This document shows, one piece after another, positions 1 through 64,000 of a DNA stretch of 64,000 bases (position 1 is the stretch's first letter; every line of letters starts with the position of its first letter). The position numbers and the translations under genes were made by a program. The notes beneath the pieces are model-generated. The model saw nothing but the letters and a program-made list of their open reading frames with translations, did not search any database and was not told where the DNA came from. Source of the DNA: an uncultured Actinomycetes bacterium (lineage in GTDB: Bacteria; Actinomycetota; UBA4738; HRBIN12); assembly GCA_963704885.1 (NCBI GenBank), contig CAVPIB010000004.1, forward strand, positions 576,001-640,000, written 5' to 3'.

Positions 1-1317
1 TTGGTTCTCGGCGAGCACCTCGTCGGCTATCGCGCCAAGGGCACCCGGATCCGATACCTGGCGAAGGCCCCGCCGCTCCACGATCGCGTCGATCGCCTCG
101 CCGGTCTCGACGACGTCTTCCAAGACCTGCTTGGCTCCGGAGCCCGAGATGGTGCCCTCGGCGAGCCAAGCCAGCAGGTCCACCAGATGCTCCGGCGTCA
201 CGTTCGAGGCCGCGGGATCCACCCCGTGCTTGTTGAGCAGTCCCGCCAGATCCTGCGTGATCCAGTTCGCGGCCTCGCGCGCAGGAGCTCCCAGTTCGAT
301 GGTCCGCTCGAAGAGGTCGGTCCATGCGCGATCGGCCACGAGGACGCGAGCCACGTCGGACCGAAGGTCGAGCTCTCGCTCGTAGCGCTCTCGGCGGGCG
401 CGCGGCAGCTCGGGGAGCGTCGCCCGGATCTCCTCCACCCACGCCCGATCTGGATGGAGCGGCGGGATATCCGGCTCCGGGAAGTAGCGATAGTCGAACG
501 CCTCCTCCTTGGAGCGCAACGACTTGGTGCCGCCCGCGTCCTCGTCCCAATGGCGGGTCTCCTGGACGATCGTCTCTTCGTTCTCGAGCGCCTTGGTCTG
601 CCGTTCGATCTCGAAGGCGAGCGCCCGCTCGAGTGACCGGATCGAGTTCATGTTCTTGATCTCGACCTTGGTGCCGAGGGCGTCGGCGCCTTCTGGGCGG
701 AGCGAGATGTTGGCATCGCAGCGGAGCGACCCCTCCTCCATCCGAACGTCCGACACGTCGAGAGACTCGAGCGTGGCGCGGAGCTCCCGCAGGTAGGCCC
801 CCGCCTCTTCGGGCGAACGCATGTCGGGCTCGCTAACGCACTCGACGAGCGGCACGCCTGCACGGTTGAAGTCGACCAGCGCGAACTCGGCCTCGTGGAT
901 CCGGCCCGAGGCGCTGCCGTGCGTGGTCTTGCCCGTGTCCTCCTCCATATGGACGCGGGTTATCCCGATCCGCCGCGTCTCGCCGTTCACGTCGACGTCC
1001 AGATGGCCGCCCACGCAGATCGGCAGGTCGTACTGGCTGATCTGGAAGTTCTTCGGCATGTCCGGGTAGAAGTAGTTCTTCCTGTGGAACAGCGAATCGG
1101 GCGCGATCGTGCAGTCGAGCGCCAACCCGATCTTCACGATCGACGCGATGGCCTCGCGGTTCGGCACGGGCAGCGAACCGGGGTGTCCCAGGCACACGGG
1201 ACAGGCGTTGGTGTTTGGTTCGGCCCCGAACTCGTTGCGGCAACCGCAGAACATCTTGGTCCGTGTTGAGAGCTCGACGTGGCACTCCAGGCCGATGACG
1301 GTCTCCCATGCGGTCAT
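1..1317 (-). CDS. gatB: Asp-tRNA(Asn)/Glu-tRNA(Gln) amidotransferase subunit B (3' end runs off the window)
   Basis: Manual translation MTAWETVIGLECHVELSTRTKMFC...RKNYFYPDMPKNFQISQY...HMEEDTGK...DYRYFPEPD; absent from the ORF track because there is no stop in the window. Confidence 0.97.
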   Translation of the reverse strand, partial: MTAWETVIGLECHVELSTRTKMFCGCRNEFGAEPNTNACPVCLGHPGSLPVPNREAIASIVKIGLALDCTIAPDSLFHRKNYFYPDMPKNFQISQYDLPICVGGHLDVDVNGETRRIGITRVHMEEDTGKTTHGSASGRIHEAEFALVDFNRAGVPLVECVSEPDMRSPEEAGAYLRELRATLESLDVSDVRMEEGSLRCDANISLRPEGADALGTKVEIKNMNSIRSLERALAFEIERQTKALENEETIVQETRHWDEDAGGTKSLRSKEEAFDYRYFPEPDIPPLHPDRAWVEEIRATLPELPRARRERYERELDLRSDVARVLVADRAWTDLFERTIELGAPAREAANWITQDLAGLLNKHGVDPAASNVTPEHLVDLLAWLAEGTISGSGAKQVLEDVVETGEAIDAIVERRGLRQVSDPGALGAIADEVLAENQ

Positions 1318-1379
1318 ATCGAGGCAGCTTATCGAAGACCGCTCCGGGGGCTTCGCCCTCGGCCTCCTATCATCGTGAG

Positions 1380-2432
1380 ATGCCCGGTCACGGCTCCGAT
1401 CCGCCCACCGCCCACCCCAGGATGGTCTGGGCTGCGCTGGGAGCCGTCTACGTGATCTGGAGCACCACCTATCTCGCGATCCGCGTCGTGAACGAGACCC
1501 TCCCACCTCTCCTGGCGACCGCGATCAGGTTCCTGGTCGCCGGGAGCGTGCTGTACGCGATCGCGATCAGGACCGGCGACCGCCTGGCGGACCGGCCGGG
1601 TCCCCGGCAATGGCGCGCCGCGGCCATCGTCGGCACGCTGCTGATGTTCTGCGGGAACGGCGGCGTTGTCGTGGCCGAACTGACGATCCCGAGCGGCGTC
1701 GCGGCGCTGGTGATCGCCACCGTTCCCCTGTGGATGGTGACGATCGATCGGGTGGTCTATCACCACCGGCAGCCGTTCGCGGTGCTGGTCGGCCTCCTCC
1801 TGGGATTCGCCGGCGCCGCGATCCTGGTCGGAGGGTCGATCGCGGGACACGTCGACGCCCGCGGTGTGCTGCTCGTCGTGGGGGCAGCGATCTGCTGGGC
1901 GTCTGGGTCTCTGTATCAGCGCCACGCGCCGCTCCCCAGGCGCCCGTTCGTCGGAGCGGGCATGCAGATGCTCGTCGCGGCCGCCTTGTTCGTGGTCGTC
2001 GGCGTCTCTACCGGAGAGCTCGGTCGGATCGACGCCTCATCGTTCTCGCGCGCGTCGATCCTCGCGCTCGGCTACCTGATCGTCTTCGGTTCGTGGATCG
2101 GCTTCACGTCCTACCTCTGGCTCTTGCGGAACACACGGACCTCGCTCGTCTCCACCTACGCCTACGTGACACCGGTCGGCGCCGTGCTGCTTGGCGTCGT
2201 GTTCCTGAACGAGACGATCACCCTGCGGACCGTGGTCGCCGGGGCGCTCATCGTGATCGCGGTGGCCATCATCATCACGGCCGGAGGTACGGCGCGAGCG
2301 TCAGACCCCGGCCAGGAGCGGGGGGCGGAGCTCGAGACCGAGGGCGGCCTCGAGCGCGTGAGCGGCTCGGAGGAGCGTGGGTTCGGCCAGGACGGGCGCG
2401 GTGAGCTGCAGGCCGATGGGGAGCCCGCCTGA
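1380..2432 (+). CDS. EamA/DMT family transporter
   Basis: About 10 hydrophobic segments; VYVIWSTTYLAIR, YLIVFGSWIGFTSYLWLL and STYAYVTPVGAVLLG motifs; C-terminal tail overlaps the gatA 3' end. Confidence 0.9.
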   Translation: MPGHGSDPPTAHPRMVWAALGAVYVIWSTTYLAIRVVNETLPPLLATAIRFLVAGSVLYAIAIRTGDRLADRPGPRQWRAAAIVGTLLMFCGNGGVVVAELTIPSGVAALVIATVPLWMVTIDRVVYHHRQPFAVLVGLLLGFAGAAILVGGSIAGHVDARGVLLVVGAAICWASGSLYQRHAPLPRRPFVGAGMQMLVAAALFVVVGVSTGELGRIDASSFSRASILALGYLIVFGSWIGFTSYLWLLRNTRTSLVSTYAYVTPVGAVLLGVVFLNETITLRTVVAGALIVIAVAIIITAGGTARASDPGQERGAELETEGGLERVSGSEERGFGQDGRGELQADGEPA

Positions 2433-3776
2433 GTCGAGTCCGCAAGGAACGCTGATCGCCGGGACGCCGGCGAGGTTCGCGGGGATCGTGAACACGTCAG
2501 ACAGATACATCGCGAGCGGGTCATCAGCGCGCTCCCCGATCCGGAACGCGGTGGTCGGGGATGTCGGCGACACCAGCAGGTCGAAGTCCGCGAACGCCTC
2601 TTCGTAGTCGCGGATCATGAGGGTGCGGACCTTCTGTGCCTGGCCGTAGTAGGCCTCGTAGTAGCCGGCCGAAAGCGCATACGTCCCGAGCATGATCCGT
2701 CGCTTCACCTCGGCGCCGAACCCCTGCCCGCGTGTGGCGGACATCATGGCGATGGAGTCGGCGTGTTCACCCTCTGCGCGCAGGCCGTAGCGCACGCCGT
2801 CGAAGCGAGCCAGGTTCGACGACGCCTCGGATGGCGCTATCAGGTAGTACGCGCTGAGCGCGTAGTCGGCGTGGGGTAGGGTCACCTCTCCCACCTGCGC
2901 GCCGAGCGACGACAGCAGATCGACGGACGAGCGGATCGCATCCCTCACGTCCGGCTGGACGCCATCTCCGAACGTTCCCGAGACGACCCCGACGCGGAGC
3001 CCGGCCACGCCGGTCATCAGATCCGCGAGGTAGTCGGGGACCTCGGCCTCCAAGCTGGTCGCGTCGTGATGGTCCTTGCCCGCGAGCACGCCCAGCAGGA
3101 CGGCGGCGTCGCGCACTCTCCGCGTGAACGTCCCCACCGTGTCGAGCGAAGACGCGAACGCGACCAGCCCGTAGCGACTGATGCGCCCATACGTCGGCTT
3201 GAGTCCGACCACGCCGCTCAGCGAGGCCGGTTGCCGGACGGATCCTCCGGTGTCGGTCCCGAGCGCCCAGACCACCTCACCGGCGGCCACCGCTGCGGCG
3301 CTCCCGCCGGACGAGCCGCCCGGCACGGTATCCAGGTCCCAGGGGTTGTGAACGGGACCGTACGCGGAGTTCTCGTTCGACGAGCCCATCGCGAACTCGT
3401 CGCAGTTCGTCTTACCGACCAGTACGGCCCCCGCGCCCGATAAGCGCGTCCACGCCGTGCAGTCGTACGGTGGCACGTACTCCTCGAGGATCCTCGAGCC
3501 GCAGGTCGTGCGGATCCCGTTCGTGGCCAGGACGTCCTTCAGGGCGATCGGGATGCCGGCGACGGGCGACTGCGGCGCCCCCGTCGCGGAGTGCACGTCC
3601 ACGGCCGCGGCGCGCTCGCGCGCCACCTCAGGGGTGAGGGTCAGGAAGGCCTTCACCCGATCGTCGACCGCGTCTATCCGATGGAGAGATGCCTCGGTGA
3701 GCTCGGCCGACGAGAGCTCGCCGTTGCGGAGCTGTTCGGCCAGCTCGGAGCCCGTCCGGTCGTTCGCGTCGCTCAC
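2301..3776 (-). CDS. gatA: Glu-tRNA(Gln) amidotransferase subunit A
   Basis: Amidase signature GKTNCDEFAMGSS, PGGSSGGSAAA, GTDTGGSVRQPAS; EVKRRIMLGTYALS. Confidence 0.97.
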   Translation of the reverse strand: MSDANDRTGSELAEQLRNGELSSAELTEASLHRIDAVDDRVKAFLTLTPEVARERAAAVDVHSATGAPQSPVAGIPIALKDVLATNGIRTTCGSRILEEYVPPYDCTAWTRLSGAGAVLVGKTNCDEFAMGSSNENSAYGPVHNPWDLDTVPGGSSGGSAAAVAAGEVVWALGTDTGGSVRQPASLSGVVGLKPTYGRISRYGLVAFASSLDTVGTFTRRVRDAAVLLGVLAGKDHHDATSLEAEVPDYLADLMTGVAGLRVGVVSGTFGDGVQPDVRDAIRSSVDLLSSLGAQVGEVTLPHADYALSAYYLIAPSEASSNLARFDGVRYGLRAEGEHADSIAMMSATRGQGFGAEVKRRIMLGTYALSAGYYEAYYGQAQKVRTLMIRDYEEAFADFDLLVSPTSPTTAFRIGERADDPLAMYLSDVFTIPANLAGVPAISVPCGLDSGGLPIGLQLTAPVLAEPTLLRAAHALEAALGLELRPPLLAGV

Positions 3777-4066
3777 GAGCCGGTCTCAGCGATACGCGTG
3801 ACCTTGAAACGGCCACCCTCCGCGTCGGGTGCGTTCGCCAGGGCGGCCGCTTGCGTCAGACTCGGCTGAGGTTCGTCCTCACGAAGCACGTTCGAACGCG
3901 GGATGGCCCATGCGGTCGGCGGGACATCGGCGGCCGCCACCTCTCCCACCTTGGCCGCGTGCTCCAGGATCAAGCTCAGCTGGGTCCGAAGACGCTTCTT
4001 CTCGTCGTCGGATAGGTCAAGACGCGCGAGTCGTGCGACGTGATCGATGTCTATCTCAACCGGCAT
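3773..4066 (-). CDS. gatC: Glu-tRNA(Gln) amidotransferase subunit C
   Basis: IDHVARLARL...NVLRED...ALANAP; directly upstream of gatA with a 4-nt overlap. Confidence 0.95.
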   Translation of the reverse strand: MPVEIDIDHVARLARLDLSDDEKKRLRTQLSLILEHAAKVGEVAAADVPPTAWAIPRSNVLREDEPQPSLTQAAALANAPDAEGGRFKVTRIAETGS

Positions 4067-4073
4067 GGAGCGG

Positions 4074-6772
<2,699 letters not shown>

Positions 6773-6844
6773 CGAGCCTCGACCTCCTCCTTCCGACCCG
6801 GGATGACCCGATGATAGTCCGGGCGAGGGACGAGGCCCCTGGGC

Positions 6845-7237
6845 TTAGCTGCTCAGGACGGCGTCGACCGCAGCCTGGTCCTCGTTGAACGCCCAGAACT
6901 CCGTCATCTTCCCGTCGCCCACGTGGAACACCTGGACCTGGCGTCCGTTGGCCGAGTTGGAGCCCTTGGTGATCGTCGCGTCCACCATCGCCACCACGTG
7001 CTCGTCGTTCCCGACCACGTCGTGGATCTCGAAGCTCAGAACCACGCCCTCCTGCGCGAAACGACCCATACGGGCCATCGTATCCGCCTTGCCTGTGAAC
7101 GTTCCGGCGTACGGGTTGCTCCCCGGGGCGTGCCAAACGACATCGTCGGCGATCATCGCGGTGAACGTAGCGATGTCGCCTTTGACGAACGCTTCGATCC
7201 CCGCGCGCGCGGCAGCGACGTTCGGATGCTCGGACAT
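6845..7237 (-). CDS. SnoaL-like/NTF2-like protein
   Basis: 130 aa; ADDVVWHAPG...GTFTGK...QVFHVGDGKMTEFW; GGGGAGG RBS. Confidence 0.85.
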   Translation of the reverse strand: MSEHPNVAAARAGIEAFVKGDIATFTAMIADDVVWHAPGSNPYAGTFTGKADTMARMGRFAQEGVVLSFEIHDVVGNDEHVVAMVDATITKGSNSANGRQVQVFHVGDGKMTEFWAFNEDQAAVDAVLSS

Positions 7238-7306
7238 ATCCCCTCCCCTTGAGACGGCGGACAGGATCTGAGCCTGACACCGCGCTCATCGGGCGCAAGA
7301 GGTGGT

Positions 7307-8389
7307 TCAGCGCAACGCTTCGACGATCCGTCCTCCGCCGAGAACCTCGTCTCCCCGGTAGACGACGGCGCTCTGACCCGGAGCGACCGCCCGTTGAGGC
7401 GCGCGGAACTCAACCCGGAACCGGTCATCGGGGAGCGGTTCGATCACAGCCGGCGCGCGGTCGCCCCGATAACGGATCCGGACCTCGCCTTCGAAGGCGC
7501 CGCCGGTCGGGGGTGAGCCCGCGACCCATGACGAGCGGTCGGCGACCAGACCACGTCGCGACAGGAGCTCCCGCGGCCCAACCACGACTCGGCGCGAGGG
7601 CGCGTCGACGTCCAACACGTAGGCGGGGACGCCGAGCACGATCCCCAGCCCCCGCCGCTGACCCACGGTGAACGCAGCGATACCCTGGTGCTCGCCCAGG
7701 ACGCGACCGTCCGGATCGACGATCTCGCCGCGGTGAGCCAGGTGCGGCGCGAGGGCGTGGACGAAGGCCCCCGCGTCGCCCGAGGGCGCGAAGCAGAGCT
7801 CCTGGGAATCGGGTTTCGACGCAACCGGCAGCCCGAATCGCTCGGCCAGCGCGCGGGTCTCAGACTTGGGCAGGTGGCCTACCGAGAACAGCGATCGCGC
7901 GAGCTGCTGCTGCCCGAGCATATGAAGCATGTAGCTCTGATCCTTCGCCCGGTCGGCTCCGCTGCGGAGGTGCCACGCGCCCTCGTGGTCCTTAGTCGTC
8001 CGCACGTAGTGGCCGGTCGCCACGAAGTCCACGCCCATCTCGTCGGCGCGCCGAAGGAAGGCCCCGAACTTGATCTCACCGTTGCATCGAGCGCAGGGGT
8101 TCGGGGTCCGCCCGGCTTCGTGCTCCGAGACGAAGTCATCGATCACGGCCCCCGCGAACTCGAGGGAAAGGTCGACGATCTCGAACGGGAACCCCGCGAT
8201 CCGGGCGACCTCGGCCGCATCGGCGCGCGCCACCGGCCCGCAACATCCGTGCTCGACCCCGTCGAGGTGCACCAGGTTCATATGGGATCCGACCACGTCG
8301 TATCCCTGTTCCTGGAGCAGGCAGGCCGCGACCGACGAGTCGACCCCACCCGACATCGCGACCAGCACGGACCCCTTCGAGGCACTCAC
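7307..8389 (-). CDS. mnmA: tRNA 2-thiouridine synthase
   Basis: AMSGGVDSS, GRTPNPCARCN, ATGHY, KDQSY, DSQELCF, FTVGQRRGL; start inferred. Confidence 0.96.
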   Translation of the reverse strand: MSASKGSVLVAMSGGVDSSVAACLLQEQGYDVVGSHMNLVHLDGVEHGCCGPVARADAAEVARIAGFPFEIVDLSLEFAGAVIDDFVSEHEAGRTPNPCARCNGEIKFGAFLRRADEMGVDFVATGHYVRTTKDHEGAWHLRSGADRAKDQSYMLHMLGQQQLARSLFSVGHLPKSETRALAERFGLPVASKPDSQELCFAPSGDAGAFVHALAPHLAHRGEIVDPDGRVLGEHQGIAAFTVGQRRGLGIVLGVPAYVLDVDAPSRRVVVGPRELLSRRGLVADRSSWVAGSPPTGGAFEGEVRIRYRGDRAPAVIEPLPDDRFRVEFRAPQRAVAPGQSAVVYRGDEVLGGGRIVEALR

Positions 8390-8402
8390 GCGTTCGAGGC
8401 TA

Positions 8403-9065
8403 TCAAGGCCTGGTGGCCCAGCCGAGGATGTGCGGCTTCGCCAGCATCGCTCCAGGTTCGTCGAAACGTTCGACCTCCTGGAGCTTGAACCCCGCGAGAC
8501 CGATCGCCGCGAGCGTTCCGCGATTGGGGTGGCACCCTCCTCCGAACCATCCCCACGGGCGCTCGAACCGATCCTGACGGCGCGCCAACCGAGCGTTCTC
8601 CGACCGCACGTGCTCGAAGAACAGGAGCCTGCCACCCGGCTTCAGGATCCGCCGGGCCTCGACCAGCGCAGCGTGCATATCGAACACCGAGCACAAGACG
8701 AGCGACATCACCACGGTGTCGACCGAGGCTTCCTCGATCGGCAACGCATCAGCTGGGGCACGCTTCAGCCGCACCGGGACGGACGCATCTGGCAGCGCAG
8801 CGACGAGGTACCGGAACATGGACCGGTCGGGCTCCACTGCGATCACTTCGGCCACCGTGGATGGGTAGTACCGCAGGTTCAGCCCGGTCCCGGCTCCGAC
8901 CTCGACCGTCCTGCCGGTCGCGCGCAGCAGGAGCTCGCGACGGTGTTCTGCCGTGCCATGCCGATCCATGCGTGGACCGAGCTTCGCGTAGCCCCAGGCG
9001 AAGACCGGGTGACCGCGATCGGTCACGGGGTCAAGGCTTCCAGCACGACGTCGAAGACCACCCAT
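8403..9065 (-). CDS. Class I SAM-dependent methyltransferase
   Basis: VEVGAGTGLN motif I, LVLCSV, RILKPGGRLLFFEHVR, GGCHPNR. Confidence 0.88.
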   Translation of the reverse strand: MGGLRRRAGSLDPVTDRGHPVFAWGYAKLGPRMDRHGTAEHRRELLLRATGRTVEVGAGTGLNLRYYPSTVAEVIAVEPDRSMFRYLVAALPDASVPVRLKRAPADALPIEEASVDTVVMSLVLCSVFDMHAALVEARRILKPGGRLLFFEHVRSENARLARRQDRFERPWGWFGGGCHPNRGTLAAIGLAGFKLQEVERFDEPGAMLAKPHILGWATRP

Positions 9066-9176
9066 GAGCTCCTTCCGAGGGAAGACCGAACGGTCCGCCC
9101 AAGGCTATCGCGCGGAAACACGATGCCGCTACAGGCCCAGGTCGATGGTTCGCGCCGCCCGCTATCCTCGGGCGTC

Positions 9177-9938
9177 ATGGACGTCGTGGTGCTCGTGAAG
9201 TCGATCCCAGATCCCAACGGGGACGCGCCGCTCGACGCCGACTTCTTGGTCAAGCGCGACGGCGAAGGGACGCTCGACCCCGGCGACGAGTTCGCCCTTG
9301 AGGCCGCCCTTCAGCTCGCGGAGGGCTCGGACGGCGAGGTCTCGGTGGTCTCGATGGGTCCCGCCGGGGCCGTGTCGGCCATCCGCCGGGCGCTCTCGAT
9401 GGGGGCCGATCGTGCCGTGCTCGTGACCGACGACGCGCTCCGCAGCTCCGATGTCCTCGCGACCGCCCGGGTGCTGTCGTCCGCCGTTCGGCGTGCTCCT
9501 TTCGACCTGGTGCTCGCGGGCGTGGAATCCACGGACGGATACACGGGCACGCTGCCGATGACGGTCGCGGAGCTGCTCGGCCTTCCTGCGGTCACGTTCG
9601 CTCGAAGGTTGGACGTCGCCGATGGGCGAGCGCGCGTAGAGCGACAGACCGAGGCCGGCTACGACGTCGTCGAGTGCCCGCTCCCCGTCCTGGTAACGGT
9701 GACCGCCGGCGCGACCGAGCCACGCTATCCGACCTTGAAGGGCATCATGGGTGCGAAGGCCAAGCCGCTCGAGGAGTTGACGCTCGCCGACCTCGGGCTC
9801 TCGGCCGCCGACATCGCTCCGACCCAGCGGGTGACGGGCGTGGAACCGGCTCCGGAGAAGGACGCCGGACGGGTCGTCCAAGCCGAGGGGGCGTCGTCCG
9901 TCATCGCCGACCTCCTTGCCGAGGCGAAGGTGATCTGA
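9177..9938 (+). CDS. etfB: Electron transfer flavoprotein beta subunit
   Basis: VVVLVKSIPD, DEFALEAAL, ALSMGADRAV, EPRYPTLKGIM. Confidence 0.94.
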   Translation: MDVVVLVKSIPDPNGDAPLDADFLVKRDGEGTLDPGDEFALEAALQLAEGSDGEVSVVSMGPAGAVSAIRRALSMGADRAVLVTDDALRSSDVLATARVLSSAVRRAPFDLVLAGVESTDGYTGTLPMTVAELLGLPAVTFARRLDVADGRARVERQTEAGYDVVECPLPVLVTVTAGATEPRYPTLKGIMGAKAKPLEELTLADLGLSAADIAPTQRVTGVEPAPEKDAGRVVQAEGASSVIADLLAEAKVI

Positions 9939-9939
9939 G

Positions 9940-10902
9940 GTGACGAAGGTATGGGTCTTCGCCGAGGTCGGCGCCGACGGGGCGGGTCCCGCGGCCCTCG
10001 AGCTCCTCACGAAAGCGCGCACACTGGGCGACGTGGTCGAGGCGGTTGCACTCGGCCCCGGGGCGATCGACGCCGCCCCCACCCTGGGCGATCACGGCGC
10101 GCGAACCGTATACGCGAGTGACGACCCCGTCTACGCCGACCACCTGGCGCAGCCGGCCGCACACGCGCTCCACGTGCTCGTTCAGGAGCACCATCCCGAC
10201 CTGATCATGTTCGCCACGAGTTACACCTCGCGCGACGTGGCCGGCAGGCTGCAGGCGAAGACCGGCTCCACGCTCATGAGCAACGCGATCGACCTGCTCG
10301 ACGCCGAGCACGCGCGTACCCAGATCGCCGGAGGGTCCCTCTTCGTCGGTGTAGCACTGGAGGGGCCAGCACCCCGTCTCGTCTTGGTGCGCCCGAAGTC
10401 GTTCGCGGCCGAGCCCAGCGGTGGCACGGCGACAGTCGTCCCCGTAGACGTGGAGATCCCCGACGAGATGAAGACGGCGCGCCGGGTCGAGCATCACGAG
10501 GAGTCATCGTCCGGACCCAAGCTCGAGGAAGCCAAGGTGATCGTCTCCGGCGGCCGCGGATTGCAGGACGCCGCGAACTTCGGCTTGATCGAGCAGCTCG
10601 CATCCGCGCTCGGGAACGCGGCGGTCGGCGCCAGCCGCGCGGTCGTCGACGCGGGCTGGGTGCCGTACAGCTACCAGATCGGACAGACGGGTAAGACCGT
10701 GAAGCCCGACGTCTACATCGCCGTGGGGATCAGCGGCGCCCTCCAGCACATCGTGGGCATGAAAGGATCCAAGACCATCATCGCGATCAACAAGGACCCC
10801 GACGCCCCGATCTTCCGGCTTGCCGATCTCGGCGTCGTGGCCGACGCGCTCCAACTCCTGCCGGCCCTCATCGACGAGGTCAAGTCCCGCAAGGGCGCGT
10901 GA
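9940..10902 (+). CDS. etfA: Electron transfer flavoprotein alpha subunit
   Basis: [37 protein letters not shown]. Confidence 0.96.
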
Positions 10903-12665
10903 TCGAGGCCCGGTTCGACGACCTGACGGGCGCCTCCCCGTCGTTCCGCCTGACCGAGCCCGTCGGCGTACTCGAGGCAACCCGCCCGAACGAGGTGGCG
11001 CCCACCATCGCGGCGGCGGAGGGCGCCGCCACGAGGGGTCTGTGGGCCGCGGGTTTCCTCGCCTACGAGGCCGCCCCCGGCCTGGACCCTGCACTCGAGG
11101 TCCGCTCGCGCGCCGTCGATGATCCCTTCGCCCGCCTGCCGCTGGCGTGGTTCGCCATGTTCGAACGTCGGGAGGAGACGGTCCTACCGTCGCCCAAGGA
11201 CGATACGCCGCAGGACGCGAACGCCTGGCAACCCTCGGTCGACAGGGACCACTATGACGAAGCGATCGCACGGATCCGCGAGCACATCGTGGCCGGCGAC
11301 ACGTATCAGGTGAACCACACACTCAGGCTTCGATCGACCGTTCGCGGGGACGAGCGAGGGCTCTACCGTGACCTGTGCTTCGCCCAACGGGGCGCTCACT
11401 CGGCCTACCTGAACACCGGCCGATACCGCGTGCTCTCAGCCTCGCCCGAGCTGTTCTTCCGCGTGGAAGGTGATCGCCTGACGACCCGGCCCATGAAGGG
11501 GACAGCGCCTCGTGGCCGGTGGTCGGATGAGGACCAGGAGATCCGCGAGGCGCTGACCTCGTCGGTCAAGGAGCGGGCAGAGAACGCCATGATCGTGGAC
11601 CTGCTCCGCAACGACCTCGGCCGGATCTCCCGGACCGGGAGCGTCGAGTGGTCCAAGGTGTTCGAGCCCGAGCGCTTCGAGACCGTCTGGCAGCTCACGT
11701 CCACGATCTCGTCCACGCTCGGAGCTGGGGTAGGGCTCCTCGACGTCTTCCGAGCCCTGTTCCCCTGCGGCTCGGTGACCGGCGCGCCCAAGGTCCGGAC
11801 CATGCAGCTGATCGCCGAGCTGGAGGACTCGCCCCGGGGCGCGTACTGCGGGGCGGTCGGCTACCTGGCGCCCACGGCCGCGGGCCCACCCACCGCGTCC
11901 TTCAACGTCCCGATCCGGACGGTCATGGTGGACGCGGAGAGCGGCGTCGCGGAGTACGGCGTGGGCGGCGGCATCACGTTCGACTCGTCGGCATCCGGTG
12001 AGTTCGACGAGACGGTCGCGAAGGCGCGCGTGCTCACGGCTCGGCGTCCGTCCTTCGAGCTGCTCGAGACCATGCGTCGCGATCCCGGCGAGCCGATCCG
12101 CCGGCTACGGCAGCATCTCGACCGGCTCGGCGCGTCCGCGGCCTACTTCGGGTTCGCGTTCGACCAGGAGGCCGTGCGCGCGCAGCTCGATGCAGCGGGC
12201 GAAGGCTCCAAACGCCCGGTTAGGGTCCGCCTACTTCTGACGCGGAGCGGAGGACTCGACATCGCCGTGACGCCGTTGGATCGCGGCGGCCCGGAGCCGC
12301 TACGCCTGGAGATGGACGACGTGCCGGTCGACCCCGCGGATGTCTTCCTGTTCCACAAGACGACGCTGCGACGCCGGTACGAGGAAGCGCGTGCCCGGCA
12401 TCCCGACGCCGACGATGTCCTGCTCGTCAACACGCGTGGCGAGATCACGGAGACGTCCGTCGCGAACGTGGCCGCCGAGCTTGACGGTCGGTGGTGGACC
12501 CCGCCGCTCGACGCCGGTCTGCTACCGGGAACCGAGAGGGCCGCGCTGCTCGCCGACGGCACGCTCCGGGAACGCTTCATCACCGTGGATGAGGCTCGTG
12601 AGGCTGAAGCCTTAGCGGTGTTCAACTCCTCCCGCGGCTGGCGGAGCGCTGAGCTTCCACCCTAG
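10899..12665 (+). CDS. pabB: Aminodeoxychorismate synthase component I fused to a class IV aminotransferase/ADC lyase domain
   Basis: [38 protein letters not shown]; C-terminal [22 protein letters not shown]. Confidence 0.92.
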
Positions 12666-12816
12666 GCGTCGGCACAGCAGTGGAGTTGGCGCCCAAGCTC
12701 CGGCGGCTGCAGTTCAGGACCAACAGCCACCTATCGCCGCGAGGTTCTCCATCGTGCTGGATTTCGACATGACCAACCGCGAGATCGCTGCGGCGGCACC
12801 CCACCTCATCGCGGGG

Positions 12817-13528
12817 CTAGTACGCGCCGTCGAATGTGTGTTTGTCGTGGGCTTCAAGCGTTCGCCGGAATTTGACGCCCAGGTCGTCAGCGAAGGGGGT
12901 GAGAACTACCACGCCGTCGCACATCGTCTGCCAAGCGTCGAGGTTGACCGGGTTAACAATGGGGCATATGTCTGGCGTTGTGAAGTGTCCACTGAACCCC
13001 GTGAAGTGCCCAAACTCGTGAGACGCCACTGAGTGGGCATCTATCTGCGCTGCTCCCGGGTCGCCGGTGCCCGTGTACCAGTTCTGGCCCGTGCTATCGA
13101 ACGACACCAGGGCGTACTTGATGTTCCCCTGAGAGTTCATACACGTGCCCGTTACACCGAAGGCCCCGATGCTGCGGTAGTAGACGACGTTCTCCTCCTG
13201 CATGTACGGGGCGCTTGCGCAATTGGCGGGCACCGAGTAGCCCTGTGCGTTATCCGTAGACAGCTTGGTGAACGTGAACGCGGTCGCCTGAACCGCGTTC
13301 CATTTTCCAGCGCCGTCCAGGACGCGCGTTCTGAATGCTCCCGTGGGGAAGCCCGTGTGGAACTTCCAGTTGATGATCGGCAGCGAGGCGGGACCCCACT
13401 TGGTCGGGTACCAGTTGGCGGCCGGATGGGCGTTGGCAACCCCTCCACCCAGGCCTAGCGAGAGTCCGAAGAACATCCCGAGGAGAGCCTGACGCAGTCA
13501 CGTGGTGGAGCCTCGTAGTTCGAATCAT
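12817..13528 (-). CDS. Secreted metzincin/matrixin-like zinc metalloprotease (probable indel near 13498; intact ORF 12817..13476)
   Basis: HEFGHFTGFSGH zinc motif and downstream QTMC Met-turn; removing one base joins MIRTTRLHHV to LRQALLGMFFGLSLGLGGGVANA, giving a signal peptide with an ATGA-coupled start. Confidence 0.7.
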
Positions 13529-13944
13529 GCCGGCTCCTCGACTTCGTCTAGAGAGGGTTGGCACTGAACCAATGATTCCATCACGTATCCATCCCCAACT
13601 TTGGCCAACACGATCTGCACAGGTTCACCCTCTATGACCTTGCTCACCTGGACAGTGACGTTGCTACCGGAATCCGAGATGACCTCCAGATTCGCCACGA
13701 CCAAGGCCGCGTCAACGGGGAGCCCGTAGGAGTCCTCGAGGCCGGCCGCAACCGCCTCTTCAAGGGGCTTCGCCTGGGTCGGGTCTGGCAGTGCATTGAC
13801 GACCCAACCGCCCAAGCCCAGCTTCGGGCAGTCGAACGCGCCACCGCCTTCCGAATCGGGGGCCTGGTTGCCTAGACCGCTTGCCGCTGCGGCGCCCCCA
13901 AGAAGGGCGACAGCAAACGCAATGCCTGCGACTGCTCGCCACAT
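13525..13944 (-). CDS. Hypothetical secreted protein
   Basis: Signal peptide MWRAVAGIAFAVALLGGAAAA, two Cys, AGAAAGGA RBS. Confidence 0.7.
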   Translation of the reverse strand: MWRAVAGIAFAVALLGGAAAASGLGNQAPDSEGGGAFDCPKLGLGGWVVNALPDPTQAKPLEEAVAAGLEDSYGLPVDAALVVANLEVISDSGSNVTVQVSKVIEGEPVQIVLAKVGDGYVMESLVQCQPSLDEVEEPA

Positions 13945-14246
13945 ATCGTGTTCCTTTCTAGCACGGCGGCCTTAACTCTCCGTCCAATCCTGCGCAACCC
14001 GCTAGTCACACCCTTTCCTCGATCCACATGCCTTTCGCGGTCTACACCGTGACACCCCTACGTATGCATGACTCCAACCTGACGCGGGTTAGGAGTAGCG
14101 CCATGCGAACGAACGGACCTCTCTCGGTCGGCGAGACGGCCCGCACGCCCAACGCCCCCAATCCTCCGCTGTCCCATTCGAGGGATCTCGCAACCACGGA
14201 CACGAAGGCACGCTACAGGTGGCATCCCGCGAGAGTGGGCAGTGCC

Positions 14247-14435
14247 CTAGGCATCGGCCGCCGGATCCTCCACGGGGAACGAGAAGGGGCGCATCCGCCG
14301 TTCATCCATCGGACAGGCACACAGAGGACAGCGCGGCGGCTCCTCGTAGACGAGGACGGTCCGTTCGCAGAAGGGACACTCACCCTCCTGCATGGCGGAT
14401 GGATCGTCGATCTCGTTCGGCATCGGGCCTCGCAC
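14247..14435 (-). CDS. Small Zn-ribbon-like protein
   Basis: Two CxxC pairs (CPFC...CPLC) in about 60 aa; start uncertain. Confidence 0.55.
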   Translation of the reverse strand: MRGPMPNEIDDPSAMQEGECPFCERTVLVYEEPPRCPLCACPMDERRMRPFSFPVEDPAADA

Positions 14436-14517
14436 GCTCGGGGGGAGCGGTCCACACCATCATCGGACGGGTGTTGCTTCTCCTTGAACCTCCCGCGCCA
14501 ACGTGTCCAGGACGCAA

Positions 14518-14544
14518 CGAAGCCCTCCCGCAGGGAGGGCTTCG
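14518..14544. terminator. GC-rich hairpin, probable intrinsic terminator for the 14565..14765 gene
   Basis: CGAAGCCCTCCC-GCA-GGGAGGGCTTCG perfect 12-bp stem; weak U tract. Confidence 0.6.
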
Positions 14545-14564
14545 GCCTTGTTGTTGACTCGGCT

Positions 14565-14765
14565 CTATGCGGCAGCGCGGCGCTTGCGTTTACCGCGGGG
14601 GATGTAGGCGTGCACGGGCTCGTGCTGCCAGCAGTAGTCCCACTTGTTGTAGACGGACAGCTTGGTACCGCAGCCGGGATCGGCACAGACGCGCCCCGAC
14701 CCGAACATCTTGTTCGGCCGTGGGAGCGTCCGGGCGGATGCTCCCCGGAACCTCTCGTCTTCCAC
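14565..14765 (-). CDS. Small basic Cys/His protein (C-x4-C-x12-C-x2-H)
   Basis: GRVCADPGCGTKLSVYNKWDYCWQH and basic tail; GGAAGGA RBS; flanked by a promoter-like motif and a hairpin. Confidence 0.7.
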   Translation of the reverse strand: MEDERFRGASARTLPRPNKMFGSGRVCADPGCGTKLSVYNKWDYCWQHEPVHAYIPRGKRKRRAAA

Positions 14766-14830
14766 GTTCGCTCACATCCTTCCGCTGGACCGCGGAGGGG
14801 CATCTGTAGCGGTCCTTAACTCCCTCTTCG

Positions 14831-14856
14831 AACGAAAGACGTGTGCGGTTCATTCC
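14831..14856 (-). promoter_or_regulatory. Putative SigR/SigH-type ECF promoter
   Basis: GGAAT-N18-GTT on the minus strand upstream of the small Cys/His gene. Confidence 0.45.
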
Positions 14857-14909
14857 GGATCTGGCCGAACGACGCCGACCGGGGCGGTCCGTGGGCCCGA
14901 TCTCGCAGG

Positions 14910-15680
14910 TCAGGGGCCGAATCGCGGCTGACGTTTCTCCACGAACGCCCCCATCCCTTCGCGTTGATCGGGCGTCCCGAAGAGCTCACAGAACAGGTCC
15001 CGCTCGGTCGCGAGCCCCTGCTCACCAGGGGTGAGGACGGCGGCGTGGATCGCTGCCTTGGCGGCCGCGAGCGCCTCCCGAGGCCCGGCGGCGAAGGCGC
15101 GAGCATCGACCACCGCCGAGTCCAACACTTGCTCCGGCGGCGCGAGCCGTTCTACCAGCCCCAAGGCGAGCGCCTGGTCGGCCGGGACCTGCCTCCCCGT
15201 GTACACCAGTTCACGGGCGCGACCCGGACCGACCAGGTGCGTGAGCCGTTGGGTACCTCCCGCGCCTGGGATCACGCCTAGGCGGATCTCGGGCTGCCCC
15301 ACGGTCCCGTCATCGGCCAGGTATCGGAGATCGGCGGCGAGTGCGAGCTCGAATCCCCCACCCAGCGCGAACCCGTTGATCGCCGCGATCGACACCTTCG
15401 GCATGACCTCGAGTTGGTCGAGCGCATCTCCGAGCGCGGCGACCACAGGCCGGATCTCTGCCGGCCCGAAGTTCACCATGGCCTTGATGTCAGCGCCGGC
15501 CGCGAAGATCTTCGGACCTCCCCATACGACCACGGCCCCCACGTCATCGCGATCGGCGGCCTCCGCGAACACGTCTTGCAGCTCCAGACCTACTTGATGG
15601 TTGAGCGCATTCGCCGGTGGCCGGTCGAGACGAACCACACCGACGCCGTCGTCGATCTCGAGCCACACGAATTCCCCCAT
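14910..15680 (-). CDS. Enoyl-CoA hydratase/isomerase family protein
   Basis: FAAGADIK, GFALGGGFELALAAD, GQPEIRLGVIPGAGGTQRL. Confidence 0.93.
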   Translation of the reverse strand: MGEFVWLEIDDGVGVVRLDRPPANALNHQVGLELQDVFAEAADRDDVGAVVVWGGPKIFAAGADIKAMVNFGPAEIRPVVAALGDALDQLEVMPKVSIAAINGFALGGGFELALAADLRYLADDGTVGQPEIRLGVIPGAGGTQRLTHLVGPGRARELVYTGRQVPADQALALGLVERLAPPEQVLDSAVVDARAFAAGPREALAAAKAAIHAAVLTPGEQGLATERDLFCELFGTPDQREGMGAFVEKRQPRFGP

Positions 15681-15689
15681 GGCCCTAGC

Positions 15690-16571
15690 CTACCGACCGG
15701 CCGCCGCCGCACGCTCAAGGGTGCGTCGGAGTCCCGTCTCCAGAGATGTGCGAGCAACGCCGAATTCCACAGCGGCATCAGGCGCGTCCGCACGCGACGG
15801 CGCCGCGAAGTGCTCTGTCGCCGTGAGCGAGACGTTCAGGCCAAGCGCCGAGGTCAGCCGTCCGGCAGCCTGAGCGGGCGTGAGAGGAAGAGGCGGCGAA
15901 CCTCCGCCCGCGAGGCGTTCGCCCAGCTCGAGTGGAGTGATCAAGTCGGGGCCTTCGAGGGCCCAAGTGCCCGACAGATCGCCGGACCGATCGTCGGCTG
16001 CTGCGAGCACCGATACGAGGTCGTCCGCCCACACCGGGGCTATCTCCTGTTCGCCGTCTCCCACCACGAATGGTGGCGAGGCCACGGCCCCTTCAACGGC
16101 GGCGGTGAACCACAGCCCGCCGAGTCCGTACGCGTGCGTCGACCGGACGATGGCGTGCTCGAGTCCGCTGTTCCTGACCGCCTCTTCCGCCAAGCCCTTA
16201 GCGCGCAAGAACGGCGGGCCCGCATCCGGATGAGCGCCGGGCACGGATACGAGCAGGAAGCGCCGAACCCCCGCCTCGCGGGCGGCAGCCAACGCGGTCA
16301 GAGTGGAGCCGTGATTGGCAGCGAGGAGCGTGACGCCGTCGGGTTGGTTGGGGCCGCCTACCAGGTGGATCAGCGAGTAGACGCCTCGCAGCACTTCCGC
16401 CAACGCGTCCGCGTCATCGAGACGGCCCACCGCCACCTTGGCGCCCAGGACCCGGAGGGCGTCCGCCGCTTCCGGCCGCCCCACACACGCCCGGACCTCG
16501 TCGCGGCGGACCAAGAGCGGGACGAGGCTTCGCCCGATGAAGCCGGACGCCCCGGTCACCATCACGGTCAT
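15690..16571 (-). CDS. NAD(P)-binding epimerase/dehydratase (atypical SDR)
   Basis: MTVMVTGASGFIG, RAKGLAEEAVRNSGL, LEGPD. Confidence 0.85.
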   Translation of the reverse strand: MTVMVTGASGFIGRSLVPLLVRRDEVRACVGRPEAADALRVLGAKVAVGRLDDADALAEVLRGVYSLIHLVGGPNQPDGVTLLAANHGSTLTALAAAREAGVRRFLLVSVPGAHPDAGPPFLRAKGLAEEAVRNSGLEHAIVRSTHAYGLGGLWFTAAVEGAVASPPFVVGDGEQEIAPVWADDLVSVLAAADDRSGDLSGTWALEGPDLITPLELGERLAGGGSPPLPLTPAQAAGRLTSALGLNVSLTATEHFAAPSRADAPDAAVEFGVARTSLETGLRRTLERAAAAGR

Positions 16572-16645
16572 GCTCGATGGTATCCGCCCCGCTGCCCGAT
16601 CCGGCCCGGCGTTGCACCTGCAACCCACTGCTAGACTGCCCGTTC

Positions 16646-17083
16646 GTGGACACCGTGAGCCAGACGGACGTCTTGGAGCTGCTCCGCTCACGCGGACTGC
16701 GGATGACGCCCCAACGTCGAGCGATCGTCGCCACGGTCATGCTCGCACAGGGCCATATCTCCCCCACCGATGTGACCCGGAAGATCCAGAGCGAGATGCC
16801 AGGCGTCAACGCCTCTACGGTCTACCGCACCCTCACCCTGCTGGAAGAGATCGGAGTGCTCCAGCACATGCACCTGGAGAGCGGCGCCGAGTACCACCGG
16901 ACCGAGGAGGCCGAGCACATCCACCTGGTTTGCGGCAACTGCGGTCACGACGATCCGCTCACGCTCAGGGAAGCTCAGAAGTTGCAGACCATGATCCGCA
17001 GCCACCACGGGTTCGAAGCCGACCTCACGCACTTCGCGATCACCGGCATGTGCAGCGACTGTTCTGCGGCCAGCCGACCCTGA
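16646..17083 (+). CDS. Fur-family metalloregulator
   Basis: GLRMTPQRRAI, STVYRTLTLL, HIHLVCGNCG, GMCSDC; start 16646 or 16655. Confidence 0.92.
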   Translation: MDTVSQTDVLELLRSRGLRMTPQRRAIVATVMLAQGHISPTDVTRKIQSEMPGVNASTVYRTLTLLEEIGVLQHMHLESGAEYHRTEEAEHIHLVCGNCGHDDPLTLREAQKLQTMIRSHHGFEADLTHFAITGMCSDCSAASRP

Positions 17084-17148
17084 TCTTTCGGGAACTGGGC
17101 CAAGGCTTCGGGGCGTCCCAGCGAGATCTCGACCGAAGGAGTCAGCCG

Positions 17149-17631
17149 ATGCGTCGCACCCTCGCGCTACTCGTCATCCTCGCCACGCTCGGACCGGTCA
17201 CGATCGCCCGAGCGATCCCGTCGAACGACCTGGTTCGAACGAAGTCCCGCTTCCACTGCCTGGAGACGGGTGGAGCAAGGGTCACCCTGTGGGTCCGAAG
17301 CGTCGCGGATCGCCCGGTCACGATCGGTCCTGACATCCACTTCATGCTCACGTTGATCCGCGGCGCGGAACACGAACACGGTCCGATCGTGTTCATGACG
17401 CCGGTCCCGGACTTCGCCAGCCTCGAACCGCACGAGGTAAGTCGTTTCGTGATCCCGATGGGCGACGCGATAGGCGACGAACCCGGCTCGGACCTCAGCG
17501 CTGATCGACTCCGCCTGCGGGCCGAGGTGTACCTAGAGGGACACGAGCACGCTGCCGTCAGTCGTTTCCGATTCCCCGGATGCCCGCCCCCTCTGCCGTC
17601 GATAGGGCCCGGCGGATCTCTCGAGCTCTAG
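17149..17631 (+). CDS. Hypothetical secreted protein
   Basis: AAGGAG RBS; signal peptide MRRTLALLVILATLGPVTIARA. Confidence 0.65.
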   Translation: MRRTLALLVILATLGPVTIARAIPSNDLVRTKSRFHCLETGGARVTLWVRSVADRPVTIGPDIHFMLTLIRGAEHEHGPIVFMTPVPDFASLEPHEVSRFVIPMGDAIGDEPGSDLSADRLRLRAEVYLEGHEHAAVSRFRFPGCPPPLPSIGPGGSLEL

Positions 17632-18578
17632 CCTCCGAAGATCGCGGGCAGCACCGCACCCTGGCCGAACAGGAACAGGATGCCCATCACCAAGCTCATG
17701 ACCGCCGTTATGACCGCGATCGATACGTAGACCTTCCAGTTCTCTGAAGCCTTGAGGAACCCGGCGGCCGAGCCGAACGTGATCAGCGAGTTGGAGGTGA
17801 GGAGGCCGATGATGAAGGCGGCGAGCACCGCTTCTCCAACGACCTTCCCTCCGGCGCCGGCAGCCGCCAGGAAGATGACGATCTGCGTGGGCGTCTCCGC
17901 GCCGACCCCGTGGACCATCCCGACGATGAACGCGGTTCTCCTGCCGTAGTTCATGAAAGCGTCGTCGGGTTCCGGGTGCTTGTGGTGGTGGTGTCCCGGA
18001 CGCCCGTGATGGCCGTGATGCCAATCCGACACCGGGATGTCTTCAGCCACAGCGACCGCGATCGACCCAGTCTCGTCCTCAACACCTGACGTGCCATGCA
18101 CGTGGACCGGCTCTCGGTCGTGGGCGTCCTCGCGTGACCCGCTGACCCGCCGGTAGGCGTTCCTGACACCCGAGAAGATCAACATCCATCGGCTTCGGAG
18201 CCGGAACTCCCGGCCGTGCCGGGCGAGCGAGACGAATACGAATACACCCAGGACGATGAGCGTCACGCCGACGATCCGCTCCATCACGTTATCGACCGAT
18301 TCCGGGAGCCTTTCGCCGAGCAGGATCGCCGCCGTACCGATCAGGAAGACCACGAGCGCATGGCCGAGCGCATACAGGGTGCCGAAGAACATGGCGCTTC
18401 GGCGATCATCCTGCGAGCCCGCGATGTCGGTGATCGCGGCGATGTGATCCCAGTCGATCCCGTGCCTGAAGCCGAAGAAGAAGGCAGACAGGATCACACC
18501 GATGCCGAACGTCGTATCGGCGGTGGCCGCGATGATCCCGAACGTTCCCAAGGTCAGCATCCAACCATCTTCTGCCAT
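17628..18578 (-). CDS. NiCoT (HoxN/HupN/NixA) family nickel/cobalt transporter
   Basis: GFRHGIDWDHIAAI, YALGHALVV, GMVHGVGAETPTQ, His-rich loop. Confidence 0.85.
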   Translation of the reverse strand: MAEDGWMLTLGTFGIIAATADTTFGIGVILSAFFFGFRHGIDWDHIAAITDIAGSQDDRRSAMFFGTLYALGHALVVFLIGTAAILLGERLPESVDNVMERIVGVTLIVLGVFVFVSLARHGREFRLRSRWMLIFSGVRNAYRRVSGSREDAHDREPVHVHGTSGVEDETGSIAVAVAEDIPVSDWHHGHHGRPGHHHHKHPEPDDAFMNYGRRTAFIVGMVHGVGAETPTQIVIFLAAAGAGGKVVGEAVLAAFIIGLLTSNSLITFGSAAGFLKASENWKVYVSIAVITAVMSLVMGILFLFGQGAVLPAIFGG

Positions 18579-18629
18579 GGATGGCAATTGCAGTCTGCGG
18601 CAACTGATACACAGACGTCGGTGGTCACG

Positions 18630-20279
18630 TCAGAAGCGTGGGGTCTCTCGGTACGCGCCCCACTCCCGGGTAAGAGCGCCCATGATCTCCCCCTCCGTAC
18701 AGAGGGTTCGCGCGCAGACCACGAGCGCTTCCACCAGGTTGGCGTCGGTTCCAGCGGCAACGACGAGCGCGTCGAGCGCGTCGCGAGCCGCATCTCCGTC
18801 GCGGGAGGAGCGCACCTCCTGGAGCGTCTCCAGCTGTCGTCGCTCGACGTCGGGGCCGATCACCAGCGTGTCTACGACCTGCTCATGATCGTCCACGAAC
18901 GCGGTCACACCGACCTTCGTGAGATCCTCCGCCTCGAAGCGTCGCTGTTCTTCGAAGGCGGAGTCCGCGATCGCCTGCTGGAACCAACCGCTCTCGATCC
19001 CGGTGAGCACCCCTTCCAGCATGGAACCCTGCCCCATCGCATCGATCTTCTGGAAGATCTCCTCGGCGAGTGACTCCATCCGGTCGGTGAGCGACTCGAC
19101 GAAGTACGAGCCGCCGAGCGGATCGGTCACATCGGGGACGCCGGACTCGTAGGCGATCACCTGCTGTGTCCGCAAGGCGATCTTCGCCGCGTCCTCAGTC
19201 GGCAGCGCCAGGACCTCGTCGAGCGCGTTCGTGTGGAGCGATTGCGTGCCCCCCATGACCGCAGCCAACGCCTCAAGCGCCGTCCGAACGATGTTGTTCA
19301 TAGGTTGTTGGGCGGTCAGCGACACACCTGCGGTCTGGGTATGGAACCGAAGCCGCATGGCGTTCTCGTCCGCGGCCCCGTACCTGTCCTTCAGCCAGCG
19401 GCTCCAGATCCGACGCGCCGCCCGATACTTGGCGACCTCTTCGAAGACGTCGACGTGGGCGTTGAAGAAGAACGAGAGGCCGGAGGCGAACCGGTCGACG
19501 TCCAACCCACGCTGCTGTCCGAGCTCGATGTAGGCGAACCCATCGGCGAGCGTGAACGCGAGCTCCTGGGCCGCGGTCGCCCCCGCCTCGCGGATGTGAT
19601 AGCCGCTCACGCTGATCGGGTGCCACTTCGGGGTGTGTTCCATGCAGAACTCCATCAGGTCGCCGATCAGCCGCAGGTGAGGCCTCGGCGGGAAGATCCA
19701 TTCCTTCTGGGCGATGTACTCCTTGAAGATGTCGGTCTGCAGCGTGCCGTCCAAGCGGTCCCACGGCACACCTTGCTGTTCGGCGGTCGCCAGGTAGAAC
19801 GCGAATAGCACGACGGCCGGACCGCTTATCGTCATCGACGTTGAGATGTCGCCGAGCGGGATGCCGTCGAACAGGGTAGCGAAGTCATCCAAGGTGTCTG
19901 TCGCCACGCCGCAGCGACCGACCTCGCCCTCGGAGCGCGGGTCGTCCGAGTCCAGGCCCATCAGGGTCGGCAGATCGAAAGCCACGGAGAGACCGCCCTG
20001 TCCCCGTTCCAACAGGAACCGGTATCGCTCGTTCGTCTCGGCCGCCGATCCGAACCCTGCGAACTGACGCATGGTCCAAAGGCGTCCCCGGTACATCGAC
20101 GGGTAGACACCCCGGGTGAACGGGTACGTCCCCGGTTTGCCGAGCGCCGATCCGGGATCGAAGCCCGCCAGGTCGTTCGGGCCGTAAGAGGGCTTGAGCG
20201 GCTCACCGGAGAGCGTCGTGAACGATCCGGGGGGGTCAACGGCTGGTTCGGTTGGTTCGACTGGCTCGCCCACCGGCAC
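18630..20279 (-). CDS. icmA: B12-dependent acyl-CoA mutase large subunit, isobutyryl-CoA mutase-like
   Basis: YPFTRG...WTMRQFAGFG, LQTDIFKEYIAQKEW, ISVSGYHIREAG, FHTQTAGVSLTAQQP; no B12-binding domain; start uncertain. Confidence 0.8.
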   Translation of the reverse strand: MPVGEPVEPTEPAVDPPGSFTTLSGEPLKPSYGPNDLAGFDPGSALGKPGTYPFTRGVYPSMYRGRLWTMRQFAGFGSAAETNERYRFLLERGQGGLSVAFDLPTLMGLDSDDPRSEGEVGRCGVATDTLDDFATLFDGIPLGDISTSMTISGPAVVLFAFYLATAEQQGVPWDRLDGTLQTDIFKEYIAQKEWIFPPRPHLRLIGDLMEFCMEHTPKWHPISVSGYHIREAGATAAQELAFTLADGFAYIELGQQRGLDVDRFASGLSFFFNAHVDVFEEVAKYRAARRIWSRWLKDRYGAADENAMRLRFHTQTAGVSLTAQQPMNNIVRTALEALAAVMGGTQSLHTNALDEVLALPTEDAAKIALRTQQVIAYESGVPDVTDPLGGSYFVESLTDRMESLAEEIFQKIDAMGQGSMLEGVLTGIESGWFQQAIADSAFEEQRRFEAEDLTKVGVTAFVDDHEQVVDTLVIGPDVERRQLETLQEVRSSRDGDAARDALDALVVAAGTDANLVEALVVCARTLCTEGEIMGALTREWGAYRETPRF

Positions 20280-20299
20280 CGTTCGGGATCGGGCCGCCG

Positions 20300-21265
20300 C
20301 TACTCGGGCTCGGCGGCGGTCTGATCGTCCAGCATAGCTGCGGCTCGGTACGGGTCGATGCGACGGGCCTCGAGCTCGCCGCCGAGTGACCCGTCGGCGG
20401 CGAGGACGGCCTCCGCACGAGCACGGAAGCGCTCCGCCGCCAGGCTCTCGACCTCGCGGAGCAACCGGAAGCGCCGTTTCGACACCAGCTCGCCGGACGT
20501 ACGGAGGTGGTCGCGGTGCACCGTGATGGCCGAGAGCAGCTCGTCGATCCCCTCCCGCTCGGTCGCGGACGTCTGCAGGACGGGTGGATCCCACTCGCGA
20601 GCGGCACCCAAGTGCAGCATCTGTCGCAGCTCGCGGACGACTTCGCTGGCACCTCCCCGGTCGGCCTTGTTCACTACGAAGACATCTGCAACCTCCAGGA
20701 TGCCCGCCTTCGCCATCTGGACGGCGTCCCCCATGCCGGGCGCCAGCACCACAACAGCGGTGTCGGTGGCCGCCGCCACGTCGACCTCCGCCTGACCCAC
20801 GCCGACCGTCTCGACGACGATCTCGTCGTATCCGGCGGCGTCCAGGACCCGGACCGCCTCCGGAGCGGCCAGCGCCATGCCGCCCAGGTGTCCGCGCGTC
20901 GCCATGGAGCGGATGAACACCCCCGGATCCGTCGCGTGCTCCTGCATCCGAACCCGATCGCCCAGGAGCGCACCCCCCGTGTATGGCGACGTGGGGTCGA
21001 TGGCGAGGACCGCGACCGACCGGCCCCCTTCGCGCTCGGCCCGGACGAGCTCTGTCGCCAGGGTGGATTTCCCCACGCCGGGCGCGCCGGTCAGCCCGAT
21101 AGTGGCAGCTCGACCGGTACTGGCGTAGATGCCCGCGGAGAGGGCCTCGAGCTCGGGACGGCCGTCCTCCACGAGCGAGATCGCGCGGGCGACCGCCCGC
21201 CGGTCCCCGGCCAGCACGCCGGCCACGATCGCTTCCACATCCACGTCGGGCAGCCTAGCGGTCAC
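20300..21265 (-). CDS. meaB: Mutase-associated GTPase chaperone
   Basis: GLTGAPGVGKST, DPTSPYTGGALLGDRVRM, ETVGVGQAE, VVNKAD. Confidence 0.93.
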   Translation of the reverse strand: MTARLPDVDVEAIVAGVLAGDRRAVARAISLVEDGRPELEALSAGIYASTGRAATIGLTGAPGVGKSTLATELVRAEREGGRSVAVLAIDPTSPYTGGALLGDRVRMQEHATDPGVFIRSMATRGHLGGMALAAPEAVRVLDAAGYDEIVVETVGVGQAEVDVAAATDTAVVVLAPGMGDAVQMAKAGILEVADVFVVNKADRGGASEVVRELRQMLHLGAAREWDPPVLQTSATEREGIDELLSAITVHRDHLRTSGELVSKRRFRLLREVESLAAERFRARAEAVLAADGSLGGELEARRIDPYRAAAMLDDQTAAEPE

Positions 21266-22463
21266 CGGCCTCCGCCGGAGCGGCCCCCGGGATGGCGCGA
21301 AGGGCGTCGCGTAGAGAACCGCAGTAAGCGCGCTGCTCCAAGAGCGCCGGATCACCGTCGGGCACCTTCGAGCGAACCATCGCTAGGTTCACCTGCTCGC
21401 GTTGGAGGCGGCGGAGCAGTCCGGCGGCCCCCCCGCCGGCACGGCGGCGCATGTCGCGGGCTGCGGCGCGCCGGCGACGTGGCTCCCCCAGAACGGCGAG
21501 CTCGTCGGCGGACACGCCCAAGCTCCCCACCTCGCCATCCAGAGCCGCCGCGAGCCACCTGTGTTCACGTCTGCGCGACAGCACCACGGCCAAGCCCACG
21601 AACACCAGTAGCGGGAGTCCCTTCGCGGTGGTGGCGACCGGGATCATCATCCATCCGGCGCCGGTCACGGCACCGTCCGGGAACAGGTCGAGGAGGGGTG
21701 AGTTCCATAGGAAATGACCGAGGACGGCTACGGCGGAGAGCCCGACCACAACGGCGACACGCCGACCGAGGGAACGGCGCTCGCGTCGTGAAACGAAGTA
21801 TCCGATGCCCATCCCGACCAAGGCCGTGTACAGCACATGCGAGTAGAGGCCACTCGCAACGACGCGGACGAAGAACCCCTGGAGCACACCGGCCGGACTG
21901 CCACCGAAGACCCCCATGAAGTAGAAGACGTCCTCAACCACTGCGAACCCCAGCCCGCAGACGGCCCCATAGACGAAGCCGTCCATCATGTCGTCGATCT
22001 CGTCGACCGCGATCAGAGAGATCAGGACGACGCCTAGTCCCTTGAGCGTCTCCTCCACGATCGGAGCCGTTAGCGCCGAGGTCCATCGAGCCGCGAACTC
22101 CGGGCCACCGATCTGCGCGACGACCAATCCCCATCCGTCGTTCGCGAATCCGGACAGCGTGGTCGCGGCGATGCCACCCCACATGAGCGCGCCCAGCACC
22201 AGCGAGATCGGTTCACGCTCGTAGAGATCCAGGAGGTAGACCAATACGAACACCGGCAGGGCGTAGAGCAGGAGGAGACCCCACGACAACCCCCAGCCGG
22301 CTGGCGAGATCCGCCTGAACGCACTTTGCTCCCCCACCAGCACGATCCCGGTGATGAGCATGACGCCGGCATAGAGCCAGAAGGCGGGGCGCCGCGGCTG
22401 GAAGAGCCTGCTCTCGTGCAGAGGGGATCGGCGGCGCCCGCGCGGTGCGGCGACGGAGCTCAA
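21255..22463 (-). CDS. PrsW-family intramembrane metalloprotease
   Basis: LDLYEREP, APIVEETLKG, DGFVYG...GLGFAVVED, HFLWN. Confidence 0.88.
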   Translation of the reverse strand: MSSVAAPRGRRRSPLHESRLFQPRRPAFWLYAGVMLITGIVLVGEQSAFRRISPAGWGLSWGLLLLYALPVFVLVYLLDLYEREPISLVLGALMWGGIAATTLSGFANDGWGLVVAQIGGPEFAARWTSALTAPIVEETLKGLGVVLISLIAVDEIDDMMDGFVYGAVCGLGFAVVEDVFYFMGVFGGSPAGVLQGFFVRVVASGLYSHVLYTALVGMGIGYFVSRRERRSLGRRVAVVVGLSAVAVLGHFLWNSPLLDLFPDGAVTGAGWMMIPVATTAKGLPLLVFVGLAVVLSRRREHRWLAAALDGEVGSLGVSADELAVLGEPRRRRAAARDMRRRAGGGAAGLLRRLQREQVNLAMVRSKVPDGDPALLEQRAYCGSLRDALRAIPGAAPAEAGDR

Positions 22464-23083
22464 CCGGCAGCCACCTCGGCGAGATCGATCATGGTCTCGA
22501 TGTCCGAACGTACGAAGGAGAGCGCGCCCGCGGGCGCCCACGCGTCGAACACCACTCCGTCGCCCGAAGCGGCCACGATCACCACGACCTCGCCCTCGAT
22601 CGATGTGCCGGTCCCGGCCACCACCCCTACGTATCCGAACCGCACGCCCTCCGCTCCCGAGGCGAGCCTGACCGCTTGCGGCCGAGACACCGAGAGCCGG
22701 CTCAGTTGGCCTGACAACAGATCGGCGTATCCGCGCGCGAGCGATCCAGCGTCCTCCCGAGGGCCTCCGAAGGCCGCGACGACCAGGTTCCCGCTGCCTC
22801 GCGTGAGATGGACGAACTGCCCACCGGCCATCTCTCCCCGACCGGCGAGGGCCCATCCCGAGAGCGGCCGCACACGCACGACGCCCGCGACGTCCACGGC
22901 CGACCCGGAGGGCTCTGACAGCGCGTCCGCCGTCACATAGCCGCCCAGCACGACCGTGACGATCACCCCTAGGACGGCGAGCGTGGCCAAGCCGCCGCGT
23001 GACGGGCGCCTCGAGCCCGCGGGCCGGTCGGGCCGGGTGGGAGGTGTGGTGGTGGACGGCGGAAATCCCTGCACCCCGGTCAC
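22460..23083 (-). CDS. Hypothetical membrane-anchored protein
   Basis: Single N-terminal TM segment; 4-nt overlaps with both neighbours. Confidence 0.7.
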   Translation of the reverse strand: MTGVQGFPPSTTTPPTRPDRPAGSRRPSRGGLATLAVLGVIVTVVLGGYVTADALSEPSGSAVDVAGVVRVRPLSGWALAGRGEMAGGQFVHLTRGSGNLVVAAFGGPREDAGSLARGYADLLSGQLSRLSVSRPQAVRLASGAEGVRFGYVGVVAGTGTSIEGEVVVIVAASGDGVVFDAWAPAGALSFVRSDIETMIDLAEVAAG

Positions 23084-23493
23084 ACCACCGACAGGAGCGA
23101 GGCGAGGCGGGCCATCCTTCGCGGGTGGCGAAGACTGCCTCGGATCCGCATGCGCCGGCTGAGGACGTCGCCCAGAACGGTTCGTCCGCGAGGATCGAGG
23201 ACATCCGGTAGACCGAACCGCAAGGGAGCGGTCGTCAGGTCAAGCAGGCGTGCGGAGTCCGAGATGACCATAACGTGGGCATCGTCCGCCAGGCCGTCGG
23301 AGATCTCTACACGTCCGGGAGAGATCCGGATGGTGACCGACACTTCCGCATCGGTCGCGCTCAGACATGCGACCGAGGGCCGCAGCAGGCGACGCCTCGA
23401 AGGGTCGCGCTCCAGGTTCTGCTCGATCAGCATGCCGACCATCACCGCGAGGCCGCTCACCTCGTCCACGCCTTCGATGTGAACCAGCGTCAC
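23080..23493 (-). CDS. Hypothetical SCP2-like protein
   Basis: Coupled ORF; GRVEISDG...VLSRRMRIRG resembles the SCP2 fold. Confidence 0.6.
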   Translation of the reverse strand: MTLVHIEGVDEVSGLAVMVGMLIEQNLERDPSRRRLLRPSVACLSATDAEVSVTIRISPGRVEISDGLADDAHVMVISDSARLLDLTTAPLRFGLPDVLDPRGRTVLGDVLSRRMRIRGSLRHPRRMARLASLLSVV

Positions 23494-24530
23494 GGTATCA
23501 GCACGACCTTGGTGGCTTCGCGCCTATCGAAGATCGCATAGCCCTCGGCTGCGTCCTCGAGAGGTAACCGATGCGAGATCAGCGGCATCGGGTCGATGCG
23601 TCCAGACCGTACCTCCTCCATCGCGCGCGCCCACCACGCGTGGACCGGGCAGATGCCGGCGAACCGAACGGTCAAGGCGCGCGCCCAGTAGACCCCGAGC
23701 TGCACGTCGACCGATTCCCCGGCGTACACGCCGACCACCACGACCCTTCCGCCCCGGCGCACGATCTCGACGGCGCTCTCGAAGGCGGCGGTGGACCCGA
23801 CGGCCTCGATAACGACGTCGGCTCCTCGTCCGTCGGTGTTCTCGGCGAGCGCGGTTCCCGGATGACGTTCCCGGATGTCGACCGGCTCGGCCCCGACGCT
23901 GGCGGCGAGCTCCAGCCTAGATGACTCCCTATCGATCGCGAACACCCGGCCGGCGCCCGCCCCCCGGGCGGCCTGGACACAGAACCAGCCGACCGGACCA
24001 CATCCGAGCACGGCGACCACGTCGTTCGGTCGGATGGCGGCGATCGACGCGGCGTAGACGCCAGTGGTTAGGACGTCGCCCACGAACAGCGCCCGCTCGT
24101 CGTCGACGTCGTCGGGGATATGCAGCAGGTTGACGTCGGCGGTCGGAACGCGCACGTGGCTCGCCTGGGCTCCCGGCAGGTCACCGCCGAAGACCCCTGC
24201 GCCGAGGTTCCGGAAACCCTCACAGAGCTGCGTCTCGCCGCGCAGGCAGAACCAGCACGATCCGCAGGCGATGTTGAATGCCACGACCACGCGTTCGCCC
24301 GGCGTGAACCGCATGACGTCGGCACCGATCGACTCCACGATGCCGACGGCCTCATGGCCCATCACATCGCCGGGCTCGAGCGGCGCCTTGCCGTGGAAGA
24401 AGTGCAGGTCCGATCCGCAGATGGCGGTACGCGTCACCCGCACCACGGCGTCGCCCGGCTGCTGAACGACGGGCGCGGGAGCATCGGCCAGCAGGACCCT
24501 CCCGACCTCGTCGAAGACGACCGCCCGCAC
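23490..24530 (-). CDS. Zn-dependent (FDH-like MDR) alcohol/aldehyde dehydrogenase
   Basis: ICGSDLH, GHEAVG, CGSCWFC...C, GDVLTTG, GCGPVG. Confidence 0.92.
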   Translation of the reverse strand: MRAVVFDEVGRVLLADAPAPVVQQPGDAVVRVTRTAICGSDLHFFHGKAPLEPGDVMGHEAVGIVESIGADVMRFTPGERVVVAFNIACGSCWFCLRGETQLCEGFRNLGAGVFGGDLPGAQASHVRVPTADVNLLHIPDDVDDERALFVGDVLTTGVYAASIAAIRPNDVVAVLGCGPVGWFCVQAARGAGAGRVFAIDRESSRLELAASVGAEPVDIRERHPGTALAENTDGRGADVVIEAVGSTAAFESAVEIVRRGGRVVVVGVYAGESVDVQLGVYWARALTVRFAGICPVHAWWARAMEEVRSGRIDPMPLISHRLPLEDAAEGYAIFDRREATKVVLIP

Positions 24531-24534
24531 GACG

Positions 24535-24954
24535 TCAGTTCCCGTCGGGGAACTCGGTGTCGATCGTGCCCGTGAGGTAGACGAGCTCGTTGGCCGCGTT
24601 CACGTAGCGGATGATCGTCGGGAGATCACCCCTCACCTTCAGCTTGCCCTGCATCATCCCGCGGACGGCGAGCAGGTCGCCTTCCAGCACCTCGCGCCAT
24701 CGGGAGTACGGTGCGCTGATCACGTACTGACACGCAGCCCCTGCTTCCGCGTCGATGATCCCTCCGGACCGGCACTTCCCGTGCCAAAGGTCGAGCCAGG
24801 CCCAGACCGTCTCGGGCACGCCCTTGTCCGGCTCCGCCTCGATCTGGAAGGCGACGCCACCCTCCCATCCGGCAGCCGCCTCCTGGTACCGCTCCGAGGC
24901 GTTGATCGCCGCGATGAAGTCTTGGAACCAGGGGTCGGTCGGGAACCTGGGCAT
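24535..24954 (-). CDS. SCP2 sterol/lipid-binding domain protein
   Basis: WLDLWHGKCR...GMMQGKLKVRGDL. Confidence 0.8.
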   Translation of the reverse strand: MPRFPTDPWFQDFIAAINASERYQEAAAGWEGGVAFQIEAEPDKGVPETVWAWLDLWHGKCRSGGIIDAEAGAACQYVISAPYSRWREVLEGDLLAVRGMMQGKLKVRGDLPTIIRYVNAANELVYLTGTIDTEFPDGN

Positions 24955-25008
24955 GTCCACTCCCCCTCCACGCGGACGCAGACCACAGCATACGGAGCAC
25001 TCAGGCCG

Positions 25009-25800
25009 CTACCGCGCGACGGCCAGGATCGTCACGACGCCCACGATGTTGAAGACCACGTGAGCAGCCGCCGGCGCGACGATGGTGCCGCGCCGCTCGT
25101 AGATCCAGGCGAATCCGAGACCCGTGAAGACCATGGTGACCTGCAGGAGTAGAGCCTGGATGGCAGGAGCCGGCACGTAGTGGACCAGACCGAACGGGAT
25201 CGCGGAGGCGAGGGCCGCCGGCCAGAACCCGTGGCGATCACGAACGGAGCGGAACAGCACGCCGCGGAAGAAGAACTCCTCGCTTACAGGCGCCACGACG
25301 GCCGCCAGGAGCACTAGCAGGACGCTCGCCACAGGCGAGAGGCCGGGGGCGACCTGCTCGGGTAGGGCCACGTCGTGTCCGCTCACCTGCTGGAACAACA
25401 CCTGGATCGCACCGCTGACCAAGCCGACCGCGGGAACCATGATCGCTCCGGCGATCGCACCGAAGAGAAGGTGGCGACCGAGGCGCGGCCGTTCGGGTAA
25501 CAACACCATCGCTTCCCGCCACTCCCTGTGCCATCGGGAGAGCCAGGCCACCAAGATCCCGGTTATGACCACATCCGCGACGATCGTGGCGATGATCTCG
25601 GATCGCCCGATCGCTCCGTCCAAGGTGGTGTCCCCCAGCGCCAAGATGATCGGCAAGCTGGCCAGGCCTCCACCCAGGAACGCCAGGAAGTAGACCCCGA
25701 CCGCCTCGAACCATCCCCACGTAGAACGGACGCGGGCATCCGCGGGGCGGGGGTCCACGGGGACGCCCGAGTCGGGTCGAGGGGGGATCGCTGTGCTCAC
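25009..25800 (-). CDS. CPBP (Abi/CAAX) intramembrane glutamic endopeptidase
   Basis: APVSEEFFFRG, FGLVH, AAHVVFN. Confidence 0.9.
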   Translation of the reverse strand: MSTAIPPRPDSGVPVDPRPADARVRSTWGWFEAVGVYFLAFLGGGLASLPIILALGDTTLDGAIGRSEIIATIVADVVITGILVAWLSRWHREWREAMVLLPERPRLGRHLLFGAIAGAIMVPAVGLVSGAIQVLFQQVSGHDVALPEQVAPGLSPVASVLLVLLAAVVAPVSEEFFFRGVLFRSVRDRHGFWPAALASAIPFGLVHYVPAPAIQALLLQVTMVFTGLGFAWIYERRGTIVAPAAAHVVFNIVGVVTILAVAR

Positions 25801-27551
25801 GCTTCCCCCATGATGTCGTTCCTCCGCAGTAACGACACGAACAGCAGGGCCCCGAGCGATGTCGTGAACCCCTCGCCGATCGCGGCAGCGCCGGAGTCGT
25901 TCGTGAGGTAGGCCACGACGCTGCCGAGCACGATCGCGAGGAGGGCGCTTCGCCACACGGGTGCTTCGTCGAAAGTGATGCGGATCGACACCGGCGGTCG
26001 GAGGACGGCGACGAGCGTCAACAGGACACCGACCACGGGAGCCAGCGCGAACGGGTTCGCTGCGATCAGGTCGGTACCCACCTGCAGGCGATCCACCAGC
26101 TTGTCCCAGATGCCGGCGATGCCGCCCGTGTCTTCGGAGAAACGAGCGATGTGCGTGGAGACAGAACCGAGGTAGCGGTGGGCGACCACGACGAGCGCGG
26201 TGCCGACCAGGACGGCCGCGAGTGCGGCCGACGCCGTGCGGAGCCGTCCCACGCCACCGCGCAGTCCCCACCAGATGCCTGCAGCGGCGAAGAGCGTAGC
26301 CGCCCCGCCCATGTTCGATCCCGTCCAGGGCAGACCGGCGAAGAGCCCCGTCGCCGCGATCAGCACGCTGCCCGCGGCCCTCGGCAGTCGCTGGGCGACG
26401 TAGATCGAGCCTCCCAGTAGCAGGCCGATGAATGCGTTGGGCAAACCGAAGAACCGTCCACCGTCGAGCTGCGATCCGCCAAGGAGCGGCGTGAGCGCCG
26501 CCGGCCAACCCAGGATCGCTTCGATCGCGAGTGCGGCGAGCAAGAGGGCGCCGGCCACCGCAACGGCCACGAGCGTTCCTCTGCGCCGCGCCACCGGCGC
26601 GAGCGCGAGGGTGGGCAGCGCTGTCGCGGCGCTCACGAACGGGATCACGGTGACGTACGTCAACGACGCGAGGTGTCCGACCAGCAGGAGCGAGAGCGCC
26701 AGGAACGGAAAGGAGATCGCGATCCAGGCGCAGGCCGACCGAAGCCATCGGGGAGATCTGTCCCGCAACAACGCCCAGAGCGCGAGCAACCCGACGGCCG
26801 TGACGAAGAGCGCTGCGGCCGTTCCGATCGGGACGGTCAGGCGCTTGGACTGGAGATAGCGCGTGTGGAGGTCGATCGGCGGTGGCTCGCCGAGGACGCG
26901 GATCCGCTCCCCGTCTGGTGCGTGTTCGAGTCCTTCGATGCCTGCGTATCCGATCGCGGTTTCGGCGAGGTCGCCGCTGGTCACAACGCCTACCCGGCGT
27001 GTCGAGTCCGAGGTAAGGGTGTGCGATGCCGCGGCCGACACCGTTCGCATCGCGGTCGCGAGTTCCGCCGGCGCCCCCTCAGCCATGACGATCGCGCCAA
27101 GGTGGTCGCCGGCGTCCTCGTTCACGGCTGGGGGGGAGCTCGATGCGACGATGACAAGGGTGTGCTCGGCCTCCGACGCATCGAGAGCAGCTATGACCTC
27201 GCCGGCTGCACCTTTGCACAACAGCGACGAAGTACGGCCATCAGCTGCTGCCATCGACCCCAGGTCGGTAACGAGGATCTGGGCGGACAGGTCGATCCGT
27301 GGCCCGGGTAATGACCGAAGGGCAGCCGCGGCACCATCTGGCCCGCCGACGATCAGAAGCGCGGCGCCCCCGGTCTGCGCCAAGCCATCGAAACCCGGCG
27401 TTTCGAGCAGCACCTCGAGCGCCACATCGTCCACCTTGAACACCAGTACCTCACGTCCGGAGGGTTCGACCTGCGCCGAGGCGGATGTCGCCGAGAGCGA
27501 ACACCACGCGACGAGCGAGCCGACGAGGAGGCTGCGGAGCGGATGCCTCAC
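25797..27551 (-). CDS. Large hypothetical membrane protein (exported N-domain plus many TM segments)
   Basis: Signal-like N-terminus, [27 protein letters not shown]; coupled to murA and the CPBP gene. Confidence 0.7.
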
Positions 27552-28816
27552 GGGATGGTGACGAGCTCGCGTTCGCGCCGAACCTCGGCACCGAGCGCCT
27601 CGAGCTTCGTCTCGAAGTCCTCGTAGCCGCGGTCGAGATGCTCGATATCGGAGATCTCGGTCACACCGTCGGCGACCAGGCCGGCGATCACCAGCGCGGC
27701 GCCTGCCCGGATATCGAGCGCACGGACCGGCGCAGCCGAGAGCCGTGGCACGCCTCGGATCACGGCGTGGTGCCCCTCCGTACGGATATCTGCGCCCATC
27801 CGCTGGAGCTCGCCTACATATAGGAACCGGCCTTCGAAGACGTTCTCGGTGGCGATCGCCGTGCCGTCGGCAGTGGCCTGCATGGCCAGGAGGATCGGCT
27901 GGAAGTCGGTGGCGATGCCCGGGTATGGCAGCGTCACGAAGTCGACGGCGCGCGCCCGCGAGACCTGACGGATCCTCAGGCCCGCGTCGCTCATGGAGAT
28001 GTCGGCGCCCGCGTCGGCGAGCTTCGTCAGGAAGAGCTCCAGGTGCTCGGGCCGGGCGTTCTTGACCGTCACGTCGCCCTGCGTGGCGACTGCGGCGGCC
28101 GCCCACGTGCCGGCCTCGATCCGGTCTGCAACCGCCGTGTGATCTGCGGGCACCATCTCGTCGACGCCCTCGATCTCCATGGTGCTGGATCCAGCCCCTC
28201 GGATCTTGGCGCCCATCGAGACCAGGAAGCTGGCGACGTCCGCGATCTCAGGCTCGCGCGCGGCGTTGTCGATCGTGGTGATCCCTTCAGCGCGAACCGC
28301 CGCCATCATCAGGTTCTCGGTTGCGGTGACACTCGGGTAGTCCAGGGTGATCGCCGCCCCGAGGAGCCGGTCGGCCTCGGCGACCAGGAAGCCGTGCTCG
28401 GAACGGATCGAGACGCCCATCCGCTCCAGCCCTCGCACGTGAAGGTCCACGGGACGTGCTCCGATCTCATCGCCGCCCGGCATGGAGACGCGCGCGCGTC
28501 CGCAACGGGCTAGGAGCGGACCGAGCACCACGATCGAGGCTCGCATCTGACGGACCAACTCGTCGGGCGCTTCGACGTCATGCACCTCGCGCGCGTCGAG
28601 CTCGGCGACACCATCCTTCAACCGGACCCGCATACCGAAGTGTTCGAGCATCTCGGCCATGACGGCACAGTCTCGGATCCGCGGCACGTTACGTACGACG
28701 CTCGTTCCCGGAGCCAGGAGAGACGCCGCCATCAGCTTCAGCGCGGAGTTCTTCGCGCCGGAGACCCGCACAGAGCCCTCTAGGCGCGCACCACCGGTGA
28801 CGAACAGGCGATCCAT
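27548..28816 (-). CDS. murA: UDP-N-acetylglucosamine 1-carboxyvinyltransferase
   Basis: [46 protein letters not shown]. Confidence 0.97.
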
Positions 28817-28889
28817 GGTCCGATGCTAACGCGGGGGAACGCACGGTCCGCGAAGAAGCCGTGACGTTTCGGTGGAGGACCTGAGCACG

Positions 28890-29294
28890 TCAGCCTGCGA
28901 GGTTGACGCGAGCGAGCGCCTTCTGAAGCTCGGCCTTCGCCGATGCGAGCTCGGCCTCGGCCAGAAGCGTGTCGTGGTTCTGCAGCCGCGCGACCGCTTG
29001 CCGCGCCGCCTCCACGTCGATCTCGTCCTTCAGCTCGGCGTACGAGGCCAACACATCCGCCCGGGTCACGCCTTCGTGCGTGCCGACGTGCATGAACCCC
29101 CCGTCCACCACGGCCTCGAGCCTCCCGCCGCCCTCGAGATCGATCTTCACGATCCCGATCGCCAGCTGCACCAGGAGCGGCGCATGACCGCCCAGGATCC
29201 CGACATCGCCGTCGACGCCGTGCGCGACCAACATCTCGGCCATGCCGACCCAAACCTCGCGTTCGGGGGTGACCAGATGGACCTCGAGCGCCAC
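28890..29294 (-). CDS. atpC: F1 ATP synthase epsilon subunit
   Basis: LVTPERE...GDVGILGGHAPL; operon position. Confidence 0.94.
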   Translation of the reverse strand: MALEVHLVTPEREVWVGMAEMLVAHGVDGDVGILGGHAPLLVQLAIGIVKIDLEGGGRLEAVVDGGFMHVGTHEGVTRADVLASYAELKDEIDVEAARQAVARLQNHDTLLAEAELASAKAELQKALARVNLAG

Positions 29295-29297
29295 GGG

Positions 29298-30728
<1,431 letters not shown>

Positions 30729-31622
30729 TCATTCCTCCGATGCCGCGGCCAGGGCTTCCGCCCCGCCGACGATCTCCAGGATCTCGGTCGTGATCTCGTC
30801 CTGACGGGCGCGGTTGGCCTGTCGGACGTAGCGTTTGATCAGCTCCTCCGCGTTGTCGGTGGCGGCCTTCATGGCACGCCGCCGCGCGGCGTTCTCCGAC
30901 GCGGCCGACTCCAGGAGCGCCGCGTATACCTTCGTGATCAGGTATTGGGGAAGCAGGTGATCCAGGATCTGCGCCGGTTCCGGCTCGAACAGGTACTCGG
31001 CCGGCACGGTCCCGCCGCCGGAGCCCGTTACCTCCTCGGGCGCGATCGGCAGGAACCGCTTCGAGGTGGCCCGCAGCGTGAACGCCGAACGGAAGTCGGT
31101 ATAGGCGCAGTGCAGCTCGTCGATCTCTGAGTTCGCGAAGTCGTCGATCAGTCCCCGGCCGATCTCCTCGGCCTTCGCATATGGCGGAACCTCGCTGAAC
31201 CCCTGCCAAGAGGCCCGCATCGGGACCGCCCGGAACCGGAAGTAGCCGACGCCCTTCTTCCCGACCACGTAGACGACCGGCTCGACGCCCCGGCGACGGA
31301 CGCCAATCAGGATCTCCTCGGCGATCTTCAGGACGTTCGAGTTGTAGGAGCCGGCCAGGCCGCGGTCGGAAGTGACCACGAGCACGCCGACCTTAGTTAT
31401 GGTCTCCCGCTCCTCGAGCAACGGATGAACCATGGAGCTGGTCTGCCGGGCCACGTCCTCCATAGCCGCCGTCAGCTGAACCGCGTACGGCCGAGAGGAT
31501 TCGACCCGTTGCTGCGCCCGGAGGATGCGCGAGGACGCGATCAGCTCCATGGCCCGGGTGATCTTCCTGGTCGACTGGACCGACTTGATCCGTCGACGGA
31601 CGACGCGGAGCTGTGCGCCCAT
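30729..31622 (-). CDS. atpG: F1 ATP synthase gamma subunit
   Basis: KITRAMELIA, SDRGLAGSYN, RQDEITTEILEI. Confidence 0.97.
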   Translation of the reverse strand: MGAQLRVVRRRIKSVQSTRKITRAMELIASSRILRAQQRVESSRPYAVQLTAAMEDVARQTSSMVHPLLEERETITKVGVLVVTSDRGLAGSYNSNVLKIAEEILIGVRRRGVEPVVYVVGKKGVGYFRFRAVPMRASWQGFSEVPPYAKAEEIGRGLIDDFANSEIDELHCAYTDFRSAFTLRATSKRFLPIAPEEVTGSGGGTVPAEYLFEPEPAQILDHLLPQYLITKVYAALLESAASENAARRRAMKAATDNAEELIKRYVRQANRARQDEITTEILEIVGGAEALAAASEE

Positions 31623-31625
31623 GGA

Positions 31626-33293
31626 CTATGTGGTCGCGGGCTCGTCGGGGCCGCTCGGCTCGTCCTCGTCCGCCGAGGACATCCGGTCCCAACCCACGTC
31701 CGGCTTCACTTCGTCCGGCGGGGTGGTCTCGCCGATCGCGGCCTCGGAGCCGACGCCCGTGGAGGTCGGCACGAACGTCGACCCGAAGGCCTGCAGTGCC
31801 TCCTTCAGCTTCGCCTCGGTCTCGTCGGACAGATCGCCCGTGTCCCGGATGGTGGACAAGATCTCGGGGTATCGCGTGTCCACGAAGTCGTTGAACGACG
31901 TGACGAAACGCTTCGCGTCCTCGATCGGGTAGACATCCAGGTAGCCGCCGGTGACCGCGTATATGGCCGTGACCTGTCGCTCGACCGGCTGCGGCTGGTA
32001 CTGGGGCTGTTTCAAGACCTCGACCACCCGTGCGCCGCGCGCCAGCTGTTGCTGCGACGCCTTATCCAGCTCGGAGCCGAACTGCGCGAACGCCTCGAGG
32101 GCGCGGAACTGGGCCAGGTCCAGGCGGAGACGGCCCGCAACCTTCTTCATCGCCTTGACCTGCGCGTTTCCTCCCACTCGGGAGACCGAGATGCCGACGT
32201 TGATAGCGGGACGCACTCCGGAGAAGAAGAGCTCGGGCTCCAGGTAGATCTGACCGTCCGTGATCGAGATCACGTTGGTCGGGATGTAAGCCGACACGTC
32301 GCCGCCCTTGGTCTCGATGATCGGGAGCGCCGTGAGCGAGCCCGCGCCAAGTTCATCGGAGAGCTTGGCCGCGCGCTCCAACAGCCTGGAATGGAGGTAG
32401 AAGACGTCGCCAGGGTAAGCCTCGCGCCCCGGTGGGCGCCGGAGCAGCAGCGAGATCTCGCGGTACGCCACGGCCTGCTTCGACAGGTCGTCGTAGATCA
32501 CGAGCGCGCTGTCGCCCTGATACATCCAGTGGGCGCCGAACGCCGCGCCCGCGTACGGAGCGATGTATTGGAAGGGGGCCGGGTCCGACGCTGCGGCGAT
32601 CACCACGACCGTGTAGTCGAGCGCTCCGTTCTCACGGAGTGTCTCCACGACCTCGGCCACCGTGGACGCCTTCTGGCCGATGGCCACGTAGATGCACTTC
32701 ACGGCGTTGGGCGTTCCCCAGTTCTCGCGCTGCGCGATGATCGCGTCGATCGCCACGGCCGTCTTGCCGGTCTTCTGGTCGCCGATGATCAGCTGACGCT
32801 GACCACGACCGATCGCGGTCATCGCGTCGATCGCCGATATCCCGGTGTAAAGAGGCTCCTTCACCGGTTGGCGAGAAACGACGTTCGGGGCCTGCACCTC
32901 CAGGTTGCGCGTGGTGTCCGACTGGATCGGTCCCTTGTCGTCGAGAGGTCTGCCGAGCGCGTCGACGACCCGCCCGAGGAACCCGTCTCCAACGGGGACC
33001 GACAGGATGCGACCCGTCTGCTTGACCGCATCACCCTCCTCGATCTTGTCAGACTCGCCCAGGATGATGCAGCCGATCTCCGCCTCTTCCAGGTTGAACG
33101 CGAGACCGAAGACCCCGCCGGGGAACTCGAGCAGCTCGTTCGCCATCGCTCTGGGCAGGCCCTGGACGCGCGCGATGCCGTCGCCGGCCTCCGAGACGCG
33201 CCCAACCTCTTCGCGATCGACAGACGGGGTCCAGCTCTCGACGTTCCGTCTGAGCGCCTCCGCGATCTTCGACGGGTCGATATCTAATGCCAT
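31626..33293 (-). CDS. atpA: F1 ATP synthase alpha subunit
   Basis: [33 protein letters not shown]; acidic C-terminal extension. Confidence 0.98.
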
Positions 33294-33832
33294 CACACGC
33301 TCCCTAGTGCTTGCTTGGCGTCCTCGAGACGGCTCGCGATAGAGCCGTCGAAAACCTCGTCGCCCACACGGGCGATCACGCCGCCGACCACGGATGGGTC
33401 GACCACGACCTTCACGTCGACCTGGCGTCCGGTGGCGCGTGAGAGGGCCTGCGCCAGGCGCTCGCGCTGCTCGGGAGAAAGCTCTACGGCCGTGCGGACC
33501 TCGGCCAACGCGTGTTCGCGCTCGGCGGATGCCATCCGGGCCAGCTCGTCCACGATCTTCGGCAACTCACGGGCATGACCGGCGTCGATGACGAATCCGA
33601 GCAGGTTGATGGTGACCGGGTTCGCCTGGCCGCCGAGCAGCTCTCCCAGTACCGCCTTCTTGTTCTCGACCGGCAGCGCGGCATCCGTCAGCGACTCCCG
33701 CAGCTCCGTGTGCCGCTCGAGGGCCTTCCCGAACGCGTACAGCTCGTCCTCGACGGCCGTCAGGGCGTCCTCGGCGCGCGCCACAGCGAACATCGCCTGC
33801 GCGTACCCGCCGATGAGTGCATCTTTCGTCAC
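33293..33832 (-). CDS. atpH: F1 ATP synthase delta subunit
   Basis: [14 protein letters not shown]...VFDGSI. Confidence 0.94.
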
Positions 33833-33833
33833 G

Positions 33834-34385
33834 TCAGTTCTGTCCGTTCCCGGAGGCGACCTGGTCGATGTACTCGTCGATCAGCCGTTCGTGGGAAGAC
33901 GTGTCGAGCTCGGCGCCCACGACCTTGCCGGCCAGCTCGACGGCGATCTCGCCCACCTGGGTACGCAGCTCCTGGAAGACCCGGTCGCGTTCCGCTCGGA
34001 TCTCTTCCTGGGCACGCTGGACGATCGTCTGCGATTCCTGCTCGGCCTTCGCCTGCAGGTCAACACGCAACTGATCCGCCGTCCGACGAGCCTCCTCGAT
34101 GATCCGGTTGGCCTCGTCGCGGGCGCCGGCGAGCTGCTCCCGGTAGTCCGCGAGCTGAGCGTCGGCCTCCTGGTGAGACTGCTCAGCCTTCTCCATCTCG
34201 CCCTGGATCTGCTCGCGCCGTTGCTCCAGGAGCACGCTCACGCGGGGCAGCACCCACTTCCACATGAAGAAGAAGATGATCGCGAAAGCGACCGCGCCGA
34301 CGATCAGCTCCGCCGCGTGGGGATACAGGTTCTCTTTGTCGCTTGCCGCTGCCTCGGCCAGAAGGCCGAGCGTGAGACCGAGCAT
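33834..34385 (-). CDS. atpF: Fo ATP synthase subunit b
   Basis: N-terminal TM plus coiled coil; operon position. Confidence 0.93.
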   Translation of the reverse strand: MLGLTLGLLAEAAASDKENLYPHAAELIVGAVAFAIIFFFMWKWVLPRVSVLLEQRREQIQGEMEKAEQSHQEADAQLADYREQLAGARDEANRIIEEARRTADQLRVDLQAKAEQESQTIVQRAQEEIRAERDRVFQELRTQVGEIAVELAGKVVGAELDTSSHERLIDEYIDQVASGNGQN

Positions 34386-34399
34386 CGCTCCCCCTCCTG

Positions 34400-35449
<1,050 letters not shown>

Positions 35450-35453
<4 letters not shown>

Positions 35454-35869
35454 GGCCGCCGCGCTTCCTCGAACGTCCAGAGGTCGGCCTGCATCCGTCC
35501 GGAAAGCGCCTTGGTCTCATAGATGAGGAGCGCGACGACCGCCGGCACCAACGTGAGCGCGAAGGCAACGGGCGAGAACCAGGGCATCTGGTTCAGCAGT
35601 ACTAGGGCCAGCGTGTAGATGATCAGTCGGATCGCGTATCCACCCAGCGCCACGACGCTCACGAGCGTCGGCGAGATCGTCGCGGCCCAGGCGATCGACA
35701 GGGCGTTCGCCACGAAGTTCAGGTAGACGATCGCGATCGCGATCACCGCTGACCATCCGGACGATGGGCCGCCGAAGAGCGCCCCGATCGCATAAGCGGC
35801 GACCGCGGCGAGAACGGCGAACGGCGTCACGCGGCGGATCAGCTCGCGCTCGGGCTCAGTCCCCGTCAC
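35450..35869 (-). CDS. atpI: ATP synthase protein I-like membrane protein
   Basis: Four TM segments, immediately upstream of atpB. Confidence 0.75.
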
Positions 35870-36086
35870 CCTCTCCCCTCCCGTACCGCAACCAGATGGT
35901 GTAGACCCCGGCGACCCCTCCGAGCACGAAGCCGATCGGCAGGAACACGTGCTCGATGCCCAGCAGTCGATCGACCAGGTACCCCAACGCCCCGAGGGTG
36001 GCGATCCCGCCGATCATCGTGGAGGTGATCGCCCAGCCGGTTCCCATGCCCGACCACTGGTCGCTCCGCTGCTCGTTGGCGGCCAT
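35856..36086 (-). CDS. AtpZ/AtpI family small membrane protein
   Basis: MAANEQ...GALGYLVDRLLG...PIGFVLG; first gene after the promoter. Confidence 0.8.
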   Translation of the reverse strand: MAANEQRSDQWSGMGTGWAITSTMIGGIATLGALGYLVDRLLGIEHVFLPIGFVLGGVAGVYTIWLRYGRGEGDGD

Positions 36087-36095
36087 GGGCGCCAC

Positions 36096-36125
36096 AGTAT
36101 AGGCGGCGCCTCGGAACGGCGTCAA
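36096..36125 (-). promoter_or_regulatory. Housekeeping sigma promoter of the atp operon
   Basis: TTGACG-N18-TATACT. Confidence 0.75.
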
Positions 36126-36174
36126 AGCTCGCGAGCCAGCGTTTCCGCAGGTCAGGGGCGGTTTCCTTGTGAGC

Positions 36175-36192
36175 TTGTGAAAGGATTCACGA
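36175..36192. promoter_or_regulatory. Rex operator-like site
   Basis: TTGTGAA-AGGA-TTCACGA versus the consensus TTGTGAA-N4-TTCACAA. Confidence 0.7.
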
Positions 36193-36268
36193 AGTCTGAC
36201 TGGGCCTAGACCGACGGAGGCCGAGACGACGCACCAGTGACGTCCCAGGTCCTCGCCGACCGCCGAGC

Positions 36269-37126
36269 CTACCCGGCAGCTTTCCGGCTCGCTCGGAAGC
36301 TCCCGATCAGGTTGGCGCCAGCGCCGAAGAGTCCGGCAGCGAACAGGATCGTTCCCCAGACGTTCACCTGCGGCGGAACGCCGATCCTCGATGCGCCGAA
36401 CACCCATGTCGGGAAAGTGTTGACCGAACCACCGACGAAGTTCGTGATCACGAAGTCGTCCAGCGAGAGCACGAACGCCAGCAAGAAGCCCGCCACGATC
36501 CCGGGCAGGATGAGAGGCAGCGTGACCTTCATGAAGGCCCGGAAGGGTGTCGCGAACAGATCCTGTGCGGCGTTCTCCAACGATCGGTCGAGTCCCTGGA
36601 CGCGAGCTCGCACCGTGATGGCCACGAACGCGATCGAGAACCCGATATGGCTGAATAGGATCGATCCGTATCCGATCGGCGTCTTCGCGAGCACGAACAT
36701 CGACAACAGCGATGAAGCCAGCACGATCTCCGGGACCGCGATGGCGAGGAAGATCACGAAGTTCGTCGGCCCTCGACCGCGGAAGGAGTACCGGCCCAGC
36801 ACCAGGCCGATCAGCGTCCCAAGCGCGGTCGCGACGATCGCCGCCGGGATGGCCACGAGGATCGACGTCTTCAATGCCTCGTTGAGCCCCGGGATCGCGA
36901 ACAGCTCGCCCCACCAGGTCAGCGTGCAGCAGGTGAACTTGGCGATCTGCCTCTGCCCCACGAGCTTGTTGAACGAGAACAGGATCATGACGAATACGGG
37001 ACTCGCCAGGTAGAAGATCATCAAGCCCGTGAACACCGGCAGGATGTACGCGGTCCACCTCTTGCGCTTGGTGCGCAGCGGCGGACGATCCACCGCCACT
37101 CCTTCGTCCACGACGACCGCGCTCAT
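36269..37126 (-). CDS. potC: Polyamine ABC transporter permease
   Basis: PEIVLA, LENAAQDLFA, LSLDDFVITNF. Confidence 0.88.
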   Translation of the reverse strand: MSAVVVDEGVAVDRPPLRTKRKRWTAYILPVFTGLMIFYLASPVFVMILFSFNKLVGQRQIAKFTCCTLTWWGELFAIPGLNEALKTSILVAIPAAIVATALGTLIGLVLGRYSFRGRGPTNFVIFLAIAVPEIVLASSLLSMFVLAKTPIGYGSILFSHIGFSIAFVAITVRARVQGLDRSLENAAQDLFATPFRAFMKVTLPLILPGIVAGFLLAFVLSLDDFVITNFVGGSVNTFPTWVFGASRIGVPPQVNVWGTILFAAGLFGAGANLIGSFRASRKAAG

Positions 37127-38086
37127 AGAGCTCCCGCCGCAAGCGTCGAGTCCTCGGTGCCGAGGGCTTTGGCGTAGGCCACGGCGATCACGAGCATGCC
37201 GATCATCAGGATCACAGACAGGGCGGCGGCCTCCGGATAGTCCGCCTGGCGCAAGAACTTGGTCTGGATGATCTGGCCGATCATCGTGGTGCGGTTGGAC
37301 CCCAGCACCGTCGAGTTCACGTAGTCGCCCGTCGCCGGCACGAAGGTGAGGATGAGCGCGGCGAACAGACCCGGGAAGGACAGCGGCAGCACGACCTTAC
37401 GGAACGCCTGGAAGCGTGAGGCGTACAGATCCTTGGCGGCCTCGACGAGGCGCTTGTCGATCCGGTCGAGCGCTACGAAAAGAGGCAAGAACGTGAACGG
37501 CAGGAAGTTGTAGGTGATGCCGGATACCACCGCCACAGGGGTCGCCAGCACCCGGAAGTCTTCGGGCAGGAGTCCGATGCTCTTCAGCGGACCGAACAGC
37601 AGGCCGTCGTCGGCCAGGATGAAGTTCCACTGCACGGTGCGGATCACGAACGAAACGAAGAACGGCACGAGGATCAGGAAGAACAGCGTCGACTTCCACT
37701 TGCCGGCGTAGAAAGCGATCCAGTAAGCCATGGGGAACGCGAGCAGGATCGCGAGCACGGTCGCCAGACCCGAATACAACAGCGACCTCGCGAAGAAGGT
37801 CTTGGACGAGGAGAAGGCGTCCGCATAGTTGTCGAACGCCCAGGTGAAGCTGTATCCACCCGACAGCAGGCCACCGCTCTGCAGCGACGTGTAGACGACC
37901 AGGATGAGCGGCACGATGAAGGCGAGGACCAGGTAGATCGCCCCGGGGCCCAAGATCGCCGTACGCCACGCGACGCTGCCGGCGGGCCAGGAACTGATCC
38001 GCACGCTTAGGTGGTTCGCCGCCCTCCCCGCCGGTCGCGGTCGCGGCCGCCAGCGCCGCCTCGAGGTCGCGTTCTCCGTTCGCCAC
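37123..38086 (-). CDS. potB: Polyamine ABC transporter permease (probable indel near 37960; intact ORF 37123..38004)
   Basis: PFFVSFVIRT, YNFLPF, LVEAAKDL; N-terminus MANGERD...RRVAY lies in another frame. Confidence 0.85.
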
Positions 38087-38091
38087 GAGAT

Positions 38092-39398
38092 CTAGCTCTC
38101 GGTCACCGGGATGAAGATCGCGTCCCATTCCTCGCGCTCGTCGTCGGTCGTGAGGTTGCGACCGAACGGGGTCCTCGCGAGCAGGGCGTCATCGGGCCAC
38201 AGGAGCGGGCTGTCCGCGGTCTGCCTGAAGGTCCTTGGCGGTCGCGCCTTTCTCCTCGGCGGCATGCTGGGCGATCAGGTCCTGGACCGCAGACACGGGC
38301 GACATATAGAGCACCCACTCGGTGATCAGCTGGGCGATCTCGGGCTTGTAACACCCAATCCATCAGCTGGTAGGCGCCCTGGGGATTGGCCGAGTTGGCC
38401 GGGATCAGCATGTTGTCGATCCACAGCAGCGCGCCGCCATCGGGCACGATGAACTCGAACGGCTGGTCCTCCCAGATCTTGTAGTAGAGGACGTCGCCCG
38501 ACCAGGCCATCGAGGCCGCCAGGTTGCCTGCCGTGAAGTCGTCGACGTAGCCCTGATCGTAGAACTTCCGCAGGGTGCCGGAGGCCTTCAGCTTCTCGAT
38601 CCAGTCGGCGGCTTCCTTCCATTCCTCCGGTCCCGACTCCGAGGGGACGATGCCGAGGTTGATCATGACCACGTCGGGCATGTCGCCGGTGATCATGCCG
38701 ACCGAGTTCGTTCCGACGATATCGGGGTTCATCAGGTCGTCGAGCTTCGTGAGCGGTTGGCTCACCTTCTCGGTGTTCCACCCCATGCCGGTGAGGCCGG
38801 ACTGCCACGCCATCGAGAACTTGTTCCCGGGATCGAAGTCCGGGTCCTTGGCCCAGGAAGCCGCGTTGGCATCGAAGTTGGGCCGCCTCGACGGGTCCAG
38901 CTCGGTGAGCCAGCCGTTGACGAGCAACGCTGTGAGCTCACGGCCGTTCGTGATCACGATGATGTCGCGACCGGTGTCCTGGCCCGCCTGCAGCTGCGGC
39001 AGGAGCTCGCCGAAGAACGAATCGTTGGCCTGGATCTCATCGTTGTAGTTGACCTTGATGCCGGTCGCGTCCGTGAAGGCCACCAACGAAGGATTGACGC
39101 GCTGGCCGGTCTCCTTGTCCTTGGCCTGGTCGATGTAAAGCGGCCAGTTGGCGAAGTCGATCTCGGCACCCGGCTCGGCGCCGAAGTCGACCGTCTGACC
39201 GGTAGGTTCCTCTCCGCCTCCGTCGCCGCCCCCGCCGTTGCCACCGCCGCACGCCGCCAAGATCGACGCGAGGCTCAACGTGCCGACCGAGACCCCTCCG
39301 TACTTGATCAGGTTGCGACGCGAGAGCCTGCGCTCGGTCATGCCGCGCATGAGCGAGGCGGCGAACACCGGGTCGATCTGATTGCGATCCCTGGTCAT
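38092..39398 (-). CDS. potD: Polyamine ABC transporter substrate-binding Tat lipoprotein (frameshifts near 38351 and 38225)
   Basis: SRRNLIK Tat motif, LAAC lipobox, NWPLYID, AWSGD, WIDNMLIP; the C-terminus continues in shifted frames to TAG at 38092. Confidence 0.85.
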
Positions 39399-40522
39399 GC
39401 TTGCTCCTCCTCCATCGTCAGGCCCTCCTGGGGAGCGACCGCGAACGTATGCTCGGGCTTCCACGAGACCGTTACACCCTCACCCTGTCGCGGCGCTTCT
39501 TCGTGGCCGAGGTTCTGCACGTAAGCGGTCATGATCGTGCCGCCGACAGATTCGATCTTGTACTGGTGACTCACGCCTATGTACGTGGACATCGTCACCC
39601 GTCCCGACACCCTGTTGAACCCGGCGGGAACGTCTGCGTCGTCGCCCCGGGAGATGGTGAGTTTCTCGGGGCGAACGCCCACTTTCACGGTGCCCTGCGC
39701 ATCGGAGGGCAACCGGGAACTCGGCAGGGTGACCGACCCGCCGGCCGAAAGCGACACGGTTGCCATGCCGTTCGACCCCTCCCCGAGCTGGCCCTCGAGC
39801 ATGTTCGAAGCGCCCAGGAACCCGGCGACGAACTCGGTGGCAGGGTTCTCATAGACCATCTCGGGCTCCCCCAGCTGCTCGATCTTGCCGAGACGCATGA
39901 CCGCGAGACGGTTCGACATGGTCATGGCCTCCTCCTGGTCGTGCGTCACGTAGATGAACGTGATCCCGACCTCCTGCTGGATGCGCTTGAGCTCTAGCTG
40001 CATCTGCTTGCGGAGCTTCATGTCGAGCGCACCGAGTGGCTCATCGAGCAGAAGCACCTGGGGGTGGTTCACGAGCGCTCGAGCGAGAGCCACGCGCTGC
40101 TGCTGACCACCAGACATCTGCGGAGGCTTGCGCTTCTCGAACCCGATGAGGTCGACCAAGGTCATCGCCTCCTTGACCCGGGTCTCGAGCTGGCTCTTGT
40201 CGACCTTCTTGCGCCGCAGTCCGAACGCCACGTTCTCGTAGACATCGAGGTGCGGGAAGAGCGCGTAGGACTGGAACACTGTGTTGACGTCGCGCCTGTA
40301 TGGAGGCAGGTCGGTGACGTCACGTCCGCCCAGATACACGGTGCCGTACGTGGGGTCCTCGAAGCCGCCTATCATGCGGAGCGTGGTGGTCTTGCCACAA
40401 CCCGACGGTCCGAGCAACGAGAAGAACTCGCCTTCAAGGATGTCGAGAGACAGGTCGTCCACCGCGGCCGCGTCCCCGAAGAGCTTGGAGACTCGATCGA
40501 GGCGCACATCGATCTCAGGCAC
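39395..40522 (-). CDS. potA: Polyamine ABC transporter ATP-binding protein
   Basis: GPSGCGKTT, NTVFQSYALFPH, MSGGQQQR, TOBE-like C-terminus. Confidence 0.92.
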   Translation of the reverse strand: MPEIDVRLDRVSKLFGDAAAVDDLSLDILEGEFFSLLGPSGCGKTTTLRMIGGFEDPTYGTVYLGGRDVTDLPPYRRDVNTVFQSYALFPHLDVYENVAFGLRRKKVDKSQLETRVKEAMTLVDLIGFEKRKPPQMSGGQQQRVALARALVNHPQVLLLDEPLGALDMKLRKQMQLELKRIQQEVGITFIYVTHDQEEAMTMSNRLAVMRLGKIEQLGEPEMVYENPATEFVAGFLGASNMLEGQLGEGSNGMATVSLSAGGSVTLPSSRLPSDAQGTVKVGVRPEKLTISRGDDADVPAGFNRVSGRVTMSTYIGVSHQYKIESVGGTIMTAYVQNLGHEEAPRQGEGVTVSWKPEHTFAVAPQEGLTMEEEQA

Positions 40523-40604
40523 GTCCACTCCCTTCAAGCTTCGCGCGCATCATGCCACAGCACCCGGTCACAGGTCACGGGGGCCCACACGACGATCACC
40601 GGTG

Positions 40605-41765
40605 TCAGGCCGAGACGTCGGGGGCGGCGTCATCGGGCCGGCCGGGCGTGGCTCCCACTTCATCAGCGACCTCAGCCTGGCTCCGCCAGCGCGCCAATCG
40701 GGGGAAAGCGGTGGCCGCGAACAACACGAGCGCCCCCAGCACTACGGCTCCGACGGCCAGCCGCCCATCGATCAACCCGACCGCCAGCGCGCTGGCCGAG
40801 ATCAGCGCGCTCCACAGGTACATCAGCAGCACCGCCCCTCGATGGCTATGGCCGATGTCCAGCAGACGATGGTGAACATGCTCCTTATCCGCCTGCCCGA
40901 TCCCCTTGCCCCTCCACGTTCTTCGGACGACCGCGAGCGCCACATCCAGGATGGGGATCGCCAACACCAGCAGAGGGACGAGCACGGTCCCCGCGATTGC
41001 CGCCAGGTCGCCGGCACCCGGTGGATACGGATTGCGCCCGACGCCCGAGAGCGTGGCGATCGTGAGCAACATGCCGAGCAACATGGACCCGGAGTCGCCC
41101 ATGAAGATCCGCGCAGGAAAGAAGTTCCAGGGGAGGAACCCCAGGCAGATCCCGACCGTGATGGCCGACAGCAGCGCCGCCGAGGAGGCGTCGCCCTCGA
41201 ACGTGCTCGGCGTGCGGGTCATGTAGATGAAGAACGCAGTCGCGGCGATCGCAACCATCCCCGCCGCCAATCCATCCAGGCCGTCGACCAGGTTCACGGC
41301 GTTCACCACGAGCACCAGCCACAGGATGGTGAGCGGCACCGCCAGATCAGAGCTGACCGAGACGATCGCCGCGCTGGGGAACCAGAAGTACACGACCTGC
41401 ACGCCAAGGAGGATGAGCAAGCCCCCGATGAAGACCTGCGCCGTGAACTTGGCCAGCGCCGACGTGCCTCGCTTGTCGTCGATCGCGCCCAGTCCGACCA
41501 TCGCCGTGCACGTGACGAGTGCTGCGAGCGGCACCGAACTAGCATCGTTCATCTCCGAGAAGAACGGCAAGAAGCGCGATACGCCCAGGCCGACCAGGAA
41601 CCCCGCGTACATCGCAACCCCGCCCATGGTCGGCGTCGCCCTCGGGTGGACCTTCCGGTCGGAGGGGTGATCGATGGCACCCCAGCGCACGACCAGCCGG
41701 CGGACGAGCGGAGTGATCGCGAACGTCGTCCCGGCGCAGGCCAGGAACACCCAAAGGTAGGCCAT
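40605..41765 (-). CDS. wecA: Undecaprenyl-phosphate GlcNAc-1-P transferase (WecA/TagO, MraY family)
   Basis: RKVH...TPTMGG, GAIDD, NAVNLVDGLDGL, IFMGDSG, DKEHVHHRL. Confidence 0.9.
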   Translation of the reverse strand: MAYLWVFLACAGTTFAITPLVRRLVVRWGAIDHPSDRKVHPRATPTMGGVAMYAGFLVGLGVSRFLPFFSEMNDASSVPLAALVTCTAMVGLGAIDDKRGTSALAKFTAQVFIGGLLILLGVQVVYFWFPSAAIVSVSSDLAVPLTILWLVLVVNAVNLVDGLDGLAAGMVAIAATAFFIYMTRTPSTFEGDASSAALLSAITVGICLGFLPWNFFPARIFMGDSGSMLLGMLLTIATLSGVGRNPYPPGAGDLAAIAGTVLVPLLVLAIPILDVALAVVRRTWRGKGIGQADKEHVHHRLLDIGHSHRGAVLLMYLWSALISASALAVGLIDGRLAVGAVVLGALVLFAATAFPRLARWRSQAEVADEVGATPGRPDDAAPDVSA

Positions 41766-41817
41766 CAGTCCCCGCTCAGCCTGCGCTTACCCAGGGCATC
41801 CGCCATCGGGAGGACTG

Positions 41818-43086
41818 TCAATCGGGGTAGACGGGGAATCGGCCCATGAGCTCGCGTACTCGGCCTCGCGCGGCGTCCTTCACGGCCCGATCGTCCGGAT
41901 GACGCAGGACATCGCCCATGACGCCGGAGACCTCCTTCATCTCGGGCTCGTCCATGCCGAGCGTGGCCGGGCCGGGCGTGCCGACGCGGATGCCCGAGGG
42001 CGTCGAGGGCGGCTGAGTATCGAACGGTATCGCGTTCTTGTTGATCGAGATCCCGACCTCATCCATCACGCGTTCCGCGTCCTTGCCACTCACCCCGAGC
42101 GGGCGAACGTCGGCGAGCACCAGATGTGAATCCGTGCCGCCCGAGACGATCCGCAGACCCTCGTCGCCCATCCCCTGGGCCAAGGCGCGTGCCGTCCTCA
42201 CCACCCGGTGCGCGTAATCCTGGTAGCCGGGCGTCATGGCCTCCTTGAGCGCCACGGCCTTCCCGGCGATGCAGTGCTCGAGCGGCCCACCCTGCATCAT
42301 CGGGAAGACCGCCTTGTCGATCGCCTTCGCGTGTTCCTCACGACAGAGGATCATCGCGCCTCGCGGTCCCCTAAGCGCCTTGTGTGTGGTGAACGTCACC
42401 ACGTCGGCGTGCGGTACCGGCGATGGATAGGCTCCGCCGGCCACCAGCCCGATGAAGTGCGACGCGTCGACCCACAGGAGCGCGCCCACCTCGTCACAGA
42501 TCTGCCTGAAGGCAGCGAAGTCGATCTCACGCGGGTACGCGGTGTAGCCCGCGAGGATGATCGTGGGCTTGTGCTCCTTGGCCAGGTCGCGGATGCTGTC
42601 CATGTCCAAGCGCTCGGTCTGCTGGTCCACCTCGTAGGCCACGAAGTTGAACCACATGCCGCTGACGTTCACCGGCGAGCCGTGGGTCAGGTGCCCTCCG
42701 TGCGCGAGCGCCATGCCAAGCACCTTGTCCTTGGGGTTGCCCGGCTCCAGGAACGCACCGAACACCGCCATGTTCGCCTGCGCGCCGGCGTGCGGTTGCA
42801 CGTTCGCGTGGTCGGCACCGAAGAGTTCCTTCGCTCGGTCGATCGCCAGCTGCTCCGTCACGTCGACGAACTCGCACCCCCCGTAGTACCTGCGGCCCGG
42901 GTATCCCTCCGCGTACTTGTTGTTCATGGAGGATCCGATCGCCGCGAGCACCGCCGGACTCGCGTAGTTCTCAGAGGCGATGAGGCGAAGGGTCGTGCGC
43001 TCGCGCTCCAGCTCATTCGCGATCGCCGAGGCCACCTCGGGATCGGCTGCTTTCAGCGCGTCCCAGCTAGCTGCGTAGTCCCTCAT
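41818..43086 (-). CDS. glyA: Serine hydroxymethyltransferase
   Basis: LIASENY, KYAEGYPGRRYYGG, TTHKALRGPRG. Confidence 0.98.
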   Translation of the reverse strand: MRDYAASWDALKAADPEVASAIANELERERTTLRLIASENYASPAVLAAIGSSMNNKYAEGYPGRRYYGGCEFVDVTEQLAIDRAKELFGADHANVQPHAGAQANMAVFGAFLEPGNPKDKVLGMALAHGGHLTHGSPVNVSGMWFNFVAYEVDQQTERLDMDSIRDLAKEHKPTIILAGYTAYPREIDFAAFRQICDEVGALLWVDASHFIGLVAGGAYPSPVPHADVVTFTTHKALRGPRGAMILCREEHAKAIDKAVFPMMQGGPLEHCIAGKAVALKEAMTPGYQDYAHRVVRTARALAQGMGDEGLRIVSGGTDSHLVLADVRPLGVSGKDAERVMDEVGISINKNAIPFDTQPPSTPSGIRVGTPGPATLGMDEPEMKEVSGVMGDVLRHPDDRAVKDAARGRVRELMGRFPVYPD

Positions 43087-43087
43087 A

Positions 43088-43540
43088 TCAGAGCTCCTCT
43101 CGTTCGATCATGGCGATCTGGTTAACCCTGGGTACGTGTCGTCCGCCCTCGAACGGCGTGGCGAGCCACACACGGACGATCTCCTTCGCGTAGGCGGCCG
43201 CGATCACCCGTGCCCCGAGGCTCAGCACGTTCGCGTCGTTGTGCTCGCGCGCCAACCGAGCGGTATACAGGTCCTGACACAGGGCCGCGCGGATGCCGCG
43301 GATCTTGTTCGCGGCGATCTGCTCTCCCTGGCCGGATCCCCCGACCACGATCCCAGCGTCGGCGCGACCCTCGGCGACCTCCCGTGCCACAGCCGCGCAG
43401 AAGACCGGATAGTCGACGGGGACCTCAGAGTCGGTCCCACAGTCGATCACCTCGTGTCCCTCTTCGACCAGGAACACCTTCAGCTCCTCCTTCAGCGCGA
43501 AGCCCGCATGGTCGGCACCCATCGCGATCAGCACGCTCAC
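43088..43540 (-). CDS. rpiB: Ribose 5-phosphate isomerase B
   Basis: GADHAG, GGSGQGEQIAANK, AREHNDAN, FEGGRH. Confidence 0.95.
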   Translation of the reverse strand: MSVLIAMGADHAGFALKEELKVFLVEEGHEVIDCGTDSEVPVDYPVFCAAVAREVAEGRADAGIVVGGSGQGEQIAANKIRGIRAALCQDLYTARLAREHNDANVLSLGARVIAAAYAKEIVRVWLATPFEGGRHVPRVNQIAMIEREEL

Positions 43541-44151
43541 GCTCCTCCCCCCGCGGCCTCAGAACCGGAGGCGGCGGGTCCGTACAGCCCGATCACAAGG
43601 CGCTCGAGCCACGTCTCCAGCTCCCACGCCGTGGCGCGGTAGGCCTCGAACGGCTGGCCCAGCGGATCGGCCACGTCGTCGTCCCGAGATCTCGGCAACG
43701 CGCCGGCTCGGCGGGCCTGGTCGGCCGCCGCTACCCGCGCGGCAAGGGTGGCCGGACCCGCGTGAAGTTCGGGCGCGCGAAGGGTCTCCAACAGCCGGAC
43801 CAGCTCCTTCATGGTGAAGGCTCGGGAGGCGAGCTCGGGTCCCGATCGCGCCAACAGCTCGCGATGGTCCGTCGCCATGCACAGCAGTAGGTCGGCCTGG
43901 CTCGTCACCGGGACGGTGATGCGGCGCGCACGGTGCCCAGCGATGTCGCTCCCCAGCTCGCGGGCCGCCTCCACCCCTTCCGGCGTGGCCTCTGAACCTT
44001 CCAGGCCCATGGTCCCCGCCGAGGAAACCGCAGGCGCCGCGTCCCCGAAACGGGCGCTCAGGGCGGCCCGTAGGAACCCCTCGGCCATCGGCGAGCGGCA
44101 GATGTTGCCCGTACAGACCACGAGGATGGATGTCATTCGCGAGGGCGTCAC
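43537..44151 (-). CDS. Low-molecular-weight protein phosphatase
   Basis: VCTGNICRSPMAE P-loop, DVADP. Confidence 0.88.
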   Translation of the reverse strand: MTPSRMTSILVVCTGNICRSPMAEGFLRAALSARFGDAAPAVSSAGTMGLEGSEATPEGVEAARELGSDIAGHRARRITVPVTSQADLLLCMATDHRELLARSGPELASRAFTMKELVRLLETLRAPELHAGPATLAARVAAADQARRAGALPRSRDDDVADPLGQPFEAYRATAWELETWLERLVIGLYGPAASGSEAAGGGA

Positions 44152-44777
44152 CCTGAAGGGGGCGAGTCTAACAGCGGCACCTCGAGCCCTATGAGCTGCG
44201 CGACCTCAAGCGCATCGACGGCGCCGAGGCGGAGCAGACGCGCGTCGCCGTGGGCCAGGTCGAGCACGGTGGAAGCCACTCCCCGACTCCGGTCATCGAG
44301 ACACAGATACACGGCCACCTGGTCTCCGAAGACGGCCTGGAGTTCGTCGCAGGTCCCCGCCGGTGGCTCTCCCGAGAGGTTGGCGCTCGTCACCGCGAGC
44401 GGCCCCGTGAGCTCGAGCAACGCGAGCGCCAGGGCATGTCTGGGGACACGAACGCCGATCGAGTCGGCATCCGCGCCGAGCCCCCAAGCGCCGGAGGCCT
44501 CCGATCTGGGCAATATCAGCGTGAGCGCCCCCGGCCAGAGCGCCGACGCCACGCGGTCTGCGATGTCGTCGAAACGTGCCACGCCCCGTGCCGCCTCCAC
44601 AGAAGGAACCAGGATCGGCAGGGACAGGCCCCTCGGGCGCCGCTTGGCATCGAAGATCCGTGCCGTTGCGGCCGGATCGTCCGGGCGCGCGGCGAGTCCG
44701 TAGACGGTATCGGTGGGGAGTACGACCAGCTCGCCCTCGCGGAGCGCTTCCGCCGCGTCCACGAGCGCGTGCATCAC
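44148..44777 (-). CDS. tsaC: L-threonylcarbamoyladenylate synthase (Sua5/TsaC)
   Basis: PTDTVYGL, KRRP, WPGALTL, TSANLSG. Confidence 0.93.
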   Translation of the reverse strand: MMHALVDAAEALREGELVVLPTDTVYGLAARPDDPAATARIFDAKRRPRGLSLPILVPSVEAARGVARFDDIADRVASALWPGALTLILPRSEASGAWGLGADADSIGVRVPRHALALALLELTGPLAVTSANLSGEPPAGTCDELQAVFGDQVAVYLCLDDRSRGVASTVLDLAHGDARLLRLGAVDALEVAQLIGLEVPLLDSPPSG

Positions 44778-45607
44778 GGCGTCCGCGCCGTGATCAGGCG
44801 GTCTCGGCCTGTCAGGTCGGGCAGGATCCGAGCAGCGACGAGCCCTGCCGCCTCGGCGATATCACCCACCGCGTCGGCGCTATGCTCCTCGATCTCCGCA
44901 ACCACCGCACCACCCGGTCTGAGAACATGGACCGCGCCCGCGAACAACCGCCGGTAGATCTCGGCCCCCCCCACGAGCGCCAGCTCCGGGTCTCCACGGA
45001 CGTCGCACGGGAGCTCTGGGAGTTCCTCCACATCGATGTAAGGGGGGTTGCTCACCACTAGATCGACGCTGCCTGACATCTCGCTCGGCAACGGCTCGAA
45101 CAGATCGCCTTGCAGCAACCCTATCTCCAGGTGCAGCCTGGTCGCGTTCTCCGCCGCAAGCGCGATCGCCTCCGGAGAGATGTCTATCGCCGTCACCCGG
45201 GCGTCGGAGCGTTCATCCTTCACGGCGAGCGCGATCGCGCCCGTGCCGGTCCCGACGTCGATCACGACCGGTTCCTCGAGGCCCTCGATGGATGCGAGCG
45301 CGTAATCCACGACCACCTCCGTCTCGGGACGAGGGATGAACACACCCGGCCGCACCGCGAGCGTCAGGCGACGGAACGCCTGCTCGCCGGTCAGATGTTG
45401 GAGCGGCGTTCCAACGCATCGCCGGCAGAGCGCGCGACCGAAGCGCCGCGCCTCTGGGCCGGAGAGACCGCGATCCGAAGCGTAGAGCCCGGCGCGATCG
45501 GTTCGCAGCACATGCGCCAGCAACACCTCGGCCTCTACCAGCGGGCTCTCCACGTCGTGACGTTCCAGGTACGCCGCCGCGCGGCGGACGATCTCAGCGG
45601 GACGCAC
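44774..45607 (-). CDS. prmC: Release factor glutamine methyltransferase
   Basis: IPRPETE, DVGTGTGAIA, SNPPY. Confidence 0.95.
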   Translation of the reverse strand: MRPAEIVRRAAAYLERHDVESPLVEAEVLLAHVLRTDRAGLYASDRGLSGPEARRFGRALCRRCVGTPLQHLTGEQAFRRLTLAVRPGVFIPRPETEVVVDYALASIEGLEEPVVIDVGTGTGAIALAVKDERSDARVTAIDISPEAIALAAENATRLHLEIGLLQGDLFEPLPSEMSGSVDLVVSNPPYIDVEELPELPCDVRGDPELALVGGAEIYRRLFAGAVHVLRPGGAVVAEIEEHSADAVGDIAEAAGLVAARILPDLTGRDRLITARTP

Positions 45608-45611
45608 CGGC

Positions 45612-46706
45612 TCAACCCTGCTCGTCGCGGCCCGCCAACTGGTCGGCCCGCTCCGCCGAACGCAGCAGGTCGATGAACCCGTCGAGCTCCTCGCCGCCCG
45701 TGAGCACTTCCTGTAGCTGGTGCGAGGTGTGCTTGATCCGGTGATCGGTCACGCGGCCCTCGGGGAAGTTGTAGGTCCGGATCTTCTCTGCCCGCTCGCC
45801 GGTGCCTACCTGAGAACGGCGGCTGGCGGCCTCCTTCGCCTGAGCCTCGTCCTGCGCCCGCTGGAGCAGCCGCGCGCGGAGGTACCGCATCGCCTTCTCG
45901 CGGTTCTGGAGCTGCGACCTCTCCTCTTGACACTCCACCTTGATGCCCGTCGGCTTGTGCACGATCCGAACCGCGGAGTCCGTCGTGTTCACGGACTGCC
46001 CCCCGGGGCCAGACGAGCGATAGACGTCGATCTGGATGTCCTCGGCCCGGATCTCGATCTCGACCTCCTCGGCCTCGGGGAGGACCGCCACAGTCGCTGT
46101 CGAGGTGTGGATCCTGCCCGCCGACTCCGTGACAGGCACTCGCTGGACCCGATGGACGCCCGACTCGTGCTTCAGGCGGGCGTAGGCGTCCTTGCCTCTG
46201 ACCTCGACGACGGCCTCCTTGAAACCGCCAACCTCCGCCTCAGACGCCGAGAGAACCTCGGTCTTCCAGCGATGCCGCTCCGCCAACCGTCGGTACATCT
46301 CGAAGAGCTCACCTGCCCACAGCGCGGCCTCCTGTCCCCCGGCCCCCGCGCGGATCTCGACGATCACGTCCTTCCCGTCGTTCGGATCCTTCGGCACCAG
46401 CAGCACTTCGAGCTTCCCGCGCAGCTCATCGACCCGTGCTTGCGCGGTCTCAGCCTCATCGCGAAGGAAGGCGGCCATGTCCGCGTCGGGCTCTCTCGAG
46501 GCCATCTCCCGCGCCTCCTCGGCCTGACGCGATGCGTCGATGTACTCGCGATACGGTCGGACGATCTCGTCCAGCTCGGCGAACGACTGCCCGAGGGTCC
46601 GGAACCGATCCTGGTCCGCAGCCACGTTGGGAGCGGCCAGCTCTTGCGAGACGGCTTCGTAGCGAGATTCGATCTCCGCCAGACGTGCATCGAGGGACTC
46701 GGCCAT
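45612..46706 (-). CDS. prfA: Peptide chain release factor 1
   Basis: PVT motif, GPGGQSVNTTDSAVR, RTYNFPEGRVTDHR. Confidence 0.97.
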   Translation of the reverse strand: MAESLDARLAEIESRYEAVSQELAAPNVAADQDRFRTLGQSFAELDEIVRPYREYIDASRQAEEAREMASREPDADMAAFLRDEAETAQARVDELRGKLEVLLVPKDPNDGKDVIVEIRAGAGGQEAALWAGELFEMYRRLAERHRWKTEVLSASEAEVGGFKEAVVEVRGKDAYARLKHESGVHRVQRVPVTESAGRIHTSTATVAVLPEAEEVEIEIRAEDIQIDVYRSSGPGGQSVNTTDSAVRIVHKPTGIKVECQEERSQLQNREKAMRYLRARLLQRAQDEAQAKEAASRRSQVGTGERAEKIRTYNFPEGRVTDHRIKHTSHQLQEVLTGGEELDGFIDLLRSAERADQLAGRDEQG

Positions 46707-46767
46707 GACTGGATTATCCCGGACGCGCCGAGAACCTCACCGGAGAGGCACGAGCGCCGGCGAGCGG

Positions 46768-47535
46768 CTACTCCTCGTCTTCCTCCGACTCGAAGTCGAG
46801 CTCGAGCGGCGGGATGGCCGGCATCTCGATCGCCTCGTCGGAGAGCATGCCCTCCAGGCTGTCGACGGGGTCGCTCGTCTCTTCGTGATCGTCGGCCGCG
46901 GCAGGTGGGTCGGCGGGTGCGGCGGCGACCGCCGTCTCGCGGCTCCGGCCTGTCTCCTTCTTCGTCTCCTTGGCGAGGACGGGCTCGTCGATCGCCACCT
47001 CGAGCTCCTTCGCCACACCGATCAGACGCGACTGCATCTCCTGCAGATGCTGGACCAGGTCCTCCCTGCGTGCCGAGAGCCCGACCAACACGCGATCGGA
47101 CTCCTGTTTGGCCTTCTCCAGCAGCTCGTTGCCCTCCTGCCGCGCCTCCTCGGCTCGCGCCTGGGCGTCCACCCGGATGCGATCGGCTTCGGTTCGGGCC
47201 TCGTTCAGCATGCGGGCGGCGTCGGCCCGAGCCTCGACCAGGATCCCCTCAGCCTCTTGGTCGGCCGTGGCGAGGAGCGTGGTCAGGCGCTTCGAGAGTC
47301 GCTCGTAGGGATCGTCAGAGGGCGGCGGGCCGGGCGGTGCACCGGATGGGCCGCTCGCTCCCTCAGCCAACCTTGCCTCGCGCAGCTGGCTCTCGAGTCC
47401 CTCGACCTGCTCCGCGACCTGCGCCAGATAGTCGCGGACCTGGTCGGGATCGTAGCCTCGACGGACGGACGCGAACTCGCGGCGACGGATCTGTGCGGCG
47501 CTCGGAAGGAACGGTAGATCGATATCGGTGGCCAT
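46768..47535 (-). CDS. DivIVA-domain coiled-coil protein
   Basis: IRRREFASVRRGYDPDQVRDYL followed by a long coiled coil and acidic tail; GGGAGG RBS. Confidence 0.85.
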   Translation of the reverse strand: MATDIDLPFLPSAAQIRRREFASVRRGYDPDQVRDYLAQVAEQVEGLESQLREARLAEGASGPSGAPPGPPPSDDPYERLSKRLTTLLATADQEAEGILVEARADAARMLNEARTEADRIRVDAQARAEEARQEGNELLEKAKQESDRVLVGLSARREDLVQHLQEMQSRLIGVAKELEVAIDEPVLAKETKKETGRSRETAVAAAPADPPAAADDHEETSDPVDSLEGMLSDEAIEMPAIPPLELDFESEEDEE

Positions 47536-47633
47536 CGGACAACCTCCCGGGGTCGTCGGGTAACGACCCATCTTCAAGGGGCCGATCCCAAGATGCAACG
47601 ACCCTAAGTCGGGAGTATCGGCAGGTCAGGGCG

Positions 47634-48536
47634 TCAGCTGGAGGACTCAGCGGCCTCGGCCTCACGGCGCAAGACCTCGGAGAACGAGCTGATCGCCACC
47701 TGGATCTGCCCCTTATCGGGCGGCTGGGTCGTGATCCGCTGAAGCCACAGACCGGGAGCCATCAACACGCGCATGCCCCCGGAGGACTCGAACCGGGCTC
47801 CCAGACGCAGGGCCTCGTAGGCCAGGCCCGCGATCAAAGGGATGGCCAGGATCCGGGACCCGATCCGCCACCAGATCCCCGGTGTTCCGAACAGCGTGAA
47901 GACGAAGATCGTGATGATCATGACGATGATCAGGAAGTTCGTGCCGCAGCGAACGTGCACGGTGGAGTACCGATCCACGTTGTCGGGGTCCAGCGTCTCG
48001 CCGTGCTCGTAGGCGGCGATGGTCTTGTGCTCGGCGCCGTGGTACTCGAACACCCGGTGGATGTCCTTCGTCCGACCTATCAGCCACAGGTAACCCACGA
48101 AGAGCGCCACACGGAACAAGCCCTCGAGGATGTTAGTGAGCAAGCCGGCTCCCACCTCCCGATGGACCCACGCGAAGAGCACGGTCGGGCCCAGGATGAA
48201 GACGCCCACGAAGAGGACCATCGCGAAAGCTAGGGCCAATCCCACCTGGCGGGACGTCAGTTGCTCGTCCTCCTCCATGGATTGGTTGGTGGCGATCAGC
48301 AGCGCGCGGGTGCCTATCGCGAGCGACTGACCCAGCACGATGATCCCGCGGAGGAAGGGCTTGGCCAGGAGCGGGTGACGCTTGGCTATCGAATCGATGG
48401 AGTGGGATTCGACGTAGATGTCACCGGCGGGCTTCCGAACCGCGACAGCCCAGTGGTGGGCGCCACGCATCATGACGCCTTCGACCACGGCCTGTCCGCC
48501 GTAGAGATGCGCCGACGCCGGAGAGCGTTCGGTCAC
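47634..48536 (-). CDS. DUF1385 domain membrane protein
   Basis: GGQAVVEGVMM, YHGAEHK, HVRCGTNF, PGLWLQRITT. Confidence 0.9.
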   Translation of the reverse strand: MTERSPASAHLYGGQAVVEGVMMRGAHHWAVAVRKPAGDIYVESHSIDSIAKRHPLLAKPFLRGIIVLGQSLAIGTRALLIATNQSMEEDEQLTSRQVGLALAFAMVLFVGVFILGPTVLFAWVHREVGAGLLTNILEGLFRVALFVGYLWLIGRTKDIHRVFEYHGAEHKTIAAYEHGETLDPDNVDRYSTVHVRCGTNFLIIVMIITIFVFTLFGTPGIWWRIGSRILAIPLIAGLAYEALRLGARFESSGGMRVLMAPGLWLQRITTQPPDKGQIQVAISSFSEVLRREAEAAESSS

Positions 48537-48552
48537 GATGCCGTGCGGGCGA

Positions 48553-48771
48553 TCAGCTGGACGAACCCGGCTGGGTCTTGGCGTACCGCCGCTGGAACCG
48601 CTCGACGCGGCCGCCCGCGTCCATGAGCTTCTGCTTGCCCGTGTAGAACGGGTGGCAGTTCGAGCAGATGTCCGAGCGGATCTCGCTCACCGTGGAGCGC
48701 GTCTGGAACGTGTTGCCGCACGAGCAGTGCACGTTCGCGATCTGGTATTCGGGATGGATGCCTTGCTTCAT
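48553..48771 (-). CDS. rpmE: 50S ribosomal protein L31 (Zn-binding type)
   Basis: [20 protein letters not shown]. Confidence 0.97.
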
Positions 48772-48802
48772 GCTCTCGTCTCCTCTCGGGCGGCCCAGCC
48801 TA

Positions 48803-50507
48803 CTAGTTGCCGGACGGCGCCTTCGCGATCTCCTTCAGGAACTGCTCGTTCGACTTGGTCGCGCGGATCTTGTCCGTCAGGAGCTCCAACGCCGCGCCCG
48901 GCTCCAGCGCGTGTAGCACGCGGCGGAGCTTGACGACGAGTGCCAATTCTTCGGGCGGCATGAGGAGCTCCTCCTTGCGGGTGCCCGAGGCGTCGACGTT
49001 GATGGCCGGGAACAACCGCTTCTCCGCTAGTGAACGATCCAAACGAAGCTCCATGTTCCCGGTGCCCTTGAACTCCTCGAAGATGACCTCGTCCATGCGG
49101 GAACCGGTCTCAACGAGCGCGCTCGCGATGATGGTGAGCGACCCGCCCTCCTCGATGTTCCGCGCCGCCCCGAAGAACCGCTTCGGCGGGTAGAGCGCGG
49201 TGGAGTCCACGCCACCGGACAAGATCTTGCCGGAAGCCGGTGCGGCCAGGTTGTAGGCGCGAGCTAGGCGCGTCACCGAGTCGAGGAGGATAGCGACGTC
49301 CTGGCCCATCTCGGCGAGACGGCGGGAACGTTCCAGCACGAGCTCAGTCACCTGGATGTGCTGGTCGGCCGGCTTGTCGAACGTGGAGTACACGACCTCG
49401 GCCGCCTCAACGGTCCTCTGCCAGTCCGTGACCTCCTCGGGCCGCTCGTCGACCAGAAGGACGATCACGTGCGTATCGGGGCTCGACGCGATGATGCCGT
49501 TCGCGATCTGCTTGAGGATGGTCGTCTTGCCGGCCTTCGGTGGCGACACCACCATCCCCCGCTGACCCTTCCCGATAGGTGCGACCATATCGATGATCCG
49601 CTGCGCCACCTCGAGCGGACCACCTTCCAGCCGGAACCGCTCGTCGGGGAACAACGGCGTTAGCTTGTCGAAGTTCGGGCGGGCGCGGGCCGCCTCGACG
49701 TCGAGGCCGTTAACCGAGTCCAGGTCGAGCAGAGCGAAGTACTTCTCGCTGTCCTTCGGCCGGCGCACCTTGCCGGCCACCGTGTCACCCTTGCGGAGTG
49801 CGAACCGCCGAACCTGCGACAGGGAAACATAGATGTCCTCGGGCCCGGGCAGATACCCGGACGTTCGAAGGAACCCATAGCCCTCGGGAAGGATGTCCAG
49901 CAGACCGGTCAGGACCGGCGCGTTCTGCATCTCCTCCGCCCGCTCCTGTTCCTCGCGGACCCTTCGCTCCTCTCGCGAGCGGCGTCGATCCTCACGCGAA
50001 GGGCGCGGACGTCGATCGCGACCGTCCTGGGTTCGGTCGCCCTGGGTTCGGTCGCCCTGGGTTCGGTCGCCCTGGGTTCGGTCGCCCTGGGTTCGGTCGC
50101 CCTGGGGCCGATCGCCTGGGTTCGGTCGCCTGGGGCCGATCGCCCTGCGTTCGGTCGCCTTGGGGACGATCCACCTGCGACCGCTGATCGCGAGGACGAT
50201 CCTCGCTGGGACCTCGCTCGCGAGGGCGATCCTGCTGAGATCCTTCGTCTTGGCCCTCACCGGATCGGTCCGTTCGAACCTCACCGTTCATCACCTCGGC
50301 GCCCTCGTCGTCGGACGGACTCGCCACGGGCTCGGTCGGCGCGCGTGCGGCCGGTGTTTCATCAGAACCGGAGCCCGACACGATCGCGTCGATCAGGCCG
50401 GCCTTGCGCAGCTTCTGGGCACCTTCGATGCCCAAGCTCTGCGCGATCTGCTGCAATTCGGGGATCAGTTTCCCCTCCAGGACGCTGCGGTCAATCGTCG
50501 TATCCAT
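48803..50507 (-). CDS. rho: Transcription termination factor Rho (two apparent 1-nt deletions near 50116 and 50130)
   Basis: N-domain [14 protein letters not shown]...[10 protein letters not shown] in ORF 49992..50507; [14 protein letters not shown] and FKGTGNME in ORF 48803..50284. Confidence 0.96.
50026..50170. repeat. 15-bp tandem repeat in the rho N-terminal insertion, encoding QGDR(T/P)
   Basis: Five perfect CCTGGGTTCGGTCGC copies at 50026-50100 plus about five degenerate copies. Confidence 0.95.
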
Positions 50508-50511
50508 GAGG

Positions 50512-51174
50512 CTATGCCTCTCCCTTCAACTCGTTCTGAAGCTTGGTCCAGTCGGCCTGGAACTTCTCCAGACCGAGGTCGGTGAGTGGGTGCTTCACCA
50601 GCTTGGTGAAGACGTCGTAGGGCATCGTGGCGATATCGGCGCCTGCGAGCGCCGCATCGATCACGTGCATCGGGTGGCGGAGCGACGCCGCCAATACGTT
50701 CGTCTGGTAGCCCTGCATCTGATAGACCTCGCAGATCTGCCGGAGCAAGAACATGCCGTCGCTCCCCACATCGTCGAGACGGCCGAGGAACGGGGAGACG
50801 ATGTACGCGCCGATCTCGGCCGCGAGGATCGCCTGCGCCGGTGAGAACACCAGCGTGACGTTGATCCGGATACCTTCATCGGTCAGCCGCTTCCCGCACT
50901 GAAGCCCGTCCGGAGTCATCGGCACCTTCACGACGACGTTCGACGCCTTCAGTGAAAGCCGGACGCCCTCCTCGTACATGGCGTCTGCCTGCGGCTGGGT
51001 GGTCTCGAGCGAGATGTCGCCGTCGACCTCGTCCAGGATCAGCTTCCATACCGCGTCTGGGTCCTCGTTCTCCCTCGCCACGAGCGACGGGTTCGTGGTG
51101 ACACCCTTCAAGACGCCCCAACGGTTGATCTCGCGGATCTCCTCGATGCTCGCGGTGTCGAGGAACAACCTCAT
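50512..51174 (-). CDS. tal: Transaldolase/fructose-6-phosphate aldolase family (short type)
   Basis: FLDTA, GVTTNPSL, VVVKVP, NVTLVFS, SPFLGRLDD, HPLTD. Confidence 0.92.
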   Translation of the reverse strand: MRLFLDTASIEEIREINRWGVLKGVTTNPSLVARENEDPDAVWKLILDEVDGDISLETTQPQADAMYEEGVRLSLKASNVVVKVPMTPDGLQCGKRLTDEGIRINVTLVFSPAQAILAAEIGAYIVSPFLGRLDDVGSDGMFLLRQICEVYQMQGYQTNVLAASLRHPMHVIDAALAGADIATMPYDVFTKLVKHPLTDLGLEKFQADWTKLQNELKGEA

Positions 51175-52133
51175 GTCGTCTGTCCTTTCAGTACGGGCTC
51201 GGCGCCGGCGGCCTCCTCGACCGCACGCGCCGTGGTGCGTTCCATGACCAGGTCGATAACAGCGGCGATCGACTGGTCGAATCCGTAGTTGGGGATGATC
51301 GGCACGTCGTGCGCGAGTGCCTGGCTCTTCACATAGGACTGGAGTCGCCGGATGTTGTCGAAGCCCTTCGCGTAGCGCCGCGCCGGCCGAGCGGCTATCG
51401 CATCCTCACGTGCCCCGAAATGGGAGCGATGGCGCTCCACATCGTCCACGGAGATGACGAACGGTACCGCCAGGATCCTGCCGGCGAACGCCTTCAGGTC
51501 GAAGAACCCCGGCACCACGTGCGCGCCTTCGATGATGATGCTGGTCCCCTCCAGGGCGGCACGTTCGATCAGGGCGTTGATCCCGACCGCGACGGCAGCC
51601 GTCTGCTCGCGGAAACCCACGATCAACGGATCGGCCGAACGCGTGGGGGGCTCGCGGAGCGCGACGTCGGCCTCGAAGGACGAGGTATGCAGCGTGGGCA
51701 TCAACTCCGGAGAGAACATCGAGCGCATGACCTCGCGGATGGCATCGGTAGCCACGAAGCGCACGATCCCAAGTCGGGCGGCCAGCTGTGTAGCGATCGT
51801 TGACTTGCCGACCCCGGTGGCACCGCCTATCAGGATCACGATCGGGACATCCAGCTTCTCGACCTCGCGCCAGCGAAGGAAGTTCTTCGCATAGCGATCG
51901 CCCGCGAGGTGAGTCAGCACTTCGAGCGCCAGCTCGGCGAGCTCGTCCGTGGTGAGGGAGGTGGAACCACGCTCACGCAGTCGATCTTCGATCTCCTCGG
52001 CCACCTGGTAGGCCCTGAACGGCGAGAGGCCGGTGACCATGACTTGCGAAGCCATGAGCCCCTTGGAGTACGGCAGCCCAGGCTCGCGATCCGAGATCAC
52101 GATGTGAGGGGTCTTGCTTCCCTTCTCTGTCAC
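51171..52133 (-). CDS. pgk2: 2-phosphoglycerate kinase (ATP-cone plus P-loop)
   Basis: PYSKGLMA...AYQVAEEI ATP-cone, ILIGGATGVGKSTIA, TDAIREVMR, LHTSSF, IIEGAHVVP, HRSHF. Confidence 0.85.
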   Translation of the reverse strand: MTEKGSKTPHIVISDREPGLPYSKGLMASQVMVTGLSPFRAYQVAEEIEDRLRERGSTSLTTDELAELALEVLTHLAGDRYAKNFLRWREVEKLDVPIVILIGGATGVGKSTIATQLAARLGIVRFVATDAIREVMRSMFSPELMPTLHTSSFEADVALREPPTRSADPLIVGFREQTAAVAVGINALIERAALEGTSIIIEGAHVVPGFFDLKAFAGRILAVPFVISVDDVERHRSHFGAREDAIAARPARRYAKGFDNIRRLQSYVKSQALAHDVPIIPNYGFDQSIAAVIDLVMERTTARAVEEAAGAEPVLKGQTT

Positions 52134-52137
52134 GCCT

Positions 52138-53472
52138 CTACCTCGTTCGTTGACGTTCCAAGGCCTGGTCGATGACCCCGCCCAGCGCCGTGTCGAGGTC
52201 CATCTCGCCCTCGACCACGATCGCTCGGTTGTCCACGAACACGATCTCCGCCCCTCGAGCAAGAGCCCGCTCGCACGCCACGTCGACGGCGGCAGCCTTC
52301 AACTCGGTGAGGAGGACGTCGAACGCCTCGGCTCCCTCCATGTCCTCCGCCAGTCCGGCCCGATCGGCCAGCCTGGTGCTCCAACCCACGACGGTGCATC
52401 CGTTGGCGGCCTCGAGGTGAGCTGCCTGCCTCGATGCCACCTCGGCTGGCGCCGTGGTGGTTAGGAACACCCGCTCACCCTTCACGTCTGCCAGCGGTAC
52501 CGGGATGAAGTCGGTAAGGATCTGCCGCGGATCATCGAGGAAGCGGCGGACGTGAGAGCGAAGTGCGGAGAGATTCTCGTGCCCAGCGACTGGGCCGGTA
52601 GCCATGGTAACAACGACAAGGTCCGACAACAAGAGCCTGAAGGGACCAAGATATCCGCCCAGATACTCCGGCGGAGCATCCGCTGGCACGACCAGCACGC
52701 CTGCGTCCCACGGGATCGGGGGTACGGACGCGCCGCTTCCTTCCAGGATCACAAGATCGGCCCCCTCGGCGGCCACCGCGACCTGCGCCGCTTCGCGGAC
52801 GTTCGTGGCGAACGGGGCGCCCGCCAGGCCACCGCCCACCCGGCGCGCCCCGACGGTTGTCACCCCTGTCGTAAGCGCGTCCTCCAGGTAGTCAGACGCC
52901 GCGTGCTCTCCCTTGCGGACCCGCTCGAGCAGGTCGGCGAGATCCACTGAGCCGGCGGGCGCAACCTGAGGTTCCGCGGGGCCTCCGCGTCCCATGGCCA
53001 CGACGACGGGAGTGAACCCGCGCCGCGCGGCCGTCCTGGCCAGCTCGCCGGCGATCGCCGTCTTGCCGGTTCGCTTGCCCGTTCCGATCACTGCGATGGT
53101 TGGAAGCACGAGCGGCGGTCCCGTGATGGGTGGGTCCAACCGGAAGTCGGCTCCCAGATACGGCAGGCCCCGGACGAGCGCCACCGCCACCAGCTCCATC
53201 CGCTCTCGGTAACCAAGGACGGGTTCGTCCGACAGATCCAGAACCGCGTCAGGTCCGAACTCGTCGATCGCGTCGGCAAGCGCCGCCATCCGGTCGTCGC
53301 CCACCACTCGGGTGGGGACTCCGAGGTCCGGCACCGCCGTCGGGTCGATCTTCTCCGTGCCCCCCACGAACAACGCGCCGACGACGTCGTGACCTCGCTC
53401 GCGCGCAACCTCGATCCCCCACCGGGTAACAGGCGGGTAGTGCTCGCCGTCGACCAGGACGATCACCCGCAT
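52138..53472 (-). CDS. cpgS: Cyclic 2,3-diphosphoglycerate synthetase
   Basis: LVDGEHYPPV, GGTEK, DLSDEPV, GTGKRTGKTA, AMGRGGP, HAASDYLEDA, EGSG, LTELKAAAVD. Confidence 0.88.
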   Translation of the reverse strand: MRVIVLVDGEHYPPVTRWGIEVARERGHDVVGALFVGGTEKIDPTAVPDLGVPTRVVGDDRMAALADAIDEFGPDAVLDLSDEPVLGYRERMELVAVALVRGLPYLGADFRLDPPITGPPLVLPTIAVIGTGKRTGKTAIAGELARTAARRGFTPVVVAMGRGGPAEPQVAPAGSVDLADLLERVRKGEHAASDYLEDALTTGVTTVGARRVGGGLAGAPFATNVREAAQVAVAAEGADLVILEGSGASVPPIPWDAGVLVVPADAPPEYLGGYLGPFRLLLSDLVVVTMATGPVAGHENLSALRSHVRRFLDDPRQILTDFIPVPLADVKGERVFLTTTAPAEVASRQAAHLEAANGCTVVGWSTRLADRAGLAEDMEGAEAFDVLLTELKAAAVDVACERALARGAEIVFVDNRAIVVEGEMDLDTALGGVIDQALERQRTR

Positions 53473-53528
53473 AGGATGAAAGAGACCTCCTCTCGGATCG
53501 TGGATGGAGCCGGTTGAACCGCCCTCGC

Positions 53529-54318
53529 CTAATCGCCGACAGGCGCGACGCGCTCCTGCACTGGGAGCTCGTGCTCCCGGTGGACGGGCCCGCCCGACAG
53601 CGAGAACCGCGCCATCACCTGCCCATCGCCGAACGGGAACTTCCGGTGGATCGTTACTTCGTCCCCGTCGAACTCGAGCACGTTGTAGCAGGGCTTGGTG
53701 TAGCCGCGCACCCGCAGGGAAGAGACCGTTCCGGCGTTCGCGACATACATGTCCTCCAGGCGCCAGACGTAAGGGACGTGCTTGTGACCTGATAGCACGA
53801 CCTGCACACCCGCGTGGATGAGGACCTCCAACAGGTCGCCTGCGTCCATGACCGTGCTCCGCTCGCGCCCGGTTCCGGGGATGGGCAGCAGATGATGGTG
53901 GAGCACGAACACCCTCAGTTCCGCAGGTTGCAGGAACTCGCGGGAGATCCACTCGTAGCGGCCCCGGCCGATCCTGCCCTCGTTCTGATCCGGCTCTGAG
54001 GAGTCCATGCCGACCACGCGGATGCCGTCGATGTCTACCGACCAGCTCCGCGGGCCGATCAGGTCCTCGAAGTGGAGGTAGCCCACGTTGCGGGAGTCGT
54101 GGTTCCCGGGAACCGTGTACAGCGGGAGCCTCGATCCGGTCCGCATAGGCCACCCAGCTCTTGTACTCCTGACGGAAGCCTTCGCTGGTGAGGTCGCCGC
54201 TCACGACGACCGCGTCGGGCTTCAGCTCGTTCACCTCTGAGATGACGCGGTTCATCAGGTTCGGGACGAAGTACGGCGAGCCGACGTGCGGATCGGAGAT
54301 ATGGGCGATCGTGACCAC
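53529..54318 (-). CDS. Calcineurin-like metallophosphoesterase (frameshift near 54125)
   Basis: ISDPH, SGDLT, PGNHD, LHHH and SGHKH motifs split over two frames. Confidence 0.88.
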
Positions 54319-54345
54319 GATGTCTTCAGTGTAAGGGTCGGTGTC

Positions 54346-55200
54346 TCAGCCCTGGGTGATCTCGACCCCGGCGGGGGCCACGGCGAGCCTGAGGACGCTC
54401 CACCCATCACCGGGATCGGGAACAGTCGTGTCGTCCGATTCGAAGGCGAGCAGCGTAGGCCCGGCGCCCGAGAGGCAGACGGGCACGCCGGCCGCTCGCA
54501 GATCCATGAACACGCCCTCGACCGTTGGAACTAGAGCCAGGCGAACGTCCTGGTGCAGCCGATCGCGGAGCGTCTGCGTGAGCAACCCGGGCTCCGACGT
54601 GAGCGCCACCACGGTAGCCGCCGCGTGAGCCGAGTTGAACACCGCATCGGAGCGTGCGATCGGATCCCCCAGCGCGGCGCGCGCCTCGACCGTCGCGAGC
54701 CGGACGTCGGGTATCAAGGCCACCGGTCGGAGCGATGGATGCGCATCCAGGCGGATCACACCGTCTCCGAACGCGATCGTGAATCCACCGGCGATCGCCG
54801 CGGCCGCGTTGTCGGGATGGCCCTCCATCTCCACGGCGAGATCCAGGATCTCCTCAGGCTCCAGCCCCAGATCGAGCAATCGGTCGGCCAGGGAGATGCC
54901 CGCCACGCACGCGGCCGCCGACGAGCCGAGGCCGCGTTCGAGCGGGATGCGATTCACGCCGTGGAGCGCGACGGACGGGATCGGCGCCCCCCCGGCGCGC
55001 GCCGCGTGGGCGAGCGCCCTGCTCACCATGTCCGTGCCGTCCGAGGAGAGCTCGTCGGCACCCTCGCCCTCCCAGGTCACACCCGGTTCGGCTTCGGTGT
55101 CGAGGGTCACGTCGTTCCACAGGTCGAGGGCCAGGCCGAAGCAATCGAAGCCGGGTCCGAGGTTCGCGGAGGTCGCAGGGACCCGGGCGGTCAACCTCAC
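54346..55200 (-). CDS. thrB: Homoserine kinase
   Basis: VPATSANLGPGFD, IPLERGLGSSAA, EGHPDN, LSGAGPT. Confidence 0.96.
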   Translation of the reverse strand: MRLTARVPATSANLGPGFDCFGLALDLWNDVTLDTEAEPGVTWEGEGADELSSDGTDMVSRALAHAARAGGAPIPSVALHGVNRIPLERGLGSSAAACVAGISLADRLLDLGLEPEEILDLAVEMEGHPDNAAAAIAGGFTIAFGDGVIRLDAHPSLRPVALIPDVRLATVEARAALGDPIARSDAVFNSAHAAATVVALTSEPGLLTQTLRDRLHQDVRLALVPTVEGVFMDLRAAGVPVCLSGAGPTLLAFESDDTTVPDPGDGWSVLRLAVAPAGVEITQG

Positions 55201-55204
55201 GGCA

Positions 55205-56293
55205 TCAGAGTCCGAGCTCGGCGGCCACGGCCGTGGGATCCGTCGGCACCACGGCGGGGTGCGCCGCACCGGCGATCGCCCACTCCGGGTCCTTCAGACC
55301 GTGGCCGGTGAGCACGCACACGACCGTCGCGCCCTTGGGGAGCACGCCGTCGGCGTGCAGATGCAAGAGGCCAGCGATGCTCGCTGCGCTCGCCGGTTCT
55401 GCGAACAGCCCCTCCCTCGCGACGCGCCGATAGGCGGCCAGGATCTCGCGGTCGGTCACCGCCAGGATCTGCCCCTCCGACTCCGTCGCGGCCGCGACGG
55501 CCTTGTCCCACGACGCCGGGTTCCCGATCCGTATCGCTGTCGCGATCGTCTGCGGATCCTTCACCGGCGCGCCTTCCACGATCGGAGCTGCCCCTTTCGC
55601 TTGGAACCCGAAGAGCTGTGGCGGCTCGGCTATCAGTCCGTCCGCCAGGTACTCCGAATAGCCGAGCCAGTGGCTGGAGATATTGCCGGCGTTCCCGACG
55701 GGCACGCAATGGATGTCGGGCGCGCGTCCGAGCGCGTCACAGATCTCGAACGCGGCGGTCTTCTGTCCCTGCAGCCGGAACGGATTCACGGAGTTCACGA
55801 GCGTGACCGGATAGCGGTCCGCCATCTCCTGCGCCAGCTCGAGCGCCGCGTCGAAGTTGCCCTCCACCTCCAAGACCCGAGCGCCGTGCACGAGCGTCTG
55901 AGCCATCTTCCCGAGGGCGATCTTGCCCTTCGGCACCAAGACGGCGCATGTGATCCCGGCCTTGGCGGCGTACGCGGCGGCGCTCGCGGACGTGTTGCCC
56001 GTGGACGCACAGACCACGGCCTTGGCGCCCTCCTCCATCGCCTTGCTGATCGCGAGCGTCATCCCGCGATCCTTGAACGAGCCCGTGGGGTTGGCGCCGT
56101 CGTACTTCAGCCACACATCGCAGCCGGTCTCTTCTGACAACGGCTCCGAGCGGACTAGCGGCGTGCCGCCCTCGCGCAGCGTGATCACAGGTGTGTCGTC
56201 GGACACGGGGAGACGAGAGCGGTACTCCTCGATCAGGCCTCGCCACTGATGAGCGCCGCCACTAGTCTGATGCAGACTAGTGGCCTCAGACAT
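55205..56293 (-). CDS. thrC: Threonine synthase
   Basis: [33 protein letters not shown]. Confidence 0.96.
56258..56284. repeat. Perfect 12-bp inverted repeat in the 5' end of thrC
   Basis: GCCACTAGTCTG-ATG-CAGACTAGTGGC. Confidence 0.9.
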
Positions 56294-56307
56294 GCCGTCG
56301 CCGACAC

Positions 56308-57597
56308 TCACTCCTCACCCTCCACCCGCAGGACACTCGCCACCGCCCGCACGGCCGGGAGATCTCGGAGCTCCGCCAGGGTCTTCTGGAAGGCTCCCTC
56401 CTGCGCGCGATGCGTGATGAACACCAACGTGGCTTCGTCGGCGAACCCCTCCTGCCACACTCGTTCGATGGACACGTCGTTGTGTGCGAAGTGCTCCGCC
56501 ACCTCGGCGAGAACACCAGGTCTGTCCTCCACGTGCAGGTTCAGGTAGTACTGCCCGCGGGTGTCGTCCATGGGGCGTATCCGGCGCTCGTAGACGCAGG
56601 TGCAGCCGATCCCTCTGGTACCGGCGACGCGGTTGCGAGCGGCGTTCGCCAGATCGCCCACCACAGCGGTGGCGGTAGGATCGCCGCCCGCCCCCTTGCC
56701 GTAGAACATGAGCTGCCCGACCTTCTGGCCCTCAAGGAACACGGCGTTGTACGCATCGCTCACCGATGCCAGCGGATGGGTGACGGGCACCATGGCGGGA
56801 TGCACTCGAGCTGAGACCTCCCCATCCTCCAGCTCGGCGATCGCCAGGAGTTTCACCGCATACCCGAGACGCTTCGCGTCGGCGATGTCCTGCGCCTGGA
56901 TCCCCGTTATGCCCTCGCGGTAGACGTCGCCGGCGACGACTCGAGTATTGAAGACGATCGAGGCCAAGATGGCGCACTTGGCGGCGGCATCGAACCCCTC
57001 GACGTCGGCTGTCGGGTCCGCCTCCGCATAGCCCAGCCGTTGCGCCTCCGCAAGCGCGTCTTGGAACGACCATCCGTGCTCGGACATCTGCGTAAGGATG
57101 TAGTTGGTCGTTCCGTTCACGATCCCGAGGAGCCGGGATACGCGCTCCCCCACAAGGGATTCCTTGAGCGGACGGATCAACGGGATGCCGCCCGCGACCG
57201 CGGCTTCGAACGACAGGTCTACCCCGGCGGCGTCGGCCGCGTCGAACAGTTCCTTGCCGGAGTTCGCCAGGAGTTCCTTGTTCGCGGTGACGACGGCCTT
57301 GCCACGCTCGAAGGCTCGCATGATCAGCGAGCGCGCCGGCTCCATACCGCCGAGCAGTTCGCAGACGATGTCGATCTCGGGGTCGTCGATGATCGAGACG
57401 CCATCGACGGTGAAGACCCCAGCGGGAAGCGGGACACCGCGATCGCGCTCGAGATCGCGGACCGCCACCCGAGTCACCTCCAGGCGGCAGCCGGTCCGAA
57501 GCGCGATGTCGTCGCCGTGCTCATGCACCATGCGGACCACGGCGGCCCCGACGGTGCCGCAGCCGAGGAGGCCGACACGCACGGTCTGCTCGGTCAT
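56308..57597 (-). CDS. hom: Homoserine dehydrogenase with ACT domain
   Basis: [48 protein letters not shown]. Confidence 0.96.
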
Positions 57598-59462
57598 GCT
57601 CCTCGATCCTCTCCGATCCACACCGACATCAAGATCTCGTCCTCGTAGCCGGAGGACTTCCGGGAGTGTCCCATGAGCCGTCCTTCCTCCACGAACCCGA
57701 AGCGCCGATATAACGCGATCGCCGCGTGGTTGTGCGGGTACACCGAGAGCATGATCTTCTCGACGCCCACGCTGCGCGCCCATCGCAACGCCTCGCCCAT
57801 CAGCGCCGCGCCTATACCGCGGCCTCGATGATCGGCCGCCACGGCGATCCCCAGCGTCGCGACGTGCCGCGTCACTGGATGGACCTCCCGTTGGACGAAC
57901 ACGTGGCCGACCACGCGCCCGCCGTCGAGCCCTACCACCTGCGCTTCGCGATCGGTCCAGGAGGCGCGGAATCGCGTCCGATACACCCGTGCGGGTGTGT
58001 TGGCCTCCTCCGTCCTGACGTAGCCGCCCTCGGCGACGATCTCACGCCAGAACGACTGGAACGGGCGGGCGTCGCGAGAACGCGCGGGCCTGAACACGAT
58101 CCCGTCCGGCTTCGCCGGAGGCTCATGCCGGGCCGAGGTCGCCTCCAGCCGATCGAGGTCTCCCGCGTCCTCGCGCCTGAGCCAAAGCGTGGGTCGGGCG
58201 TCTTCGACCGCGACCACCGCGGGCCGGCCTATACGGTTGTAGGCGCTGGCCAGCGGATACGTGTAGGCGCCCGTCGCCGCGAACGCGAGCAGGTCACCCG
58301 GCTGCACGTCGCCCGGGAGCGCCACGGCTTCGGCAAGCACGTCGCCGGATTCGCAATGGCGTCCCACGATGGTGAGATCCCTCTCGTCGGCCGCGCTCGC
58401 CCGGTTGGCGAGCGCCACGGTGTACCGCGCGTCGTAGAGCATGGGGCGGATGTTGTCCGACATCCCCCCGTCCACGGCGATCGCCGTACGGCCGTCGCCC
58501 AACACCCTGCGATCGCCCACCCGGTAGAGCGTGACACCTGCGTTGCCCACGATGCTCCTACCCGGCTCCGCGGCCACTTGCGGAACAGGGAGGCCGAGAT
58601 CGGAGCACCGGCGCATGATCCGCTCCATGACCGCCTCCGCCGTAGCCCCCACGCCGGGGATGCGCTCGTCGGTGTAGGTGATGCCGAAACCGCCGCCGAT
58701 ATCCACCAGCTCGGTATCGAGGCCGTGACGCCGACGGAGGTCGGCGGCCAGTGCGATCAGCACATCCACCTCCTGTAGGAACGGACCGACGTCCGGCACC
58801 TGCGAACCGATGTGAGCATGCAGGCCCACGAAACGGACGTGCGGGAGATCGGCGACCCGCGCTGCCGCCTCCCGAACCTCGAAGGTGGATGCTCCGAAGG
58901 CGGTCGCCTCGTGCCCGGTGGCGATGGACTCGTGAGTGTCGACGCCTACACCCGGGTTCACACGAAGGATGAAGGGCTGCACGACGCCAGCCGCAGCCGC
59001 GACGCGATCGAGGCGCAAGAGTTCGTCCAGGCCATCCGCGATCAGCGTTCCGATCCCCGATCGGACGGCGAGCTCCAACTCCTCGTCGGTCTTGTTCCGG
59101 CCGTGCAGGGCGATACGGGCGGCTGGCACACCTGCACGCAGGCACGCCTCCACTTCGCCGCCGCTCGCGGCCAGCAGGTCGAGCCCCTCGTCGGAAGCCA
59201 GGCGCAGGATCGCATGAGAGGTGAACGCCTTGACGGCATAGAACGTGCGAGGAAAGGCGAGGCGCGCGGCCCGGAGCCTGGAGACCAGGTCCGCCCGGTC
59301 GAACACGAGGAGCGGGGTCCCGTACCTGCCGGCCAGCTCGTCGGCCGGCAGGCCGCCGATCCACAGCCCCTGGGTGTCGAACGTCGCGTTGGCTGACCAA
59401 GGCGTCGGGAGTGCCGGCCGACGGAGCGGAGATCGCCGTCGCCGAAGGGGCCGCGGGCTCAA
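57594..59462 (-). CDS. lysA: Diaminopimelate decarboxylase fused to a C-terminal GNAT acetyltransferase
   Basis: YAVKA, HAHIGSQ, DIGGGFG, EPGRS, HCESGD, then LGIAVAADHRGRGIG...NHAAIALYRRFGF in the same frame. Confidence 0.9.
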   Translation of the reverse strand: MSPRPLRRRRSPLRRPALPTPWSANATFDTQGLWIGGLPADELAGRYGTPLLVFDRADLVSRLRAARLAFPRTFYAVKAFTSHAILRLASDEGLDLLAASGGEVEACLRAGVPAARIALHGRNKTDEELELAVRSGIGTLIADGLDELLRLDRVAAAAGVVQPFILRVNPGVGVDTHESIATGHEATAFGASTFEVREAAARVADLPHVRFVGLHAHIGSQVPDVGPFLQEVDVLIALAADLRRRHGLDTELVDIGGGFGITYTDERIPGVGATAEAVMERIMRRCSDLGLPVPQVAAEPGRSIVGNAGVTLYRVGDRRVLGDGRTAIAVDGGMSDNIRPMLYDARYTVALANRASAADERDLTIVGRHCESGDVLAEAVALPGDVQPGDLLAFAATGAYTYPLASAYNRIGRPAVVAVEDARPTLWLRREDAGDLDRLEATSARHEPPAKPDGIVFRPARSRDARPFQSFWREIVAEGGYVRTEEANTPARVYRTRFRASWTDREAQVVGLDGGRVVGHVFVQREVHPVTRHVATLGIAVAADHRGRGIGAALMGEALRWARSVGVEKIMLSVYPHNHAAIALYRRFGFVEEGRLMGHSRKSSGYEDEILMSVWIGEDRGA

Positions 59463-61133
59463 CCATCGTCGCGCTCCATCGAGTCGGGGGCTGAGACGCC
59501 GAGCAGGCCGAGGAGGTTCGCCAGGATCTGCTTCGTGCCGGCGCAGAGCCAAAGACGTGCCTGGGTAAGCCCTTCGTCGTCGGATACGACGCGACACTCG
59601 CTGTAGAAGCGGTGGAACCTGGCGGCCAGGCTCTGGGACGCGTGCGTGAGCCGGTGGGGTCCGCGCTGCTCGGCCGCGAGCATCAGCTGGCCGGGTACGT
59701 CGGCGAGCGCGCGGAGCAGATCGAGTTCGGCCGGGTGTGCGAGCAGGCTCAGGTCTACGTCGGCGAGCGGCTTCAGCGCGAGACCCTGAGCCTCGGCTCT
59801 GCGCAGGATCGACGCGATCCGCGCGTGCCCGTACTGCACGTAGTAGACCGGGTTCTCCATGGTCTGCTGCTTCACCAGCTCGATGTCGAAGTTGAGCGCG
59901 GAGTCGTTCGAGTACTGGAGCAGGGTGAAGCGAGCCGCATCGGTGCCCACCTCGTCGATCAGCTGATCCAGCGTTATGAACTCGCCGGCGCGCGTGCTCA
60001 TCTTCACCGGCTCGCCGTCACGTAGGAACGCCACGAACTGATAGAGAACGATCTCGACGCTCGCCGGATCGAAGCCGAGTGCCTGCGCGGCGCCCTTCAC
60101 TCGGGCCACCGTGCCGAAATGATCTGCGCCCCAGACATAGATCACGTGGTCGAACCCGCGCGAGAACTTGTCGACGAGGTACGCGCAATCCGCACCGAAG
60201 TACGTGTGCACTCCGTTCGAGCGGACCACCACGCGGTCCTTGTCATCCCCGTAGTCCGTCGACCTGAACCATTCGGCGCCCTCGGCCTCGTATACATATC
60301 CGGCGTCGCGCAGGCGTCGGATGGCCTCTTGGATCTCGCCCGCGTCGGCCAGGTCGCGTTCGGACCGGTAGACATCGAAGAGGACTCCGAACCGCTCGAG
60401 CGTGGCCTTGATCCCCTCGAGGATGCGAGCGGCTCCTTCATCGCGCAGCCGTCGCCAACCGCTCGGCCTCGGGTAGGTCGGCCAGGCCAGCGCCCTCGGT
60501 CCGCAAGATGTCGCGCGCGATGTCTGAGATGTAGTCCCCGCGGTAGCCGTCCTCCGGGAACTCCGCATCGCGGCCGAGCTCCTGGAGGAACCGCGCCTGG
60601 ACCGATGCACCGAACCGGTCCATCTGTCCCCCGGCGTCGTTGAAGTAGTACTCGCGTTCTACCGTCCATCCGGCATGTTCCAGGAGCCGCGCGAGCGCGT
60701 CGCCGATCGCCGCGTTTCGCGCGTGGCCGATGGTGAGGGGTCCCGTCGGGTTGGAGCTCACGAACTCGACCTGCATGCGCCTGCCGTTGGGCGCGGCGCG
60801 GCCGTAGGCCGCGCCGCGGGCCACAACCTCACGCATGGCTTCGTGAAGCCAAGCGTTCGTCAAGAAGAAGTTCAGGAACCCCGGACCGGCGATCTCGACC
60901 CGCTCCAGGAATGGCGCCTCGGGAAGCGCGGCCAGGACGGCCTCCGCGACATCTCGCGGCTGGCGGCTCGCCCGCGCGGCCATGGCGAGAGCCACGTTCG
61001 AAGAGAAGTCGCCGTGGACCTTCTGTTTGGGAACCGATAGCTCTGGCCGCGGCAGCTCGCCCTCGATCCCCAGGCCGGGAGCAGCCGCCTCGAGCGCGGA
61101 GCGGATCAGCTCGAGGAGCTGCTCCTCGATCAC
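59459..61133 (-). CDS. argS: Arginine--tRNA ligase (frameshift near 60452)
   Basis: HGDFSSN, EFVSSNPTGPLTIGHAR, WGADH, KMSTRAG, NPVYYVQYGHAR across two frames. Confidence 0.95.
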
Positions 61134-61541
61134 CGTGCCTCGCGTTCTCCGACCCGCCGGCGTACCAGGGCGACCAGATCGACCGGCTCGAATGGTTTGG
61201 CGATGAAGTCGATCTCACCCAGATCGTGGGCCTCGGCCTGCTGATCCTCGGGTGACCGAGCCGTGAGGAACACGACCGGGACATCTCTTGAGGTTCGGGA
61301 TCGCCCGCATCTGGCGTGCCACCTCGAACCCACCGAGACCCGGCAGCATCACATCGAGCACGATCGCATCGGGCGGGACGGCGCGCGCGCGCTCAAGGGC
61401 CGCATCCCCCCGAGATGCGATCCCCACCTTGAATCCGTCGAGGCGGAAGTTCACCTCCAGCAACCGAGTGATCACCGGGTCGTCATCGACCAGGAGGACG
61501 ACGGGAGGGCGCTCCTCGGACGGTTCGTTCGCTTCCGACAT
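61130..61541 (-). CDS. Single-domain response regulator (frameshift near 61289)
   Basis: VLLVDDD, LDVMLP, VFLTA and IAKPF split over two frames; stop overlaps the argS start. Confidence 0.85.
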
Positions 61542-61623
61542 ACCGGGAGGATAGCTGCACGAGCGCCGCGGGCCGTGAGGAGGGGGCGCGACCACCGGTA
61601 GACTCGGTGACCGGGCGACCCGC

Positions 61624-61695
<72 letters not shown>

Positions 61696-61904
61696 CCGAT
61701 CCATATACGGGGGTCCAAGAAGCGGTGTGCGGAAGAGGGGCTGGATGTGGCCAGGCCCCCTCGAGCACCGACGAGGACAGGTTCGACCGGATCTGCCAGA
61801 TGCGCGATGAAAGGGTGGTTGCGCGAAGAACGCTTTGACCGTCCGGCGCTAATGGCCGAGTATGCAAACGCTTGACGGGCGATCCGGTTACGTAGCATCT
61901 GTCG

Positions 61905-62531
61905 GTGGACAGAAACACCCGAGAGCTCTGGGCGAAGCAAGACCAACATGAGGGCGACCGCTGGAGGCTCTTCACGGCGGTCGCCGAAGCGATCGACGCC
62001 GACAAGGTCCTGTACCCGGGCTGCTTCGTCGATATCGCTCCGTCATTCATCTTCCGGTCGGTCACCTATGTCGAGATCGATCACCGGGCCACCGAGTTCT
62101 TCGCCGACGAGGAAGGCGTGCGGCAGATCATCTCGTCGCACCCAGGCGCTCCAGCTGACCCGGAGCCCCTGTTCATCCAGGGCGACTACACCCAGAACCT
62201 CGGACTGCCCTGCCAGGCCTTCGACCTGTTGGTGTCGCTGTATGCCGGGTTCGTGTCCGAGCACTGCACAAGCTATCTACGGGTGGGAGGAGCATTGTTG
62301 GTCAATCCCAGCCACGGCGACGCCGCCATGGCCTCGATCGATCCCTCCTACCAGCTCACCGGCGTGGTGTTGTCCAGGTCGGGCGCGTATCGCGTGAGCA
62401 CTGCGAAACTGGATACGTACCTCGTGGCGAAGGATCCCGCGGAGGTCACCAAGGAGCGCCTGCACGAGACGGGAAGAGGGATCGCGTACACGAAGTCGCC
62501 ATACGCGTATCTCTTCGAGCGCGTCCGGTAG
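61905..62531 (+). CDS. Hypothetical protein, class I SAM-methyltransferase-like
   Basis: VLYPGCFVDI, FDLLVSLYAG, YLRVGG. Confidence 0.7.
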   Translation: MDRNTRELWAKQDQHEGDRWRLFTAVAEAIDADKVLYPGCFVDIAPSFIFRSVTYVEIDHRATEFFADEEGVRQIISSHPGAPADPEPLFIQGDYTQNLGLPCQAFDLLVSLYAGFVSEHCTSYLRVGGALLVNPSHGDAAMASIDPSYQLTGVVLSRSGAYRVSTAKLDTYLVAKDPAEVTKERLHETGRGIAYTKSPYAYLFERVR

Positions 62532-62594
62532 CTCGCTGGGAACCAGGACGCTCCCAGTGCGCTCGAGCGGACTCCACTCCTTCCACCGAGCGTC

Positions 62595-62738
62595 GGGTTC
62601 AGGGCTTTGCGTCTGAGCTCCGGTGGATACCTGCTTAGCATGCCGCCCTCTCCGGGAGTCACGGGCATGGGGATCCGAGCGAACCGACTCCCCGAAGTGG
62701 GGGTACATCAGAGCCTCCAGGAAACCCGGGACCGTTCA
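62595..62738 (-). mobile_element. Truncated IS3-family element (left end plus orfA start)
   Basis: TGAACGGTCCCGGGTTTCCTGGAGGC terminal-IR-like sequence, followed by an RBS and MLSRYPPELRRKA; no right end or orfB seen. Confidence 0.7.
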
Positions 62739-62763
62739 CTTGTTGTGAAATGCTGAGGGCACC

Positions 62764-63387
62764 GTGAGCGGCAAACCGGACCTCTCGTTGGAAGCCGACG
62801 ATCTGGGCGGCGACCCGATGATCCAGTTCCGCAGGTGGTTCGAGGACGCCGAGGCGGAGGGCATCCACCTGGCGAACGCGATGGCACTGGCCACGGCCGA
62901 CACGGAGGGTCTCCCCACAGCGCGGCACGTCCTGCTCCGGGGCTTCGACGATCGAGGGTTCGTGTTCTTCACGAACTACGAGAGTCGCAAGGCTCAGCAG
63001 CTGCGAGAGAACCCGAACGCCGCTTTCGCGCTCCTGTGGAAGGAGCTGGACCGGCAGGTGTGTGTGAGCGGACCCGTCCAGCGGATCGCGGCCGAGGAAT
63101 CGGACTCGTACTTCGCATCTCGTCCCCGCGAGGCGCAGATCGGCGCGTGGGCTTCGCGTCAGAGCACGGTTCTCGAGTCACGGGACGACCTGATGACCCG
63201 CTTCGTCGAGGTCGACGCCACCTATCAGGTCGACGTCCCACGCCCGCCGTTCTGGGGCGGCTTCCGGATCTACCCTGACACGGTCGAGTTCTGGCAGGCG
63301 CGCGCGTTCCGCCTGCACGACCGGTTCCGATACACCCGCGATCCGGAGGAGCCAGCCGGCTGGCGCGTCGAGCGGCTCTCCCCTTAG
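62764..63387 (+). CDS. pdxH: Pyridoxamine 5'-phosphate oxidase
   Basis: NAMALAT, FFTNYESRK, YFASRPREAQIGAWASRQS, EFWQ...RLHDR, RLSP. Confidence 0.96.
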   Translation: MSGKPDLSLEADDLGGDPMIQFRRWFEDAEAEGIHLANAMALATADTEGLPTARHVLLRGFDDRGFVFFTNYESRKAQQLRENPNAAFALLWKELDRQVCVSGPVQRIAAEESDSYFASRPREAQIGAWASRQSTVLESRDDLMTRFVEVDATYQVDVPRPPFWGGFRIYPDTVEFWQARAFRLHDRFRYTRDPEEPAGWRVERLSP

Positions 63388-63785
63388 GCGGCGCGCACGG
63401 CCGCGTCGAGGTCAAGCCGGATCTCCGGCGCCTGCAGGATGGAGTTGTGCACGGTGCAGTGCTCGACGACCGCGCGAAGGCGATCGCTGAGCTCCTCCGG
63501 GAACGCTGCCGGAAGGACCAGCCGCATGCCGATGGATCCCACACGTGCCGGCCGCCCCTGCGCCATCTGGAAGGCGCAGTCCACACCGAACCCGTCCGGC
63601 GCGATCCCGTGGCGCACGAAGAACCGCCCGGCATAGTGAGCGACGCAGGCCGCCAGCGATGCAACGAAGAGATCGGTCGGCGTAGGACCCGCGTCGCCGG
63701 AGTCATGCTGATCGACGGTGATCGCGTGAGCACCGATGGTGACCCGGAACCGGTCACCCTGTTGGTGTCGCACTCGGATGTCCAC
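63384..63785 (-). CDS. OsmC-family protein
   Basis: GPTPTDLFVASLAAC...HCTVHNSI; GAGGAGG RBS. Confidence 0.88.
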   Translation of the reverse strand: MDIRVRHQQGDRFRVTIGAHAITVDQHDSGDAGPTPTDLFVASLAACVAHYAGRFFVRHGIAPDGFGVDCAFQMAQGRPARVGSIGMRLVLPAAFPEELSDRLRAVVEHCTVHNSILQAPEIRLDLDAAVRAA

Positions 63786-64000
63786 GGAGCTCGGCCTCCT
63801 CGGGGGTGCTCGACCTGTTCGTCGGCTCCCCCATCCAGACTGCCGCGTCCAGCGCCGGCCGATAGCCCAACTTGGCCCCCGCCCTGCGGGACCATCGACC
63901 CTGCTGCGGCTCCTTGCGAGCGGGGAGCATCGGTCGAGTGAGCATCCGGACCCGTTCCGAAGAGCAGGTTGCCGTGCGGCCGCGTTCGACGGTTGATGGC

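Follow-up and report, generated by a model that had tools for sequence, protein, structure and literature searches.

The locus analysed here raises the question of whether an uncultured actinobacterium carries, among its core genes, the enzymes that make cyclic 2,3-diphosphoglycerate (cDPG). According to the abstract of a 2023 structure paper, this compound is found exclusively in hyperthermophilic methanogens (PMC10690619), a statement that counts against a bacterial cDPG reading. Work on archaeal evolution takes the presence of cDPG synthetase to indicate a hot lifestyle (PMC7554672), and a 2025 paper pursues the biotechnological production of cDPG with the archaeal enzyme (PMC12136491). A literature search returned neither a study of bacterial cDPG nor an assay of a bacterial enzyme of the family, in line with a preliminary description of this DNA in which the route was called barely characterised in bacteria. 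Since no paper on bacterial cDPG was found, the product of the locus can only be predicted, from homology and gene linkage. The genes themselves form a real and ordinary-looking pair of orthologues, in hosts of an unstudied group, cpgS and the kinase gene being already named routinely in thousands of database entries.

Organisation of the thrB-rho junction

The window, that is, the whole stretch of 64,000 nucleotides that was analysed, was found to hold four genes between thrB and rho, with cpgS and the kinase gene adjacent to each other, all of them at the places claimed in the preliminary description (Table 1). The profile matches on the ORFs of the window gave the row argS-lysA-hom-thrC-thrB ... 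rho-prfA-prmC-atp around the cassette, and the location in an actinobacterial core locus was thus borne out. We take argS-lysA-hom-thrC-thrB-rho-rpmE-prfA to be the typical actinobacterial order, as in Mycobacterium tuberculosis. Compared with the M. tuberculosis-type junction, the flanking genes have the same order and orientation, whereas the window has four additional genes between thrB and rho.

Table 1. Features of the cassette and its borders in the window.
Feature	Coordinates	Strand	Description
Metallophosphoesterase (MPE)	53529..54318	-	Calcineurin-type; first cassette gene; frame broken by one extra base
cpgS	52138..53472	-	Cyclic 2,3-diphosphoglycerate synthetase orthologue; 444 aa; intact
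2-Phosphoglycerate kinase (2PGK) homologue	51171..52133	-	GTG start at 52133; 320 aa
FSA/TalC-type aldolase	50512..51174	-	Fructose-6-phosphate aldolase / TalC-type short transaldolase; 220 aa
rho	48803..50507	-	TIGR00767 599.5 bits (cut-off 509); Rho_N on upstream piece
thrB (homoserine kinase)	54346..55269	-	TIGR00191 204.7 bits (cut-off 168.25); upstream cassette border
-10-like element TACACT	54328..54333	-	9 nt before MPE GTG; inside thrB-MPE spacer

The spacer between thrB and the MPE gene is 27 nt long, and a gap of 56 nt separates the latter from cpgS, whose ATG is preceded by GAGGAGG. Moreover, only 4 nt lie between the cpgS stop and the GTG of the kinase gene, and the aldolase gene was correctly called coupled, as its start overlaps the stop of the kinase gene in the form ATGA. 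The rho start follows 4 nt after the aldolase stop, so that rho is seemingly fed by the cassette transcript. The gene previously described as a transaldolase was present, the model passed being the one for fructose-6-phosphate aldolase/TalC (TIGR00875; 263.1 bits, above the curated cut-off of 245.95), and it also matched Pfam TAL_FSA (1.2e-56).

CpgS and the 2-phosphoglycerate kinase homologue

The copies of Pfam and NCBIfam that were searched had no CpgS model and gave a weak DUF1611 P-loop match alone, and the identity of CpgS was judged against solved structures in place of a curated HMM. With phmmer, the window protein matched PDB entries 8ORK and 8ORU, the enzyme of Methanothermus fervidus, with an E-value of 3e-96, and entry 9SXB, a code of which no mention was found in the literature, with 7e-93. 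The alignment with 8ORK/8ORU ran end to end (query residues 2-439 on chain residues 5-453) and included the family-specific N-terminal domain of about 127 aa. The two proteins share their length class (444 vs. about 460 aa), the aligned part takes in the P-loop core as well as the unique N-terminal domain, and the Walker A sequence GTGKRxGKT is identical. PMC10690619 gives E45, K46, K145, R146, K149, T150, D208, T353, E404 and K406 as contacts of 2,3-diphosphoglycerate (2,3-DPG), Mg and ATP; in particular, E45 and K46 extend from the partner subunit into the 2,3-DPG site, D208 is a Mg ligand, and K145, R146, K149 and T150 lie in the Walker A loop. Of the 11 residues named there for ligand binding and catalysis, ten were identical in the window protein, and the same ten did not vary in any of the 66 bacterial and 7 archaeal sequences compared. 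The equivalent of the eleventh, the ATP contact E305, is T in the window protein and E in 18 of the 66 bacterial sequences. The residue given in that paper as 'P335' was omitted, as it did not fall on a proline when positions were counted along the printed alignment.

Identity to the archaeal relatives, measured on Methanobrevibacter loci, was 39-40%. The closest database protein had 94% identity at 100% coverage, and the database relatives carry the precomputed tag PF27272.1. Unlike M. fervidus, the host of the window, a soil bacterium, has a high G+C content and is probably mesophilic, and its cpgS stands in an operon with the presumed partner kinase, an arrangement seen in 0 of 7 archaeal loci. 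Judged by these comparisons, cpgS of the window is an intact orthologue of the archaeal synthetase gene, coding for a putative enzyme.

For the kinase, the top two NCBIfam matches were both 2PGK models (2e-87 and 1.3e-85), the first of them, NF003259, being covered almost completely (positions 5-299 of 306) with 293.5 bits. The next families were a 'hypothetical protein' model (140 bits) and mevalonate-3-phosphate 5-kinase (73 bits), and the 2PGK models thus led the non-2PGK models by about 150 bits. The assignment made in the preliminary description therefore held as to the best family, but the curated equivalog cut-off of 343 bits was missed. The architecture consisted of a weak ATP-cone-like N-terminal part (23.5 bits, just below the cut-off of 25.8) and a P-loop kinase domain (AAA_33, 27.8 bits), both common to the archaeal 2PGK (NF003259 / PRK04220). 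Database relatives of the same length, 320 aa, were 94% identical over 100% of it. Even with a score below that cut-off, the profile matches make a 2PGK-like function likely.

Conservation and distribution of the cassette

A query alignment of 13 close sequences was searched against a one-genome-per-species collection, in which intact CpgS orthologues bearing every key residue were found in at least 529 places. The best 80 of these loci were fetched, 73 of them bacterial, with a CpgS identity to the window of 45-82%, and seven from methanogens. They came mostly from soil and groundwater Actinomycetota, with gut Methanobrevibacter also among them. The kinase gene lay directly 3' of cpgS in 68 of 70 bacterial loci, and in the two misses (L043 and L054) it was likewise present, the cpgS match in front of it being split. 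Such adjacency supports the 2PGK assignment but does not define the family, as 0 of 7 archaeal loci have it. The aldolase gene followed the kinase gene in 56 of 63 bacterial loci, rho lay within 3.5 kb in 53 of 54, and the MPE gene was directly 5' of cpgS in 53 of 66, while none of these neighbours accompanied cpgS in the seven methanogen loci. Furthermore, loci labelled Actinomycetes, Acidimicrobiia, Nitriliruptoria, Coriobacteriia, Aquicultoria and Geothermincolia shared the position and gene order, with CpgS identities as low as 45%. The linkage is one ancient, retained arrangement and not the outcome of many independent associations, and the cassette is widespread in uncultured Actinomycetota; homologues also exist in some cultured Streptomyces.

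Promoter element upstream of the cassette

The TACACT element had previously been proposed as a -10 element belonging to the MPE gene itself, and its conservation upheld this proposal. Of 54 loci, 47 had the motif TANNNT 6-11 nt before the orthologous MPE start, the modal spacing being 6 nt (18 loci), and 43 had the stricter TA[CG]ACT upstream of this start. At other starts, TANNNT was found in 1 of 75 cases for cpgS, 1 of 58 for the aldolase gene and 0 of 53 for rho, while among 16,000 random positions it appeared 332 times (about 2%) and TA[CG]ACT ten times. Leaderless actinobacterial promoters have a TANNNT -10 element near the start codon and lack a Shine-Dalgarno sequence. The hexamer found here fits this pattern, its short distance to the start being conserved, and TACACT is accordingly best described as the probable promoter of a transcript that is leaderless or nearly so. 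A simple consensus scan of positions 48500-55500 gave no sigma-70 promoters and no intrinsic terminators.

Composition, phosphoesterase and frame breaks

The G+C content was flat across the cassette (0.63-0.69) and its flanks (0.64-0.71), as expected from the native-looking composition noted before. The repeat search found no repeats bounding the cassette, only short pairs at chance level and a tandem array in rho, which agrees with the earlier remark that signs of mobility were lacking; moreover, no integrase or transposase was found among the window ORFs scanned, and an Rfam search of positions 44000-64000 gave nothing but a tRNA-Arg at 61624. A quick, unrooted tree, flagged for compositional bias, was built from 73 rows (the window and 72 of the 80 loci), omitting seven loci with fewer than 400 aligned residues and L042, which had an in-frame stop. 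In it, the Methanobacteria clade lies next to Aquicultor and Coriobacteriia-type rows, which are anaerobic Actinomycetota (SH-aLRT 99). The tree names no donor, because it is unrooted, its archaea are of the Methanobacteriaceae type only and composition is biased. The cassette is native and old.

The MPE gene was found to be split into two frames by a 1-nt insertion near position 54127, relative to six of six aligned relatives. The motifs DPH, GD, GNHD and GHKH are all present, spread over both frames, and the two pieces scored 29.5 and 34.6 bits against Pfam Metallophos (PF00149; cut-off 21.5), compared with 78.9 bits for the intact orthologue of locus L002. The downstream part is open and 86% identical to that orthologue. 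The nearest solved relatives were Rv0805, a GpdQ-type phosphohydrolase and Icc (5e-13 to 1e-12), and no equivalog model was passed in the curated profile search. With this group of metallophosphoesterases, the class III cyclic-nucleotide phosphodiesterase / GpdQ group, the window protein shares the calcineurin-type fold and all the metal-binding motifs, although the similarity is distant. We know of no counterpart among the characterised enzymes of the group to an MPE that is the fixed first gene of a cpgS operon.

Similar breaks were found in two further genes within 11 kb. That of rho falls between about 50113 and 50145, in a tandem array of 15-nt units (50026-50164, 9.4 copies) coding for a pentapeptide repeat of the N-terminal insertion; two of the units have 14 nt in place of 15. 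The frame of argS is broken as well. We take both rho and argS to be indispensable genes. Most likely, the three breaks are indels of the assembly. The breaks in the MPE gene and rho had been overlooked in the preliminary description. A fourth break, at 47591-47761, was apparent against L002 alone and absent against L001 and L006, and it was not counted.

Predicted pathway and alternative readings

We consider it probable that an uncultured soil actinobacterium has in this cassette a native operon, inherited vertically, whose predicted kinase and CpgS make cDPG. Transcription would start from the conserved TA(C/G)ACT -10 element a few bases 5' of the MPE start codon, yielding an mRNA with little or no leader that would then run through the MPE gene, cpgS, the kinase gene and the aldolase gene, and probably on into rho. 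By homology, the kinase would convert 2-phosphoglycerate and ATP into 2,3-DPG, and CpgS would spend another ATP on joining both phosphates in a ring, the cyclic pyrophosphate of cDPG, with release of ADP and phosphate, as has been proposed for catalysis by the M. fervidus enzyme. The MPE would most likely provide the return path by hydrolysing cDPG or 2,3-DPG, a guess from its position and enzyme class, and the aldolase is a pentose-phosphate or triose enzyme travelling with the set. As for the role of cDPG, the least certain part of this reading, an anionic solute, a K+ counter-ion or a store of phosphate or carbon seems more likely than a heat protectant, because soil and groundwater are the sources of the assemblies that hold the relatives.

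Two alternatives concern the cassette rather than its chemistry. The characterised enzymes are archaeal and the Methanobacteria clade adjoins anaerobic Actinomycetota in the quick tree, as might be expected if the genes had recently been acquired from a methanogen or had landed beside rho as a mobile island. However, the present synteny data argue against recent horizontal acquisition, position and order being constant across the labels listed above down to 45% CpgS identity, and the flat composition, the lack of flanking repeats, integrases or transposases among what was scanned, the low identity to the archaeal proteins and a tree that names no donor point the same way, which leaves such an origin very improbable. 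Slightly less remote, but still improbable, is that the operon is a decaying remnant, out of use in this host, the frameshifted MPE having lost its function. The insertion seen against all aligned relatives speaks for decay, whereas rho and argS, taken as indispensable, carry like breaks, the one in rho falls in a tandem array with two 14-nt units, as fits indel errors of the assembly, the downstream part of the MPE gene is still open and close to that of L002, and cpgS and the kinase and aldolase genes are intact and full length.

A weightier doubt, though still an unlikely reading, is that the same folds carry out other chemistry, acting on a different phosphorylated acid or polyol, making another bis-phosphate or cyclic pyrophosphate, or stopping at 2,3-DPG, for example as a primer for cofactor-dependent phosphoglycerate mutase. 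The kinase scores below its equivalog cut-off in a family that includes the mevalonate-3-phosphate 5-kinase model and an unnamed one, a structure search found no solved relative of it for comparing substrate residues, a thermoprotectant is not expected in mesophilic soil hosts, and archaeal cpgS has no adjoining kinase gene in any of the seven loci. Against this, the ten CpgS residues for substrate, Mg and phosphoryl transfer, E45 and K46 included, do not vary between bacteria and archaea, the two best profiles of the kinase are both 2PGK by a wide margin in bits, and the strict adjacency of cpgS and the kinase gene fits two consecutive steps.

If the bacterial enzymes make cDPG, as we favour, the known range and presumed role of the compound change, the gene is no longer of value as a heat marker, and mesophilic enzymes become available for the production aimed at in PMC12136491; if they make something else, there is a new small phosphorylated metabolite to discover. 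A more far-reaching and doubtful extension is that cDPG, instead of being peculiar to hot methanogens, might be a standard metabolite in a sizeable section of the phylum Actinomycetota, most of it uncultured, the operon having stood at the thrB-rho junction since an early ancestor and having later been lost from most cultured, well-studied lineages. The MPE, as the conserved first gene product, would then be the cDPG hydrolase still to be assigned, the cycle of synthesis and breakdown would buffer phosphate, carbon or potassium, and the cassette would be physically coupled to rho in its transcription.

Finally, an ApgM-type phosphoglycerate mutase homologue lies just upstream of cpgS in three Acidimicrobiia-type loci (L056, L062 and L077), where it fills the slot of the missing thrB. 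It was considered as a clue to the substrate and not counted. NCBIfam was run on the genes of L062 and L077 only, and that of L062 scored 438.6 bits with the mutase model vs. 431.9 bits with a 'proposed homoserine kinase' model. Such a mutase, if real, would supply 2-phosphoglycerate.

Gene organization of the cassette

From 48.8 to 59.6 kb, the minus strand of the window showed a tight gene row in which a metallophosphoesterase, cpgS, a 2-phosphoglycerate-kinase homologue and a short aldolase stood between thrB and rho. Beyond the row, argS appeared on one flank, and DUF1385, a DivIVA-like gene, prfA, prmC, a Sua5-type gene, rpiB and glyA on the other, the prfA flank also carrying a GT4 transferase, ATP synthase genes and murA. 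As this order (argS/lysA-hom-thrC-thrB ... rho-prfA-prmC) matches what we take to be the gene order around rho in Mycobacterium tuberculosis, the preliminary description was apt in calling the thrB-rho position an actinobacterial core locus. Within the cassette, the 56-nt spacer ahead of cpgS carried the ribosome-binding site GAGGAGG, spacers of 4 nt separated cpgS from the kinase gene and the aldolase gene from rho, and the kinase and aldolase genes overlapped by ATGA, in agreement with the coupled transaldolase reported initially. Judging from gene spacing, co-transcription would extend from the phosphoesterase through to rho. Upstream in the row, lysA (diaminopimelate decarboxylase) was fused in one ORF with a C-terminal GNAT acetyltransferase domain, a fusion that seems kept in close relatives, as the tblastn matches in loci L001 and L006 span ~600-630 residues.

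Features of the window and of three related loci (L056, L062 and L077)
Feature	Sequence	Coordinates	Strand	Remark
lysA-GNAT fusion	window	57594-59597	minus	
hom	window	56308-57783	minus	
thrC	window	55205-56311	minus	
thrB	window	54346-55269	minus	family model above curated cut-off
metallophosphoesterase	window	53529-54318	minus	
cpgS	window	52138-53472	minus	444 aa
2-phosphoglycerate-kinase homologue	window	51171-52133	minus	
short aldolase/transaldolase	window	50512-51174	minus	family model above curated cut-off
rho	window	48803-50507	minus	family model above curated cut-off
ApgM-type gene	L062	6732-7886		
ApgM-type gene	L077	6750-7994		
ApgM-type gene	L056	within 5253-7934		

Identity of the synthetase and the kinase

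The Pfam and NCBIfam profile scans gave no match to a model of cyclic 2,3-diphosphoglycerate (cDPG) synthetase (CpgS), the sets scanned containing no such model. In the solved-structure search, the window CpgS matched the M. fervidus synthetase over essentially its full length (8ORK and 8ORU, E = 3e-96), as well as a third PDB entry of the same name (9SXB, E = 7e-93). The residues named in section 8 of PMC10690619 as ligands of 2,3-diphosphoglycerate (2,3-DPG), Mg and ADP in the M. fervidus enzyme include E45 and K46 from the partner subunit, together with K145, R146, K149, T150, D208, T353, E404, K406 and E305. Ten of these 11 were identical in the window CpgS by pairwise alignment, the exception being E305, replaced by T. 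Moreover, the same ten were invariant in 66/66 bacterial and 7/7 archaeal rows of an alignment of the window CpgS with 72 locus-encoded relatives, where the E305 column varied among the bacterial rows. The window protein is thus as good a CpgS orthologue as sequence alone can show, and the initial cpgS assignment stands.

In NCBIfam, models of 2-phosphoglycerate kinase took the first two places for the kinase (2e-87 and 1.3e-85), nearly the whole profile being covered. The runners-up were a model titled 'hypothetical protein', at 140 bits, and the mevalonate-3-phosphate 5-kinase model, at 73 bits. However, the score of 293.5 bits fell below the 343-bit cut-off, so that the 2-phosphoglycerate kinase call of the preliminary description held for the best family and not for the threshold. 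No relative was found with the kinase in the solved-structure search. By its profile match, the kinase is the expected CpgS partner, formally sub-threshold.

According to section 24 of PMC1224877 and passages of PMC10690619, 2-phosphoglycerate and ATP give 2,3-DPG in the kinase step, and 2,3-DPG and ATP give cDPG, ADP and phosphate in the CpgS step. It is reasonably probable that the window pair runs this route to cDPG; in the window organism, the kinase would phosphorylate 2-phosphoglycerate to 2,3-DPG at the cost of one ATP, and CpgS would use a second ATP for the cyclization, releasing ADP and phosphate.

Relatives and conservation of the operon

At least 7972 CpgS relatives were found in the protein database among 8000 candidates scored, and at 50% clustering there were 1035 clusters at E <=1e-3 and 245 at E <=1e-30. 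The best 120 relatives were 71-94% identical, and all those bearing a name were annotated as 2,3-diphosphoglycerate synthetase, with or without the prefix cyclic; Actinomycetota MAGs were the source of several of these named proteins. For the kinase, 4270 relatives were found, many bearing the JGI name 2-phosphoglycerate kinase, with mixed NCBI names. When a single genome was scanned for each prokaryotic species, at least 529 places were confirmed, of which the best 80 were kept. These comprised 73 bacterial loci, almost all from uncultured Actinomycetota in soil or groundwater assemblies (among them rows labelled Actinomycetes, Acidimicrobiia, Nitriliruptoria, Coriobacteriia, Aquicultoria and Geothermincolia), and seven archaeal loci from Methanobrevibacter and related MAGs (L063, L072, L074-L076, L078 and L079), which are not known to be hyperthermophiles. 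One bacterial contig (L069) came from a MAG labelled Burkholderiales and showed actinobacterial lysA-hom-thrC ... cpgS-kinase synteny; as the CpgS it encodes fell among the Actinomycetota in the tree described below (support 97), this contig is probably mis-binned.

The window proteins were placed on the 80 loci by tblastn. The kinase lay immediately 3' of cpgS in 68 of the 70 bacterial loci with enough sequence; in the two others (L043 and L054) the cpgS match was split, with the kinase still sitting behind it. An aldolase followed the kinase in 56/63 loci, rho was found <=3.5 kb downstream in 53/54, and the phosphoesterase stood immediately upstream of cpgS in 53/66, one of the misses (L049) being a split-match artefact. 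Furthermore, thrB or thrC occurred <=8 kb upstream in 43/47 bacterial loci, with thrB directly abutting the phosphoesterase, as in the window, in three of the 47. Therefore, the conserved core is the cpgS-kinase pair shortly ahead of rho, with the phosphoesterase and aldolase as frequent companions. In contrast, the archaeal loci did not present this operon form, with the phosphoesterase first and rho last: no kinase, phosphoesterase, aldolase or rho was detected near cpgS in any of the seven (phmmer, E <=0.01; two loci short).

In three loci, 2-5 kb of other genes separated thrB from the phosphoesterase or cpgS (L003 1959-7066, L014 3604-7261 and L032 1107-3377), each including a glycogen-debranching/mannosylglycerate-hydrolase-like glycosidase. 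A hydrolase family tied to another glycerate-based solute, beside cDPG genes, may merit attention. The same space held a CvpA-trypsin fusion in L003 and L014, and an HD-domain protein in L003. Acidimicrobiia-type loci without a thrB match (L056, L062 and L077) had an ApgM-type gene between thrC and cpgS. In L062 this gene scored 438.6 bits as cofactor-independent phosphoglycerate mutase and 431.9 bits as 'proposed homoserine kinase', and in L077 432.9 and 419.3 bits, almost a tie in each case; its role beside an operon using 2-phosphoglycerate is ambiguous.

Putative promoter motif of the first gene

The TACACT element proposed initially as the phosphoesterase's own -10 was located at 54333-54328, 9 nt ahead of the GTG; the spacer around it measures 27 nt and has no Shine-Dalgarno sequence. 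A TANNNT motif 6-11 nt before the orthologous start was present in 47 of the 54 loci with enough upstream sequence, most often at 6 nt (18 loci), and the form TA(C/G)ACT in 43/54, the flanking bases not being conserved. By contrast, the same test gave 1/75 for cpgS, 1/58 for the aldolase gene and 0/53 for rho, and random positions gave 332/16000 for TANNNT and 10/16000 for TA[CG]ACT, in line with the proposed element. TANNNT near the start codon is the pattern of leaderless or near-leaderless actinobacterial transcripts, and would make the phosphoesterase the first gene of the unit. Simple sigma-70 promoter and terminator scans of 48500-55500 returned no sites.

Integrity and origin of the cassette

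Set against L001, L002 and L006, where the orthologues are intact, three window genes had broken frames: the phosphoesterase, with one extra base near 54127 absent from 6/6 aligned relatives; rho, between ~50113 and 50145, inside a tandem array of 15-nt units, some of which are 14 nt long; and argS, near 60450-60475. Pseudogenes or decay would be the alternative to indel errors of the (long-read) assembly. After each break, the downstream part stayed open and conserved sequence continued in the new frame, and both rho and argS are presumably indispensable; on these grounds the breaks look like assembly errors. The array (50026-50164, 9.4 copies) belongs to an insertion in the N-terminal part of rho. 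It codes for a repeated pentapeptide that comes out as GDRTQ in one of the two broken frames and as RPNPG in the other.

As to a recent import, the G+C content was flat across the cassette, the repeat search found none bounding it, and no integrase or transposase was found among the scanned ORFs, consistent with the native composition and lack of mobility signs noted initially. Moreover, the tblastn placements on bacterial loci showed the position kept across very deep divergence. A quick maximum-likelihood tree of 73 rows (the window and 72 loci, leaving out seven loci with <400 aligned residues and L042, with an in-frame stop) grouped the window with soil Actinomycetota in a clade of 48 rows (support 100), and placed the seven archaeal rows in one clade of their own (support 100). 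The tree names no donor, as it is unrooted, covers only one archaeal family and carries a compositional-bias flag. Long residence of the cassette in Actinomycetota is well supported. The neighbours of the archaeal clade in the tree were anaerobic Actinomycetota, namely Aquicultor and Coriobacteriia-type rows (SH-aLRT 99, with a compositional-bias warning).

Possible roles and novelty

The nearest solved relatives of the phosphoesterase were the Rv0805, Icc and GpdQ group, and it passed no specific model. At a guess, it might open cDPG or dephosphorylate 2,3-DPG, which would parallel a hydrolase activity mentioned for Methanothermobacter in PMC1224877. In that genus, cDPG is described in a review and in PMC4302986 as a major solute that contains carbon and phosphorus, a possible potassium counter-ion and a store. 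Since the hosts here are soil organisms, such roles seem more likely than heat protection.

As an annotation the cassette is not new, the genes being already named in public databases and homologues occurring in cultured Streptomyces. These strains carry a 451-aa CpgS homologue (P0132 and P0409-P0411; e.g. WP_125510701.1), named 2,3-diphosphoglycerate synthetase or hypothetical protein at NCBI, whose cluster representative is ~48-49% identical to the window CpgS. The biology of bacterial cDPG appears untouched in the literature: searches of openly accessible papers, mostly at the level of abstracts, turned up none that deals with bacterial cDPG or with the enzyme that makes it in bacteria. The bacterial genes have a conserved operon form, led by the phosphoesterase and closed by rho, which the archaeal genes lack.

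Follow-up and report, generated by a model that had tools for sequence, protein, structure and literature searches.

The 64,000-nucleotide stretch of DNA analyzed here (the window), from an uncultured Actinomycetes bacterium, carries directly upstream of cpgS and pgk2 a metallophosphoesterase (MPE) gene whose product is a candidate for a cytoplasmic, phosphate-releasing hydrolase of the 2,3-DPG/cDPG pool and would constitute the degradative arm of the pgk2/cpgS pathway. We propose this function tentatively and would put its chance of being right somewhat below even. The neighborhood of the gene and its co-occurrence with cpgS are conserved in Actinomycetota, a two-domain relative adjoins the same pathway genes in class Thermococci, and the nearest relatives in archaea are members of pst operons. 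The original prediction, which took the gene for a candidate cDPG hydrolase, had offered co-occurrence and adjacency with cpgS as a check, and the outcome is strongly positive in Actinomycetota and in class Thermococci.

According to the available text of PMC1224877, the cDPG hydrolase activity of Methanothermobacter thermautotrophicus is membrane-bound and inhibited by phosphate and K+, and cDPG, whose hydrolysis is inhibited by phosphate, is viewed as a phosphate store. The activity was described by Sastry et al. 1992, as cited in PMC1224877 and PMC10690619; the available portions of these two papers give no gene or sequence for it, and our literature search found no published gene assignment for cDPG hydrolysis, as the original prediction had supposed. 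The breakdown of cDPG and 2,3-DPG has been an activity without a gene since the early 1990s, and the MPE family provides a concrete candidate which is cheap to test. A 2023 structure paper presents cDPG, in its abstract, as exclusive to hyperthermophilic methanogens, and no report of cDPG or 2,3-DPG in any cpgS-bearing bacterium was found; cpgS-pgk2 clusters are common well beyond these methanogens, occurring in most Thermococcales and in over 50% of the Actinomycetota genomes of an even sample.

The gene and its neighborhood

The full MPE gene spans 53529-54318 of the window and is split between two frames (Table 1). Read through with one four-letter step, it encodes a protein of 262 amino acids with no other defect, and each of the two pieces independently matches Pfam Metallophos above the gathering score.

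Table 1. Features of the MPE locus in the window.
Feature	Positions	Strand	Evidence and remarks
5' part of the MPE gene, frame A	54127..54318	-	GTG start at 54318; motif I DxH (SDPH), motif II GD (SGDL); Pfam Metallophos E 2e-6; aligned with 12 orthologs
3' part of the MPE gene, frame B (ORF 54146..53529)	53529..54126	-	Stop at 53529-53531; GNHD, DSSEPD..G.IG loop, HHH..TGRER, GHKH; Metallophos E 3.4e-8
Extra-base site splitting the MPE gene	54124..54127	-	In or next to the GGG run 54124-54126 (plus strand; CCC on the coding strand); alignment and contigs
cpgS, cyclic 2,3-diphosphoglycerate (cDPG) synthetase homolog, 444 aa	52138..53472	-	56 nt after the MPE stop; GGAGG upstream of the ATG
pgk2, 2-phosphoglycerate kinase homolog, weak N-terminal ATP-cone	51171..52133	-	GTG 4 nt after the cpgS stop
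Transaldolase / fructose-6-phosphate-aldolase family gene	50512..51174	-	ATG overlaps the pgk2 stop; TAL_FSA E 1.2e-56

The identity of cpgS is based on a full-length match (residues 2-439, E 4.6e-96) with the solved cDPG synthetase of M. fervidus (8oru), on the source names of its relatives (cDPG synthetase) and on the precomputed PF27272. The window pgk2 matches the NCBIfam model for 2-phosphoglycerate kinase (NF003259) with 294 bits (1.3e-87), a score that does not reach the equivalog cut-off of 343. The ATP-cone announced for this kinase is weak in the window protein (23.5 bits, cut-off 25.8), whereas the Thermococcus ortholog has a clear one (45 bits). The MPE had also been described as the first gene of the cpgS-pgk2 unit: it is indeed the immediate upstream neighbor, but need not head the operon. 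The co-directional thrB stops just 27 nt before it, the transaldolase-like gene overlaps the pgk2 stop, and a scan of 48500-58000 gave neither promoter- nor terminator-like sites, against shuffle expectations of 0.5 and 2.9.

Family, fold and nearest solved relatives

The five motifs of the calcineurin-like metallophosphoesterase superfamily (PF00149), namely DxH, GD, GNH[DE], H and GHxH, are all present in the read-through protein, as had been noticed at the outset, and the corresponding columns are invariant in two alignments of the family (17 and 33 sequences). The model of an intact ortholog, 87% identical to the window protein, has the alpha/beta sandwich fold of the superfamily (pLDDT 90.2, pTM 0.88); a structure search with this model gave 398 PDB matches at E <= 0.001 and, among the matches listed, almost all belong to the MPE superfamily. 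Matches in the protein atlas were solely to clusters named 'metallophosphoesterase family protein'. The family has a signature of its own (GNHD[SA]RNxG, HHHL.P.P.TGRERN and GH[KR]H), in which family-specific invariant or near-invariant arginines (SRN, TGRER) adjoin the metal motifs, as expected for an enzyme of a small polyanionic substrate. The protein starts straight away with its first strand, which bears motif I (VVTIAHISDPH), and neither the sequence nor the model has a leader or a hydrophobic segment. Together, sequence and model suggest a phosphoesterase that is soluble, cytoplasmic and dependent on two metals and belongs to a distinct, so far unnamed family.

The class-III cyclic-nucleotide phosphodiesterases of the Rv0805 / CpdA-Icc type (PDB 3ib7, 2hy1) have the calcineurin-like two-metal fold and the five motifs in common with the MPE, and Rv0805 is its top match both in PDB sequence (E 3.6e-14) and in structure (Foldseek E 1.5e-17, TM 0.66-0.67 normalised to the query), the DSSEPD..G.IG loop of the MPE aligning where Rv0805 carries DTSVPGHHHGEI. 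However, the identity is just 22-23%, the MPE has its own signature, and in the genome it is accompanied by cpgS, pgk2 or pst genes and not by cyclases. The CpdA/Icc-like label given originally is not borne out by the NCBIfam equivalog for CpdA (NF008359, cut-off 225), with which the larger window piece scores 24.4 bits, an intact ortholog 48.7 and the two-domain archaeal proteins 85-96. The YfcE model TIGR00040 (cut-off 56.25) likewise gives 24.2 bits for the window piece and 41.3 for an ortholog (L042); its cut-off is reached only by the two-domain archaeal proteins (57-69 bits), two of the three matching in two stretches.

The best TM-score, 0.73-0.74, belongs to the glycerophosphodiesterase GpdQ from Enterobacter aerogenes (PDB 2zo9, 3d03, 2dxl), which is 21% identical to the MPE and matches the window protein at E 9e-12 and the Thermococcus two-domain protein at E 9.3e-12 in sequence. 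GpdQ is a broad-specificity phosphate-scavenging enzyme, a role that matches the pst-operon context of the archaeal members of the MPE family, and we know of no tie between GpdQ and the metabolism of 2,3-DPG or cDPG. Some MPEs cleave phosphoanhydrides.

Two other readings of the function start from these relatives. With the promiscuous GpdQ as best PDB relative, the MPE might be a general cytoplasmic Pho-response phosphodiesterase, acting on glycerophosphodiesters, cyclic nucleotides or other diesters, which would lie beside cpgS-pgk2 by inherited order or shared phosphate regulation and would not act on the metabolites of the pathway; we hold this to be somewhat unlikely. Alternatively, because Rv0805 and GpdQ are both diesterases and cDPG, its phosphates being doubly substituted, is diester-like, the MPE could be a dedicated cDPG hydrolase, opening the cyclic pyrophosphate to yield 2,3-DPG, inactive on 2,3-DPG itself and corresponding to the missing gene of the methanogen-extract activity, for which the literature search turned up none. 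This we find quite unlikely. The M. thermautotrophicus hydrolase would catalyze the very step originally proposed for the MPE, cDPG to 2,3-DPG, yet it is membrane-bound in the available account (PMC1224877), whereas the MPE is predicted to be soluble and lacks a leader or membrane segment.

Co-occurrence and adjacency in Actinomycetota

Of 301 Actinomycetota genomes, 173 contained cpgS together with a strong MPE match (E <= 1.6e-58), 123 neither gene, four cpgS alone and one the MPE alone. The match in this last genome (G151) is in the range of a paralog, and among the four others cpgS lies at a contig end in two (G226, G310), a 4e-14 fragment is found in one (G208) and the MPE is truly absent from the locus only in G058. 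The family was present in just 1/124 cpgS-less Actinomycetota, a restriction which would not be expected of a general scavenging enzyme and argues against such a role.

Both genes were present in 39/41 genomes and, in 37 of these 39, the two are co-directional, with 30-135 nt between the end of the MPE and cpgS. The order MPE-cpgS was found in 10/10 loci from different Actinomycetota families, with pgk2 next in 9/10 and the transaldolase-like gene kept after pgk2 in 8/10 diverse loci. That the MPE is the immediate neighbor of cpgS throughout the phylum, at a distance of ~50 nt, speaks for a dedicated cDPG hydrolase. The block thrB..MPE-cpgS-pgk2-tal-rho is vertically inherited in Actinomycetota and the many cases of adjacency are therefore non-independent. 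In a genome contig collection, where 80 cpgS loci were retrieved with a profile from an 8-sequence cpgS alignment, an MPE-family gene was found in 17 loci, 13 of Actinomycetota type and four of Thermococci/Theionarchaea, the latter with another gene order and on either strand.

Many Actinomycetota also possess a paralog of the MPE in unrelated and variable contexts, which would be in line with a general scavenging function. In one family its neighborhood reads CopA-MPE-ROK-LonB, and in another CofC and FrhB-like genes, the MPE and GpsA. No common theme emerged around the paralog, and where GC content is highest the ORFs called were without any Pfam match.

The two-domain relative in class Thermococci

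Adjacency to pgk2 and/or cpgS is found in more than one distant lineage, in Actinomycetota (37/39, 10/10 and 13 loci in the samples above) and in class Thermococci. Among 91 Thermococci genomes, pgk2 was present in 71, all of which (71/71) have a two-domain MPE, and none of the three genes was present in 19; cpgS was found in 59, all within the 71 with pgk2. The sole genome with an MPE but without pgk2 and cpgS (G543) has an MPE broken by a TGA, so that the MPE matches pgk2 in 71/72 genomes with a broken copy as the only exception, a distribution hard to reconcile with a scavenger independent of the pathway. Among the 59 genomes with cpgS, 49 have the MPE no more than 5 kb from it, in co-directional and convergent layouts, and the survival of the adjacency through an inversion within Thermococci is a further argument against that reading.

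The 12 pgk2-bearing genomes without cpgS (12/71) bear on the dedicated cDPG hydrolase. In all of them (12/12) pgk2 and the MPE are still within ~1.3 kb of each other, and at one inspected cpgS-less locus (L146) no cpgS was seen beside pgk2; the MPE would there follow the kinase and not the synthetase.

The Thermococcales protein, found in the neighborhood of TK1039-TK1038 in T. kodakarensis and of PYCH_14390-400 in P. yayanosii, adjoins the same two pathway genes as the bacterial MPE. Its N-terminal domain shows the complete signature of the family, with 35-38% identity to the window protein. The protein differs by a length of about 505-530 aa and by an additional degenerate second domain, which has no DxH, carries GHND or GPRD in place of GNHD and is without the final His of GHxH. 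The locus also differs by a CBS-domain gene between pgk2 and the MPE, and the proteins form a clade separate from the bacterial ones. A PhoU/TrkA_C gene follows the Thermococcus cluster. The main texts of two papers on the Thermococcales locus name the synthesis genes only, and the supplementary files of PMC4890121 and PMC5663688 may list neighbors.

Other lineages and the family tree

Carriers of the MPE family are fewer in Halobacteriota, with 25 out of 151 genomes, and 21 of these 25 lack both cpgS and pgk2. In 4/6 inspected Halobacteriota loci the MPE gene is inserted between pstS and pstC-pstA-pstB, and a PhoU-domain gene is adjacent in two (L142, L143). Such relatives, inside pst operons and in genomes devoid of the pathway, are what a general scavenging phosphodiesterase would predict, and the lack of cpgS in 21/25 carriers weighs against a dedicated cDPG hydrolase.

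In Methanobacteriota, cpgS and the MPE were found together in 132 out of 151 genomes, cpgS alone in eight, the MPE alone in six and neither in five. Since both genes are near-universal there, this profile is uninformative as a test. The lineage carries the family (138/151), yet neither cpgS nor pgk2 lies close to the MPE: MPE and cpgS were never adjacent in 52 Methanobacteria-/Methanopyri-type loci, where the three genes are dispersed. This lack of linkage would again suit a general scavenger and counts against an enzyme dedicated to cDPG. The Methanobacteriota MPE has NAC- and arcS-like neighbors, as named from ORF starts.

Over the four samples, the family was present in 173/177, 132/140, 59/59 and 4/4 of the cpgS-bearing genomes, proportions which favor a dedicated cDPG hydrolase. 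Some cpgS-bearing genomes are without an MPE, among them two Bacillota (G488, G489), G490 and a Desulfurococcales MAG (G582), all of unstated completeness, plus G058; genomes with an MPE and without cpgS include 12 from class Thermococci and 21 from Halobacteriota. For the dedicated enzyme originally proposed, the link with cpgS stands, but the Thermococci relative tracks pgk2, the Halobacteriota carriers are mostly without cpgS, the Methanobacteriota genes are dispersed and the protein has no membrane segment.

The bacterial proteins form a group with the Halobacteriota pst-operon MPEs in a quick tree (SH-aLRT 96), apart from the clade of Thermococci (100). The trees are unrooted quick searches with SH-aLRT support only, and the long-branch outgroups of an earlier tree were dropped from the final one. 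Because the bacterial clade is nearer to the pst-operon MPEs than to Thermococci, the link with the pathway looks twice acquired, and a gain of adjacency in two separate branches of the family would not be expected of a scavenger without any part in the pathway.

Proposed function

As a hydrolase of the 2,3-DPG/cDPG pool, the MPE would act downstream of pgk2 and cpgS, which would use ATP to lock phosphate into 2,3-DPG and cDPG, and would return the pool to phosphoglycerate and phosphate; these bacteria would presumably produce 2,3-DPG or cDPG, and the flux through the MPE would run toward phosphate release. Our committed guess for the substrate is 2,3-DPG, with or without an additional opening of the cDPG ring, because it is the sole metabolite expected in every lineage showing the link. 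A cDPG hydrolase would have no substrate in the cpgS-less Thermococci that keep pgk2-MPE, and on this ground we consider 2,3-DPG no less likely than cDPG to be the substrate. The pst and PhoU neighbors fit the view of cDPG as a phosphate store published in PMC1224877 (available text), and the inhibition of the M. thermautotrophicus hydrolase by phosphate and K+ is consistent with a phosphate-mobilizing role.

Some observations run counter to 2,3-DPG as substrate or to the proposal as a whole. The nearest characterized relatives, being diesterases, would be better suited to cDPG, in which each phosphorus is doubly substituted, than to 2,3-DPG, a compound with monoesters. Co-transcription of a hydrolase with the kinase would create a futile cycle unless the enzyme is regulated. 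The family also extends beyond the pathway, as in the Halobacteriota carriers described above, is missing from some cpgS-bearing genomes and is not linked to cpgS in Methanobacteriota, and its many adjacent cases in Actinomycetota share one vertically inherited block.

A broader reading, which we regard as doubtful, is that pgk2, cpgS and the MPE form a complete and regulated phosphate/energy buffer which is widespread, that the pathway is primarily a phosphate store and that the MPE is the hydrolase sought since 1992. ATP would bank phosphate as 2,3-DPG/cDPG, and an esterase descended from enzymes of the pst phosphate-uptake operons would free it when phosphate is short, with control exerted through the ATP-cone, the CBS domains and, in archaea, the dead second esterase domain. 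If true, such a system would be widespread in the mostly uncultured, largely mesophilic Actinomycetota (cpgS in 177/301) and in Thermococcales, and its main use would be to store phosphate, not to provide a thermoprotectant found only in hyperthermophilic methanogens. The comparison with a second-messenger system made in the original prediction found no support.

The pst-operon relatives link the pathway to the phosphate economy of the cell. Confirmation of the MPE as hydrolase of the pool would recast the solute from a heat protectant to a managed phosphate reserve, and would designate the enzyme as a yield loss to be removed in current enzymatic or in-cell production of cDPG. Thermococcus kodakarensis is a genetically tractable host, and a candidate MPE is present in it next to TK1039-TK1038.

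The one-base break

The extra base which splits the gene could in principle reflect a true pseudogene, that is, a +1 frameshift inactivating the MPE and a loss of the family's function in the source organism. The base is really present in the assembled sequence, and none of the public runs in which the source strain was sought contains it, the best share of sampled words being 0.14; no RNA run was found for the stretch either. Nevertheless, we judge inactivation very unlikely. The window reads GAGGC[T]CCCG where 12/12 same-genus orthologs read GAGGC-NCCG, and contigs from three public runs (two studies), which stem only from ~93%-identical relatives, also lack the extra base, placed at 54124. 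No second defect is present: the read-through protein is 80-90% identical, over all 262 residues, to the intact orthologs of the 12 same-genus genomes with a match. Moreover, the sole argS of this 97% complete genome, 6 kb away on the same contig, is likewise split between two frames (around 60430-60460 of the window), and the breakage of this essential gene indicates indel errors in the assembly. Since the congeners and the contigs lack the base and argS is frameshifted too, the break is probably an assembly error and not an inactivation. Comparable splits in these genes occur in other few-contig assemblies, namely G005 (6 contigs), G028 (5) and G214 (2).

Organization of the locus and the interrupted reading frame

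The window (67% G+C) carries a co-directional string of minus-strand genes: argS, lysA, hom, thrC, thrB, the metallophosphoesterase (MPE) gene, cpgS (cyclic 2,3-diphosphoglycerate, or cDPG, synthetase homolog), pgk2 (2-phosphoglycerate kinase homolog), a transaldolase-family gene and rho. MPE is separated from cpgS by 56 nt, with a GGAGG preceding the cpgS ATG, and cpgS from pgk2 by 4 nt, while the start of the transaldolase-family gene overlaps the pgk2 stop. The original prediction made MPE the first gene of a cpgS-pgk2 unit. Its position immediately upstream stands, but thrB ends only 27 nt before it and our scan found no promoter- or terminator-like site around the three genes, so that "first" has a positional meaning only.

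Features of the MPE-cpgS-pgk2 region and its neighbors (window positions)
Feature	Position	Strand	Content
argS, whole	59459-61133	-	split over two frames
argS, N part	61133..60441	-	Arg_tRNA_synt_N and start of catalytic domain
argS, C part	60445..59462	-	remaining catalytic domain and DALR
lysA-like frame	57594-59597	-	diaminopimelate decarboxylase, with no stop between it and a C-terminal GNAT acetyltransferase domain (residues about 500-640)
MPE, 5' part	start GTG at 54318	-	motif I (SDPH) and motif II (GD), same frame
MPE, 3' part	from about 54126 to stop 53529-53531	-	one base out of frame; GNHD, HHH, GHKH
cpgS	53472..52138	-	full-length match to solved M. fervidus cDPG synthetase, E 4.6e-96
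pgk2	52133..51171	-	NCBIfam 2-phosphoglycerate kinase model, 1.3e-87, 294 bits; equivalog cut-off of 343 not reached
rho	48803-50284	-	N-terminal insert with pentapeptide GDRTQ five times in tandem (ORF translation only)

All five metal motifs claimed for MPE are present, divided between two frames, and both halves separately exceed the Pfam Metallophos threshold. Alignment with 12 same-genus orthologs revealed one extra base in the window, at GAGGC[T]CCCG, which none of the 12 contains. When a single four-letter step bridges the two frames, the resulting 262-aa protein (P0003) is free of other faults and shares 80-90% identity with the unbroken orthologs of the genus. In each of three runs (two studies), contigs of relatives about 93% identical have one base fewer at 54124; no public run containing the window's own strain was found, the best share of sampled words being 0.14. 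The argS gene, six kilobases from MPE, is also split, and the genome (97% complete) has no second copy, which suggests that the assembly contains indel errors. Since this essential gene is broken in the same contig, we read the MPE break as an assembly artefact. That the frameshift truly inactivates the gene, a concern attached to the original prediction, is very improbable given the single defect, the high identity to intact orthologs and the relatives' contigs without the extra base.

In the G005, G028 and G214 assemblies (6, 5 and 2 contigs), cpgS appears as two adjacent matches, as does MPE in G028, consistent with indel errors of long-read-style assemblies in this group. The lysA-like frame running into the GNAT domain may be either a real fusion or a further assembly indel.

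Association with cpgS in bacteria

Both MPE and cpgS were found in 39 of 41 same-order genomes, the two lacking them being only 76% and 61% complete, and MPE stands immediately upstream of cpgS in 37 of these 39. In the two exceptions, both genes lie at contig ends (G033) or only a paralog is present, elsewhere (G030). In an even set of 301 Actinomycetota genomes, assigned to the phylum from source names, 173 combine cpgS with a strong MPE match, 123 carry neither gene, 4 only cpgS and 1 (G151) only an MPE, in the paralog range. Weak matches alone (E 1e-6 to 1e-20), found in a further 25 genomes, belong to other MPE families; 24 of these genomes lack cpgS and the other, G058, is one of the four with cpgS only. 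For the remaining three, cpgS is at a contig end (G226, G310) or a mere fragment (G208), so G058 is the one genome truly devoid of MPE at its cpgS locus. There (L148, G058:C10:19000-27500), an 809-aa ORF and a signal-peptide-peptidase-like ORF precede cpgS-pgk2-tal, and a putative ApgM-type phosphoglycerate-mutase-like gene follows thrC, these names being read from ORF starts rather than from a family scan.

The MPE-cpgS order was conserved in 10 of 10 loci from different families, with pgk2 next in nine (in the tenth, a diverged pgk2 is located at another site of the genome), then the transaldolase gene and rho in eight. This block was largely inherited vertically and the many Actinomycetota cases are therefore not independent. 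The co-occurrence and adjacency expected by the original prediction are strong in Actinomycetota and in class Thermococci. The same-order and phylum counts include genomes flagged as unpublished (G008, G029, G037, G041, G057, G085, G118, G154, G181, G205, G257, G269 and G297), which also supplied row L003 of the same-genus alignment and the paralog locus L030; no conclusion rests on them alone. Counting 177 of the 301 Actinomycetota and 59 of 91 sampled genomes of class Thermococci, cpgS homologs range far beyond the hyperthermophilic methanogens, where the compound itself is reported.

A second, paralogous MPE clade (43-50% identity) is shared by many of the Actinomycetota with cpgS and by one Eubacteriales genome. 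Its loci (L026-L035) are away from cpgS in variable contexts, with CopA/ROK/LonB in one family and with CofC, FrhB-like and GpsA genes in a second; the matches listed for family f9 include no MPE copy but the paralog.

Representatives at 50% identity provided a diverse set of cpgS sequences, and an alignment of 8 sequences, run against a single genome for each species, yielded 80 cpgS loci. An MPE-family gene is within the flanks of 17: 13 of Actinomycetota type (including Coriobacteriia and Aquicultor), always ordered MPE-cpgS-pgk2, and four from Thermococci or Theionarchaea. Neither MPE nor pgk2 is near cpgS in 52 Methanobacteria- or Methanopyri-type loci, and MPE is absent from the flanks of 11 others (Hodarchaeota, Wukongarchaeum, Methanolliviera, Hydrothermarchaeota, Altiarchaeales, Desulfurococcales, Eubacteriales, two Bacillota, one other bacterium and one Actinomycetota whose contig begins at cpgS). 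A family profile search found no member in the cpgS-bearing genomes of the two Bacillota, the other bacterium and the Desulfurococcales MAG.

Protein family and structure

The original prediction called MPE CpdA/Icc-like; judged by NCBI's model, it falls outside CpdA/Icc, with 24.4 bits where the cut-off is 225. By sequence, the closest PDB relatives are the phosphodiesterases Rv0805 (3.6e-14) and GpdQ (9e-12), which are also the best structural matches of a confident model predicted for an intact ortholog sharing 87% identity with P0003 (pLDDT 90.2; TM 0.66-0.74 normalised to the query); the fold is shared, but identity is only 21-23%. Alignments of 17 and 33 relatives defined a family signature, PGNHD[SA]RNxG, DSSEPD..G.IG, HHHL.P.P.TGRERN..DAGD and GH[KR]H, in which conserved arginines adjoin the metal ligands. 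Members score 250-360 bits with the family profile, a degenerate domain about 165 and other MPEs below 60. The protein has no leader, its sequence starting at motif I. Overall, the family has the look of an esterase that releases phosphate in the cytoplasm.

The family in archaea

The cpgS-linked archaeal gene encodes about 505-530 amino acids with two MPE domains. The N-domain retains the family signature and every motif. The C-domain, from about residue 259 to the end (L095, L098, L099, L106), is conserved and is probably non-catalytic, because DxH is lost, GNHD is replaced by GHND or GPRD, and GHxH by GHGG or GHSS without the final His; it resembles a pseudo-enzyme domain, perhaps with a regulatory role.

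Among the 91 Thermococci genomes, pgk2 is present in 71 and the two-domain MPE in 72. All 71 with pgk2 have MPE, all those with cpgS fall inside that set, and 19 have none of the three genes; the only genome with MPE but neither pgk2 nor cpgS is G543, whose MPE is interrupted by a TGA. MPE lies at most 5 kb from cpgS in 49 of 59 genomes, in co-directional and convergent layouts, and the adjacency thus survived inversion. Twelve genomes have pgk2 and MPE without cpgS, and the two genes are adjacent in every one. In the cpgS-less locus inspected (L146, G493), pgk2 with its ATP-cone, a CBS-domain gene and MPE follow one another, and an unrelated gene occupies the place of cpgS. The small gene with two CBS domains stands between pgk2 and MPE there as well as in a Thermococcus cluster with cpgS (L147, G570:C1:727865-737998), where a TrkA_C and PhoU-domain gene is found two genes past MPE on the opposite strand. 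From the presence of MPE in every pgk2-bearing genome and the adjacency persisting without cpgS, it follows that the partner of MPE in Thermococci is pgk2, which encodes the enzyme making 2,3-DPG; in the twelve genomes, a hydrolase specific for cDPG would find no substrate.

The family occurs in 25 of 151 Halobacteriota genomes. Four genomes have cpgS and the same four have pgk2; all four carry MPE, never on the cpgS contig, and 21 carriers have neither gene. We inspected six of the 25 loci, picked for long contigs and not at random: in four (L140-L143; G678, G729, G592 and G602, all without cpgS and pgk2), MPE stands between pstS and pstC-pstA-pstB, and in two (L142, L143) a PhoU-domain gene adjoins it. 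An unrooted quick tree grouped the bacterial MPE clade with these pst-operon proteins (SH-aLRT 96) and separated the Thermococci N-domains (SH-aLRT 100), so the tie to pgk2/cpgS seems, from this quick search, to have arisen at least twice. The Methanobacteriota profile (151 genomes: 132 both, 8 cpgS only, 6 MPE only, 5 neither) is uninformative on the MPE-cpgS link; their MPE adjoins putative NAC-alpha and arcS-like genes (named from ORF starts, not a family scan) and is distant from cpgS and pgk2, themselves dispersed.

Possible function

The cDPG section of a 2005 review (PMC1224877) regards the compound as a reserve of carbon and phosphate and describes a membrane-bound hydrolase in M. thermautotrophicus, inhibited by K+ and phosphate, without giving its gene; the available parts of a 2023 structure paper (PMC10690619) and of a 2025 synthesis paper do not name it either. 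Our literature search, which covered main texts and reached the work of Sastry et al. 1992 through citations, agrees with the original prediction in finding no gene assigned to cDPG hydrolysis, and returned no text naming both 2-phosphoglycerate kinase and metallophosphoesterase. A published table gives TK1039 of T. kodakarensis (operon 1039->1038) as cDPG synthetase, and PYCH_14390-400 of P. yayanosii are termed the cDPG synthesis genes.

In phosphate-uptake operons, the MPE family would presumably free phosphate from an internal or imported ester, and in pgk2 organisms, with or without cpgS, it has come to stand beside genes building a phosphate-rich pool. The pst-operon context and the pgk2/cpgS neighborhood together lead us to take the window's MPE as the putative degradative arm of the 2,3-DPG/cDPG pool. 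A second-messenger role, to which the original prediction drew a parallel, has nothing behind it beyond the formal likeness of a synthase beside a hydrolase. The dedicated cDPG ring-opening enzyme of the original prediction agrees with the MPE-cpgS neighborhood, and a diesterase ancestry favors cDPG chemically, but the Thermococci gene follows pgk2 and most Halobacteriota carriers lack both partners, which makes such an enzyme improbable. That MPE is a generic phosphate-scavenging diesterase, tied to the pathway just by location or by shared regulation, is rather unlikely. Because MPE tracks pgk2 in Thermococci, we tentatively favor 2,3-DPG, with or without cDPG, as a possible substrate, while stopping short of calling it probable.
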